A DNA stretch of 64,000 nucleotides from contig CM035359.1 in the NCBI GenBank assembly GCA_020137815.1, forward strand, positions 4,340,001 through 4,404,000. Direction: 5' to 3'. The translations under genes were made by a program, and so were the position numbers. Origin of the DNA: Hormiphora californensis. Taxonomy: Eukaryota > Animalia > Ctenophora. The stretch's first letter is position 1; each line of letters opens with the position of its first letter. The notes beneath the pieces are model-generated. The model was not told where the DNA came from. It ran no database searches and saw only the letters and a program-made list of their open reading frames with translations. Shown here piece after piece: positions 1-64,000 of this stretch.

Positions 1-1400
1 TCACATTGACAGGTGTCATGAGACGCGACCAATATCGACTAGGTAGATGTAGAGATTAAAGGGAGTTCGGTACCGCCTACTAATAAACCTGGAATATAGA
101 GAGGGAGAAGAGAGAGAGAGAGAAGAGAGAGAGAGCAATTCGAGAGGGGGAAGAGAGAATAGATGAGAAAGAGATAAGGGCGTTTAAAAAAAAAGTGGGG
201 GGGGGAAACCCCGGGGGGGGCCCCCCCCCCCCCAAAAATTTTTTTTTTCCCCCCCTTTTCCCCCCGGGGGGGGGGGGGTTTTAAAAACCCCCCCCGGGGG
301 GGGGGGGGGGGGGGCCCCCCCCCCCCCCCGGGGGGGGGGGGGGTTTTTTTTTTAAAAATTTGAGAAAGGGGGGAAAAAGGAAAAGGGGGAAAAAAAAAAG
401 GCAAAATTTTTTTTTTTAAAATCTCGGGGTTTTTATTGCCTTTGATCTTCCCGTTTTCCCCTTTCCCCCCGCCCCCCCGGGCCTTGCCCCGTTCCCCCCG
501 GGCCCCGTTCTTTTTCCCCCCCTTTTCCCCCCGCCCCCCGGGGGGGTCCCCCCCCTTTTCCCCCCCCCCCCCCGCCCCCTTTTCCCCCCCTTTTTTTTTT
601 GTTCCTTTGTTTTTTTTTTTTTTTTTTTTCCCCCCCCCCCCCCCCCCTTTTTTTTTTTTTTTTTTCGAAAGGGCCAAAAAAAGGACCTGTTTCCAAATTC
701 CTAACCAAAAGGCCCCTTAAATTTTTTTAAAATAAAATTTCAAAACCCTATTTTTCCCCCGGAGAAAAAAAAAAATTTTTAAAAAACCAAAAAAAAAAGA
801 AAAATTTAAGAAAAAGGAAAAAAAATTTTTAGAAAGGAATTTTTGGGGGAGGAAAAAAAGAGGGGGAAAGGGGGATAAAAAAAAATGACAAGGGGCGGAC
901 AAAAAAAAATTTTAGAAAAAAAAGGAAAAAAGGGGGGGCGGAAGAAAATTTTTTAAAGGAAAAAACCCCCCCGGGCGAGGGAGAGTAAGAAAAGAAAAAA
1001 AGGTTGAAAGAAACAAAATTAGGGATAAAGGGTTTTTGAAAGGGGTTTTTTGGGTTTTCAAGAAAACCCATTTAAAAAACCGGGAAATTGGTTTTAAAAA
1101 TTCCTTTTAGGAAATTCCGGGGGAAACAAAAAACTAAAATTTTAAAAAAATTTTACTAGAACATAATTTTTACCTCCCCCCCCAATTTAGAATGGATGGT
1201 GGTTTGGGGGGGGGGGAAAAGGGGGACCCCAAAACCAAAAGGGGCTAAAAGAGGGGATTTTTTTGGGTTAGGTGGTTTAGGGGGGGAAAAAAAACAAGGG
1301 TTTTTTACTTTTTAGGGGAAAAGGGGGGAAAAAAGGGTTGTAGGGGTTAAAAGGTACCATGACATGTCGAAACCCAAATGTGTGAGAATTTGTCGAATCT
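1..1400. other. Low-quality, homopolymer-inflated sequence (probable assembly/consensus artefact)
   Basis: Nearly continuous long runs of G, C, A and T. 1380-1740 is a noisy copy of about 2060-2415. Confidence 0.85.
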
Positions 1401-1740
1401 CTATTGGGTGCGCTAGTGACACATATATAGAGGGGGTTATTATAGGTAGTAACTTGCCATCTTACAACTGCCATTTTCAACGCAGCTGGACACTTTTATA
1501 ATTAATCACCTCTTTTAGAACATATATCAAGTTGATAAAACCAGGTGGGTGGTCGTGTTATACGACCACCCACCTGGTTTAATATGTCGACAATCTTTAA
1601 ACCCCCTTCCGCGGAGTCGGAGCTCAGCACTCAAGTCAACAGAAAACACAGGTTGACATATTGAAATCGAATTATTGTCTGTTTTGATCATTTAATTCGG
1701 CCGGTTGACAACCTTGTTGTTTGTTTCAAGTATATTATAC

Positions 1741-2760
1741 CTGGATGTGGATGAGGAGGCGTCGTGCGGGGTTTGGGGAGGAAATGTTGCCGGAGGAGGA
1801 CGCCACAACAAAGATGGGCTAGAATGGAGTAAGGTGGTTAGGGGCTAGAACAGAGTGATTGGTGGTTATGCCTCCCCCCTAACCGTTAGGAATGGAGTAA
1901 GGTGGTTTGGGGAGGAAATGTTGCCGGAGGAGGACGCCACAACAAAGATGGGCTAGAATGGAGTGGTTAGTGGTTAGGGGCTAGAACAGAGTGATTAGTG
2001 GAAATGTTGCCGGAGGAGGACGCCACAACAAAGATGGGCTAGAATGGAGTGGTTAGTGGTTAGGGGCTAGAACAGATGTGTGGAAATGTATGCCGGTGCG
2101 CTAGGACCACATAAAGAGGGGTGTATTGGTTAGGTTAGTAACAATTGCCATCTTGACAAACTGCCATTCAACGAAGATGGCACTTTATAATGAATCACTG
2201 GTGTTTTAGAACAAGTATCAGTGGAATTGAAGAACCAGAGTGGGTGGTAGTGTTAGGTAAGGACCACCACATGGGTTAAAATGTGAAATGTTGTAACCCT
2301 TCGGGAGTCGGAGGTCGCACTCAAGTCACAGACAAACAGGTGAATATGGAATGAATATGTGGTTTTGATCATTAACGGGGTTGACCACAACATGTGTGTG
2401 TTTCAGAATGATACTGGATGTGGATGAGGAGGCGTCGTGCGGGGTTTGGGGAGGAAATGTTGCCGGAGGAGGACGCCACAACAAAGATGGGCTAGAATGG
2501 AGTAAGGTGGTTAAGGGCTAGAACAGAGTGATTAGTGGTTAGGCCTCACCCCTAACCCCCTAACCGTTAGGAATGGAGTAAGGTGGTTAGTGGTTAGGAG
2601 GAGGAGGAGGAGGAGGACGCCACAACAAAGATGGGCTAGAACAGAGTGGATAGGGGGTTAGGGGTTAGGTGGTTAGTGGTTAAAGATGGACTAGAACGGA
2701 GTTAGGTGGTTAGGGGGTTATGGAACAGGGGGATTAGGTTGTTAGGGATGGGCTAAAAGA
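1741..2760. repeat. Local tandem duplications with degenerate TTAGGG-like repeats
   Basis: The block GGAGGAGGACGCCACAACAAAGATGGGCTAGAA recurs at about 1792, 1926, 2012, 2465 and 2609, interspersed with GGTTAG/TTAGGG-like tracts. Confidence 0.75.
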
Positions 2761-3056
2761 TAGATAGTTACAGGGTGAAGGATGGCTTTAAAATATTGGA
2801 TGGCGGATTAGCATTTAGCAAGATAGGCCAACGATAGTGGAGGAAGGCTTAGAGATGGTACGGCTTAGAGATGGGAGGGGTTATAGAGATGGGAGGGATT
2901 ATAGAGATGGGAAGGGCGGGACTAAAACATGGACTTTAGGAAACAGCGGTAATCGATCCGGAAAGGAAGGGGGAGGTTAAGGACTGGGCTATAATAGAAC
3001 AGGGCCGGGAGGATGGAGGTTGGTTATCTTGCTACATATAATCTGACAATCTCTTA

Positions 3057-3340
3057 CACGGCGTCATACACATTTTTATTTTGAATTTCTATCTGAGATT
3101 TCTATTTGGAATTTCTATCTGGAAGAACCGCACGTGCAGATGCGCCGCGCCGCGGCCCAAATTCACGTGCGAGATTAAAGAGAGAGACGCACATTAACGT
3201 TGTACGTTTGTCTCTCACTCTCTCTTGAAAACCCGCACGTGCAGATGCGCCGCGCCGCGGCTCAAATTCACGTGCGTGTTATACAGATTCTGACAGAAAA
3301 TACGAGCACAAAATTCCATATAAAAATGTGTATGACGGAC
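3057..3340 (+). mobile_element. MITE, PIF/Harbinger (Tourist)-like
   Basis: Terminal inverted repeat CGTCATACACATTTTTA. A near-identical inverted copy lies at 24651-24936. Preceded by TTA. Confidence 0.75.
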
Positions 3341-3715
3341 AGTCCGTCATACACATTTTTATCAAGATGGGCTAAAATAAACGAAGGAAGATTATCGCTG
3401 GGCTATCTTAGATAGTATATCTACAAGTGTGTTGTAGAGCGCAGACAGTCGGAAGAGATATTCAACGAAGCCTCCAAAAGGGAGCAAAACTTTTGGAATT
3501 TTCCCAAATCACAGCAAAGATCAGGATATGAAGTGGGGTGTATAATTTAACAAAGAAATAGCGAACTGACAGCTTTCTGCAGGTAATGCCTGTAAATGAG
3601 CGAATATACAATACGGTCACGCGGGGGTTGATCATATTGTCGAACCCCAATTACTCAAGAAGCTGATCAAGACACAATAGTAATTAGTAAAAACTGAATG
3701 GGGTGAGTCTAAACC

Positions 3716-3855
3716 AGGAACCGACCGAATCAGGAAATACTGGTCCCTGATTGGCTGATAACCAGTCACGTGACCTTATAAATAACGAGTTCTGATTGGT
3801 TGTTTACTTGTTTTGGTCGCGACCAAAACAAGTAAACAACCAATCAGAACTCGTA
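3716..3855. mobile_element. Short MITE, CAGGAACCGACCGA family
   Basis: Same element as 16301-16403 and 26186-26307 (TIR CAGGAACCGACCGA). This copy is rearranged. Confidence 0.7.
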
Positions 3856-4128
3856 ACAATTGTTAATTAAATAAATCCCTGTTCCTCCCCCTTCCCATTT
3901 ATCTACCTAGCCTACTTTATTTGGTTGCTGTCGTCTTACTGGACAGATAAAACTTCAGAAACGGCGCCATATGAAGGCCAATATAACCGCGGAGAACCAA
4001 TATAAAACCTCTCATAGCTTTTCATGGAGATGAACGGCGAGGGAGACAGAGGGAAAGAGTCACATGCACACTCAGTGAGAAAACTAAGAGAGTGCAGAGT
4101 ACTAAAATAGAATGAGCCCTGATATAGA

Positions 4129-4289
4129 CCTTGGAGTGGGGGCCACTGTTGGACCTCCGAACTGGTCTCGCGTATGTTAGCGTGTAATCAGGCATTCAGG
4201 AAAAAAGACGTTGATTCAGTTGTTCAAAATCAAATAACCAACCAAGCACTATTATGCCGCGGTCGGTGTCACCAGCCCAAGGTTGGGAC
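4129..4289. mobile_element. 161-bp insertion with a 14-bp target-site duplication (SINE or truncated LINE tail)
   Basis: AGCCCTGATATAGA at 4115-4128 and 4290-4303 flanks the segment. Confidence 0.65.
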
Positions 4290-4901
4290 AGCCCTGATAT
4301 AGATACTTTGATAAAAAGCAATGAAAAGAAAAAAATAAATACTTTTTCCATATGTTTAGGTATATTTTGGCGAGGTATAAACAACAGATTTGCATCTGCA
4401 CTCAGAAGAGCGGAGCGAGGAGAATGGCCGTCAGATCTAGGCCGCTGACAAAATATTAAAAGGAATTACTTACATGGTGGTGCTTGTGGTGCCATTACGG
4501 TATCCGCCATTACCGTAATGATACTACAAGCACTGCACTGTCAGAATTGGGCTGACAAAATGCTAAAAGGGTGGAGCTGTTATATCAGGTCTACTACCGC
4601 AGCAGAGTAAAAGGCTTCAAGCTAGAACCATAAGGTGCCATATAGTGGCGGGGGTGGTGGGGTAACTTACAACCTACAGGACTACTACTACCGCCGCGCA
4701 GCAGAGTAAAAGGCTTCAAGCTAGAACCATAAGGTGCCATATAATAGTGGTGGAGTTGGGGGTGGTGGGGGGAGACTTACAACCTGTCTATTATGTGTGA
4801 CGTCACGTGTGTGACGAGAGAGAGAGACTACTTTTTATAAGGACATGTCAATTTAAAATGTCAATAAACGTGCCCACCATCTTTCAGTATAAACTCTATG
4901 T

Positions 4902-5036
<135 letters not shown>

Positions 5037-6504
5037 TGCACTTACTTATTGCCTGGCAGGTAGTACCACTGTGGCCTAGGGAGAATGTAACAGTAGGTTG
5101 GTCTTTGTGCTGGGTGATATGAGGTTTAGATATTGACAGTTAATAATATATCCCATGGTTGATGAACATATTGCATAGACCAAAAATGTGACATTACATG
5201 GCCCTGAACACTGCATGTCACTTTGCAACGTCACTGACGTCAGAATTGGTTGCCGATGACGTCAAAACACGTCAGTTAATCAGAATTGATGACGTTGTAC
5301 CATATGTCGCCCCCCCCTGACAAGATGCTATCCTTAGATTATGACGTCATTTTGTTCATTAGAAGTGTGACGTCACTGATCCATATTGCACTACGTAATA
5401 GATGCAGACACACCAGCTGGTACTGAGCTGCTATTATAGCGGCGCGGGGAATGAAGTTGTCAACAAATTACAGACCATCATGGTATCATGGTGAAGAATA
5501 GGAATTCACTCCCTCATATGGCCACAGAGAAGCTGCAAAGTAGCTTATAAATATAGTCAACTCGATTCAAACATTTGAAGTATAGAAATTCCTCTTATAT
5601 AGTTTTCCAATCGGACAATTATGGACTTCATTATATCCAGCATGGTTCGACATATGGAAATCCAGGGCCCTGGAAGACTTGCTACCACGTCATGGTACGG
5701 CTGCAGTAGGGTACCCAAAGTGATTTCAGGTGAAAGTAGGAAGTGTTACTAAGCGAGAAATTGCGCGCCACAATGCATGTTAATCATTTCCTTTGTTGCA
5801 TCAACAAAGTGTGACCTGAAAGTTTTATGAAGGAGCAGACTTTGTTACTATGTGTAACGGTGGACGGACTGACGGACGGACATTTAGTTAACTCCACGAT
5901 CTGCTGATTTCTAAACCCTGAATGATATTTTGAGCATGTGCGTGCTAAAAACATCATCCCGGGTGAATGCCCGGGCAGGGAAAAAATACTCAGGTTCCAG
6001 TCATGGCTCAAATTTAACTTTAACTCGTCCCTCTGAAAGGCAAGTTAAATAAAGTGAAAGTCAGCTTTTAGAATTAGAAACAATAGCACACGGGGGTCGC
6101 GCCAGGTGTCTATGTTACCAATAGCACACTCACCGGGTGCGCCTCAAGCACGGGTGAACCTCTTTGCTCACCTCTTGAGAGAGAACAGCAGCGATTTTCA
6201 CAAAAAGTTATCTGGATACTCCTTGATGGCTAACTAAAACTTTAGTGAAAACCACATGTTTTTGAAAATCGAGCTAACACATGCGAGACGCACCATTAAT
6301 AGGCCCATATATGGCCGTTAAAGTGCATGTGCAGATCGGCATTTACCACCATATATGGGCCCATTCGACGACGAGACATCTTCAAATTGTAATAGAGACT
6401 AGTGACAGACCAATATAGGAATACACAGTTTTTTTGCAGGGTTTAGAATAACCCAAAACACGTCATATCAATGTCATATCAAACAAATCACACATCTTGT
6501 CATC

Positions 6505-7107
6505 TTATCCACGGGGAGGAGGGTGTCGGAGTCCCTTTCCGAAGTTAAGCCTGGCCTGGTTACACCCGTGGTGTATAACGATGGGGTTGTTGTTCTTGGG
6601 ATTGGGACTTCCGTTAAGTGGATGCCAGCACTTGCCACTGGTCTTGTGCTGGATGGATCCGCTAGGGAGGAACCTAAACCTGGCGTGAGGCTTTCCACAG
6701 TCACGGTGAAGGACGAGGGGCTCGTTGTCGCCGGGCTTGGGCTTCCTGTGGTGGGGTACAATACAAAGTCCGGAGGTTGTGTGTCGGATGGATCCGTCGG
6801 GGAGATAACAGAATTCAAGGCGCTTTCCACCACATCCAGTATGTGTGACGATCTTGGTTCCGGGGGGAGAGTTGGGTCGACCGCCGAGAGGGTGGACACA
6901 CTTGTTGCTGTGGTGCCGGATAGGGGCACAGTTGGCTGAAAATGGTAGGTGTCAGAAGCTATTGAATATAGACCCGAAAAGACAGTAGAAAATTATAGAT
7001 AAATGTCTTGTCTTGATCAGACTCTCTCGTGCTAATAACGGCTAAATAGAAAATAACTTACAGTAAACCAGGGCGATGAGAGCCGAGAAAACAATGAAAA
7101 GCTTCAT
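6505..7107 (-). CDS. Secreted mytilectin-like beta-trefoil lectin, 158 aa, 2 exons (7107-7062, 6935-6505)
   Basis: Exon 1 encodes the signal peptide MKLFIVFSALIALVY, followed by a 126-nt GT-AG phase-1 intron. Exon 2 reads SNCAPIRHHSNKCVHPLGGRPNSPPGTKIVTHTGC...IRHTTSGLCIVPHHRKPKPGDNEPLVLHRDC...IQHKTSGKCWHPLNGSPNPKNNNPIVIHHGC...RG*. It has three ~45-aa repeats matching the MytiLec pattern H-x-x-SGK-x-x-HPxGG-x-x-P-x-N-x-x-LV(L/I)H. The frame differs from the ORF-track call 6474..6929. Confidence 0.9.
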
Positions 7108-7130
7108 GGTGACAAAATGTTAGTTTTGAA

Positions 7131-7165
7131 AACTGATTTTACCTCGCCTCTTCAGCTATTTTATA
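7131..7165 (-). promoter_or_regulatory. TATA box plus initiator (core promoter of the lectin gene)
   Basis: Minus strand TATAAAA (7165-7159) lies 31 nt upstream of the A in TCAGTT (7136-7131, Inr consensus TCAKTY). The ATG is 27 nt downstream of that A. Confidence 0.75.
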
Positions 7166-7174
7166 CCCCTTTCT

Positions 7175-7351
7175 GGAGACTTCTGGAGACACCTGTTGAC
7201 ATCCCATATATGGATCTTTTTCCTCCCCCTGGATCTTTTCAAGCAACGTGGAGTAACCCGGATGTCAGAAATGCTATATGTTCACACATTATTTCAAAAT
7301 CACACCACCGATCACGCCGCATGAAGAAGTGTTACTGCTGACAAGACAGAT
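7175..7351 (+). repeat. About 180-bp direct repeat, copy 1 (copy 2 at about 9768-9952)
   Basis: CCCATATATGGATCTTTT...GTTACTGCTGACAAGACAGAT is near-identical at both positions. Confidence 0.85.
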
Positions 7352-7789
7352 CAGGGGGTATGTATAAACCCGTATAGCCCGGATAGTCCGGATAATTGAT
7401 GTTTTTGAGATATCCGGATAACCTAGCTAGGATAAGCGAATCCAGATATTAGATAACTCGGATACTGAAATCCAGATTACTCGGATAACTCGGATAAATG
7501 TCTGGATAACTCGGATAAATATCCAAGGTCCAGGGTTCGATTCTGGTCTAGCGCTCGTCGTCTATTCCACTAAGCTATGATTGGTACGGGGATTTACCCG
7601 GATAGTGCACTCGTTGCAAAGGTTCACCTAGTCGTACAGGTGTCACACTAATTAATTAGTGTGTTATAATTGTAAGGTGCTCACGTGTAGAAATACATGT
7701 GTTCATCACTCATCAGTGGCTTTGAGGAGCCTGTAAAAGGGACATCAAGCCAACTGCACGAGTTTGCATTACTATTATATAACTTAAAC

Positions 7790-7885
7790 GTCCGGATAAC
7801 TCGGATAAATGTCCGGATAACTCGGATAAATGTCCGGATAACTCGGATAAATGTCCGGATAACTTGGATAAATATCCGGATAACT
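7790..7885 (+). repeat. 21-bp tandem repeat (CCGGATAACTCGGATAAATGT), left array
   Basis: 4-5 units, with further degenerate units at 7380-7525. Confidence 0.9.
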
Positions 7886-7892
7886 TCGGGTA

Positions 7893-9345
7893 GTGGAAAT
7901 TCTTTTCTGCTATGACCATTGTATGAAACGTCCAGAGGCCGCACAGATCAGCTTGGAGATAGATGATTTCCGGGCGCTGGACCTAAGCAAGGCAGACTTT
8001 GAAAAGATTTCGGGGGACATCGAGGAACACGACTGGGAAGAAATTTATGAGAGAAGTGGAGCGGAAAAGTTTCCAGAGGAGTTTCGACTTATCCTGTACA
8101 AAGCTGCTGTTAAGTACAGTCCTAAGAAGAAACCGGGCAAAAAGAGGAGCAGTCGACTCAAACTACTTTCACAAAAGAAAAGAGCAGTACGGGATAAGCT
8201 GACACGAGTCTGGGATAAGGGGGATGCCCCGACAGGGCAGATTCAAGCACTGGAAACTAGGATAGGAAACCTAAATTGGATGATAAGGGAGGAAGTGATA
8301 GAGAGTCTCCGAGTCGGCTCAGAAAGGAAAGGGGAGCAGTGGAGAAGATACAAGAGAACAACAAGGCTAACATCCTGGCTGAGCAATTCCAATCGGTTTT
8401 TAGTGTACCCAGAGAGGATACTGAGGTAGAAAATGTCTACCTCAGTATCCTCTCTGGGTTGGCAGACATTGAAAGAAGTAACTGCAAGGAGGGAGATGAA
8501 GAGCTGGAATTTACATGAGCAGAGTTAACAGAGGCTCTTATGGAAATTAAGAAAGGAGCGGCATCGGGACCAGACGGAATTCCAGCGGACCTTCTGAGGT
8601 CGTGTGCAGAAGCAGTGAGCAGCCCTCTGCACCTGCAATGTGGATGCACTCGCTCCAGGAAGGTAGGGTCCCAGAAATGTACAAGAACTCTATCATCGTT
8701 CCTCTGTACAAAAAGGGAAGTCGGGCGAGGGCAGAGAACAATTGCAGACCCGTGTCATTAACTGACCATGCAAGGAAAGCCTTTGAGAGGAAAAGACTGG
8801 TCAAGTACTTTGAATCCAATGGCCGGTACCCTGCCGACGGTCCTCCCTGCTGACGGGTCGACAGGGAGGGCATTCGGCAGGGAGGGACGGAGGGTGGCAT
8901 ATAATAGGGGTCTAATGCCCTACATGACGAAATTAGTATAAGATCGCCGTTGGCAGGGAGGGCATTAGACCCCTATTTCCTGCCCTCCCTGCCGAATACT
9001 CAGTGAGTTACTCCGAATGAGTTTTCGGCAGGGAGGGCATTTACCCATCCTTTTACCCTCTGTACCTACGATCAGTAGGGAGGGCGTTTCACTCCTGCTG
9101 TGAACTCGAGAATTTGGCCGGCAGGCCAAATACGAAGAGTTCACTGTGTATTGTTCCTCTCAGTATCGTTAGGGCTTAGGGTTAGGGTTAGAGTTAAGGC
9201 AGTGGTTAGGGTGAGGGTTAGGGTGGTGGTTAGGGCAGTGGTTAGGGTGATAGTCTCTTCCTGGACATACAGCACGGCTTTATGAAGCGCAGAAGCACAC
9301 TTACACAGCTTATTCAGCATTTTGACGAGGTATATGAGAATTACG
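7893..9345 (+). mobile_element. Degenerate LINE (CR1/Jockey-group) ORF2 fragment, interrupted by a nested insertion
   Basis: Frameshifted motifs LSKADFEKI..DWEEIY, KANILAEQFQSVFS, ASGPDGIPADLL and IIVPLYKKGSR...RPVSLT, then VKYFESNG continuing after the insertion as LFLDIQHGFMKRRSTLTQL (start of the RT domain). Confidence 0.88.
8824..9254. mobile_element. Nested non-autonomous element with GGCAGGGAGGG motifs and a telomere-like tract
   Basis: Splits the LINE frame between ESNG and LFLDIQHGF. Contains the inverted repeat GGGGTCTAATGCCC/GGGCATTAGACCCC and ends in TTAGGG-like repeats (9168-9250). Confidence 0.7.
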
Positions 9346-9356
9346 GTCCAGAGAAG

Positions 9357-9764
9357 CGGATAACTCGGATAAATGTCCGGATAACTCAGATAAATGTCCG
9401 GATAACTCGGATAAATGTCCGGATCACTCGGATAAATCTCCGGATAACTCGGATAAATACCCAGATAACTCGGATAAATGTCCGGATAACTCGGATAAAT
9501 GTCCGGATCACTCGGATAAATGTCCGGATAACTCGGATAAATGTCTGGATAACTCGGATAAATGTCTGGATAACTCAGATAAATATCCGGATAACTCGGA
9601 TAAATGTCCGGATAACTCGGATAAATGTCCGGATAACTCGGATGAATGTCTGGATAACTCGGATAAATGTCTGGATAACTCAGATAAATGTCCGGATAAC
9701 TCGGATAAATATCCGGATAACTCGGATAAATGTCCGGATAACTCGGATGAATGTCCGGATAACT
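9357..9764 (+). repeat. 21-bp tandem minisatellite (CCGGATAACTCGGATAAATGT), about 19 units
   Basis: Explains the SYPDIYP and RITRINV pseudo-ORFs. Confidence 0.95.
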
Positions 9765-10437
9765 AACGGAGACTTGTGACACTTGTTGAAACCCCATATA
9801 TGGATCTTTTCCCTCCCCCTGGATCTTTTCAAGCAACAATCTCTATACGAGGAGTAACCCGGATGTCAGAAATGCTATATGTTCACACATTATTTCACAA
9901 TCACACCACCGATCACGCCGCATGAAGAAGTGTTACTGCTGACAAGACAGATTGTCTTTCTAAGACTCTGTTGGGGTGGTTTAGCGAATTTAACAGGTAG
10001 ATCAGGTACGGAATGGTAGTGAGATGATGCCAAGCTTACTAGATCACTGATCCACTTTTAACTGGGTAACGAAATCCATACCAATATATTTTCTTTGCAA
10101 TAAATACTGTACCAGAGCAATAGAGCATTGTGATCCTGACGGTCAAATACCTGAATAAATAGCTCTTGCCTCTTACAAACAGAGTCGTCTGTGGATTAGA
10201 CAGCTGCCTTTAAGATTGCAGTTGTACCTTATCTAATTTTCACCAAACAGGGGTCATGAATCATGAACGAATGGTGAACGAATGGTGAGAGAAAGAGAAA
10301 GAAGAAATGATAAGTTATAAAAGACATGCGCTTCATAAAATTCTCTACATTTTACGTCAATGTTTGCGTCCAGATTATCTCCAGAAGAAGAGAGAGGTGA
10401 GGGGGAATAAAGAAATCTGAGATAGAAGCTTAGAGAG

Positions 10438-10469
<32 letters not shown>

Positions 10470-10971
10470 CGGAGAGTGAAGTAGGAAATATGAGCTTACT
10501 AGGTCATGCTTATTAAATCAGTTTTTCACCTTATTGAATCAGAGCTCCGTCTGTTATCAGATTTTCTTCCCTGCTCTTATCATGTTTCACGGAGCTGCTT
10601 TTTTTCAGCACACCTTTCCATGTGTTTCTACTAGCTGATTGGTTACTTTTTTGAGTCGCTTGACACTGTCCGTGCTATGAACAATTCAACACTTTTTAGC
10701 ATTGTCAATTATATTTGAGCAGGAAGCAATTAGTTGTACTTTTGCTTGGTAACGAAATAACCCCTCCCTTGCCGGCGCACGAAGGTCGCGAGGTTATTTC
10801 GTAACCAATGCTTTTGCTCAAGTGTTAGTGCAATCAGTGGCAAATACTAAAGTTTTGAAATAAAATGTTTAAACAATACTTATTTGCTTATTTACTTATA
10901 CAATTATGTTATTTTGCCGGTTTTTAACTAACAGATTATACTGATTACTGACCCTTCTACGCCCCTTATAG

Positions 10972-11585
10972 TCTGTAAGGCTACACGTTGGCGCAATTGA
11001 GTCAGTAGACTTTTTGGAAGTAAGTTATTCATTCCAAATATTGAAATAACTGATGATTTGGAATCCATTCCAAATCATCAGTTATTTCAACCTTTACCAA
11101 CTTTTACACATTGAAGTTATTCTCAAATTCCTTACCTTTCCACACTCCTTACCTCTCCAGTCTCCATGCTCCTTAACTCTCCACACTCCTTATAAGGAGT
11201 GTGGTAAGGTGGCAAGGCCTTACCTTTCCACACTCCTTACCTTTCCACACTCCTTACTTTTCCACACTTACTTCTCCACATTCCTTACTTTTCCACACTC
11301 CTTACTTCTCCACATTCCTTACTTTTCCACACTCCTTACTTCTCCACATTCCTTACTTTTCCACACTCCTTACTTCTCCACATTCCTTACTTTTCCACAC
11401 TCCTTACCTTTCCATACTCCTTACCTTTCAACACTCCTTACCTTTCCACGCTCCTTACTTTTCCACGCTCCTTACTTTTCCACATTCCTTACCTCTCCAC
11501 ATTTCAGATTCCGATTGATGACCACCAAGGAGTAATTCTCAAGCTCGAACAAGAACTACCTTGGGATACAGGTCCAGGTGGATAG
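10972..11585 (+). CDS. Non-AUG upstream coding region (uCC-like) of the ODC-like gene; leader exons 10972-11019 and 11508-11610
   Basis: The spliced frame SVRLHVGAIESVDFLE|IPIDDHQGVILKLEQELPWDTGPGG* has no in-frame ATG. Candidate AUU starts are at 10996 (gcaATTg) and 11508 (gaa|ATTccg); TAG at 11583-11585. Splice sites are canonical (ttatag|, |gtaagt, ttcag|, |gtaatt). Confidence 0.65.
11128..11500 (+). repeat. About 19-20-bp tandem repeat (TTCCACACTCCTTACYT)
   Basis: About 18 units filling the leader intron, with degenerate copies to about 11770. Explains ORFs 11053..11535 and 11201..11518. Confidence 0.9.
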
Positions 11586-11909
11586 CACCCCCTGAAAACT
11601 AAATTGAAAGGTAATTCACATTTCCCACGTAACAGTCTCCTAGTTTCCACAGTACATACTAAAATTCCTTACTATCTACTGAAATCCACTTCTCCACACT
11701 CCCCAGTCCCTACTTTCCACACTTCTTACTTTTCCACACTCCAGACTTTTCCACATTCCTTAAATTTTTCTGCACTGCTCACCTTTTCATACCCTTCACT
11801 GTCCACTGATCCAAAATCTTCAATAATTTTATCGGAAAGAATTTTCCCGTAACTTTTCCATCCTCTTATAACTCTCTATCTTCCTATCCCTACCTTGCAG
11901 ATATTATAA

Positions 11910-14900
11910 ATGGACACCTCACTGATTTGTGCACAATTGAACACGGACATGGCAGGATCAGCGGCAGCGGCAGAACAAAATAATACAGTATTCCTTCTCT
12001 CTACAGCCATTTACCACGATATTGCAAAGGTAATTTTACTAGCGATTAGGAAAGCTTATACCATGGTACTAGTATACAGAACTGTTAACTGTGATTTCCT
12101 CATACTTAGATTCAAGATCAACTAGGTTCAGGAGCCAAGCTTCTCTTTGAGCCGGCGGGAATTTGTGGAAACGAATTCTTTTGTTTCCTCGCGGGATTAA
12201 ACGTCGGAATAATTGCTTCCAACCAGGTATAACAGTGAGTCAGGTAAATGTAAGGAGTGTGGAAATTCATACAATAAGGATAGCCATCGAATTATTATCG
12301 TGGAATTGTTGATTTACGTCGGATATTTTGAAGTTGTCACCCCTTCAAAAATTCCATAATAGATATCTTACAGGAAGTTTTGGACGCAGCAGAAAAATCA
12401 CACACGAACTTCGATTCGATCCTTTTGGGCGAGAATGTAATCGACAACTCTCTCTACAAGTAAGAAATGCATTCAGTTGAAACTATATCATTGTTCACCT
12501 AGTCACGGTCCTATTATAATAGTAATACTAGCCAGGATCCTATATGCTATAGTAGTAGAGACGCGATCATTGCTTCTACCTATACCCATCTCCCACTTCT
12601 ATAACTTTTTTATACTGAACTGCAATTTTTCCAGGGCAGCAAGTGTGCACGGATGTAAATCCTACACTGCCACAAGTGTATCAGACATGACCAAGATCAC
12701 GACACTAGTCGGACACGACTGCCAGTAAGTTATACACGTTCCTTGGTGACATTGACACCGTGCGCGACCAAGATTGAGCTCACACACAGGTGTCTGCTCC
12801 GCCTCAAAAAGGGTCGTTTCTTTCAAGGGATGTTGCACGCGATCCACTGGACCGATTTGCATCCGGTTTGTCGCAAAAGACTACAAATGATCCTAATATA
12901 CTGGAAAATACCCGAGAAGTTTGTCTGTGAACAGGAAGTGGGTCAAAATTGACACTGAAGTCAAACCTATAATCTGGCTTCCGAGAGTTTCTGCACTACG
13001 CCCATGCGATTTAGAAGATATTGGGAGATATTTTGATGCAATTAGCATCAGCTATTAATGCCGGGTATTTTCCAGTACTCACAAGAGTTCAACCTATCTT
13101 CTGATACCCTCAGATTCATTCTACACCGTCTGGGAGTGGTGCAAAAAGGCTCGGAAGCCAGATTATAGATTTGACTTCAGTGTCAATTTTGACCCACTTC
13201 CTGTTGACAGACAAACTTCTCGGGTATTTTCCAGTAAACTAGGACCAATTTGTAGTCTTTTGCAACAAACCGGATGCAAATCGGTCCAGTGGATCACGTG
13301 CAATTTGGCTTGAAAGACTCGACCCTTTTTTAGGGGGCGGAGCGGACACCTATGTGCGACCTCGATCTCGCACGCACTAGGTGTCAATGTCACCAAACAC
13401 GTTCCAAAGTTAAGCATTCTGATTATCATCGATTAGCTGTTGATCCATCATGGCATTTAGCCCCCCCCCCCCTCATCCTGCCCCCTCCCGTCCTGCAGGT
13501 TTGTATTGACAGCTCCCACGCTCCCTGAACTGGATACCATGCTCTCCCAGTGTGTTCTCCCCCCAACTATATCTGTGGATCTCCACAATACTGATCTAGA
13601 GGCACTCAGCAGGCTGATGATGAAGTGGAATGTAGGAAACATCCACGTGGGAAGTATCACTAGTGAGTAGTTAATAATTAACTTATTATTAGTTATTTAA
13701 TAAATTATCTAATCAAAACAGAGGTCCTGATCGGTGTTAGGATAATAGGCAGATGTTTTGGCCCATGGTATCACACTATCACTGATAACAAATAAAAACA
13801 AGGAAGTTTTAGTTCAACAGTTTACACATGTTTCAATACAAAATTGTATTTCATCAGAACTGAATCACACTTGTCCCGTTCCAGGTAAAGAAAAGATAGA
13901 ACAAATTTATAATGTCATGTTATACAACATCTCGCAAAATATATAGAAATAGGTTATACTAATAACGTGATTTATAAAAGGAATAAAGGTACTAGATTCA
14001 TATCTATTAGATCAGGATAGAATGGTAGAGACCCTCGGTAGCCTCGAATTTGAATGAGTACTGATTTGAGGATGCAAAATGATAATCGTAATCTAATGTA
14101 TCTAATGGCGTCATTATAGCTTTGTTTCGACTTAACCGAGTACAAGCCAGCCAGACGCTTGTAGAACCGCTCTGCTTCTGGTCCGAATGTTCCGATTGTT
14201 GAGAACACAAGTGGGGTGAAGGTAGCTCGTTCCACATTTAGGATTCTCTGCCCATAGGCCCTTTTCTTCTGACCTTCATGGATCTCCGCAGTTTTCTCGA
14301 TGGTGTTAATTTGATTTGTTGGTGCCAACGAGTTAACCGTTCCAGGTTTCTTGCTTGCTCCTTCATAAAGCCATCCAATTAGAGATTGTATTTCTTGTGA
14401 TGTCTGCAACTACCCATGATCTCGCTTCTCCGGTTTAGGAGTTGGTGGTTCCTGGACTCTATCAAAATCTCCATCTTTTCGGCAGTGCACAGGTCACAGA
14501 ACCGATCCCCAATTCTGTACGGTCTTCCCTTTTTCCTCACTTTCCAAGTGATCCCGAATGTGATCCCCCTGTCCTTCAACTCCCACACCTTTTCAGACAG
14601 CCTTGTAGATGTTCTTTTTTCGGAGTTGTTGAATGTGTGCTTGTGCTGGCTGAATCGGGTTTTAAATGAGTTCCCTGTTAACCCGATGTAGAGAAATTTC
14701 TGGTTGCAGCTGGTCTTCAGTTGAGCTTCGTATACCAATGATTCGGTGAGGCACTTTCCATCCAATGGACAACTTCCCTTGTCCTTACAGTTGCATAATT
14801 TATCAGGCACATCCGTTGGTTTCGGGCCCCCATGTGCGAGTTTTTTGTTGTGGGCCTTTATCCTCGATTCCATGTTTTTCATGCAACTGTATGATACCTT

Positions 14901-16622
14901 GAGAGTGTTTTTGTTGAAGATCTGGCTGTAAATGTGTCCTGCTGGAAAGTATCTTGCCACTAAACCAAGAAACTTTCGTCCCAGGTCCGTTTCAACATCC
15001 ACAGAAAATGGTGGGTTAAACCATATTACCCTTCGCCGTCCTTTCCTTTTCTTTTTCCCTTTTCTCGCCACGTCTTTATATTCCGTTGAGAAGCCCTTGT
15101 AACCACTCTGCTCCAAAGCTCCTTGGTAGTGATATCGTGCCGCTTGGAAAGCACTTGGACTGGATGACAATCGTCTTATGCGATCCATTACCATGTCAGG
15201 GATGTTCTTCATATATATATATATATATATATATCACTGATAACTAAATTACAGGTGTGAACGAAGTTGGAGATTTAGCATCTCTTCTCAGCCTGCTACC
15301 AACACCTCTAAATCCTGTGGTGACTCTATCACCTTCCTTCCTTGATCACTCAATGTTTGTGGCCACCCGGGTCCTGGATAAGATCACCAAGGTATGTAGC
15401 AAGTAGCAACCCCCCTCGCAGATATTGTTCTCAGACAGTGTTTACTAAAATGGTAGTACCTATAGAGGGCGCCAAAACCCGATAGTGCTCGATCAATGAT
15501 TGAGAGCTGGTTCAAACAAAGGGAAACAAGAAATTTTGTCAAACAAATGTTTCACCCGTAAGGGATCTTCAGTGACAGTAATAAACTACTAAATGGTAGT
15601 AAATATTGTCTGGTCAAAGCTCTGTTAAACCATATATTATGCGTGAGAACACCCAGAGTATTACCCTGATTCAGTTTCATAGTGCATAATATGGTTTTTG
15701 TAGATCATATACCAACTGATTCTCTATATAAAACCGGTAAGAATACATCCCCTACAATTCTCCAACTAGTCACCCTTCTCCCCTCAACTAGTCACCGTTC
15801 TCCCCTCGGCCTCAACTAGTCACCCTTCTCCACTCAACTCTCCCCTTAGGATAATGGTGAGGTAGACGTGTATGTTGACATGTCGGTGTTTGATGAACTG
15901 ATTTGCTACATGGATGACATTGACAACATATCCATCCTCAATGGGAACAAGGAGGAGGGAGCTGATCAACCTGCCACAATTCTCGGTGAGCATGTTAACC
16001 CCCCCCCTCCCCCCGGCCGGAGATGACTGAAAATCCATAAATTACAATCCATGCTTCTCCATAGAAAACAACCCATATACTATCGTATCCCCGGTATAAA
16101 TACATATCTACTGTATAATTTTCATCACACGTGCAGGTAACAGCTATGATGAGAGCGATGTGATAGCAGTCGAGCAGCCCGCGTCCCACCTCTCCACGGG
16201 AGATTGGATCTTCCTCTCTAACATCTCCCTGGTCTGTCTGGAGGGAGGCTGTGATGTTCTCTTACTGGACAAGGATAACAGGTATAATGAAACTACGTAC
16301 CAGGAACCGACCGATCAACAACCAATCAGAACTCGTTATTTAGGTCACGTGACTGGTTATCAGGCAATCAGGGACCAGTATTTCCTGATTCGGTCGGTTC
16401 CTGCATTTGACCCATGTTTCTTTCTTTTTCTAAGATGAGAAACTATATAGGAGGGTTCGGCAGATCAGTTCGATTCGATTAGTACGTTTCATCGAATTTA
16501 TGATTCTAAATTTTGTTTTCAGGGTGGTGTCTCGTGAGATATACGATCAGGAGGCAGAAAACTCTGCCATTCAACAAATTCCTACCACTAGGATGAGAAA
16601 CAACAGCATCATGGTCAACTAA
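11910..16622 (+). CDS. Catalytically inactive ornithine decarboxylase homologue (antizyme-inhibitor-like), 364 aa, 9 coding exons
   Basis: Exons 11910-12029, 12110-12226, 12374-12459, 12635-12724, 13499-13662, 15255-15391, 15850-15985, 16137-16281 and 16523-16622 are all GT-AG and phase-compatible (1095 nt). The protein is colinear with ODC: LAGLNVGIIASNQEVL...LYKAASVHGCKSYTATSVSDMTKI matches LAATGTGFDCASKTEI...IKYAANNGVQMMTFDSEVELMKV; VYVDMSVF matches YYVNDGVY; ILGNSYDESDVI...LSTGDWIFLSN matches IWGPTCDGLDRI...MHVGDWMLFEN. Confidence 0.85.
12743..13396. mobile_element. Mutator-like MITE with ~240-bp TIRs and a 9-bp TSD
   Basis: TTGGTGACATTGACACC...GGTGTCAATGTCACCAA, with TSD ACACGTTCC at 12734-12742 and 13397-13405. 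Confidence 0.88.
13818..13862 (-). ncRNA. Minimal type I hammerhead ribozyme of the Penelope element
   Basis: Minus strand CAGTT-CTGATGA-AATACA(attt)TGTATT-GAAA-C(ATGT)G-TA-AACTG: intact core, 5-bp stem I, 6-bp stem II, palindromic minimal stem III, GUA cleavage triplet. Confidence 0.85.
13887..14336 (-). mobile_element. 5'-truncated CRE-clade (RLE-type) non-LTR retrotransposon nested in the Penelope element
   Basis: VNSLAPTN...HEGQKKRAYGQRILNVERATFTPLVFSTIG.FG.EAERFYKRLA...RLSF...IRGYRG is the CRE C-terminus. 11-bp TSD CCGTTCCAGGT at 13876-13886 and 14337-14347. Confidence 0.85.
15537..15577 (-). ncRNA. Second minimal hammerhead ribozyme-like motif (solo Penelope pLTR remnant)
   Basis: Minus strand TGTCA-CTGAAGA-tCCC(ttac)GGGt-GAAA-C(attt)G-TT-TGACA: conserved core, 5-bp stem I, GUU triplet. 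Confidence 0.7.
16301..16403. mobile_element. Short MITE, CAGGAACCGACCGA family
   Basis: CAGGAACCGACCGA...TCGGTCGGTTCCTG TIRs. Another full copy at 26186-26307. Confidence 0.8.
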
Positions 16623-17491
16623 AATCCAATATTCAGTTAAAATCCTGGTTTTCTTTGTTGAGTAAGGAGTGTCCACTCAGTCCAGTGTCCACCCATTACT
16701 CAACAAGGTTTTCTCGGTTAAAGGGTATAGAGAAAGGGTTGAGGACCTTTCTACCCTTTCTCTTTACCCTACTAGAAGGCTACTAGAAGCTATATAGTGT
16801 CTGTAATGGGGTAAATGATAAAAGTGGGTAAATTTGGGAACTATATATATGTTTGTCTGCATGTTTGTCTGTTTTTAATCAGTAAGACTTTGACAAAAAT
16901 ACTCGTTTTGTGGTCAGCAGTTGTATTCTTGAAGATGCTGGAAGATTTTCTTTTGATCAGATCGTATAAAGAGTGGGGTGTCTAAAACCGAATTCATATA
17001 GAGTGTATAGTTATGATGATGACGTTGTGTACCTTTTTAAAGATACTGTGACTGATGTTAGCTACGCTCGTTTTAGTTTGGTGGAACGCGTTCAAAGTAC
17101 AATGTGATAATTAGCTTGATCTGGACTCTTTTTTAAACCTTTTAATGACAAACAGGTTGATTGACGAATATATTTTATTATAAAAATCTGATTCCATAAA
17201 AAACTTTTAGTTTTATTTACAAAAAACTGTTCTTAGCTCTTCGCATATCATCATCTCTCTTTGCCAAATGTGTGTAATACAGAACATTTATCATTTTATT
17301 TCACTCCCAGTTCCCACTAGATTCTAGAGATCAGGGTCGATTAAATGTTATGGAAGAATCCTCACTGTGCCCTAATTGTGTTCTCTCTTAAGTTACTCAA
17401 CAAGTTCTCTCTTCTCATAGCTTTTCAGTAAATCCGCCACACCACTTTAGGGATCCGAATGGTTGAGAAAGGCCGGGCTCAACAAGATATA

Positions 17492-17793
17492 GTTAGGAGT
17501 TGGAGGGTGCAACTTTAGACTTCTTCACTCGGGCTGGCACCTAGAACAGTTTTATGTTAAAAACTATAAAATTCCATCCAAATGTAAGCTACATTGGACA
17601 ATGGACATGCTGAATTTCGAAGCTGTATGTATCTCTTTTTGCTTACGATCTTTGTGTTTGAATTGTAACTGCTGGAATCACTGTCACTTTCCTCTGTTGA
17701 AATGATGCTATCTTTTGCTACAAAGAGAAACAAAATAAGATACTTAAACGGTGACAATAGGTGTGATCTGTGAAGAGCATATGTTCCGTTGGC

Positions 17794-17877
<84 letters not shown>

Positions 17878-18705
17878 AGGCCAATGCTCTGACCACAGTT
17901 CTCGCGCGAGAATGGGTCAGGCCAATGCTCTGACAGTGTGTGTGTGAAAGGTTACACAGGAGAGCAGTAAATCTAAAAAGAAAAAAGAATTTGACGAAGA
18001 ATTGTTGAAAATTGGGCATAGAACTGCTGCACTGATCAATAAGGCACCAGTTTCACTAGGCTAACATATAATTAACCTATGTTGGTATTGGAATTAGGTC
18101 TAGGGCTGATGTTGACTAGAAATGTCGCAGGGATTGGGGCCTCTTGAATGGCGGCTGGTAAGTCTACACCCTCAGTGTCTGAACTGTGCTCACGATGTCT
18201 TATTTCCTCATTCCCTACTGCAGAGTTTTTAATATTGAAAGTTATTTATAGTTTTTAAAACCTGTACCCTCGCAATAGACGTGGTTTCGGGTAAAAAGAG
18301 GAATCCATATAGGTTGTTAGCATCAACATAACTGACTTTTGTTTTAACAACTTTTCTTAGTTAGCTATGTTGATGCTAACAACCTATATGGATTCTCATT
18401 ATTTTTCAAATTTTGATATTTTGCTGCTCTGCTGTGTTACCTTTTGATAAAATTGGAGCTGATGATGCTGGTGAAGCAGTTAACGAATTGTGAACAACCC
18501 TGAAAGATACAGAAAGAGTTTTGGTTACTATGACAACACATACCGCTGTCAAGGGGACCACGAATGATGGGAGGTAGATTCCTTGATTTCGTGTTCACTT
18601 CCGTTAGAGCGGGGTTCTCCCTCAGGTATACCGACTGTTTGGGGATCTCACCAAGGCCGGGTTTCGGATTAAACCCAACGGGTGAGGCACTGCTTCGGGA
18701 CATTC
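17492..18705 (-). CDS. Putative small multi-exon gene of unknown function
   Basis: Splice-bounded open segments at about 18705-18544 (MSRSSASPVGF...), 18500-18440, 18218-18076 (GNEEIRHREH...), 17717-17647 (KDSIISTEESDS...) and 17541-17492 (VPARVKKSKVAPSNS*). One junction is not phase-consistent. Confidence 0.4.
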
Positions 18706-19256
18706 TGATTCTAAAATGGACCAGTAACATATTTTTGAGTAAGTGAGAGGGGGGGGGGAGTAACATATTGGTTATTGAATCATTGAATTGAGTTTGAAAA
18801 CAATGCTTGTTGTTAACATATCAAACATGCCAAGATCTTTGTTCGTGCGTATAATTACGATCACACATTTATACACACATCAGATGCTGCAGTATCTTAT
18901 TAGTCGTGATCGCTGATACAAAATTAAAAGGGCTTTGAACGAATCGAACTATAACATTCACCAAATTCAATTCACAGTTCATACACACATGGCTGACCAA
19001 AAAATGTGCATGCACAACACAAATTCCACCCTATTTTGACCCCATTTTGACACAACCATGCATACGTTTAGTGCACAACACGAACTTCTCTTACCGTTTC
19101 TCAATTTCTTGCTCACTCGGAGTTGGAGCGGCTAAAAGGGAGAGGGCCGTGAATAAGTAAATAATTGTTTACATCACATCAGTCTTTACACCCTGGAATT
19201 GTTTACACCGGTACACCCTGATCCCTATAAATTGGTCCAAACAGAGCAATTGTGCA

Positions 19257-19448
19257 GATTCAGCCCAACTGTGCGATTGTTAGTTTTATCAAACAACTGT
19301 CGAAGAATCACCATGGTGACTATCACCACACACACAACTGTCAGAATCACCATGGTGACATCACCATGACACACAACTGTCAGAATCACCATGGTGACAT
19401 CACCATGACACACAACTGTCAGAAGTATCACCATGGTAACTATCACCA
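19257..19448. repeat. About 39-bp tandem repeat (CAACTGTCAGAATCACCATGGTGACATCACCATGACACA)
   Basis: About 4 units just downstream of the Ig-receptor stop codon. Confidence 0.8.
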
Positions 19449-19456
19449 ATACACTC

Positions 19457-22400
19457 TCAGAAGAAGACATTCTGATCTTTGGAGCACAGTTCAGCATTTC
19501 TCGGTCTATAGACGCCACACCATCCTGGCTGAGACCCAGGAGGTCCCACCAGACTCTCCGGTTCCCCAGAATCCTGCTCGAAACTCAGCCTGAAACTAAA
19601 CCTCTTCTCCAGTAGGTCGGCTGGTGGGGGCGTGGTCTGGGTTGCCATGTTCCTCCGTTTTGGTGGCGGTATTGGGACACACTGGGTACTAGTACTGGTG
19701 ACTCCACTAACGCTCCGTATCAGGGTGGGTCGTGTGGTGGTGGGTCGCATTGACCGGGGTAGAGTCCTCTGGATGCGGGATAGCAGGGTGCGGGGTGGAG
19801 GGGAGATGTACGCGATGTTATCATGCCACCCCTGATCATCACCAGCTGATCCTGAACCACCACCTGTAACTCGTGGGAGGCAGCTTAGAATACACATTTA
19901 GTTTGTTATGTTCTAACCCTCGAAACAAAGTCTAGCTAGGCAACGTTTAGTTTTTCATTACATTACATTACATAAAAGTTGTACATGTTCAAAATGGAGC
20001 TATAAATGTGATAAAGTCGGACCCCGATTTACCGGACACCCCGATTTATTAGGTAAAATTATCCTTTCCCCAAGATAACAACGAATCAACAAACTAACTA
20101 ACTAACTAACAAAATAACAAACAAACAAACAAACAAGATAACTTACTCAGGGGTGGGACGTATTCTTTTTTCTGTTTTTGTCGGAACAAAATGTAAAGAA
20201 GAATGAGGATGGATAGGACGAGGAAAAGACCGCAAATACCACCAGCACTTCCAACTAGAAGCGTCGTGTTTACACCTAATTTGATGGAAATTAGGTGATA
20301 ATTAAGTGGTAATTAGCTGTTAATGAGACGATAATTAGCTGTTAATTAGATGATTATCTGGGTATTAAACACATCATGCACAGTGTGCTATTTACTGACT
20401 TGAGTTTGTAGTGGAAACAACTTGATAGGAATCTCCATTTCCCTGATCCACAGGTCCCGGATCAACTATCATCTCTGCTGCACAGACACAGTTACACAAA
20501 CTGGTTACCATGGTTACCATGGTTAGTAACCATGGTTAACCATTATATAATAGGTTACAATACGAGAATTGAGGCTTCGCATAAAACAGGACAAAACTGA
20601 TCATGATTGTTCATTTGAATATACCTATAGAAATGGTTGCATTTGCATAAGCGTCCTCTCCCACTCCGTTGGATGCCATGACTATGTAAAGTCCCTGGTC
20701 AGAACTCTGGGCCTAGGAAAAACAGGATAGAATTAACATAGATAATACTGTTTGGAATGATTTTGTGAAATTTCGGTATCAGTAAACCCAAATGTCGGTA
20801 TCAGTAAACCCAAATAAAAAGGATATATAATTCCCTTTTTACAATTAGTTTTACCTCATCGATAATTAGTATGGCTGATTGTGCAGTGTACCGTCCACCT
20901 GTCACTATTGGTACCCTGTCCTCTCCCTAAAAATGTTAGAAAGATTGAAAATGTTTGAAAATATGCACCAAATCAAACTGTTACAGTAAATTTCTTTTGA
21001 TTCTTTTTCAATACTATTATTAAGTAAATAAATACCTTGTACCAAGTGACATTAGGTGTAGGATACCCATAAACGACTGCTTCAACTGTTATCTGTGAGT
21101 TCAGTTGAATACTAATATCTGACAGCGTAATACTGGGTGCTATCTCATGACCTGAAGAGATATAACCGCATTGTTACCATGGTTACCGCACGGTTACCAT
21201 GGTTACCGCATTGTTACAATATCACGCAGCAAGAGAGCTGTCACCACGGCCTGGTGCATGATGTGTTCATTTTCATAAACATATAGATCTCAAAAAACAA
21301 TTTCGTTTTTCATTTCCCATATGCATGCATATGCAGAGGTTTTAGGATATTTTACTTCCCTTTGATCATATTCAACTGATAATAACCTAGCTGTTTTGTT
21401 TCTCAGTCCTCCCTGCGCCAACAATGTATCGATAAAAAGCTTAATTATTGTTATTACTTAATTCGTTAACTTATAAGCTAGTATTTCACAGATAAAAATT
21501 GAAACTTTACAATCACAGAATGAATCTGATTCGGTGGTTTTCGATCATTTTCTTTGCCATGGCAACCCTTTTTGGACTATCCGGAAACACTCTTATAATC
21601 TACTCCTCTGTCCGATACAATTCTATCGACTTGGACGAAGTCTCCGTAATGTTTGTCCGGAACCTAGCGGTAGCAGATTTGATCTACACAGCCCTCGGTG
21701 TCCTACCCCGGTTTATCTCATCAGTTATCGATGGAAACCCCTTTGGCATTAGTTGGTGTGAGGTGATCTACTGGGCCAAACATATTTGTGGGATGGTGAG
21801 TCTGTGGACGATCACATTCATTACCGTCCACAAGATGGTGCAAGGTGCTAATGCCCTTCAGGGATATGATCTCATCATCCTTGGCATCTGGGTTCTTGGG
21901 CGCCTTGTGGTCCTCCTCTATTCTCATTATGGCTAGCATCGCCGTAGCTGGCCACCCCGTGTTTAGCTTTGATCCGGTTGACGCAGAATGTCGGCATAGC
22001 TGGACCAAGATAAGGAAAACTTCAAGAAAAAATGTCGAGATAGCAGAGTTGTGTATTGAGGTGTTTGGGGTGTTGGTTCCCTTGGTTACTACGTTGGTTT
22101 GCAACTCACTGCTCCTCAGTGTTGCCCTTCGGAAACGAATTACTCCCCGATCAGGCCTCAACTATAAGGCCCTAACTACCGTGGTAACCCTGACGACAGT
22201 GTTCCTAACAACCTGGTCCCTTTACCTATTCGGGGCACTAAGGAACCTAGTGGGCGGTGTCAACAAGTCAAATGATGGGTTCGCACTGGCCGAGAGTTCT
22301 TTGATTTGTATTGGAGTCATGGTGAATCCAATCCTGTATACAATTACCAATCGCAGGTTCTGCCTTTATGTCCGGTCCTTGGTATGCAAGAGGGTGGAGG

Positions 22401-25400
22401 ACGAAATAGAACCTCTTATTATTCATAGTTAGAACAGAAGATGAGGGGAAGAACCCAGTATTCCAGGTTCCTAAGTCGTCTTTAACAAACGAACAAACAC
22501 ACAGAACACTCCGTATTTTCCTAGTCTCAACTGCCAATTAATTCTTGGAAACCTTTTAAAAACAATTTCGTTGGTAAAATTTAATGATTTTTCTTTTGAA
22601 GATAGGGGAAGCTCTATGAAAAGTATTTGTCTTATTAAGTTGTGTTTTTATCTTCGTACACGGACACCATGGTCTTTTTGGTTGGTCCTATATGGTGCAC
22701 CATAGGACCAACCAAAAGAGACCGTTCCATAAAAATCTATGAAACCAAACCACCCACTCTACCCACAGACACCGCGTATTAAATAAACGGAATGGAACAA
22801 ATCCTTGTGTTTTAATAACGTACCTACTACAAAGTCAATATTAAGTTGAGCCGTATAAGTATCCACTTTCTGATTGACGGCTCGGCAGATGAGAGTGCCC
22901 ACATCACTTTCCCGAGCAGAAATAACACGAAGGACAGAGGTAACTTTGTTGGAAGTCGCCTGCTGGGTCACGGTATACCTGTGAAAAAGGGGATGAGCTA
23001 GGGGGTATTATATTAGTAGCTGCCCCATACACGATCAGAGGACGCACAGGAACACTGTGAGACAGCTGTATCAGAGTACCTCAGTATGGAGTGGCTTAGG
23101 GCTTAGGATATGGAGATAAGCACCCAGTTTACACAGTGATTGGGAGAGACCTCTGACTTTTTATAGAGTGGTGACAACTTATTCACGGATTTTAGAAATA
23201 CGGCACACGTGGAATCTGCTGAATCACAAGTAGACAACTAGGGAAAAAGAGAAATAATTCCCCCAGCAATGAAATTACCTATCATCATAAGACGCAGATA
23301 TCTCAGCACCATCTTTATACCACGTCACTACTGGGACAGGGTAGCCCAGCGCGATGCATGTTATCCAAATGTTCTGTGAGTAAACCGCCTCTGCAATATC
23401 CGGCCCCTCAATTGAAACTGGTAGGGTCATATCTGGAAAAAGTCGATGGGATAAGCTGAGAAAACAAGGTTAGCTTAGTAAAATGTTTCCAAGATCTCAG
23501 ATGCAGCTCTCGTGCTGCTCGCGGAATACACCGATCGAGCGGAGCGAGTTTTACACGTGTTAACTTACTCTTGACAGTAACTGACATGTAAGATTGTGTT
23601 ATCTCAAGGGTGTTATAACAAAAACATTGATACATCCCCGCCTCCGTCATTTCCAGCCCACTCATTATCAGACTGCCATCCTCTTGCTAGTGGGAGAGAG
23701 AGGAGGGGTTGTTGGGATATTAAATGGGAGAGGGGGGGGGGGGTGTTGGGATATTAGATTGGGGGGTGATGGAGGTTGTGGTGGGGGTGGGGTGGGGTGG
23801 GGTGGGGTGGTGTACTGGGGTGTTCCAGCCCATTCATTATCAGACTACCGTCTTCTTGCTAGTGAGGAAGGGGAGGATGTCGTGATATTGAATTGGGGGA
23901 TGGGTGTTGGGGTACTTGACAGATATTGGATCATCCAATCATTAATCTGGCTGTCATGTATTCCCATGTACCTGTAGCTTCAACTCTTGATATATCGAAA
24001 AAGGGGTGCCGAACCCGAATGATATAATATGATCATGGCACATACCTGAAATCGGTCTCCATCCACAATAGATTGCCCATCCCGTAACCAAAGAACAGAT
24101 GGTGGGGCGGTTGGATCTCCGCTAGTGTATGGGGTGCCTGCAAATAAGATTAAAATTGAAATGTGACCATGCATGCTATGTACTACTAATATGTATTGTT
24201 TAGTTGATATGGGCTGATGGTTTGAATAGCGCTACAATTGAGTAATTGATTCAGTGGATATTTGGTTTGCACTTTATATGGAGATCATGAGATAATGAAA
24301 CCAGCGAATTACCTGAGCATTGACAATCAAAAGTAAGGGGAGTAAGATGTTCCACAGTTTTAGCAGAGAGAACGGTATCAAATGCTATATCCTCTGAAAA
24401 TAAGTATTGATTAGAACCTATTTACTAATTATCTTTACCTAATCAAATAATTATAATTTACTGAATCAACCTCTCTCTCTTTACCGATAACATAAAGGCG
24501 GACGACGACAACTGCGCTATCCGTGTATACGTTGCTGTACTGGCCCCAGTATGTACCCCTGTCTTCTGTTTTAACGTTCCTAATTGAGATATCAGTTATA
24601 AACTAATAATAGTAATATTATGAATGGAGATATCAGAATCAAAATTATAACAGTCCGTCATACACATTTTTATATGGAATTTTGTGCTCGTATTTTCTGT
24701 CAGAATCTGTATAACACGCACGTGAATTTGAGCCGCGGCGCGGCGCATCTGCACGTGCGGGTTTTCAAGAGAGAGTGAGAGACAAACGTACAACGTTAAT
24801 GTGCGTCTCTCTCTTTAATCTCGCACGTGAATTTGAGCCGCGGCGCGGCGCATCTGCACGTGCGGTTCTTCCAGATAGAAATTCCAAATAGAAATCCAAG
24901 ATAGAAATTCCAAATAAAAATGTGTATGACGCCGTGTAATGCAGCTGTTGAATGTTGGTTTATCAATTGTACATACGATATGAGGAGTTGTCGGCCGTAG
25001 TCAGCGGTCGAGAACCGGCTCCCGGAAGAAGTATCAATCTCAGTTGACACACCCAAGGTCCATTTGTATTGGGGAACAGGCCAACCTATAACACACAAGT
25101 TAGCAACTTCATAACTATGTATCCGTCGAAGCTGAAGCTGAGTAGCGTCTAAATACAAGTTCCACAATCGATACAGTGTATGGGCCGTCGACGAAATTTT
25201 ATGGTTAGTTGCAATAGTTAATTTTCGAATGACGTCATTATATTTATTAATATCTATAGAAGTTAGGTTAGGGCTGTGACTGCTATATTTGGTTTAGCAG
25301 ATATAGTGCTCACTTGGTGACATAGACACTTGGCGCGACCGAGATTGCGGGGGTCGCGCCAGGTGTCTATGTCACCAAGTACTCACCTGTAGCCCCGGCT

Positions 25401-27494
25401 GTCAGAACAGCGTCATCTCCTTTCTTAACTAGCACATAATGGTCTTGCACGAACTTTTGGGCGTACGTTCCTTGCCCGTCCACTAAAAGATATGATTTAA
25501 ATTGAAATACATTTTGTTAGTGTATATTGCAATATAACTGTGAAGTAAATGTATAATGTATAATGTATAACTGTGAAGTAAATGTCTTGAATCTGTGATA
25601 CATTCAACTGTACAATATATACCTTGTATATCAATGGTTGCGGCACTGGTTTGTCTTCGCTCCGGGTTTGCATTAACGTTGACTGCTTCACAAGCGTAAT
25701 CACCACTGTTAGTTTTGGATGAAAGAGTTATTAAACTCAGAGAAATTATAATTAATTATAGTTAGTTAACCAAATTAAGTTAATTCTAATACCTGTCAGA
25801 TGTAGAAGGATTGAAAATGATGAGAGACCCATACTCCGATTCACTCTTGTACTCTTGAAACATGTTTTCCACCGACTGAGGAACAATGGATGAACAGTTG
25901 ATGATGGACGACTCAAAGTTTTAATCCAGGAAAAGACTTATTGATTATTGAAGAACAATGTTATGTTATACACAGCTGCAGCTGTGATCATAGTGTAGGG
26001 GTCAGCACACACCAAAGTTAAAATTAAAATCAAAATTAAAATTTTGACGTGTGCTGACCCTAAAAGTAGAACGGTATTCCGCGCCGTTGACTAATTTTGA
26101 TCATGATGTAACCAACAAGATACGCCTAGATGGCTGCAGCTTTTGTTCCAAAACCCTCGAAGTACGTTGTAAAGTAGGTACCCTACAGGAACCGACCGAA
26201 ACAAGTAAACACGTGTACTAAACAACCAATCAGAACTCGTTATTTAGGTCACGTGACTGGTTATCAGCCAATCAGGCACTAGTATTTCCTGATTCGGTCG
26301 GTTCCTGTCACTCACACTACGGTGAAGGTGTACTATACCTCAACAAGATTCCCATCCTTGTACCAGTTGATGGTAGCAGCGGGATTACTGGGCGGTGGTT
26401 GGCAGGGAATCTTCAGATAACTTTGCGAGTTTGTCACGGTTTGAGCTTCGGGGTAGTCCGCGAACTCAGATTCCAAATCTAAATGAAGCGTTAATTAACT
26501 GAGTTAATTAATGGTTGGTGGTCGTCACCACAAGGATAATTGCTGCAGTGAATATAACTTACTAAAGAGTAAAGTTACTATTTAAAACACTTGGTTACAA
26601 AGTCACCCCAGATATTACTATACGCGCGTTGAGGGCCGGTGACTTCGTAACCATGACAACTGTACTAACATGTAACAATAACGAGGGCCCCCTGACTGAC
26701 AAGACTGTAACCATATCCATCTGATAGTTGGCAGAAGTAGTACCCTCCCTCTTCCTTTTGGAGGTTTCCCAGAACTAGTGTACCACTCGTCCCTCCCGCC
26801 AAGGTAGTCCACGAACTGGGATAATGGGGCAATTATATAATTATATTTAGGTTAGGGATTAGATGAGAGGTTTTTAGTTAGGACACAACTACCTAATTAA
26901 CCTGCAGTTACCTTGTGCAGTTACCCTAACTAACTACCAAATTACAGGAGTGATTCCTATAGGAGTTTCTTACCCTAATATTCTTTTAATCACCTAATTA
27001 CCCTAATTACCCTAATTACCCTAACCTAATTACCCGCTAATTACCTGATAACAGGGGTGATATCGACAGTAAATAGCCAGGAAATGGTCGGAGTTCCGAT
27101 TGTGGCTGTTCCAGCACAAGACAGTGTAACAGAGCTACCCAACGTTGTCATGGTTTTACTCTTAGGTTGCACTGTTATCGTCATCTTTGGCTCTGAAATT
27201 TACCAAACTTGTTATTATTTAGTTTACCTATTACTAACTATTTAAGTTGAAGCAAATTGAATTATCAGAAGCCGGAAGCCTGTAACTATTGTTTATGAGT
27301 GGTACGAAAATGTGAATTAATGTGAACTCGTCTGTATCTCAAAAAATACCAGTAGTCCTATAGTTTCATTCAATACCTGGTTTTTCGCCTGACGGCAGCA
27401 GGAAATTGTCTGTAGCTGTAGACTTGACGGTTCTGCATTTCAGTATTGTCGGCAGGACAATAAAACATAAAAAGCAACCCAGCAATCGCTGCAT
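19457..27494 (-). CDS. Immunoglobulin-superfamily single-pass receptor / cell-adhesion molecule (signal peptide, 6 Ig domains, TM, ~145-aa tail), about 20 exons
   Basis: Exon 1 (27494-27377) reads MQRLLGCFLCFIVLP. Ig motifs: VTLSCAGT..ISW / GYYFC; IPCQPPPSNPAATINWYKDG / GDYACEAVN; GWPVPQYKW / DRGTYW; FDCQCSG..LWLRDG / GMYQC; ITCIALGYPVPVVTWYKDG / GTLICRAVN; YGYPTPNVTWYK / DQGLY. TM LLVGSAGGICGLFLVLSILILLYILF-RQKQKK at about 20276-20147. Last exon about 19864-19457. Confidence 0.88.
21520..22432 (+). CDS. Intronless rhodopsin-class (class A) GPCR nested antisense in an Ig-gene intron; one +1 frameshift near 21840
   Basis: TM1 GLSGN, TM2 NLAVAD, TM3 preceded by WC, HKM at the DRY position, TM6 FLTTW, TM7 NPILY. 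ORFs 21499..21936 and 21845..22432 join if one base is removed (HKMV.VLMPFR). Confidence 0.85.
24651..24936 (-). mobile_element. MITE, PIF/Harbinger-like (inverted copy of 3057-3340)
   Basis: TIRs with TAA on both flanks. Confidence 0.8.
25315..25378. mobile_element. 64-bp mini-MITE related to the 12743 element
   Basis: TIR TTGGTGACATAGACAC; flanks GTGCTCAC/GTACTCAC. A partial copy lies at about 6092-6121. Confidence 0.75.
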
Positions 27495-28214
27495 TTTCAA
27501 AAACAATAACAACTTCTAGACTACAACACTAAGAGGGATTTGTGTGTGTTAGAAAATGAAATTAGAGAGTAAGAGAAAGAGAGAGAGAAACAAACAAAAG
27601 CTTGTCCTGAGTACTGAAAGTGGACTTATTAAAACTGTAGATATCATCGAACTTTAAAGTGAGTTAATGATATTGATACATCATTGTCTAGATCTGTAGT
27701 TATACAAGATTCAAAGACCAAAGTATTCTACAATTTTTCACTAAAACTGAAGTGCAGGGCTCATTTTCATCAACAGACAGACAAGTTCAATGTCAACTCT
27801 AAAATTACGCCATGTAACAAAACAACAAACAGGTCTACTTTCTAGACGTGGCTAAGCTGTGGTCTAGACATCCTCCAGACATATATTGGTGGCGGAATTT
27901 TGAGAGATTTGATATTTATGGGTACTAGACGTTCCAGACGTTATATAGGACGTCTGGAACGTATACGTTTAGACGACGTCTACACCTCGACTCAAATACA
28001 CTACGTCTAGGCGACGCGTCTGCCGATTCCCTAAAACTGGTTTGGAATGTCCCAAAAATGAGATCATCGGACGAAGATGATTGAAAGATCAAGAAAGCAG
28101 TGATAGAGGGTGTGTGTGTTGAGCTGCAGCTGTGTTCGCTTAACAAGGAGAGCCAGAACACGTGATCCGAATACAAGCTGTGTGCTTGTGCTCTTTCTCT
28201 CTTCTTTCTTTCTT

Positions 28215-28385
<171 letters not shown>

Positions 28386-28829
28386 CTTCTATTCATCATT
28401 ACAGAATATCGTAAAGCTTTCTTTACTCTCTCACTGGAACGGTAATATAGCAAACAGCAGCTCTGGTAGTCGACAAGGTACGCAAATATGGATGTCGGAT
28501 GAAAACTATAAAGTACTGGAAAAAATATTATAAAGCAAAATGCAGGGAGGTCAAGTATATTAACATGCTAAAAACTCAGTCAAACTACGCAAATCCAGAG
28601 AGATCACTATACTGCACGCGTGTGTTGCTCATGGTGGCAGTTGATCGATTGACGCGATGATCTGACGCAGCTTTTGCACGTCATAAGAGATTTGAGAACG
28701 CAGGAGCGAGAGAAGGAGGGAGGGGAGGAGGAAAGAAGATTTTGAGCATGGTGAAGGATGGAAGGAAAATGTTAAAGAGAGTGAATTCATATTATCATGG
28801 CTCACAAAGATCACAGTGTACAAGGTGGG

Positions 28830-30375
28830 CCACGGATTGTTGGTCATGGTTAGCGAGTTGTGCCGTCAAAACGGTGATAGTTGTGAAAATAAAAATTACG
28901 GGAGCACTCTGGATCAATTCCTTGGTAACTTTTTCCATAATTTTTGTCAAAAATTCGAAAATTCATTTTTCATTCCTTCATTCATTTCTCGTTCATTCAT
29001 GATGTGAGCATCCTAATTTTCCATCATTATGCTATTTTTCTTTGGCTTGAATTTATCTTTCCAATGAGCACCATAAAAATGAAATTGAAGCACCAGGTCA
29101 CGCAGCAGTTGAGAAAATGTTCATGCATGATTTTGGCTCTTTTTGCGACTTTCAAACAGCTGTATCACGGCTACCTTTCGTTCAATCTTCTTAAAACTTT
29201 GGGAAAACATTGGATAAGCAAAGATCTTTGCTCACAAGAAAAATCAAGGTCAAAGGTCAAAGTTCATTTTTCATTTTTGTTAGTTCATTCCGTTCATTCA
29301 GGAACCAACATCCCTAAAGTGATGAAAAGGTTTGGGTTTTGTTTGGCCCATGTCTTGCAATGAGAGAGAGGTGTAATAGGGTGTTTCCGGGCTAGTTTGT
29401 GGGTGTCCATGTGATCATGATGATATCTGACACCTTTTCTGAGCCATAATTAAGGGATTTTCTCAAATTCAAGCATGTAACTTGGTTTTTCTGCGACTAG
29501 TACCGTGCAACAATGTTATGAGATCTCATAACACCTCAAAAATGATGATTAGCTCAATGAAATGAGTTGATTTATGATCAAAATTGTTCGTTTTGTTCAA
29601 TTTGACATCGATTTTAATCTTTTCAATCATAAATCAACTCATTTCATTGAGCTAATCATCATTTTTGATGTTTTATGAGATCTCATAACATTGTCGCACA
29701 GTACTAATCGCAGAAAAACCAAGTTGCATGCTTAAATTTGAGAAATTCCCTTAATTATGGCTCAGAAAAGGTGTCAGATACCATCATGATCACATGGACA
29801 CCTGCAAACTAGCCTGGAAACATGCTATTACACCTCTCTGTCATTGCAAGACATGGGCCAAACAAAACCCAAACCTTTTCATCACTTTAGGGATGTTGGT
29901 TCCTGAATGAACGGGATGAACTAACAAAAATGAAAAATGAACTTTGACCTTTGACCTTGATTTTTCTTGTGAGCAAAGATCTTTGCTTATCCAATGTTTT
30001 CCCAAAGTTTTAAGAAGATTGAACGAAAGGTAGCCGTGATACAGCTGTTTGAAAGTCGCAAAAAGAGCCAAAATCATGCATGAACATTTTCTCAACTGCT
30101 GCGTGACCTGGTGCTTCAATTTCATTTTTATGGTGCTCATTGGAAAGATAAATTCAAGCCAAAGAAAAATAGCATAATGATGGAAAATTAGGATGCTCAC
30201 ATCATGAATGAACGAGAAATGAATGAAGGAATGAAAAATGAATTTTCGAATTTTTGACAAAAAATTATGGAAAAAGTTACCAAGGAATTGATCCAGAGTG
30301 CTCCCATAATTTTTATTCTCACAACTATCACCGTTTTGCCGCACCACCTCGCTAACCATGACCAACAATCCGTGG
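28830..30375. mobile_element. 1.55-kb foldback element (~750-bp inverted arms, ~47-bp spacer)
   Basis: CCACGGATTGTTGGTCATGG...CCATGACCAACAATCCGTGG. Mirror-image ORFs 28944..29363(+) and 29841..30368(-) are almost identical. Confidence 0.92.
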
Positions 30376-31031
30376 TGTCATGCATGCGTAGTTTAATGAT
30401 CACAAAGTATACATGCAAGCTGTGCTGGTTGAATCAGTGTCAGGCAACCCAACAAGCTATACAACAAGCTGATAGAATGTACTGAACTCATCACCCGGTA
30501 TACCAAGTTGGCCAACAGTTGGCTCCATTGCAACCTATTCTCGCGCGACGTCGATCTCACTCAGGTATCAATGTGGCCAAGGCCAACAGCAGGTGGTAAA
30601 CGGGTAGAGACCGTTTCAGACGCATGTCTCTAGCCCGTCTGACTTTGCTCCGTCTAGACGCCGTCTGCGGCAAAAGAAGATTTACCACTCCAGCACAGCC
30701 TTTCTCGAGCCTCTCTCCCTACTATAGTTGTACAAAACACCCCTGACAGGGCCACATTTACCATTTTTCACTGAACATCAATAATTCAGCTACAAAAGTG
30801 ACAATTTCAAAAGTCATTTGATTTTGGGGAGCTGTTTGCTTGGCAATAAAATTTATTTGATTAACAAAATAGAAATTTACTCGACTTCAAAACAATACAA
30901 ATGTATACAAAGCTCACACAAAACACATAAACTATTAAGGCTCAATTTGAGCTAATTAATTCGCACACCGGTTAATAAATTAAATAAACATGTAATAATT
31001 AAAGTTTAAAAGTTAAAAAGTTAAAAATATT

Positions 31032-34000
31032 TTAGTTTTCTTCCACATTTGTCAGTTCTCTAGCCCCTTCAACTTGCTTGCTGGATGTGTGTTGAAGTTC
31101 AGGTCCTCCTATTTCTAATTTGTTAACTTTCTCCTTCGGTGCTGGTTTCTCCTTTTTTGGGTTTGCCGAAATACTTTGACGCACCTTCTTAAAGAAGCCC
31201 TCTTTCTTCTGGGGGCATCCAGACTGGTATCCACTGGTAACCCCGCTAATATTTGTTAACACGCTCTCAAAACTGGCACTGACATTAGCCGATTTTCCAT
31301 CTTTATCGTTCCCGGTGTAACTTTGAAGTAGCTCAACAGCAATGGTATGAAGGGCTTCCGTGTCGAATGTGAGTTGGGTAACGGATTGGATAAAATCCTT
31401 ATCTTCCGTGGGCATATTTTCTTTCGCCATGATTTCCAACTGAAGGTGAGAAGTTTATTAGGATGTGGGAATTTTCAGAATTGAGAACTCGAAACTTAAT
31501 TTAATGCTTAAAGATGGACATTGCATTGTCAGTGTGGACATTGTCAGTGTGTACCTTAGCAGCTAGAAGTGAGAGAATCTCCGTGTCGAGTTCAGCGATA
31601 GATTTTCTAGATGCTTCCCTCCGGTTACTTTCTGCAGAGAAAAGATTGGGATAAACCAAATGGGGAATTAATTGACGGAGTTTAAAAATGTTTCATAGAT
31701 TTCATCGTAAAATCGTAAAAATTTTACCTTCTATTTTAGCGATGGTGTGTGCCATACAAGCTTGACTTAGCTCTCTGTAAATCCTAATAAGGGAGAGGAA
31801 TGGGTTATAGATTGTGCAAACAATCCCTTATCCCAGAACAAATAAACAAATACTCGCGTCGCGTCTCGCTTTCATAAATTAAGAAATTAATAAATGTAAA
31901 AGCATAGAACTTACTTCTCGCATTTCTCTTTTGCCTCATTTTCGTATTTTAATTTCTTCTCTGGATCATTATCTTTTCCTTCAGGTACACAGACAATAGT
32001 GTACACTTTAGTCTCCGGTTGTGGAGTTGTATCCGTTGAGACGATGAAAAATTTGCAGGGGTCTTCAGATTTCGTAACGTACACGTTGTTGTCTTCAAAC
32101 GCTGCAGGTTCAGAGAAGGATTAGGTAATACATTATTATACTATATTATAATTTGTAGATGTCGCGTCGAAGTGGTGGTCGTTCGTTCAGTGCGTTTCTA
32201 CGCGACGGTGCAGTGCTCCTTCATAAAACACTTTATGTGACCAAAGCTGTAGCTGTAAAGCTGTTGCTCACACTTTTGGAACTTCCAGTGGAATTTTGTT
32301 AATATTTTCGAATGAATTTTAAGATGCCAGTATTCATGGTTACCAATTCAGTTGTTGCCTAGCTAGACTCTGTTTCGCCCATCCCGCCCGCGAAACAAAC
32401 ATGTAAAGGAGGGTTAGAACATAACCATTCAGTTGCCATGGCAACCGTGTTATTGACGTTGAAAGGGCGAAAAGAACCGCCCGGCGAAGCCGGGTGGGTT
32501 GTCAAAAAGCCCTTACTTGAGGCGCACCCAATGGGTGCGCTAGTATCATATATGATACAATAGGGGATATGTATAGGCCCGGATAGCGCGGAGAGTTGAC
32601 ATGATGTTTAGAGGCGGGGCTGTATCGAATGGGAAATCGAACGTGACCAGCTGATTCGATCTTCACCAAAATGGCCAAAGCTTACTGCAGTAACATACGG
32701 CGCAAGGTAGAACATTTAGAACAAGGCCTTTTCTGGGCGGGCCAAAAACATAATCTAAGCAGCACAGAGGGGGAGGTTGGGATCTAAACACTTGTTCAGC
32801 TAGTATCTTACCTATGCTTTGGACGTTGACTTCTGATTTCGTTTTGGATTTGCCTTTGGGTTTGGCTTCAGCTTCCTCACCTGCAGCACCAAGCTCAGCA
32901 TTGTACATTGTATTTTCATCACTGGGGAACAGCACGATATGTTGATCATACAGCAACACATTCACCTGCAGATAGATAGAGAATATTATACACAATTAGT
33001 GCAATTGTTGAAGTTTCAAATTTCCAGATTTTTGTAATCTCTGTTATAATACAAAACGACGAAGTTGAGAAAGGGGGGAGCTTAGCGCCATAGTGACCCA
33101 TACCCGGGCGGTATGACTCATACTATGAGGTTTGTGACCCAAAAAAACGACGAATATTGACCAAATCTAGAGAGGTGACGGCGCCACCAAGCATCTGTAC
33201 AATATAGCGTAGTAGTAAAATGTGTAACTTACATTCGTGTTAGTGTCTCCAAGTGTCGCCGAATAATTCATCTTACAGTCACCAGGTTTTAGAGACCCAG
33301 GATTTCCTTCTGGTTATCAACCAACCTCGGGCTGATTTCTCCACTCGTCCTTTGCTTTCCTCGCCCAAAGCGTGATCAACACTGATGAAAAAAAATCAAT
33401 TAGTTATCAGATATTTCATGTTAGAGGTATCTAGTATATCATTTAGTTTTAACGACACGATCGATTCAAGCAATTCCCTGCAGTACCTATAAAATTAAAT
33501 ATATAGTACAGTCGGACCCCGATTTAGTGGCATCCTCGGGGGAAAACAATCCTGCCACTAAATCGGGGTGCCACTAAATCGGGGTCAAATAATTTTAATT
33601 TCCTATATCGGGGGAAAAAAATCCTGCCACTAAATCGGGGTGCCACTAAATCGGGGGCCACTAAATCGGGGTCCGACTGTATATGATTTTGATCAGTAAT
33701 GTCAACTTACGATCGAGCTAACGCATCAGCCTTCGTCATGCATTCGGTTAAAAGGTCAAACTCGGCAGTACCTTTAGCTGTGTACTTGTGAACCTAAAGG
33801 AGACCATGATTAGTGATAAATGGCATGATTTAAAATATGATAAATGTTCATCTAATTCTGAGTCATTAGTTTTAATAAGTGACCACATGTACTTGTACCA
33901 AGCACTAATTTCATTCCAACGACCAACACTAACCGGTGTGATGACCATAATGTATCTAAAAGACTTCTGGAAAACACATGGTAGAAGATCCCTCAGGTTA

Positions 34001-35378
34001 TTCCTTTGGGCGTAGTTTTTTTTGGCATTCTTCTCGCATTCTTTTACCATTTCAGCAAATTTATCGTTTTTCATTTGCTCCTATAAAATGAGAATTTAGG
34101 CAATAGGTTTGTCATATTACAGCTTTTAAATATGTAAATGCAAATGTACCGGGACCTAGTCTGGGGTATTAAACTCACCGCGAGAAATGTAGTATTTCCA
34201 TTTGCACAAAACTTTATAAACTCAGAATTTAAAGCTGGTTGATTTATGAATTTTGCAATAACTTCAGCTAGTGCTAGGCCAGGATACTTTTTGGTCTCCG
34301 GGTCTACTAGCTTTAGCAAATCGTTCTTGAACGGCCCTGATAGTGATAAAATAAATTTTAGAAGATTAAATTATGTACATAGTATGACATGACGGATGCT
34401 CGGGTAAATCGGGGCCCGACTAAATGCAAATGACGAATAAAAAGAGCAAAAGGGAAGTATGTATGTATGTACATTACATACTACGTAATTTAATTATTGT
34501 CACTTACTGGTCAAATCGAGGAGTTCAGGAATGTTTGGGAAGATCCTATCGCAAACCTCCTTACTGATAATTTTTAACAGAGGTTCCTGATACACCTGCA
34601 GAATTAAAGTACAAAGTTAGTAGCTAAATTATATTATTAAATATTAATTATCATTATTAATTAATTATTAAACTATGTATGTACAGTCGGAGCCCGATTT
34701 ACCGGGATCCTTGGGGGAAAGGGTTTTGCCCGGTAAATCGGGGTGCCCGGTATATCGGGGTCAAATACCGTTATTTTCCCATATCGGGGGAAGTTTATCC
34801 TCACCCCTGTTACACTTCGCTTCATGATGAAGTATTAACGTTAAACTTACATGTTTCAGAATTAAAAGATTCTTAATAAATGTTCTCTCTGCGTTGACAA
34901 TCTCGTAAATAGCGTTTTGTTTATCACATTCTATCTTGTTTTCCCTACTTTCGGCCTTAAACGTATCCATCTCCTGCAATGAAGAAAAGTTATAACTAAA
35001 GTCGAAATTTGTACCTACTCTATCCAGACAGAGTTCAAACCTCGTCTTCGTCCGATTACCGTCCAGACTGAGACCCGTAGCATTGTATAAGCAACGACGT
35101 TTGACCCAGTCTATAACCCTTCTAAGCTTGATCAAACACGTTTTTACCCCGGGTCTCAAGCCATTTTCTGCCATTTGCATTTTAGCCAATTTTATCAAAA
35201 CCCGTCTAGACGGTATACCGTCTGGACACGGATGCTAGCAATTCAATTGCCCTAAAATTAATATAACGACAGAACTCACCTCCATCGATTTGAAGTAGAC
35301 ACTCGCCCATACTTTACAGTTGTGATGGTCAAAAGCCAGTTCAGCCTGAGCTTCAGGGTCGTTTACTATGGCTGACAT
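31032..35378 (-). CDS. Dbl-family RhoGEF (DH-PH), about 13 exons
   Basis: Exon 1 (35378-35280) reads MSAIVNDPEAQ.... DH motifs KQNAIYEIVNAERTFIKNLLILKH-VYQEPL, CDRIFPNIPELL and LRDLLPCVFQKSFRY. PH-like VNVLLYDQHIVLF and CKFFIVS..KVYTIVC. Last exon about 31439-31032. Apparent indels in the exon at about 33233-33382. Confidence 0.85.
33509..33679. mobile_element. Tc1/mariner-pogo-type MITE (TA-CAGTCGGACCCCGATTT...CTG-TA)
   Basis: TIRs with TA flanks. Relatives at 34684-34790, 54710-55006 and about 20015-20075. Confidence 0.8.
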
Positions 35379-35949
35379 GGTTACAAATAAATTAAATAAA
35401 ATCTAAACAATTAAAACTAAAATCACGGTACAAAGAAGTGAGACTGACTGGCAAGCAGCCGGTTTTACATGGTACTCCTTCATAAAACCAAATGTTCCAA
35501 GTCTCTTACCTCCCCACCTTGATCTCTATACTTCTGAGTTCTGACCTTGTCTTTCCTCGCCCGCAAAGTTATTTACAGGAAACTGCATGTACAGTGCGCG
35601 CGCGCGCGAACTCTGTTCCGTAACCGTAGATTCCCAAAGTGAAAATGTTGCCGCGCGTTACGTCTATGTTTTCTAGACGAAAACCTAGAGATCAGGCTGC
35701 AGCAGTACCACGGGCCTTGGTCAAATATAATAATGGATATTGCAGATTTCTTCAAAGAAAGTCAGTGAAAGAATTTGTTTGCAATTCTCACGATCCGTCA
35801 GAACCCATTTTCACAGATCGCGATCGGGTCAGTCGCCGCCAGACAGGTTTGTATGATGATGGATGACATGGACGCCCGATTTGCCAGACATCGATTTGAT
35901 TGAGGCAATTTTCGATTTGCCGCAAACAACGTCTAGACGGTGTAGCAAC

Positions 35950-35986
<37 letters not shown>

Positions 35987-36490
35987 ATATAAAATTCGCT
36001 AAAATGGCAGAAAATTGCTTGGGACAGGGTAAACACGTGCTTGACCAAGTTTGAGACGGGTTATATAAGACTGTATCAGACGTCGCTGCTGTAACAGGTC
36101 TCAGACAACGTCTAGAAGGTGACTAGACGGGCTAGAGGCGACGTCTAGACGACGTCTGGACATCGTCCAGACAGTGTTGTCGCAAAGTTGAGGCAGCACG
36201 TCCGAAAATTTTAGTAACAGTTGACTTTTACAAAAAACGGGGTTCTAAAAGTCCGTCTCAACTCTTAGTAAAATTTTCAGACGTGCTGTCGGGAGTGCTG
36301 TCTCAACTTTGCGACGAAACCGTCTGGACATCGTCTGGGTACAGTTTAAAGTTTAAACACCGTCCAGACGTTGTCTGAGACCCGTGTCCCGTAGCAACGA
36401 CGTCTAATACAGTCTAAACCCGTCTCAAGCTTGATCAAGCACGTTTTTACCCCGGGTCTCAAGCCATTTTCTGCCATTTTAGCAGGTTTT
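35030..36490. mobile_element. TCTAGACG-rich repeat family fragments
   Basis: Shared blocks (AGCCATTTTCTGCCATTT, CAAGCTTGATCAA, CGTCTAGACG) at about 35060-35230, 35930-36170 and 36320-36490. Related sequence at 27840-28020. Confidence 0.6.
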
Positions 36491-36496
36491 ATGTGA

Positions 36497-36575
36497 CATG
36501 GTGGTGTAGTGGTCAGTACACTCGCCTTCCATGCGCTAGGTCAACAGGTTGGGGCCCCTGGCAGCCAATGCCACT
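36497..36575 (+). mobile_element. tRNA(Gly)-derived SINE head or tRNA pseudogene
   Basis: A-box TGGTGTAGTGG and CTCGCCTTCCATGCG anticodon-arm-like segment; the B-box is degenerate. Confidence 0.5.
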
Positions 36576-38299
36576 GAGTCTAGGTCCTGACCGCCAAACT
36601 AGATTGGTAGAGCCCTTTCGGAGGTCGCAAAAACTGCATTTTTAAACCCAAATTTTGGGTTTTGCCTGGGTGGCCCCGGGGGATTGCGAGAGAAAAAAAT
36701 TTTCCCAAAAATGGACCTTTGCTAAAAGCCATGAAAAAATGGGAATCAGCCCCCACGGCATCTTTTCCGAACACTTTTTTATGAAAAACCCGCGGGCCCG
36801 ATGCAAAAACCGTCTAGACTTTTTTGCGGAAAATAAGAAACTCCCCTCGTTTGTTTCCAGCGGCATCCAATGCAAGGGGTTTGGGGGGTAGGTGGCTGGG
36901 GGCGCCAGCCCCCCGAAATGGCCATGGTGCTTTAATTGTACTTGTAGCAGCTGGGAAAAATCTTTTTCCTTTCCCATTTCACGCAATGCAAAAAAGGGGC
37001 CCCCCAACCCCCCCAGGGCCCTTGATAGTAGGAACAAAAAACCCCAGCAAAAAATCAAAATTTTTCAAGGTCAAAAAAAAACTTTTTTGTTTTTGGGGAA
37101 GCTTTTTTTGGTTGAAATTTTTCAAAAATAAAATGTGATTAAGATTGATTTACAAAATAAACTGTATACAATGTACAAAAAAAAGTCCCAAATCGCATCT
37201 TTTTCCATAGGATATTACACTTTCTTTCCACATTTTTTTCCCCAATTGGACCCAAACCATGTCAACAAAGCTCTAAAAGGGTACAATGGTACCAAAATAC
37301 TAAAAAACCTCACATCCCAAAACAGGGACAGCAGAGTAGCTGGTACTGTCAGAAGGTTAAATTTTCCCTTTTTAAAAACACCTTATATCATTATTAAATA
37401 ACAAAACTTCGTAGGAAATTTTTGATTCAAATAGAAAGAAAAAATTTAAAAACCCCTCATAAAAAACGCGGGTTTCTTAAAAAAAAGTTAAAGCGGTTAA
37501 ATCTCCCATCCCGTTATCTTTTCCCCCCCCTCCCTATTCATACGCTCCCTTAAATTGTTGATGGGCAGATCGCTGGGAAAAACCTGTTTTTGGGGTCGTT
37601 CTGAAAAAGACAGGACCGAATTACCGGCCTTCGTAGCATCCGGTGGCCCCCAAATTTAAAACATTTTATCAAAAGCAGGCACCCCTGACCTCCTGTTGGG
37701 GGCGTTTTGAAAACCCGTGGCGTTGCCTGGGAGACGGCGCGGGGGGGGGTCTCTTCGGCCCTTTCCCCAATACAGTCATGTTGGAGTTTTTGGTAGGGGA
37801 AGCACCACTAGCCGGTTACAGCCCCTTTGTTGGCGTTTTCCGGGGAGGATCGGGGAGGGGAGGGAGACCCGGGGGGGGGATTTTTTGGCAGGGGACGTTT
37901 GTTCCGCCTCACCCCACGCGCAGCCCTTCTAAGTTTAATAGGCCCCCTGTCACGTCCCCTTCCCACTGGCGCCGCCACAATACTGTGTCTTGGGTTTTTT
38001 ATCCTCTCTTGGAGACCCCAAAAAGGGGGGACGGGGGGGGAGCTGTGAGAGTACCCCCACACACACGTTTATTCCCAACAGCTCTGAAATCCCCTAATTT
38101 TAAAAATTTCCCTTTTTTACACCCCGGTGTATGTCTCGAGGACTAAAAATCCCCAAATGGGAAAGTTTTTCCGTCGTGTGGGTGGGAAAGGACGGGGGTT
38201 TGTCACGGGCCCCCGCAGTTGTTCCCGACTTTTTTGGTCCTCATTATGTCCCAACGAGGAAAAGAAGGGATCGTGTTAAAAGGGAGGGGGAGAAAAGGG

Positions 38300-38610
38300 A
38301 GTGTTAGAATGGGAGTCATGGAGACCAAGGAAGTGTTAGAATGGGAGTCATGGGGCATGGGACCAAAAAAATTTGGGAAGGGGTTTCAGGAGCCCAAAGG
38401 ATGTTGAAGGGGAGTCATGGGAGTCGGGAAACCCAAAGGGAATTTTAAAATGGGATCATGGGAAAGGGAAATGTTAGAATGGGAGTCATGGGAGACATGG
38501 AGACCAAGGAAGTGTTAGAATGGGAGTCATGGGAGTTATGGAGACCAAGGAAGTGTTAGGATGGGAGTCATGGAGACCAAGGAAGTGTTAGAATGGGAGT
38601 CATGGGAGTC
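38300..38610 (+). repeat. About 31-40-bp tandem repeat (ATGGAGACCAAGGAAGTGTTAGAATGGGAGTC)
   Basis: Clean units at 38475-38610; noisier units upstream. Confidence 0.8.
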
Positions 38611-41600
38611 AAAATCAATAAAAATTCAAAGAGGGGGGAATAATTTACAAAACCACCTAACCGGGGGAATAGAGCCCCGGGAAAATTTTACCCGTTTACC
38701 GGGCAAAAATTTCCCCCGGTACAGTACCCGGCAAATGGGGGGGTCCACTGTTTTTAATTAACCCAAAAAAAATTTCCCCTTGGTGGTTAAACGAGAGAAT
38801 CTGCGAGAAATTTTTGAAGATCCTGTGTGATCGCCGCACATTTCTTGCCCGGGCATCGGGGGAAGAGTGCGGCAGTACCGCTGTTGGCAACTTTTACCCT
38901 TTGCGGAGGCGGAGGGAGTTTTAGGGGGGGTATTATTATTTGCGGGGTAAAGTGAGTAAATTTGTTGGATTTAAAATTGGAAGAGGGAACTGGTTGTTAC
39001 ATTCCTGGGGAACTACTACTTTGGAACTGCGAGTCCCCTCCTCGCTCGTGCTCCTCACAACCTTGTCCTTCTCCTGAGAGAGAGATAACCAAATTCCATG
39101 GGTTTCCATGGGGGTTTTAGGTAAAAAATTTTGTGGGATATTTAGGTTTATTTACAAAAACTAGACCCGTGCTTCAACTCATCGCCAAAGGGTTTAAATA
39201 GAGAAAACTTTACTTTACAAAAAGTATTTTTTCTTTTCACGCAGAAAAAAATAACTCGCGAGAATTCAAAACTGTATTATATGGGAGCCGTGTTTTATAC
39301 TTGGCAGTGCTAGATTAACCCCCTGCAAAAAAATCAGAAAAAACAAAGTCCGCGAAAAAAAAAACCAAGGTAATACCCAAAATGTTGGCAAAAGAGAGAT
39401 TTTGAATGGAAAAAGAGATTCAAGAGGGGTGACATAAAAAAAGGGATTTTTTAAGGCTGCCAAAAAGGGCATTTTGGGCCGCGGGTTGCTATGGAAACCT
39501 TGGCGATCTTCGCGTTTCCAAAACAACCGAAAAAAACTCAGCTGAGTTCACAGCGGCATGGAAAAATTTAATGATTTCTTAATACCTTTACGGAGGGGGA
39601 GGCCGGGTTTTTTTAAAAATTTTCCCTTTTTAGATCTTCAATTTACTTTTGGATGGAAAGTATCTTCTGTATTCGTACTGGCTCGTTTTAACGTTTTAAA
39701 ATTCTAGAAAGGGGGGCCGGGAAGAGCAAATTTTTATTTGGGCCACAGAATAAAAAACGATTCAAAAAAGATTAACAAAATCATAATTGTTTTTTTAAAC
39801 AGGAAAATACACATTAATTCCCCTCGGAATTACGATGATGGGTTGAATTGGGGCCGGTTTTTTCAACTGTATGAAAAAAACGGGGATGTTTTTGTCGACA
39901 CTCCAAGCCCGTTCGAACTCTAAAAACCCGGGTTTTTGAAATTTAAAAATTTTTCAAAACTATTTCTCAAATAATTAATTAAAAGGGGGGGGGGAATTTG
40001 GAAAAATTTACAGGGGGGTCCCCCCCAACGCCGTAGGTAGGGGGTCAACCCCAATTTGGGAAGACACCACTTCACAAAAGTAAAAATTGACGATTTCGGA
40101 TTCAAATTGGTTCCATGAAATCTAAATTTTCCCCTTTAAAATGTTCAAACCCCTCCGGAAAAAATTGTTTGGGCCGCCGTGTGGAAAAACAAAAAATGTT
40201 TCTTCCCAAATTTATCAACATTGACGGGTTTTTTCTAAGGGGGTGAAGTTTAAGGGGTGGTAAGTTGTAGGGGGAATAAAAACGGGCTTTGGGGGAACGG
40301 CACAAAAGGGAATTTCAAAATAACAAAGTTTCCTTGTTGGGTTTTTAGGGTGGGGTTATTACTTATTTTTTTTGGGTTTAAACCTTAAAACTAAATTTAC
40401 TTTAAAAAAACATGGGTTTCGACCCCCCGGATCCCGGTTCCCCCCCCCCCCCACTCAATTGTCGCCCATTTTTGGTTTCATTAAAAAACCTTTATGTTTT
40501 GGGGGGGGTTTCCACGGGGGGTTATTCCCCCCTCGAAGGGGGGGGTCAAAACAAAAAACCAATTGTTTGTAACCCCCCCTTTTTGGGGAAAAGTGAGTGA
40601 AATAAGGGAAACGGGTAAACCCGGGAACAAAAGGGGGCAACTAAACGTATTTTTTGTGATGTCATCAAAAGACGGTCCCCTTCCCCGGGACACTCCCCAA
40701 TCTTGGGAAATTGGAATTTGTTTCTTTTAAAAAAACCCCCCCTCGCTGATTCTCAACTGGGTTGGAAACTAGCCTTGGAAAACCCCCTTTGGGTTCACCA
40801 AGAAGAAGAAAAAACTTTAGATCAAATTTCCCGGGGGGGAATATTGGACAAACCAAAAAAATTTAAAACGGGGACTGAGGGCCCTATTATATCACCTGGA
40901 CTAACTGAAAGTTTTAATTTCCCTACCCGTAGGGGGTTAAGCCCCAAACACTCAGGTTACAAAAGGAATGAATCTCATTTTTTAATTTGGACTCATTTGG
41001 GGTTCCCAGATGTCCCAACTTTTTCTAAGCATTCCGTAATACGCCCATACTTTGAAAACCCCTTTTTTTGGATTCTAAAATTAAAAAGGGGCAAAGGAAT
41101 TGAATATTGGGTTTAGGGTTGGGGGGGGGAAAAAAATTAGGGCCCCAGGGGCCCAACGGTTTTAAATCGATGGGGCCCCTTGGTGGCCATCAAAACCCCC
41201 CCCAAATGCATCTCTTTTTAAAAAAAGCGAAAAAACAACGACCCGGGCGGAGTCCCCGTAAATTTTTTCTCAGGGGCCGACAATCGTCATCGAACGAATG
41301 CACCCCCCAAACCATTCTTTGGTTTTTTCGCTTAAAATTTAACCCTACCTGGGAAATTTAAAAGGGGGGTTATTTGTGATTCTCTGAAAGGGGTTTTGGG
41401 GGGGGGAGAAACCCTTTCGGGTTTGTTTCCGTCGTCTAAAGGTTCTCTAACCCCAAAGGAGAAACGCGCGAAATTCTATTTTCCTCACTCGCTCCGGTGT
41501 GCTGGGGTTTAAAATTAGAAACCCGGGGGGTTTTGCATTTAGGAGAGGGAAAGGAAGGATATTTTTTAAATAATGTAGGCAAAAAGGGGGGTAAAAAAAC

Positions 41601-44600
41601 ACTCTTCCGTGGGCTCGAGGGGGAAGCAATTTTAAAAAAAAGGAAAAAAAAGGGGGAGGGGCCCCAAAAAAAGGTTTATTTTTCTTAGGGAAAAGAGAAA
41701 GAGGGTCTAGTAAGGCCACAAAAATGGGGGTAATGAAAAAACCCCCAAAACCCAAACCCTTTTTTCCCTTTAAGGGGTCCAATTTTCCTAGTTTCCCCCA
41801 AATATTAAAATGGGGGGGAGTAAAAAACCTAAAACCCGAAATTCTTTGGGGGGGGGAATTAGCAATTCTTTTGATTTTCCTAAGGGGGGGGGTTTTTGGG
41901 GGTTTATTTTTGGGGGGGTTTTGGGGGGGTTTGGGGGTTTTTTTTGGGGGTGGGGGGTTTTTTTTTTGGGGGTTTTTTTGGGGGGGGGGGGGGGGGGGGG
42001 GGTTAGCTCAAAATTTAAATAACATTTCGAGTCATGAAAAAAAATTTTCCCCCGATAAAATTTATATAAAGAAAACGTCACGTAAAATAGGAGTTTTTAT
42101 TTTGTAATCGATGATTTCCGGTGAGATTAAAGGAAATTACCGGGTTGGAAATTAAAGGGGCATTTATCGGGTTTACTCATAGCGGAGGCCCCCTTGGTAT
42201 GTTGCAAAATTTGTGGTTTTTTTAAAAATTTTTTACTCTGTTTTATCGGGTTTAAAAAAACTAAAAAGGGCCCTTTTTTTAAATAAAGGTCTGAAAAAAT
42301 TTTAATAGCTGCAGGGCAGTCGGGGGGGTTTTAAATACCTTTTTCAGAAAAGCAATTTTTCCAAAAGGGTTATTCCTTTTCGGGTAATGAGAACTCGGCA
42401 AAAAGGCCGGCCGTTTTAAATCTCTTTTTTACTCATCGATTCGTCCTATGAAGACATATCAATGAGATTGGGATATATGTAGATACTGACCAAAAACGAT
42501 GAATACCCAAATCCCAACAGGTTTCTTCTTTCCAAAACAGTAAATAATTAAACAAAAAGGGATTTAGTTTTTACGAACCGGGGCAAATTTCGGGGGCCCC
42601 CAAGGCGGGTTCTCATCGCTAACTTTCTGGTTGGGGTCATGGGGGATGGGTATACTGGCGTAGGGTGGACGCCCGACCCCGCATCTTTCCTGGATTGGGA
42701 ACCTTTTTCCAACTTGAAACAATTTTTTTAAAATTTTTTTTTCCCCTTGTCTCCCCCTATTTTTCCAGGGCCCGGGAAAATTTTAAAAACCCAAAACTTA
42801 TAAATGATTTTTCTAGGGGGTTTATTAGTGTTCTGGGGGATCTTTTAAAGTCGGGGAAACCCATCGTAATTAAGGGTGGACGTCGGTTAAAATTAAAATT
42901 CAAAAATCGGGGGCCGGGGGGGTTTTTAAAAATTTTTAATTATTTTTTAATTATTTTTTGGTAAAGTTAACAAATCTCAGGGGGGGAACCCCGGAAAAGG
43001 GTTTTCCGAGAAATCCGTAATGGGAGAGAAGGGGGGAAGCGAGGAAGGATCGGGGAGGCTTATTGGTTTGCCTTTTTTGGCGGTTCCCGCGGGCTCTCCC
43101 GGGACATTTTTCAAACAAAAAACATTTAACTTACTATCCCCCGTGGTAATTAGCCCAACAATTGCTACCATAGAAAATTTGGGGTTTTAATTTGCTGCAA
43201 AGGGGTTTTTTAAATTGTTCAAATTGGTGACCCCAGGTTGTCAAGGGGCCAAACAAAAACAAAACCTTTTTTTCAAAACAAAAACCTTTTAACGTTACCC
43301 CCTTTTTTACAAAAGGTAATGTTTTCCCAAAAAAATCAAATTTGGGGGAGGGGTTCCCTTTTTCAAAAAAGGGAAAGGGGGCCCTTTTCAACAAATTTAA
43401 ATTTCTTAAAAGGCGGAAAGGCAATAAAATTTTTTACGGGGAAAGAATCCTGTCGGGGAAAAAAACGGATTTCTAAATTCTTGGAAAAAATGGAGAAGGG
43501 GGGAAGTAAGAGGGGAGAGAGATTTGGAGAGAAGGAAGATAAAAAATTTTCTTGATAAAAGTTTCCCAAGCTAAGAAAATAGTTTTGGGGGGTGCGACTA
43601 TAAAATTTTTGACAATTTGGGGGGAAAAGGGCCCTGAAAGAACAAAAACCTTTTCCCCCTTTTCCAAACATACCCTTTATAGCTGGAGATCTGGGGGGGG
43701 GCCCTAACCGCCGCAAAAAGGGGAATTGTTTTTGCGGGCTGGGGGGTTAAATTTCCCCCACTTTGGGCAGACCCAAAGGCATTTGGGCGGGAAGGAGGGG
43801 GGGGAAATTTGTTTTTTAAAACAAGGCAGGAGGGCGAATTTAGGGAGATAAAATTTGGGGAGAGATAAAAGGGGGTTAAGGAATTTGGGGGGGAAAAAGG
43901 GGAAGGAAAGGGAAAAGAAAATTTTTTAAGAGGGGGTGTCAAAAAAAAAAGCCAAAAATAAAATTACAGTGACAAATTTTGGGTTTTGGGCAAAGTGTGC
44001 AAAAAATACTGGGGGACAGCGCAGCTTTATTCTGCCCCCTTTTTTTTAAATAAGGGTTTTTGAATTTTTTTTTCCCAGGGAAAAAAAAATCGATTTTTAA
44101 AAGTTTTTTTGGGGGTTTTTTCAAAAACAAAGGGGGGGCTTTGGGAAGCCCAATAGTACGTAAAACGTTTTAGGGACTTTCCCACAAGAAGCCTGAAGGA
44201 ATTTTTCAGGACCCCCAAAATTAAAAGCACATAAAATTTTTGTCTAAAATTTAGGTCAGGCACCCCAAAATTGTTTGCCTTAGGGGGGGTTGGTTCCCTT
44301 CACTTAAATTACATTTTTTTAAAAATCCTGCCGTTTGGCTGGACTGAATCGCAAAAGCAAAATTTTTGGGGGTTAGAACTTCAGAAATTATTATTTCATT
44401 TCAAAAAAATACTTCATCATAATACCCAAAAAAAACAAAAAAAGGGATTCACTTGCATATACTTCAGTAAAAACTTCATTCCAAAATTTTTACGGGAAAA
44501 AGGGGGTTTTAAAATGCCTAAAAGTCCCTTAAAAGGAAAAAAAGGGGAAATGTTTCAAAATCAAAAATCTTATTTCAATAATTTTGGAAAAAAATCACAA

Positions 44601-45579
44601 AAAGGGTTAAATTTTTTCTTTAAAAAAACGCATGAAAAAAATGGGGTTAAATTCTTGTAGTCTTAAAATTTAACTCCAACCGCACTGAAAGAAAAAAACA
44701 GCCCGCACAGCAAAAAACGCAAAAATTACAACTGCAGAAGTGAAACAGCCTGCAGCAGCATAAAGGGAAAATCCCCCGGCCCGCCCTTCGGGCGGAATTT
44801 TTTAAAATCATGTGCTGAAAAAAGGGGGAAAAACAGAAAAAACGCTTTTTAAACCCCTAAAAAAAAATGGGGACAAAAACCTGCAGAAAAAAATTGGAAG
44901 TTTTAATCTTTTTTCCGGAAACGGGGTCATATTTTAAAATTTGGTTGATTTGGGCTTGAAATTTCGAGTAAAAACATGGAGATTGGAGTTTCAAAAATTT
45001 TTCCCTCAAAACCTCTACACGGGTTTCCGTGTTCAAAAAAATTTAAAAGACTTTAAAAACAGACCCACAGAACATAAAAAAACAGATCACAAAACAACAC
45101 AAAAGACACACAGGATTTGCATTAAATTTTTTTAAAAATCGAGGGCTGTAACCAGGCACGGACCAAATAATGACTGGGGCTTGGTTGTTTTTTTTGGTCC
45201 GGTGGGTTTGGGGAAAGATAGAAAAGGGTCTGACAGAGAGTTTCGATGAGAGGGAACGGGAGGGGAGTTGTTCCATTGGGGTTATTCACGAAGAGGAGTT
45301 TTTTGTCTAGGAGTGGGGGAAGGAAAGGGGACAAAAACATTTAGTTTAACAATATTTTTTGTTAATTTTTGGGAAATGATTTGTATCCGTTTTTCTTAAT
45401 TTTTTTACAAACATTAAAATTTCCCGGGAGTGTGAATTTCATTAAACAGGGGAGACGGGTGGGGGAAAAGTAAACGGGGGTTTTAAAATTTGGGAGGAAA
45501 AGGACGGGGGTTCCCAATTTGGAGTTTAAGGGTGAGGGGGTTTGAAAAAAGGGGAAAATTAAGGGCGGGCCCCCAAATT

Positions 45580-46480
45580 CCCCCCCCCTTCCCCGGGTCA
45601 TCCCCCCCTTTAACTCCCCCCCTTCCCCTTTTCCACCCTAACCCCTAACTCACCCCCCCCTTCCCTAGTCACCCTTTCCCCCCTAACTCCCCCCCTTTCC
45701 CCCGGTCACCCTTGCCCCAAACTCACCCCCTTCCCCGGGTTTAACCTGACCCCAACCCCCCCCCCCTTCCCCCAGGGGGCCTGCCTCCTAACTCACCCCA
45801 TTCCCCATTTCACCCTCCCTCCTAACCCCCCTTTTTCCCCCCGGTCCCCTCCCTCGAAAACTCACCCCCCCCCCCCCCAAGGTTTTAACCTGACCCCAAC
45901 TCACCCCCCTTCCCGGGGCATCCGGTTAACTCCCCAAATTCCTTGGGTTTTATCCTGACCCCTAACCCCAAACCCCCTTCCCCAGGTCATCCTGCCCCTC
46001 CTAAATCACCCCCTTCCCAGGTTACCCCTGCCCCCAAAACTCCCCCCTTCCCTAGGGCACCCGGGCCTCCTAACCCCCCCCTTCCCCTATTTTTTTCCCC
46101 TGCCTCCAAATCCCCCCCCTTCCCCCTTATACCTGCCTCCAAAATCACCCCCTTCCCGGGGTTTTTTCCTGCCCCCTAATTTCCCCCCCTTCCCCTGGGT
46201 TTTCCCCCCCTTTAACTCCCCCCCTTTTCCCCCAGGTCATCCTGGCCAAACAACCCCACCCCCCCTTCCCCTGGGTTAAATCCTGACCCAACTCACCCCC
46301 TTCCCTAGGATCCTGCCCCAACTCCCCCCCCTTCCCCAGGTCCCTGCCCCCAAACCCACCCCCTTCCCCAGGTAATCCGGCCTCCAACTCACCCCCCCCC
46401 GGGGGCCTTCTGACCCCTAACTAAACCCCCCTTCCCCTGGGGGAAACCTTTGCTCCTAAACCCCCCCCCTTCCCCAGGGA
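45580..46480 (+). repeat. C-rich ~32-bp minisatellite (approx. AACTCACCCCCTTCCCCAGGTCATCCTGCCTCC)
   Basis: Periodicity remains recognisable despite noise. Confidence 0.7.
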
Positions 46481-48626
46481 AAGGGGGGGGCCCCAAATTT
46501 TTTTTACTTTTTTAAAAAACAAATGTCGGGAAAATTTGACAAAAATTTGGTCCCCGCTGCAGCTGATACGATCCCCCGGATTTCCCGTTGGGCCCCTATT
46601 TAAACCCAGAGGGTTTAGTTTTAAAAACCACCCCGGGCGCGGGCCCCCCCTAGCCGGTCGGAATAAATTTAAAATTTTAAAACCCAAAAAACCAAAGGGA
46701 AAAAACTTTTTAAAACCTTATGGGGGGTCAGGGGTTTGAAAACACGTTTGGGTTTGTTCCCCCCGGGGCTCAAATGACACTCTTACATAGAGTTTATCCG
46801 GAATAGGGAAAACCCCCGGCCCCAAAAACCCATCTTTTCCCCGGGGGAGTTCCAACAACGGGTTTTGTTTTGGGGTCTTTACGACATACGGTTACGGGAA
46901 AACAAGGGCCCCCTTTTGGGAAGGGGGGGGTTCTAAGTTCGAAGAATGGGGATTGGTGACGAAATTTGTAAAGGTGAGGTAGTAATTCAAAGTTTTTAAC
47001 GATAATTATAATTACTCAAAATAGAAAAATTTATTAAGGGGGAAACCCCTTTCCGTTCAAACCCTTAATCATAATGTGCTGCCCCAAAGAACAAATCGGG
47101 GGAAAATTCTTCTTTTGGGCCCGGATTTGGGTTTTTAAAATGGCACATTTAAAATAAAAAATAAAGTTTTCCCTTAATTTAGAGTATTTTTTTATGGATG
47201 CGACAAAAAAGCATTTAAAAATTAAACAGATTTATGAAGCTTTTAAAAAGTGTAAAGAAAGTGAAGTATCTTTGAGGGAAAAATTAAAAAAATTTAAAAA
47301 CCCTTTTATAAAGCTTTTTAAAAAATTTGGGGAAGTAAAGAAGTAAAAAAGTATTTTTTCCCTAAGGTGGAAATACGGAAAAAAATCGGGCGGGCGGTTT
47401 AAAGGGGAAAATAAAAATTTTTTTAAAAATGGCAAAAAACTGAACCCTTTTTTTTCCGGTTTTTACTTTTGGGTAAAAAAATTTTTAACGAAGCGTTTTA
47501 TTTCCAATTAAAGCGAAGGCCAATTCCCCAATTTGCTTAATTTTCCCCGGTTTTCCCAAAAAAAAAAATACTTCAAAAAAACATTCACTAAGATTTTTTG
47601 AAGATTGGGGACACGAACTTTCCCATTTTTGGGAGATTTTTTTTCCCTGACCCAAATGGATAAAAAACAAAATCCCCAAAAATTGAAAAAACTTAATTAA
47701 AAAAAAAAGGGGCATATTGTTTTTGCGGGTAAAAAAATTTGTTAAATAAAAAACCCTTTGCAATTATCACGAACTGGAAAAGGGGCCCCCGGTTGGTTTG
47801 GGGGGGGGGGGGTCGGGGGGGGGGGCACAGCCCCCGCATTAAAATTCCCCAGCCCAAAACAAAACATGACTCTGAAAAAAATTAAAGTCCGGCGGGGAAA
47901 AATTCATTTTCCCCCCCCCCCAAAAGGGGGGGAATTGCATTTAAATACGGAGGGGGACAAACCCCCTTTTTGACGCCGGTTTGCCCATTTTCCCCGAAAG
48001 CAAAGGCGAGTTTAAAATTTTTGTATTTATTAATTTTAAAAATCACCTTACTTTTATTGAAAAAATTTCCCAAAGGGAAAGGTGTTTCGTTCAAAATTTA
48101 AAAAGGGGGGGCCCCAAAACCCACACCCGGGGGTACCCCACATCCATCATACAAGGAAAACCCCAAATTTTTGCAAACTTCGCCGGGAAAAAACTGCAAA
48201 AAGCTGAGCCCTGAAATTTTAAAAAATTTTGGTTCCAGCACGGGGGGTTTTAGTGGCTTAGGGCATTTTGTTTAGAGATTTAAAGGTTTTAAATTATCAA
48301 AATTTTTCAAAATGTAAAAATTTATGAATTTTCTCGTAAGGGACGCTACGGGGGAAAAACGACGGTTTCAACCGAACGCAAAAAAATTCGAAGGGGGGTT
48401 TTTTACTCGGGGCCAAATTTTTTCTTAACTTTTTACCTTAAAAGGGATTTTAATGGGGCCTAAAAAATAAAAAACCCTTAGGAAAAAAGGGGAAAGAAAG
48501 GGGGGTTTAATTGGGTCGCATTGGAGGAGAATAGTCGTTTTAGGGGGGGGGTTTCCCCCCGGAAAAAATGCCCTATATTGCCATTTTTTTTTTTTGCCCG
48601 GTTTTTTTGCTTTTGGGGGGGGCCGA

Positions 48627-49272
48627 TTCATGATTTAGTGCATATTCTGAATATTTCCACATCAGCTCGTCATAGAACGTTTTCATGGACATATTTCGAC
48701 GCAGAATGGTCGATTTATGGGGGGTCGTCCCCGGGACAAAAAGTCGTATCTCGCACCGTTTAGCCGTTATTTGCATATTTATGCGCCAATTCATGATTTA
48801 ATGCATATTCTGAATATTTCCACTTCAGCTGGTCCTAGAAAGTTTTCATGGACATATTCCGACGCAGAATAGTCGATTTATGGGGGGTCGTCCCCGGGAC
48901 AAAAAGTCGTATCTCGCACCGTTAAGCCGTTATTTGCATATTTATGCGCCAGTTCATGATTTAATGCATATTCTGAATATTTCCACTTCAGCTGGTCCTA
49001 GAAAGTTTTCATTGACATATTCCGACGCAGAATAGTCGATTTATGGGGGGTCGTCCCACGGACAAAAAGTCGTATCTCGCACCGTTTAGCCGTTATTTGC
49101 ATATTTATGCGCCAATTCATGATTTAATGCATTTTCTGAATATTTCCACTTCAGCTGGTCCTAGAAAGTTTTCATGGACATATTCCGACGCAGAATAGTC
49201 GATTTATGGGGGGTCGTCCCCGGGACAAAAAGTCGTATCTCCCACCGTTTAGCCGTTATTTGCATATTTATG
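48627..49272 (+). repeat. 163-bp satellite, 4 near-identical units
   Basis: TTCATGATTT starts at 48627, 48790, 48953 and 49116. Confidence 0.93.
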
Positions 49273-49300
49273 ATACCTGTTTACAAAAATCCTGAGAAAC

Positions 49301-49560
49301 TAGACCAAAAAACAAAGGAAATTTGTTTGGAACACCCGTGGCCTTTTGTCGATACTTGACGCTGCGGGAAATGCACCCTTCGTCAGAGCAAGACGCGAGG
49401 AAGAGTGAGAGAGAGTGTGTGTGTGTGTGTTAGAACTTGGAGAGAGATGGCACAGCGATACCTATAAGTAGCTCAGATGTTTGGGTGCATTTCCCGCAGC
49501 GTCAAGTATCGACAAAAGGCCACGGGTGTTCCAAACAAATTTCCTTTGTTTTTTGGTCTA
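49301..49560. mobile_element. MITE with perfect 78-bp TIRs
   Basis: 49301-49378 is the exact reverse complement of 49483-49560. Confidence 0.88.
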
Positions 49561-51299
49561 GTAATTATATATTGGTTCCCAACAAAAATCAACGAAATCA
49601 AAGGTTCGATAGTTTATAACCCCGCCCAATTTCGCACCTTTGATACCATGAACACTGCTGTACAGTGCAGTATAGAAACGCAAAAAGAAGAATTCAGTAA
49701 GCGGCAAAAATAGCTTCACAGCACACACACACACGTACAGCACTGTATCAGATTTAGCTTTTCATATCTTTTTAGTATACCACACCGTGTCCAGTACTGT
49801 AGAACTATCTATTTGTGGCGGACCACGGGACGGCCAAATTGAAAGTGTAGAACACACAACCACGCACCACCACATACTGTGTGTGCGTGATACCCCTCTC
49901 TCTCTATCATTGTGTGTGTATGCGTGATACCAATTTGAACCAGGGTGTAATTCTTTGTGTTCAAGTCACGTATTAACGAATTTTTCCACCGACCAACTAC
50001 CAACCAACGTCACAGGAAAAACACGGAAAAAATGATAATATCTTTTGTTATGTTCTAACCCTCCCTTTACACAGTCTAGCCAGGCAAAATATCGTTTCAG
50101 TGGACTAATCTACCCATAATAAAGCATCATGCCAAGTCTAACCGAAACCATATCCCAAGAAAAACCACATCAAATCAAAATTATATTGTTTTGTTCGAAT
50201 AAAATTAACGGTGTAATCATCATATGTACTACCTTGTAATACTCAGTAACCTAGCCAACGTACCTGTTTTCTTAGTAAGAACAGAATCCTGGATGTCTAG
50301 GAGGCATCCAGTACTTCTCACTGCCAGTTCATCACACACCCCAGCACCGTATAGAGAGTGTATTTGGGTTCGGGATCGCAGTTTGGTGAGATTGTAGTTT
50401 TCGACACTCTGGGATTTCTTCGCGAAGAAACTCATTCGTCTTCGTAACATATCGAATTCCTGTTTAAATCCTGTTTAAATCCTGTTTAATCCCTGTTTAA
50501 ATCCTGTTTAATTCCTCTGGTATTTGTATTATTTTCAAAAACCACTAAAAATATTAAATAGCTTTTAACAAACACAATCAAAGCGGGAGGGGGTGACAAC
50601 TTCGAAAAATGTGACTTTAAATAAGTTTGCTGAACTGAATGAGGGATCATTCATCGAAGGAATTTATAGAGCTAAGATACAGGAACAAAAAGGCATGAAC
50701 TATTTAACGGTTCAACTAGGAAATAAATACCGGGCATAATTCAAGCACAAAAATTCTATGTCTTCGCACATAATGATCTTTTATCAACAGAAGAAAAATA
50801 TAAGCTTAACGATCTCGCTCGATAGATATTTTCTTGACAGATAGTTTCTCGACAGATTAACTTCGTGGATTGATTAAGTAGCAAATATCGAATTCAAGAT
50901 TAACTGTATTTCTTTCTGCTTATATTTCAGTTTCAGGAACGTCAATGTATCGCTCACACTCCACAGTAGAAAGTACCGCTAACAAAATATCTACAAATGG
51001 CGTGATAACATTCGCAGATTGCAAACTTTCAAATTAGCCCATGGATAGAAATGATTGAAGGAGAGCCGTTTTAGTATCTACACAACCGCTGCCAGTTGAA
51101 TAATGCTTGGAATTTAGTCACCTATAGGTTTCTGTCGTAAGAATCGATGATATTTTGGAGGGAAAAATTAATCGTCCGGAAATTGATAATCGGTAGTAAA
51201 AATTTTACGGCAAAAACAACGCGTTGTTGCAACGATACCTCGTAAAGTAAAAAGAAAAAGTTAACTTTGGCCTCGTATGTGCGTGCCCAGGTAGAATTG

Positions 51300-51408
<109 letters not shown>

Positions 51409-52223
51409 GAAAGGGCTTCTATGCACTCTAATAATTACACTATAAAGCCTAGACCGGAAAACATTCTGGAATTATTTTGCCCAGCGTTGGGATGTTTTAA
51501 TGAAGAATGGAGCCTCTCCGAGGTATAAATTATACTACCATGGTGACTCAATGTAAACTAGACCGCGGTGGGTAACACACATGCATCAACACTGGATCAG
51601 CCGCAACAAAGTGAGCTTCATATACCATACAGTTTTACAGGAGGTGTCAACAACTCGCTCGAGTGTCTCGAGAGAATATATTATGTAATTATTATAGAGT
51701 TTTTAAGGGGTGTCTGGTAAAGTAGGTGTCTGCGACAACGAACACGCAGTTTTAACAAGCTAACGCAACTGGGTTATCAAGTAAAGCTTTACCTTTATAA
51801 AGGTATAGAAAGGTACGTAGGGGATTATCTTCAATCAAAAGTTGACCTTCTTTTGACGCCATGAGATATGATAAGCAGCCCCAAATACAAAAGCGGGCCC
51901 AATACAAAAGAAGATCAGCTTTTGTCCCTACTTCTTTCTAATCATGTTTTTGTTGTGCAGTTATAGTATTAAAATGCTTATGCATCATCAATATATTCGA
52001 AAGTATAGCTGCAAAGTCAGCAAGGGTATCAAATCACATACACACACGCATATATATGGGGAGGCCGGAGCTGCAGCAGATAAGACGTTTTCACAGTTCT
52101 TCCATGCTTATATTATACACTCACGCATTCCCAGATTCTCTCTATCTCTCCCTTTCCCTCTCTTCCTGCAGCAGTCTTAGTGTTTCGTTAAAGACGACAG
52201 TTCAAGTTACACGAGGAGGGAGG

Positions 52224-52254
<31 letters not shown>

Positions 52255-53026
52255 GGGAAGAGAGAAGGGAAGAGAGAAGGAAAGAGAGAAGGAAAGAGAG
52301 AGAGGAGATTGAACAAACATTTGACAATCATATGCAGCATAAACTCATACATAATATCATGAACAGTGACGTAATACACCATTGGTCAGCAATCATTCCA
52401 AATAGTGAGAAATTAGCTAAGATCATTATCATGATTATGATTACATTGTAGATCACACAACACGGTGATCAATGACGACTCATAATATGGGAATATGGCA
52501 TCCGTCGTCAAATAGTATTCGAAAAAAGGGTCTTTCGTCATTTGCAAAATGTTCAGTTTGATCAAATGTCAAGTGTATGACGTACTTGAAACGTCACACA
52601 CACCTAGGTCAAGGTGTGTGACGTGTTTCCTAAGGATTTTCTATGTTATGATATATTCTTACTGTTGACAATCTATTAGATCAAAGTTCTTGGATGAGAA
52701 TTTATGAATGCAATGACAACCACGCCAATATAACTGCTGCATATAATTCATAAATTTGGTAACCTGATACAGGTGAAGCATTAATCCCTACTCAGAATTT
52801 TACAATATGATGAAACATATGTTTGCCACAACCTAAAGTGTTTACACGGTGATCCATATGAGTTGCATTATTTCGTAGTTGAAATTGATCATTATAATAT
52901 GGCCTTTGGCCATTGGGTGTTTGTCTTCAGTCAGTTGGTTGTATACGTTATATAATAATTAAGATTTTATAACATACTGCAACTGCCAATTACTGCTAAT
53001 TACTGCTAATTATAAAATCAAGCTTA

Positions 53027-53740
53027 CTGTCTTTGCCTCGGTCGAAAACGTTAGAAGTTTCAAGGCTCATACAACGACTCATGAATCCATCCTCCTCACT
53101 CCTGAAGAAATTTAAAAAAATTGAATATTTAAACACAAAACGATTCATATGATTGTTGTTTGTCTAGATCTGCCAGATTGACGCTCTAATTCAGATCTGA
53201 TCCGGAGGAGAGCTCATTGAGATTCTGGTACTGCAACTTAGGTGTTGAACTTACTTGGTTTCTTTATTACCACGATCAATGTTGGGAGAAGAGAGATTAG
53301 TTGCACTCCTTGATATCAGAGGATTCGCCGACATCTTTCGACTTGTCCTGAAATTACACATGAATTAGGATTGACATGTCTTAATCCTGTTAGAAGACAA
53401 TCAACAAATATGTATAGGTGCAATAATTATTGTTTCATTAGGACTGACATATTTAATTATGGTTAGAAGCACCTAATTAAACTTCCATTTTCAAATAGTT
53501 TCAGTTGTTAGCAGTTATGCTAATAATGCCTGCAATTTATAACATGACGTCCAACCCAAACCATATTCGATATCTCATTGTCTCATGTTACTATGGTTAT
53601 CTGCATATGTTACCATGGTAACCATATGTGTTGTTAACTCACTCTGTAACAACGATACTGGGAACAATGAGTTTCCTTGGATTCGGGCGGACAACCTCAG
53701 ATTGAGCTCGAGATCTAATCGGCCGTAGGAAAACCAGCTC
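53027..53740 (-). CDS. Three phase-compatible exons of an uncharacterised, probably disordered protein
   Basis: About 53740-53644 (LVFLRPIRSRAQSEVVRPNPRKLIVPSIVVT), 53348-53256 (TSRKMSANPLISRSATNLSSP...) and 53101-53028 (SEEDGFMSRCMSLETS...), each with ttcag/ccag acceptors and gtgagt/gtaag donors. Gene ends not resolved. Confidence 0.45.
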
Positions 53741-56700
53741 TGGAATTTCAGAGAACACAGAACTCCTGTGCTCCGCTTTTAACATAATTTCAGTTGATAT
53801 CACTATAGGAGCATTTATATTTTATAATTTGATATATTAGGCATTAGCACGGGCCACCCACAGAGATAAATAATAATTGAGCCAGTTCTGACTCAATGTC
53901 ATTGAAAAACTAAAACAAACGGCGGTCACAGATGGCAGAGAGATTAAAAAGATGCAGTTTATCGTTTAATAGAGAAGGATTCAGTTTATAATAGAGAATG
54001 TTTCAACAGGTGTTATCTGATCACTCCTTACCATGTAATGAGGGGGTAAGAGCACCGGGAGGTAATGAGTAAATACACACACACACACCAAGGTGTTATT
54101 ACTTATCGAGTTATACAGCTTGACTATTTAATAAGATCGCTAACAAATCATTCAAAGCTTGCCTCCACTTGCTCGACCCTCTTCTTAAAGGAGAGTTAGA
54201 ACATAACAAAGCTGGTCGAACTTTCAAGCTTTTAGATAACTTCATTGATCCATGCGATAGAATTATCTAAAGGACACATACAACAAGATGCAGATAAAGA
54301 TTGCTCGTTTTGTTCAAGCTGCAATTTACTCAAGAGGACCATTTAAGGTAAATTTTGGTATGATTTATACTGCAGTGACAGCGATATATGATTTTTGAAG
54401 TTTATCAACCACAACTCGCGTGCTGCGCAACTGAGAAATGTTTGTGACAACTTGTCACAATACATGAGTGAATTGATCTCGGAACCAGGCAATACAGCTA
54501 TAATAAATTATAACCCCAATCAGTCTCGGTGGGAATATCTTGTAACCGTTTCTCCTCGGTTTGACCAATTTGTAATTAGAATCGCGTTTAGAGATTATGA
54601 ACCAAGACAGTAGGAGCATGTAAAAGTCTTTGTCGTGGGGGAAACTCCCATCCCTACAATAGTATAATTGCGGGGTCAGACTGGTATCATTATCAAATTA
54701 GCTGTATACAGTCAGACCCCGATTCAACGGCCCCCGATTTAACGGCAGGATAATCTTACCCCGATATAGGAATTTAACAGTATTTGACCCCGATTCAACG
54801 GCCCCCGATTTAACGGCAGGATAATCTTACCCCGATATAATATAGGAATTTAACAGTATTTGACCCCGATTTAGCGGTGAAGTAACCGCGTATAGGGTGT
54901 GACACGTAACGACTCTCGGTGAAGGGTTTTGGGAACGAGAATATAAATTGGTTTTAACGGACAAAACCCTTTCCCCCAAGGGTGCCGTTAAATCGTGGTC
55001 CGACTGTATATTATTTAGACTAATTCCGCACTGTATGTCGTATAATAACTACCCTAGCTGCTCGAGACACGGAATTACTGTGTCACTGTTGCTGGGTTAT
55101 ACTATACCAGATGCCGCGGGGGAAGCCTTGGCAGTATTGACGTCACTAAGGGAAAAAACGACGGCAAAACACAGTAACACACATATGTGTCTGGTAGTAA
55201 TAAGGTGTATTACTAACTTACTACGTTAGTTAATAGTTATTCGGCAAGATCAGATCAAAATTCAAAGGTTTGACGGATTATCCAAGTTATAGATTGTCAA
55301 CAGTGATTTCGATAAGTGGTATATCCCAGCTGAGCCTCGACGAAGAAGAAGGATATTTCATCAGCTCTTGCGTATCTGACACTTGCCTAGCTAGACTGTG
55401 TTTGGAGCGCCCCGCTCGTGAAACACAAATGCAAAGAAGGGTTAGAACATAACAATCTGACACTCGATGACCAGTTTACTTAACAACCATTTGGAGAAGA
55501 TATAACGATGACAAAGTTTATAGATCAGGCAAGTAGATCAGATAGTAGATCAGGCTCCCTGCATAGTGCATGATAGCTCCCTGAATTTACGAAATGTTCC
55601 TTTGAGTATGCCAAGTGCAGTGATCTATACTGTTGTGAGAGACGTTTTACGCAGTTCATTATAATGACCTGCAGGTCATAATGAACTCACTAGTCATGAC
55701 TAGTGAGAGAAGTTTTGAATTCTTACTGTACCATCAATTAGCTATTATAGGACGTCATACAAACAATTGAACAATGAGTCAATGAGCAAGTATTATAAAA
55801 ACGTCATGACGTCATCTAATAGTACCGCCACAACATCTGCAACTGTTGTTTTGTTCAAACCCATTTTATTCTGGAGCTCGCGAAAAGAGGGTCGAGCTAG
55901 GCAAGAAAACTGCAGAACAGTTACAGGACAGCTGTAACGCTACATTTGACGATTGTGCTACAAAGCTCTTAGCTCTATGTACAGTAGATTGTGTGTTAGG
56001 ACAGCTACAACACACTACACAGCTCCACATGTGTAGATTGTGGGAGGCAGGTGGTTAAACTATATGAGGAACGGAAGTCGTTAGGGAAGGGGATAGAAGT
56101 AGAGATGGAGGAGAGATGGAGGAGAGAGGGAAGGATATAATTAGAGAGATAGAGGTAGAGAGAACGTGAGCTTGGGTAGAATGGAGTAACAGCGGTGGTG
56201 GGAAAGGAAAGTTGACGCCATCTTTCCATCTTTCTAGCAGTTTCTCTCCATTTAAATCTATATCTCTCCTTTTCCTCTCACTTTCTAGCACTCTACCTAG
56301 ATCGCATTTCATGATCTTTGAATGAACAAATATAGTTTATAGTGTACATAGTGAACAGAACTGGAGGTATCTACTACATATAACAACAGCACCCAGTCTT
56401 GTGTAAAACCATTTGGAATCAAGCACGGTATATTCCACAAATCACTTGCTGACACCATGACTATGACACCAACTATGGTTTCAACCCTTAATCTCAACCA
56501 ATGGAGACGGCCTCCAAGAAGAAGAAGACACCAACCGTGGACCCGAGGTGCTTGCAGGAGACAATTAACATAATCCCCAGCTCTTCAAAGATACTCAATA
56601 TTCAATAATTCAGGTTACTATACAAATTACAATATTAGCATGTGAATAATGTTATAACAGTGCGGATGCCAACCAAGTCGGTGCAATAGCTATAAAAGCA

Positions 56701-57437
56701 GTGAACAGTTGCCGTGTTAACAGCTTCCGTTCTCACACATGTGAAAGGAATCTGGAAATGCTTTCCAATAATTCTTAGGGAGAACATTTAGAGGTCTAAA
56801 GCTACTACATTCTCCTTATAACATTGCACTATAACGGGTATAAAGGATCCGTAAAGATTATTGTAATCGAATTTAAAAATGTTGATTAATGCCAACGACA
56901 TATTTTACTCATGCGCCATCGTTTTACTATAGAATGATTTACTACCACAGAACTGTCAGAACTGTCAGATTTTTCTTCTAGTTAGAACCCGCAAAAAAGG
57001 GGGTCACAACTAAAACTTCAATTCGTAAAATAACGGACTTTGTGGGTATCAATTATTATAACTCATGGTTATTTCCAAACATATATTGAGCTGGCCAAGA
57101 TAGCGCTCAGAGTTTAATGTTTGTTGAGAATATGTTGAGAATAGTTGTAGTTAGACATTGAAATTTCACTAGTTTTGATTCGTTTTATCAATGCAATGCG
57201 ATGGCAGCATAGAATCGAAATCTGCGGTGACCAAAATAAAACCAGCTCTCTATCTACTGGCTAACAAAGAAGTGCTGAGCTACAGCCTGCTGCGCCCGCT
57301 GCCATATAAAGATGGCGGACCGACGGTCCCTTAATGCACGCAATTATTAATGAAAATAGAGAACTAAAAGAGTTGTAACGTTCTTGGGAACTTTGTTTTT
57401 TATATTTCATGCGGTTTTGCCGCCGCCAAACTCTGGG

Positions 57438-57562
<125 letters not shown>

Positions 57563-58652
57563 CGGAGAGATAGCGGAGAGAGAGAATGGTTGCGAGATAG
57601 CGAAGTTGGGGCGCCGGTAATTAAACGGAACCCCTGTGGCATCGTTGTATGTGATGAACTATGTGGGAGAGAGAGAAATTAGAGAGAGCGAAAAACATAT
57701 TGATAGAAAGAGAGAGATTGAAAGAGAGAGTGGCTTGAGAGAACTTATTTTTAATTTATGACATATCTGCGTCTAATCGACCTGTTGTAGTAATCAGCAC
57801 AGTTCATGATACGGATAACGACAAAAAGCAATCTATCTAAGTAGTGAGTGGTCCAAAGCTTAATAATTTTAGTGGCCACAAACTTAATAAATTGAGTGGC
57901 CACTGGCCCCAGACTTAATGAATTGAGTGGCCCCAGACTTTATGAACTAAGTGGCCCCAGACCACAGAAAAACGTGCACACCACGTTTCAGTGTGCACAA
58001 CCAAACAGGATGTGACGTAAAGAGTCCAATGGGAGCTTATAACATAAACGAATTTTAAATAAAGCTATATAATATATTAGAATGGCAACTAAAATGTTTT
58101 AGTTGTTGAATAACTGCATAAGCAAAGGACGCATTTTACTTTATATTCATAAATTCGCCCGTTTTTGTTACTTTTGTAGCTCGCCCATCCAAACGATTTT
58201 CATTTACCGAACCCCGATTTACCAGAATCTACATACATATTCCGGTAAATCGTAAAATAAAGTCTGATTTTTTGAAGTTGTCACCCCCTTTTCACGTGCG
58301 ACGACGTATTTGCGTACTGGAAACTTGAAAAAAATCCGACTACATGTGGCCCCTACTCGTTCGTCTTCATCCCAATCCCTCGCTATCTCTCTGATCTAAC
58401 GTCTCTCTCTAGTCTCTCCCTATCACTCATTTTCTCATCATCTATCTCTACATTCTATGATCACTTTTACCCTCTATATGCCACTTGAGATGGCAGTCTC
58501 ATGTTTCAACTCTTTCTCTCTCTCTTTTCCTCTCGCTTCAAAGCTACTGGAGTTGGCATTATAACCCTATCAAAAGTGCTACTTCGGCAGAAAAAAAACA
58601 TAAATTCTACGAAGGGGGTTGACCGAAATAGATGGAGCAGGGTGCCTGGTCA

Positions 58653-59224
58653 GGTGTGCGGACTCTAGTGCTACACTCTAAGTCTAAAGAGGACTCTATA
58701 TCTAAATTTAGATTTAGATAAAGAGTCCAAATAATTCTAAACTCTAGGAGGACTCTTTATCTAAAAAGTCTACACAGGGCGGACTCTTTATCTAAAAAGT
58801 CTAAACAAAGTGGACTCTATATCTACATAAATCTAAATTAGATATAGAGTCCGCCTTTCGCCGCGAACTCGAGATTTCGGCCGTTAGGCCGGAAACGAGA
58901 GTTTGCTCTACCCCTATACTAATTTAGAAGTGTTAGGGCCGTTATTTGCGTTCGAGGTTAGGGTTAGTGTTAGGCTTAGGTTTTGGGTTGGGTTAGGATT
59001 TTAGACATAGAGTCCAGGTTGGAGGATTTGGCGCCAAAATGTACTAGAGGACTCTATATCTAAAAATTCTACACAGGGCGGACTCTTTATCTAAAAAGTC
59101 TACACAGGGAGGACTCTTTATCTAAACTTTTTTCAAAATCTAACTGTAGATAAAGAGTCCGTTTTTAGATAGAGTCCGCCTTGGATTAAGATAAAGAGTC
59201 CGTTAGCACTAGAGTCCGCCCACC
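58653..59224. mobile_element. Mutator-like MITE with subterminal GGACTCTTTATCTA repeats and a 9-bp TSD
   Basis: TIR GGTG(T/G)GCGGACTCTAGTGCTA; TSD GCCTGGTCA at 58644-58652 and 59225-59233; internal TTAGG-like tract. Confidence 0.88.
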
Positions 59225-60631
59225 GCCTGGTCAATGACGGGCCCGTACTATACCGAAGCACAAAGTAGTCACTGTTATATTGGGTGTATAGAACAGCTGT
59301 CAGAGCTCGTTACCCCCCTCTGATAGTGCAATAAGACAACTATAGTAGTGAGACAACAAGTCAGCCTTATATTTATGAGCTGTCCCTGCATTCCATCTCA
59401 TTTTAGCGAAACAGATCTTGCTTGCTACCACAGCTGCAAACATCGTGTTTTTTATTAGGAAATCAGCGTCAGAGTGAGATTCATTAGCAGGGCGTCTACC
59501 GTGCGGCGTTACACAGCTTAAACGAAAGGCAGGACGTTGAACTGCGATCTTAATCTACAAGCAATAAACACTATAAATCGTTCACTTTAAATCGTAATCT
59601 GCTATATAACTTTACTGATCGGTCGGAAACAGTGCAGAGTACAACGAGAGTTTAATGCGAGAGAGAAGGAAAGAGATAGAGAGAGATAGATAGTGAAAGA
59701 GAGAGAAGGATAGAGAAATACAGAGCGAGAGAGAAAAATACAAAGGATAGAATTATAAACCATACAGTGTGTAACGCATTCTGACACAGTTAATTGCAAT
59801 CAAATGTAATTACTTTGTAATTAAACCATTCCTGCAGCAACAATCAGGCATGTACATGATTATAGATGCCAACTGGTTATCAATTTCCTAACTCATCGAG
59901 GATAATATATCCAGGAAATGAATTTATTGATTTAATAATTGAATTGAATTACTTAGGAAATAAATTTATTGATTTAATATTATTGAATTGTTACTTACTC
60001 GATATCATCAGCTGCATCCTCTGGTAAACTATCCATTCTGCAGTCTCTGATCCTTTCCTCTTTGTATCACATATGGTTTCACACTAAACTTTCAAGTAAA
60101 AATCAGTATCATTTAGCGGAAGTAATGATACAAGAATCGAAGATCAGATACAAAATTAGCTGCAAAGCACTATAATTATAGGGTCTTGTGGAAAACAACG
60201 CGCAATTCGCAAAACAATTATGGACATGAACAGAAATGACAGTAATAGTATGATAGAAGATATGGATAGATAGCTAGATAAGTAGAGATCAGACACTTGT
60301 TTTATATTTCTGGTAGTACACATTGACAGTGGAATGATGAATCTCATAAATACCACCAGTAAAGACCAGTAAAAAGAGCTAGGGCGATATATATGCACTA
60401 CCAGAAGTATGTCTCGTATAAGAGACTGCAGAACTCGCCGCTGGTTGTGACAGCAGATCAGTTGTTGTGTGGTATGCAGCTTTGACCTGAATGGAGGGAG
60501 GGAGGAGTCTGACTAGGTTGTCGGCATATAGTTAAAGCCTGGCAAGTGGGCGTGAATTCCGGCCTCCTATCTCGGATCCATTTCTACGACTCCATATCTC
60601 TATCCATATCTTTATCTCTCTCTATCTATTC

Positions 60632-60685
<54 letters not shown>

Positions 60686-62399
60686 TTCTCTTTCTCTCTT
60701 TCTCTTAGCATCATCAACAAGTTTTCATTTCCCGTCGTGTCAAGTGCGTCGTCTACTTTTGGGAAAAACATAGCAAAATAACTCCGACTGGGACGATTAA
60801 GTAAACGAGTGAATAACTACATCTAGATATGGACAACATAAGAAACAGCTCTATGCACTGGGTAATTTGCCAAAATTTGGGCAGGTTGCCAAGCCTGTGA
60901 TCTAGTATCTAGGGCATGTGTTTCCCAATTGCCTTGCTGAGCTTGGAGCAATTGAGGTAGTACATAATATAACGTTCGAATCAAAACGGAAGTATATCAG
61001 AACACTTGATATACCGGAGAATATCACAAGATCTATCTATCTTTTTGGAGAAACTAGGATGAACTGATTATCCGGATGTGGTCCGGAAACTTAGGCAGAT
61101 GTAAATAAACAGTGGCACACAATCTCACAAACACACAAACACAAGTAACTGTGACATTACCAAGTGGTTAGGTATCTTCTTCTATCTCTCGTTACTCACC
61201 ATCAGTTGTCTCTCACAATAATTATGTAGGCATGCATTAGGCGGGAAGTGACAAATGTAAGAAGCGGAAGCAAATGAAACGATGAGACATGCAAAAGAGA
61301 TAGAGAGATAAGCAGCAACAAAAATAGTTAGGAGATGGAGAGATAGGAAAGGAAGTAAATATGCAATAGTATAATGATAGATCATTAATCAGAGCGATCT
61401 GCGATATGAACTTCCTAATATTAACATGTTAGTCTATTCGAGACATATGAACTCTAGTTTTTAGTTCACTTCCTGTTATTATCTTTTTGACCAATATTAT
61501 ATCCGGTATCTTTCATTTAAGCGGAAACACAATTGAATATCACGGTCGCTTGTAGTGGGAAAACGGTAATGGAAAACGAAGATACAGTAAGACGACGCGC
61601 AACCGTGACCAATCAGGGCGCTAGTACGTGCTGACACATGAACTTTTTGCCGCGCGTTATGCACCGTGCGCGTCTCCTTACTGTATTTTGCGTTACCGTA
61701 TTTTGACTGCAAGCAGCACTGTATGGTACAACCCGGAACTTGAAACAAGAGGGGAGGACAATATATTTAGAGCTATAACGTCAGCAGTTTCTTTTTACGT
61801 CAGAACTTCTCTAGCGGTCAAAAATTGTATTGTGTGGTGTTCTTTTATTTCTGCATTTTCCTAAATTTTTCTCATTGGTCGTTTTTACAGGCCCGGTTTT
61901 TCTGTCTGACTATTCAGCTAAATAAACATCTCAATATCAAGACCCTTCAAATCACACGACATCATTATGTATCGTAATTTCGACTAGGACAATATTCAGG
62001 GAATGAATAATAGGTAGGAATGAACAATAGTGCAATGCGGAGGGTACAACAAACACGGAGTCGATAAAGTTGGAAATTGTAAACGGAGAAAGAATGTGAA
62101 GTGGCACGATGCAGGAGCTATGTTTAAACCACAACAGAAAATACAGAAAAATAGTGCACAAAAACGGGAGAACAGCAGCTGTGTACAACAACAGCACTGT
62201 AAGTGGAATATACAAATGTTGTAAAGAAACAAACACAATTAATATAATTGTTTAGTGAAACAACTCTCACTAACTAAAACACACGTATAGTTCATGTGTT
62301 GTTGTACATCTGAGTGAAAACAAGCAGATACAAGCTCGGCGTGAATTGGTGCTGTGCACATGCAAAAACACAGGCAACAAATTTGATAAATTGAATTTC

Positions 62400-62463
<64 letters not shown>

Positions 62464-64000
62464 GAGGAGAGGAGAGAGAGAGAGAAGAGAGCATCGCGCG
62501 AGCAGAGCGCTCGAGAAAAGAGATAGAGAGAGCTATAGTACTATAGAGAGAGAGAGACTCTATCGCTCGCTATAGCTCGAATCTCTCTCAGCTCGCATCG
62601 CCTTCTCCTCTCGCGCTCGCTCTCTCTCTCTCGCTCTCCTACCGCTTGCCCTTGTGTTTGGTGTTTGATTGTTTGCGTCAGAAATTTTTCTCGTGAAGCA
62701 CAAAAAGTGTTGACGCTGTTACAACTAATAAAACTTCGTATCTTGTCCACATAAACAGGATAATAAGGTCATCAAAATTGTACACACAAATGACAAATAT
62801 GTACTAAACTTAGGAGGAAGGAATGCACAAGACCAAAAACAATGGAACGAATGATGCATCATTTTATACATGCACCCTTTGTACATATAGGGTAAAGTAA
62901 AGGGAGGAAGTAGTGTGTACAAAACATGTTCTAAAATGGAATAAGAGGAAGCTACATAAAACTAAACAGTGAGCTGTGAGATCCTAAACTACATTCAGGT
63001 CGCATGATATATGAAACAAGGATCTTGAAAAAAGTCAAATATCGGAATCTAATTCAAAATTAAATTGTTTATGCCTATTTTAAAAACATTTTATCTTGGT
63101 ACCGAAAAGGTCTAATTATTCAAAGTCTGAATCCAAGATTCTCAAGAATAAAGACAAAGGCACGCCCTAAACACAATCATAACAGGCGTCACAATGAGAG
63201 GAGAAAACAAGATCAAAATATATGATAAGATTATACACGAGAAAAAAAAACCAAAGAGAGAAGAGAGATATAGTGGTAAAGGAGTGTATAGGAATCATTC
63301 TTGAACTTCCCACATCAAACTAACCCATTAGAACCCCGTAATGCCAAGACGTAGTTTATTCAAACAATTGACAATACAATTACAGAACAAAATGGGAAAT
63401 GATTTCCAACACAGAGCCATGTTTCCGTATCTAGTGATTCCACAAAACAAGGCGTTTTAATCAAAATCTTTTGATGTGTTGGCATATTGACAAAACCAGA
63501 AGGAGAATCAATTGTTGGATTCTAGAAATTATTGGCCGTATGTTTTCATTATGTAATTTTAATGAAATGATGTCATCTCCAGATGTATCCCGCATTCATC
63601 TAACAGCTATTTATACAGAGAGCTATTTCTATGTTCTGATAATTATGCCAGCTGCTGATTAAAAATGACGTGCTTAGTTTTAATCACGTCATAATTGGAG
63701 ATATTGAATTATGGACAATTACATAAGCTATACCAAGGACAATCAGAGATACCTTTTAGTTATACCCAAAGTTATACAGCCCAAAAACCAAGGTTATAAT
63801 ACCCATTACTCAAATTAACAAACTTCCTAATTAACTATCTTACCGTGGTGAAAATATGGATGTCGTCAAATGTTTCATTTTCTCCCTGTAATGAAGGAAA
63901 AGAGGGGTTAACAATTAACTCAATATTGCTCCATTATATATTGTAACAACTTGATAGATCGGGTTCATAGGCGACCCCTTGGCCCCCAGATCCAGATCCG

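Follow-up and report, generated by a model that had tools for sequence, protein, structure and literature searches.

An AUG-less upstream frame, conserved in one diverged relative and probably a polyamine-sensing brake, in the leader of a remote ornithine decarboxylase homologue

The window, which is the whole stretch of 64,000 nucleotides analysed, carries on its forward strand a trans-spliced gene whose main ORF encodes a remote homologue of ornithine decarboxylase (ODC) and whose leader contains an open frame without AUG. A first-pass annotation, made from the letters alone, had proposed this frame as a polyamine-sensing upstream conserved coding region (uCC) with LPW in place of PPW. The coordinates of the features are collected in Table 1. 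To follow the transcript we used contigs assembled from four RNA runs (X1 to X4), three of them with part of the stretch, which inform on presence and joints and not on levels; they were compared over 11502-16900 and 9790-11210. A sequence check of the named exons found the three leader segments bordered by GT/AG. The joint from 11019 to 11508 was seen in three of the four runs (X1, X3 and X4), the contigs of which stop at 11018-11019 and resume with the first letters of 11508, and a single X1 contig of 151 nt spans 10987-11019 and 11508-11610 with no difference. The joint from 11610 to 11901 is listed in one run of four (X3, GT..AG), with a short side of 64 letters. Run X2 has no contig over the leader exons, an absence of cover that proves nothing. 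Six of the eight joints of the main ORF were present in RNA contigs (12226 to 12374, 12459 to 12635, 12724 to 13499, 13662 to 15255, 15985 to 16137 and 16281 to 16523); those from 12029 to 12110 and from 15391 to 15850 were predicted from GT/AG and frame. The exons, frame, peptide, stop and 34-nt spacer given in the first-pass annotation were all borne out by the sequence and the RNA joints, including exon 11508-11610, whose absence from the mRNA would have spoken against the proposal.

Table 1. Features of the gene and its leader (positions in the window)
Feature	Position	Strand	Remarks
Leader exon 1	10972..11019	+	5' end is the spliced-leader trans-splice acceptor, AG at 10970-10971
AUU, likely uORF start	10996..10998	+	G at -3 and +4; 33 codons to stop
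Intron 1, GT-AG	11020..11507	+	hairpin 11036-11095, minisatellite 11218-11501
Leader exon 2	11508..11610	+	in X1, X3 and X4 contigs; last 25 codons of uORF, stop 11583-11585, 25 nt of spacer
Out-of-frame AUG uORF, 5 codons	11518..11535	+	nested in AUU uORF; weak context, U at -3, A at +4
uORF tail, ELPWDTGPGG-stop	11553..11585	+	candidate ribosome pause site
Exon 3	11901..12029	+	9 nt of leader, then main AUG 11910
Main ORF, 364 aa, 9 exons	11910..16622	+	remote ODC homologue, predicted catalytically dead; stop 16620-16622
Main ORF exons 1-5	11910-12029, 12110-12226, 12374-12459, 12635-12724, 13499-13662	+	
Main ORF exons 6-9	15255-15391, 15850-15985, 16137-16281, 16523-16622	+	

Contigs of X3 and X4 extend 5' of 10972 with foreign letters. 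The Hormiphora spliced leader is 44 nt long and its sequence is printed in PMC8527503; comparison with it showed that the 21 foreign letters in X3 are its 3' end and that X4 carries a variant. The tail of the spliced leader gave no match in the window at up to three mismatches. Position 10972 is thus the trans-splice acceptor of the mRNA, and the spliced-leader tail on the contigs makes it very likely that the animal is a ctenophore, which agrees with the early-branching animal suspected beforehand. The exon start proposed at 10972 was right as a position; it marks a spliced-leader acceptor instead of a transcription start. The genomic ATGs at 10808, 10865 and 10906 were considered as leader starts and rejected, because all of them precede the acceptor and lie outside the observed leader. 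A short element at 10745-10808, upstream of the trans-splice site, turns up in three runs within RNA contigs that are otherwise unrelated.

Several elements lie in the introns and around the gene. A 29-bp hairpin, 93% complementary, begins 16 nt past the donor of intron 1, and its miRNA-like Rfam matches are all sub-threshold. A 17-nt minisatellite occupies both leader introns (11218-11501 and 11714-11759), with single reversed copies at 11193-11210 and 12246-12265. Another intron of the gene holds an inverted-repeat element (12743-13396) with arms of about 275 nt that are 86% alike. Contigs of X2 and X3 differ from this element mostly by A>G, clustered at 13143-13296 among the places listed; over the whole stretch A>G accounts for 16 of the 20 listed places in X2 and 29 of the 57 in X3. 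The cluster looks like ADAR editing of the hairpin, and other copies or alleles could also produce it. The long intron contains, on the reverse strand, a GIY-YIG endonuclease ORF (14379-15233) that is probably a fragment of a Penelope-like element, and a short intronic element at 16300-16404 is matched by many RNA contigs, whose depths add up to more than 1000 in three runs; it is a dispersed repeat of many transcripts. Farther away are an exon with a ricin-type beta-trefoil lectin domain (6505-6948, reverse strand; E 2.7e-06, just below the Pfam cut-off) and an intronless rhodopsin-family GPCR spread over two overlapping frames (21496-22432, forward strand), a pseudogene or an assembly error.

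The relationship of the main protein to ODC emerged from profiles of mixed composition, which scored 20.6 bits (reached by none of 500 shuffles) and 21.7 bits (none of 1000), mainly over the C-terminal domain. Narrow profiles gave 8.4 bits (actinobacterial only), -2.3 bits (stramenopile only) and 3.6 bits (animal only, nearly all fish), and the N-terminal segment by itself gave no significant match (7 of 100 shuffles). Aligned globally with the highest-scoring animal ODC, a target picked for being the best, the main protein scored 107 against 18 +/- 20 for shuffles. The spacings between motifs are close to those of ODC (18 vs 21, 51 vs 50, 61 vs 58 and 21 vs 21), and the distance from HVGS to EPGR is 31 as compared with a median of 77 in ODCs, with no GG in between and no glycine loop; the joint at this gap has RNA support. 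Searches with single main-ORF exons yielded no Pfam match in ten, nothing in PDB and one NCBIfam match in nine, at E 0.13. None of six candidates obtained with exon 16139-16279 from the 90% protein collection was a ctenophore orthologue, exon 13500-13661 matched only an unrelated repeat protein in the 50% library, and the ESM Atlas search for orthologues (best 0.87) was uninformative. Two bacterial genome bins (L010 and L023) include contigs with eukaryote-type ODCs whose best relatives are fish and stramenopile proteins, which is likely bin contamination.

An active ornithine decarboxylase has the PLP lysine Lys69, Cys360, a glycine phosphate-binding loop and EPGR. By alignment numbering, the main protein has no Lys between residues 50 and 87, where Lys69 would fall, and a Tyr at the position of Cys360, so that decarboxylase activity is very unlikely. 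We consider the protein to be an ODC homologue that lacks Lys69, Cys360 and the glycine loop and is predicted to be catalytically dead; the dead ODC of the first-pass annotation thus stands, as a remote homologue without the catalytic Lys and Cys. Among the rows listed, the X3 contigs differ from the coding exons at nine places, and of the eight changed codons seven are silent and one is I>L. Changes that are mostly silent suggest a maintained gene and not a pseudogene, and the main ORF appears to be under purifying selection. As far as its sequence tells, the protein shares with antizyme inhibitors the trait of being an ODC homologue without decarboxylase residues. The antizyme contacts of ODC include Asp361, Tyr331, Asp134 and Val137 (PMC4595762); the first two appear to be kept in the main protein and the other two are not, the region equivalent to ODC 117-140 being weakly aligned. 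Whether the protein would bind antizyme, a question we judge separately from the uORF switch, is an even call. Another role reported for inactive ODC homologues is the poisoning of active ODC in a heterodimer (PMC5574924).

The upstream frame ends 34 spliced nt ahead of the main AUG and lies in a frame other than that of the main ORF. It has no AUG, and the spliced-leader tail on the X3 and X4 contigs places an in-frame stop directly ahead of exon 1; any translation of the frame must therefore begin at a non-AUG codon. Of the near-cognate codons in frame, the AUU at 10996 has the best context, being the sole one of the four AUU codons with a purine at -3 and G at +4. It lies 75 nt from the Pro codon of LPW and 99 nt from the stop. 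Both this codon and its flanks are unchanged in X4, the run from one diverged relative, where the AUU codons at 11508 and 11535 read AUC and those at 10996 and 11514 are kept. We regard AUU 10996 as the likely start of the uORF. The first-pass annotation had highlighted the AUU created across the splice junction (11508); this choice is not upheld, for the codon has C at +4 and reads AUC in X4, which makes 10996 the likelier start. The frame itself is ATG-free as described, but the leader as a whole is not, since the nested AUG uORF at 11518-11535, every letter of which is the same in X4, had been overlooked.

The test for codon-level conservation, which the first-pass annotation had called for, was run on the frame that it had named beforehand, with X4 as the only diverged relative in the comparison. 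Over the 133 leader letters compared, X4 differs from the window at 14 (4 + 1 + 9). Ten of these differences could be located, all of them in the 28 codons of 10990-11561 and eight at third positions; the other four, two upstream of AUU 10996 and two placed by deduction within about 11563-11592, were left out of the codon count. In the uORF frame, 9 of the 28 readable codons are changed, seven silently and two by F>L and E>D, whereas in each of the other two frames none of eight changed codons is silent, and one of the two gains a stop. Divergence in the uORF frame amounts to a pS of 0.43 and a pN of 0.03, and when the differences were placed at random, two or fewer amino-acid changes occurred in 0.35% of 200,000 trials (P 0.0035). 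The AUG-less frame is, by this comparison with one relative, conserved at the amino-acid level, and the expected conservation of its codons held there with P about 0.003.

The tail of the frame shares in this conservation. The residues E, L and P are conserved in X4 through silent changes, and a Glu belongs to the E-P-P-W consensus of uCCs. The Leu of LPW was kept by way of a two-base silent Leu-to-Leu change, which argues that LPW is no recent decay of PPW between these two sequences. Within 11563-11592 at least 28 of 30 letters agree with X4, and the two differences, which are unplaced, fall in or just after the stretch from W to the stop. The X4 contig has a spacer of 27 nt after the uORF stop, followed by the same first three main codons. 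Since the spacer measures 34 nt here and 27 nt there, the peptide has been kept and not the phase; for the same reason, and because X4 has an extra in-frame stop, fusion of the uORF into the main ORF by readthrough or frameshift was rejected. Unchanged blocks around both start codons are no longer than expected by chance (P 0.24). The X4 contig extends about 86 letters into the main ORF, yet at 80% none of the main-ORF exons is matched by it, which hints weakly at a uORF more conserved than the main ORF across these two sequences. A search for the pattern of the uORF tail in metagenome contigs gave two matches, both taken as chance; the one inspected lies in gene-dense bacterial-type DNA.

In the AZIN1 switch, eIF5A is impaired when polyamine is high; ribosomes then stall at PPW and queue, initiation at AUU increases and the main ORF is repressed, and PPW is reported to be crucial within the uCC (PMC9082881, PMC11550727, PMC11058473 and PMC8705083, the latter point in one or more of them). 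A stall at LPW had been envisaged for the present frame. Yeast deprived of eIF5A pauses at GG, PG and GP dipeptides and at stop codons, and its eIF5A-dependent stall motifs include GPG, PGG, PPW, IPW, NPW and GPW (PMC5499558, Figure S4). LPW does not occur in that motif list (Figure S4, in part 1 of the two-part supplement) and the tail motifs GPG and PGG do, so that the stall of the first-pass annotation may be retained with its site moved to the tail; as the list holds more than 200 motifs, the presence of GPG and PGG is weak evidence. The strongest disome signal of the mouse AZIN1 uCC lies on a GP dipeptide (bioRxiv 710061). We consider a pause at GPGG-stop more likely than one at LPW.

Taking these observations together, we think it probable that the 33-codon AUG-less frame, with its likely start at AUU 10996, acts as a polyamine-sensing brake on the predicted dead ODC homologue. 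When polyamine is low, the majority of scanning subunits would bypass both upstream codons, AUU and nested AUG, each of them weak, and go on to produce the main protein. At high polyamine, eIF5A would be impaired and the few ribosomes on the uORF would pause in the tail from LPW to GPGG-stop; the queue behind the pause would detain subunits at the AUU, which lies 75-99 nt upstream, giving more initiation on the uORF and less main protein.

The conservation data would equally fit an uORF that is translated and selected for its peptide without being controlled by polyamines, acting by constant damping, through another cue or through nonsense-mediated decay. The motifs tied to polyamine control, PP and PS-stop, are missing here, the main protein has diverged far enough that it may have lost its tie to polyamine control, and the uORF stop lies upstream of nine exon joints, as the version with nonsense-mediated decay would have it. 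We nevertheless hold this reading to be rather unlikely, since the non-AUG start, the Pro-Trp near the end, the length class and the ODC-family host all match the polyamine-controlled uCCs, and the tail is built of Pro/Gly motifs of the eIF5A-sensitive kind.

It is quite improbable that the main control lies in the nested AUG uORF or in AUU 11508 or 11514, with AUU 10996 being minor. The AUG uORF is identical in X4, AUU 11514 is kept and the AUC found at 11508 could initiate weakly; but six silent or conservative changes lie beyond the stop of the AUG uORF and three changed codons lie ahead of 11508, which favours the long frame, and both the AUG and AUU 11514 have a pyrimidine at -3. The identity of eight codons around the nested AUG uORF is, moreover, within chance. 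Very improbable, too, is a leader that has been conserved as RNA, for signals of splicing, trans-splicing or structure, or by chance, its frame being untranslated. In its favour, the comparison is a single one, and a good-context AUU uORF of at least 25 codons arose in 338 of 20,000 dinucleotide shuffles of the 160-nt leader. The same uORF with PW near its end arose in none of the 20,000, these features having been picked after the sequence was seen. Against conservation as RNA or by chance, the changes sit at positions that are silent in just one of the frames (P about 0.003), and over 9790-17500 no Rfam family scored above threshold, the eight weak matches all falling outside the leader exons. 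One fold of the leader RNA, made without a shuffle control, offered nothing testable.

Switches of the uCC kind escape gene callers, and those tested come from only a few mRNAs. If the present one is genuine, it would be a natural substitution of PPW, a motif thought essential, under selection in a deep-branching animal, and would let one ask directly whether a di-proline is required for polyamine sensing or whether any eIF5A-dependent pause will do. It would also bear on the age of the animal switch, in that the animal uCC would either be as old as the animals' last common ancestor or have had a further independent origin. Apart from this, the uORF offers a way of approaching an ODC pseudoenzyme so diverged that standard searches give it no name.

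uCCs of ODC homologues have been described in six animal phyla and in Pezizomycotina, Basidiomycota and Zygomycota, with lengths of 22-100 codons; nearly every one contains a pair of adjacent prolines close to its C-terminus, and those of animals end in Pro-Ser (PMC2811004). The accessible parts of PMC2811004, which lie outside its list of the six phyla, do not name ctenophores among the hosts. Among the titles and abstracts covered by a literature search, the scope of which lay outside the supplementary alignments of Ivanov 2008 and 2018, none dealt with a ctenophore uCC, and the term uORF is absent from the ctenophore papers that it found. The frame studied here resembles the known uCCs in being a conserved non-AUG uORF in an ODC-family leader with a length inside the 22-100 codon range, and differs from those of the six phyla in having neither adjacent prolines nor a terminal Pro-Ser. 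Of the marks of a uCC, it thus shows the ODC-homologue leader (a remote one), amino-acid conservation, absence of an in-frame AUG and a kept AUU in good context, and it has LPW instead of the adjacent prolines and Pro-Gly-Gly-stop instead of Pro-Ser-stop.

The leaders of the ODC family in animals host AUU-initiated uCCs with nested AUG uORFs, and vertebrate AZIN1 leaders also carry conventional uORFs of unknown effect (PMC2811004). With the vertebrate AZIN1 uCC the ctenophore frame has in common a likely AUU start, an AUG-less frame under coding constraint, Pro-Trp near the end, a nested AUG uORF, and a main ORF for an ODC homologue without catalytic residues. It is unlike it in having LPW for PPW and GPGG-stop for PS-stop, and in its 33 codons as against about 50 in AZIN1 (in the mouse, PPW is residues 47-49; bioRxiv 710061). 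The ctenophore mRNA is also trans-spliced, and its main protein is far more diverged, with about 46 residues of the barrel missing. The uORF of yeast HOL1, at which an eIF5A-dependent, polyamine-controlled pause takes place at or near the stop, provides a model for a pause at GPGG-stop, although its main ORF encodes a transporter and its motif is PS-stop (PMC11550727). As to the protein, the planarian paralogues ODC5 (Cys360Val) and ODC6 (Lys69Ser) are catalytically altered, and the accessible part of the source describes no uORF for them (PMC5574924); they resemble the ctenophore protein in that key catalytic residues have been replaced in an ODC homologue kept under selection, and differ from it in that the latter lacks both residues and the glycine loop. 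By its layout, the ctenophore frame would work like a uCC that is without two sequence marks of the family, and would represent no new kind of mechanism.

Follow-up and report, generated by a model that had tools for sequence, protein, structure and literature searches.

The nine exons between positions 11910 and 16622 of the window, i.e., the whole 64,000-nt stretch of DNA analyzed here, form a real gene that is spliced and transcribed. Its protein derives from a eukaryote-type ornithine decarboxylase (ODC), and comparison of the residues supports a catalytically dead protein that has been kept by selection. Inactive ODC copies have been described before and recur in evolution; the present one is unusually eroded.

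Gene structure, transcription and intronic repeats

In a spliced reading of the locus, the nine exons join to 1095 nt, that is 364 codons and a TAA stop. The features of the locus are as follows.

11880..11900, + strand: pyrimidine tract and AG acceptor, 9 nt 5' of the first ATG; cis- or trans-splice acceptor, outside RNA cover
11910..12029, + strand: coding exon 1; joint to exon 2 outside RNA cover
12110..12226, + strand: exon 2; strand expected to hold the PLP lysine K69 (Ala56) and D88 (Ile75); RNA joint
12374..12459, + strand: exon 3; first half of the antizyme-binding element region; RNA joints
12635..12724, + strand: exon 4; second half of the antizyme-binding element with A123 and K141 kept, E138D and L139M; RNA joints
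12743..13396, no strand assigned: fold-back (nested inverted-repeat) element in intron 4; one RNA contig skips 575 nt of it
13499..13662, + strand: exon 5; reduced barrel segment with HVGSIT at its end, lacking the K169/G171 loop and most of the glycine loop; RNA joints
13972..15233, - strand: fragment of a GIY-YIG element, probably Penelope-like, in intron 5 (PF01541, E 8.9e-6; ORFs)
15255..15391, + strand: exon 6; end of the barrel (last helix/strand, without EPGRY), then strand 1 of the sheet domain; RNA joints
15850..15985, + strand: exon 7; sheet domain with C328 and D332 kept, Y323F and Y331D; RNA joints
16137..16281, + strand: exon 8; D361, D364 and GDW motif kept; C360Y, G387S and Y389V; RNA joints
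16297..16406, no strand assigned: short dispersed repeat in intron 8, present twice more in the window and with very high depth in RNA runs
16523..16622, + strand: exon 9, coding part and TAA stop; RNA joint
16623..16828, + strand: 3' UTR, at least to 16828 (X9 contig pieces 16520-16722 and 16693-16828)

All eight introns have GT-AG borders, and introns 2 to 8 (7/8) are spliced out in RNA contigs of the runs X9, X18 and X20, which originate from two studies. The intact 364-aa frame over nine exons, as proposed in the earlier note, is thus borne out. Exon 1 and intron 1 have no RNA cover in any of the four runs. The exon pieces listed in the RNA contigs of both studies show 0 differing letters; contig depth over the gene is low (2-12) and not reliable as an expression measure. 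In exon 1, an in-frame TAA precedes the first ATG, and a second ATG at 11949 lies in a better context. The ctenophore spliced-leader sequence (PMC8527503) is absent from the 64,000-nt window.

Transposons in the introns had been claimed before, and elements were indeed found in introns 4, 5 and 8. However, the argument for selection that was built on them is weak by itself: by simple arithmetic, the chance that three insertions all spare the exons, which make up ~40% of the original span, is near 0.2. The cover of run X22 is limited to the intron 8 repeat. No match to the repeat peptide was found in the literature, and a scan of 9800-18500 against Rfam gave 10 matches, all far under the gathering scores.

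Descent from ODC and loss of the catalytic residues

Profile comparison, a check suggested at the outset, assigns 24.5-27 bits to the spliced protein on ODC models; the profile of 64 viral ODCs gives 27.0 bits, compared to 5.4 bits for the best among 500 shuffles. Kinship with diaminopimelate decarboxylase (LysA) was rejected, as the DAPDC profile (3/64 members checked as LysA) reaches 2.5 bits, lower than two shuffles, and an hhalign probability of 1.8%. The barrel plus sheet architecture of eukaryotic ODC (fold-type III; PF02784 and PF00278; PDB 1d7k, 7odc) is colinear here, as claimed earlier, firmly in the C-terminal sheet domain and weakly in the barrel. The former scores 21.8-22.8 bits on the ODC profile with 0/400 shuffles as good (hhalign probability 74%, E 2.9e-5). 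The barrel half is matched by 0.4-1.9 bits, yet it keeps the order of ODC, and its block 83-129 is correctly placed, with four of 400 shuffles equally good. Identity to 48 ODCs is 14-21.5%. Introns 2, 4 and 8 appear to lie at intron sites of human ODC1, c.276, c.449 and c.1241, the last of which is given in PMC11203672. The gene probably originated as a duplicate of the host's ODC gene.

According to the residue list of PMC5574924, 3-4 of the 18 key catalytic residues are kept and 14-15 are lost. The PLP Schiff-base lysine K69 is replaced by Ala56, where the alignment rests on colinearity; lysines are absent between K50 and K87, and the nearest, K50, precedes the K69 strand. C360 has become Tyr287, E274/R277 a serine and a gap, G387 Ser314 and Y389 Val316, all losses that the earlier note had named. 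At most one glycine is left in the glycine loop 235-237, and D88, R154, K169, G171 and F397 of eukaryotic ODC are absent as well. A protein that lacks the cofactor lysine, the catalytic cysteine and the phosphate-binding motifs would be a catalytically dead ODC derivative, which these replacements support. The loss of nearly all catalytic residues makes a non-enzymatic regulator likely.

About 50 barrel residues are missing, whichever alignment of HVGS holds. The equation of HVGSIT with the glycine loop motif DIGGGF, made in the earlier note, fared unevenly. In six of the eight profile alignment settings, HVGS is better aligned to the FHVGS motif of His197, by 1.4-6 bits; the glycine loop is ahead in one setting and ties in another. 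The low-confidence fold of exon 5 alone (pLDDT 60), helix-strand-helix-strand, fits DIGGGF. However, exon 6 folded alone gave two helices where strands are expected. Folds of isolated peptides are not dependable, and this caveat extends to exon 5.

Conservation is mainly structural. The protein is hydrophobic at 39 of 43 core positions vs 25/90 other columns kept, from which a folded protein is to be expected. Invariant polar positions are kept in 5/13 cases, and four of these five residues, D332, G357, D361 and D364, lie in the sheet domain. Because G387, Y331, Y389, D134, K169 and the F397 loop are lost, the protein is probably a monomer. In simulations of neutral drift to 70% identity, the frame stayed open in 0/300 runs. 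Few catalytic residues (3-4/18) together with a conserved core argue for a folded pseudoenzyme under selection. This part of the earlier proposal stands, while its naming of a probable antizyme inhibitor goes too far.

Searches for relatives with single exons in protein, HMMER and metagenome collections found no orthologue. Pfam returned 0 families for the nine exons singly and two longer open frames, queries that are too short to inform. Word-based protein searches with exons 8 and 5 gave 0/6 candidates each, and of the pattern matches to exons 5 and 8 in JGI metagenomes, 0/537 and 0/588, respectively, were confirmed. A PDB sequence search with exon 8 gave five matches, all at E>1; ESM Atlas matches were below 0.9 or none, Foldseek with the exon 5 model gave 0 matches at E<=0.001, and pairwise BLAST of exon 7 against one ODC gave no match. 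The sole HMMER match to exon 5 among 1.84 billion representatives, a B3-domain protein, was discarded as repeat-inflated. Within the 64,000-nt window, neither a second ODC-like frame nor the host antizyme was seen. Among the listed papers on ctenophore antizyme/ODC, titles and abstract starts contain no such protein; the supplements of Ivanov 2010 may list more eroded cases.

Possible antizyme decoy and alternative roles

As a decoy, the pseudoenzyme would bind antizyme, and the captured antizyme would spare active ODC. Judged from the sequence, this is the most plausible single job, although we stop short of calling it probable. The antizyme-binding element comprises residues 117-140 of human ODC, with K115, A123, E138, L139 and K141 conserved (PMC4066113). 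Here it is ungapped; A123 and K141 are identical (2/5), E138D and L139M are conservative, and K115 is lost. The element falls into human 96-155, the best-kept part of the barrel and almost without indels, in contrast to the K69 strand, which scores below zero. Over residues 115-141, 7/27 are identical to human ODC by eye, compared to the overall 14-21.5% identity to the 48 ODCs. The element alone is not above chance, with 154/400 shuffles as good and the best placement elsewhere, and its kept residues are near-invariant in viral ODCs, too, so that they may be structural. Known AZINs are about half identical to ODC, far closer than the protein described here.

The affinity residues K125/K140 and A325/S329 of AZIN1 (PMC5329145) are replaced by Val112, Thr127, Ile256 and Asp260; as they are specific to vertebrate AZIN1, this is a weak test for an independent origin. 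Dimer loss in AZIN1 depends on positions 331 and 389 (PMC5329145), and both differ here, too (Asp and Val). A polyamine-sensing uORF (uCC) with a Pro-Pro or Pro-Ser end occurs in AZIN1 and many ODC homologues (PMC2811004); a Pro-Pro-stop uORF was not found on the + strand of genomic 9800-11990, and the 5' end of the mRNA lies beyond RNA cover. Antizyme is general in animals, ctenophores not being among those listed (PMC1874602). According to PMC5574924, Ivanov 2010 reported repeated origins of dead ODC copies. However, knock-down of planarian ODC5/6 was not rescued by putrescine and not mimicked by DFMO (PMC5574924), and mouse ODCrp does not bind antizyme (PMC5518511); these dead or altered paralogues without an inhibitor role speak against a probable antizyme inhibitor.

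The planarian phenotype, being independent of putrescine, also sets a precedent for a pseudoenzyme outside polyamine control, which might act as a cell-type-specific scaffold or binding partner, a role suggested for ODC5/6 themselves. The almost purely structural conservation (39/43 against 5/13) and the low identity to ODC (14-21.5%) would suit such a role, but no other part of the barrel is as little disturbed as the antizyme-binding region, and another partner or motif was not found. We regard it as possible, albeit rather unlikely.

More doubtful is a heterodimer with active ODC, in which the sheet domain would dock on the enzyme's barrel and poison the shared site or activate the enzyme. 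In the ODC dimer, each subunit lends this half of the protein to its partner. The sheet domain holds all of the kept D332, G357, D361 and D364, and the tyrosine for Cys360 could poison the shared site. The lost interface features G387, Y331, Y389, D134 and F397 loop argue against it, as does AZIN1, which retains the same aspartates and yet is a monomer (PMC5329145). According to PMC5574924, Ivanov 2010 had considered this option, and activation by a dead paralogue is reported for trypanosomatids (PMC3663545).

A relaxed or dying duplicate, transcribed without remaining importance, would explain why single-exon searches found no orthologue, and the low, if unreliable, RNA contig depth would fit; but an open frame with eight GT-AG introns at ~80% divergence is hard to reconcile with drift that breaks the frame in 300/300 runs before 70% identity. 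The hydrophobic core is kept, GC3 is 52% compared to 34-36% GC in the three short, repeat-free introns 1-3, and the listed exon pieces from two studies show no differing letters. This leaves room for a very recent loss of function only and makes the explanation quite improbable. Least credible is a cofactor-free amine or polyamine binder (sensor, carrier) or an enzyme of new chemistry on the leftover acidic pocket: D332, D361, D364 and probably H197 remain despite the complete loss of PLP chemistry, and a net charge of -32 makes the protein strongly acidic, but the ODC substrate pocket forms between two subunits, whose interface is eroded here, and no lysine is suitably placed for PLP, K50 lying before the strand.

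Significance and comparison with known systems

The decoy may be part of a broader, independent invention of comb jellies, in which the cofactor chemistry and one strand-helix unit of the barrel were discarded while acidic amine-binding residues and antizyme-facing helices were kept. The result would be a minimal regulator of the polyamine pathway (antizyme decoy, polyamine sensor or allosteric ODC partner) beyond exon-level Pfam detection; in this full form we consider the proposal improbable. If antizyme is bound, a protein with <22% identity to ODC would delimit the minimal recognition surface of antizyme and add a further independent origin of antizyme inhibition, in the likely earliest-branching animal lineage. 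If not, the protein represents a clean test case for other jobs of dead ODC copies, the question left by the planarian work. Either way, genes of this kind are easily overlooked by annotation.

Planarian ODC6 is also ODC-derived, intact and expressed, with key catalytic residues including K69 replaced (PMC5574924). However, it keeps 10/18 key residues compared to 3-4/18 here, and it is 27-33% identical to its paralogues, while our protein reaches 14-21.5% with 48 ODCs and has ~50 barrel residues fewer. An intact, expressed frame with replaced key residues likewise links it to the inactive ODC homologues that, according to Ivanov, Firth and Atkins 2010 (PMID 20217058, cited after PMC5574924), have recurred in evolution. 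Mouse ODCrp/Gm853 is an ODC paralogue that showed no ornithine decarboxylase activity in the study PMC5518511, but its catalytic residues are intact, it shares 41% identity with ODC, and it forms a homodimer; since it does not bind antizyme, inactivity does not equal antizyme inhibition. AZIN1 and AZIN2 (PDB 3btn, 4zgz) are dead ODC homologues with 331 and 389 changed and an ungapped element, as here. In contrast, the ctenophore protein is far more diverged, is without K125/K140 and A325/S329, and the Pro-Pro uORF was not seen. As AZIN1/2 arose in vertebrates/mammals (PMC2811004), orthology with the ctenophore protein is not expected.

Gene structure and transcription

The ODC-like gene (ODC, ornithine decarboxylase) comprises nine exons, which join to 1,095 nt, i.e., 364 codons and a TAA stop:

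Coding exons 1-9, + strand, spliced frame: 11910-12029, 12110-12226, 12374-12459, 12635-12724, 13499-13662, 15255-15391, 15850-15985, 16137-16281, 16523-16622

All eight introns have GT-AG ends. Since an in-frame TAA precedes the first ATG, no upstream extension of the frame is possible; a pyrimidine tract and an AG acceptor precede this ATG by 9 nt, and a second ATG is located at 11949. Among four RNA runs compared, contigs of three poly(A) runs (X9 and X18 of one study and X20 of a second) skip introns 2-8, i.e., seven of the eight joints, the short side at the intron 7 joint being only 21 letters; exon 1 and intron 1 have no RNA cover in any run. The listed exon pieces of these contigs contain no letter differing from the window. 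Thus, the gene is transcribed and spliced as modelled, its exons are not assembly noise, and the intact 364-aa spliced ORF claimed in the earlier note is borne out.

Repeats and neighbouring genes

Introns 4, 5 and 8 harbor a fold-back element, a GIY-YIG fragment and a short repeat, respectively. In RNA contigs of X18 and X9, 16 A>G changes fall on the fold-back element (13109-13340, in one contig) and six T>C changes on the intron 5 element (14418-14558). Such changes have the pattern of repeat RNA hyper-edited by ADAR; possibly, the contigs derive from other copies of the elements. One RNA contig omits 575 nt within the fold-back element (12786-13360), reflecting either a polymorphic nested insertion or a shorter family member elsewhere. 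The dispersed repeat of intron 8, approximately 90 nt long, occurs three times in the window (16297-16406, 26221-26307, and 3715-3804), has RNA contigs whose depths add up to thousands, and is probably a SINE/MITE-like element contained in many transcripts. We take it to be the repeat present in Pleurobrachia gene models, which tentatively makes a pleurobrachiid comb jelly the likely source. Minisatellites of 21 bp (7785-7885 and 9357-9764) and 17 bp (11218-11501) were also found, with a decayed LINE-like fragment (7884-8853, by eye) between the two 21-bp arrays.

A rhodopsin-family receptor without introns (21496-22432, + strand) is split over two overlapping frames, both matching 7tm_1, due to a frameshift or assembly error, and seems to be nested within a larger gene on the minus strand. 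Scattered minus-strand frames at approximately 17500-35200, one weakly matching RhoGEF (E 0.0087), point to a large RhoGEF gene of many exons that is convergent with the ODC-like gene. Together with the spliceosomal introns and the marine or aquatic origin of the RNA sources, the receptor and the RhoGEF-like frame indicate a marine animal. A small two-exon gene at 6505-7110 (- strand) encodes a ricin-B-type lectin domain (PF00652, E 2.7e-6, just under the cut-off), whose product is probably secreted. Homopolymer-rich stretches at 1-900 and approximately 36500-46500, in which open frames are of low complexity, look like noisy, unpolished long-read sequence.

Homology to ODC and loss of the active site

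A Pfam scan of the single exons matched no family. Profiles were built from 64 viral ODCs, 48 dereplicated ODCs, and 64 bacterial diaminopimelate decarboxylases (DAPDCs; three members checked as LysA). The HMM search that the earlier note had proposed, run with these custom ODC profiles, gives 27.0 and 24.5 bits for the spliced protein, far over 500 shuffles (at most 5.4 and 4.8 bits); its DAPDC score of 2.5 bits is lower than that of two shuffles. Residues 222-312, the C-terminal sheet domain, contribute most of the signal (21.8-22.8 bits by profile; hhalign probability 74%, E 2.9e-5; none of 400 shuffles as good), and the barrel half is weakly matched (0.4-1.9 bits on the ODC profiles). Residues 83-129 align ungapped to human 96-142, equalled by 4 of 400 shuffles, and the protein shares 14-21.5% identity with the 48 ODCs. 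The last strands (window 16240-16560) weakly resemble the DAPDC C-terminal hairpin (low-confidence hhalign, probability 1.8%), probably by chance.

Human numbering was transferred via P0110. K69 is replaced by Ala, D88 by Ile, R154 by Thr, E274 by Ser, C360 by Tyr, G387 by Ser, and Y389 by Val, in line with the losses of Lys69, Cys360, and Tyr389 noticed earlier; K169, G171, and R277 are absent, F397 is unaligned, and the protein has no lysine between its own residues K50 and K87. D361 and D364 are retained, together with, by alignment, H197 and S200 or else G235 and possibly H197, i.e., 3-4 of the 18 key residues enumerated in PMC5574924 (excerpt). Established knowledge of the enzyme rules out catalysis through the ODC mechanism for such a protein.

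The HVGSIT motif at the end of exon 5 had been equated with the glycine loop DIGGGF. Constrained profile alignment instead prefers HVGS as the His197 motif FHVGS in six of eight settings (by 1.4-6 bits), with one tie and one setting favoring DIGGGF. The single-sequence fold of exon 5 (pLDDT 60; helix 8-16, strand 24-27, helix 30-42, strand 48-51) fits DIGGGF, its predicted order being as expected for trimmed loops with all eight strands retained; however, exon 6 folded alone gives helices in place of the expected strands, and single-exon folds therefore weigh little. Approximately 50 barrel residues are deleted under either alignment; by the FHVGS alignment, an entire strand-helix unit is missing from the barrel.

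Selection, function and origin

The anchored blocks have a hydrophobic residue at 39 of 43 hydrophobic core columns, compared to 25 of 90 other columns, counts that are partly circular because the blocks were picked from the same profile; invariant polar/Gly/Pro columns, in contrast, are retained at just 5 of 13 (K141, D332, G357, D361, D364). When random point mutation was simulated in 300 runs, 47 still had an open frame once identity had fallen to 90%, and at 70% none of the 300 did. GC3 is 52% in coding exons versus 34-36% in introns 1-3. The intronic transposons, earlier taken to indicate selection, are real but weak evidence alone. Protein and metagenome searches with exons 5 and 8 singly found no orthologue, so that function may conceivably have been lost very recently; as an account of the gene, decay is highly improbable.

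By its sequence, the gene is a genuine, unusually eroded ODC pseudoenzyme, and this part of the earlier reading stands. Its "probable" antizyme inhibitor (AZIN), i.e., a dead copy that would act as a decoy for antizyme, is lowered to a tentative, though leading, candidate. Dead ODC homologues arose repeatedly (Ivanov et al. 2010, as described in PMC5574924, excerpt). The antizyme-binding element (ODC 117-140; PMC4066113, PMC6313458, excerpts) sits in the least disturbed barrel part, 7 of 27 residues of 115-141 are the same as in human ODC (by eye), A123 and K141 are retained, and E138D and L139M are conservative. Residues 331 and 389 of the dimer, altered in monomeric AZIN1 (PMC5329145, excerpt), are altered here, as are G387 and D134.

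However, the element alone is equalled by 154 of 400 shuffles, its retained residues are near-invariant in viral ODCs too, and the protein lacks K115 as well as the AZIN1 affinity residues. No Pro-Pro-stop uORF resembling the uCC (PMC2811004, excerpt) is visible in 9800-11990; spliced leaders are common in ctenophores (PMC8527503, excerpt), and one joined at the acceptor ahead of the ATG would leave no room for a uORF. Neither an antizyme nor a second ODC-like frame was seen in the 64-kb window. Antizyme is recorded in nine animal phyla, ctenophores not among them in the excerpt of PMC1874602, and, by title and abstract opening, none of the listed papers on ctenophores with antizyme or ornithine decarboxylase describes the gene. 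Rescue and DFMO tests ruled out an antizyme-inhibitor role for planarian ODC5/6 (PMC5574924), and the mouse paralogue ODCrp is reported to lack antizyme binding (PMC5518511). A polyamine-independent scaffold is somewhat unlikely, a heterodimer partner of ODC distinctly so, and an amine-binding protein or new activity deserves the least credence.

Three introns seemingly shared with human ODC1 suggest that the gene arose when an animal ODC gene with introns was duplicated, rather than by transfer or retrocopy. Introns 2 and 4 presumably match those at c.276 and c.449 in position and phase. Along this line, intron 8 seems to share position and phase with c.1241 (PMC11203672, excerpt; alignment by eye). 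Planarian ODC6, the most altered member of the excerpted table in PMC5574924, keeps 10 of the 18 key residues, compared to 3-4 here.
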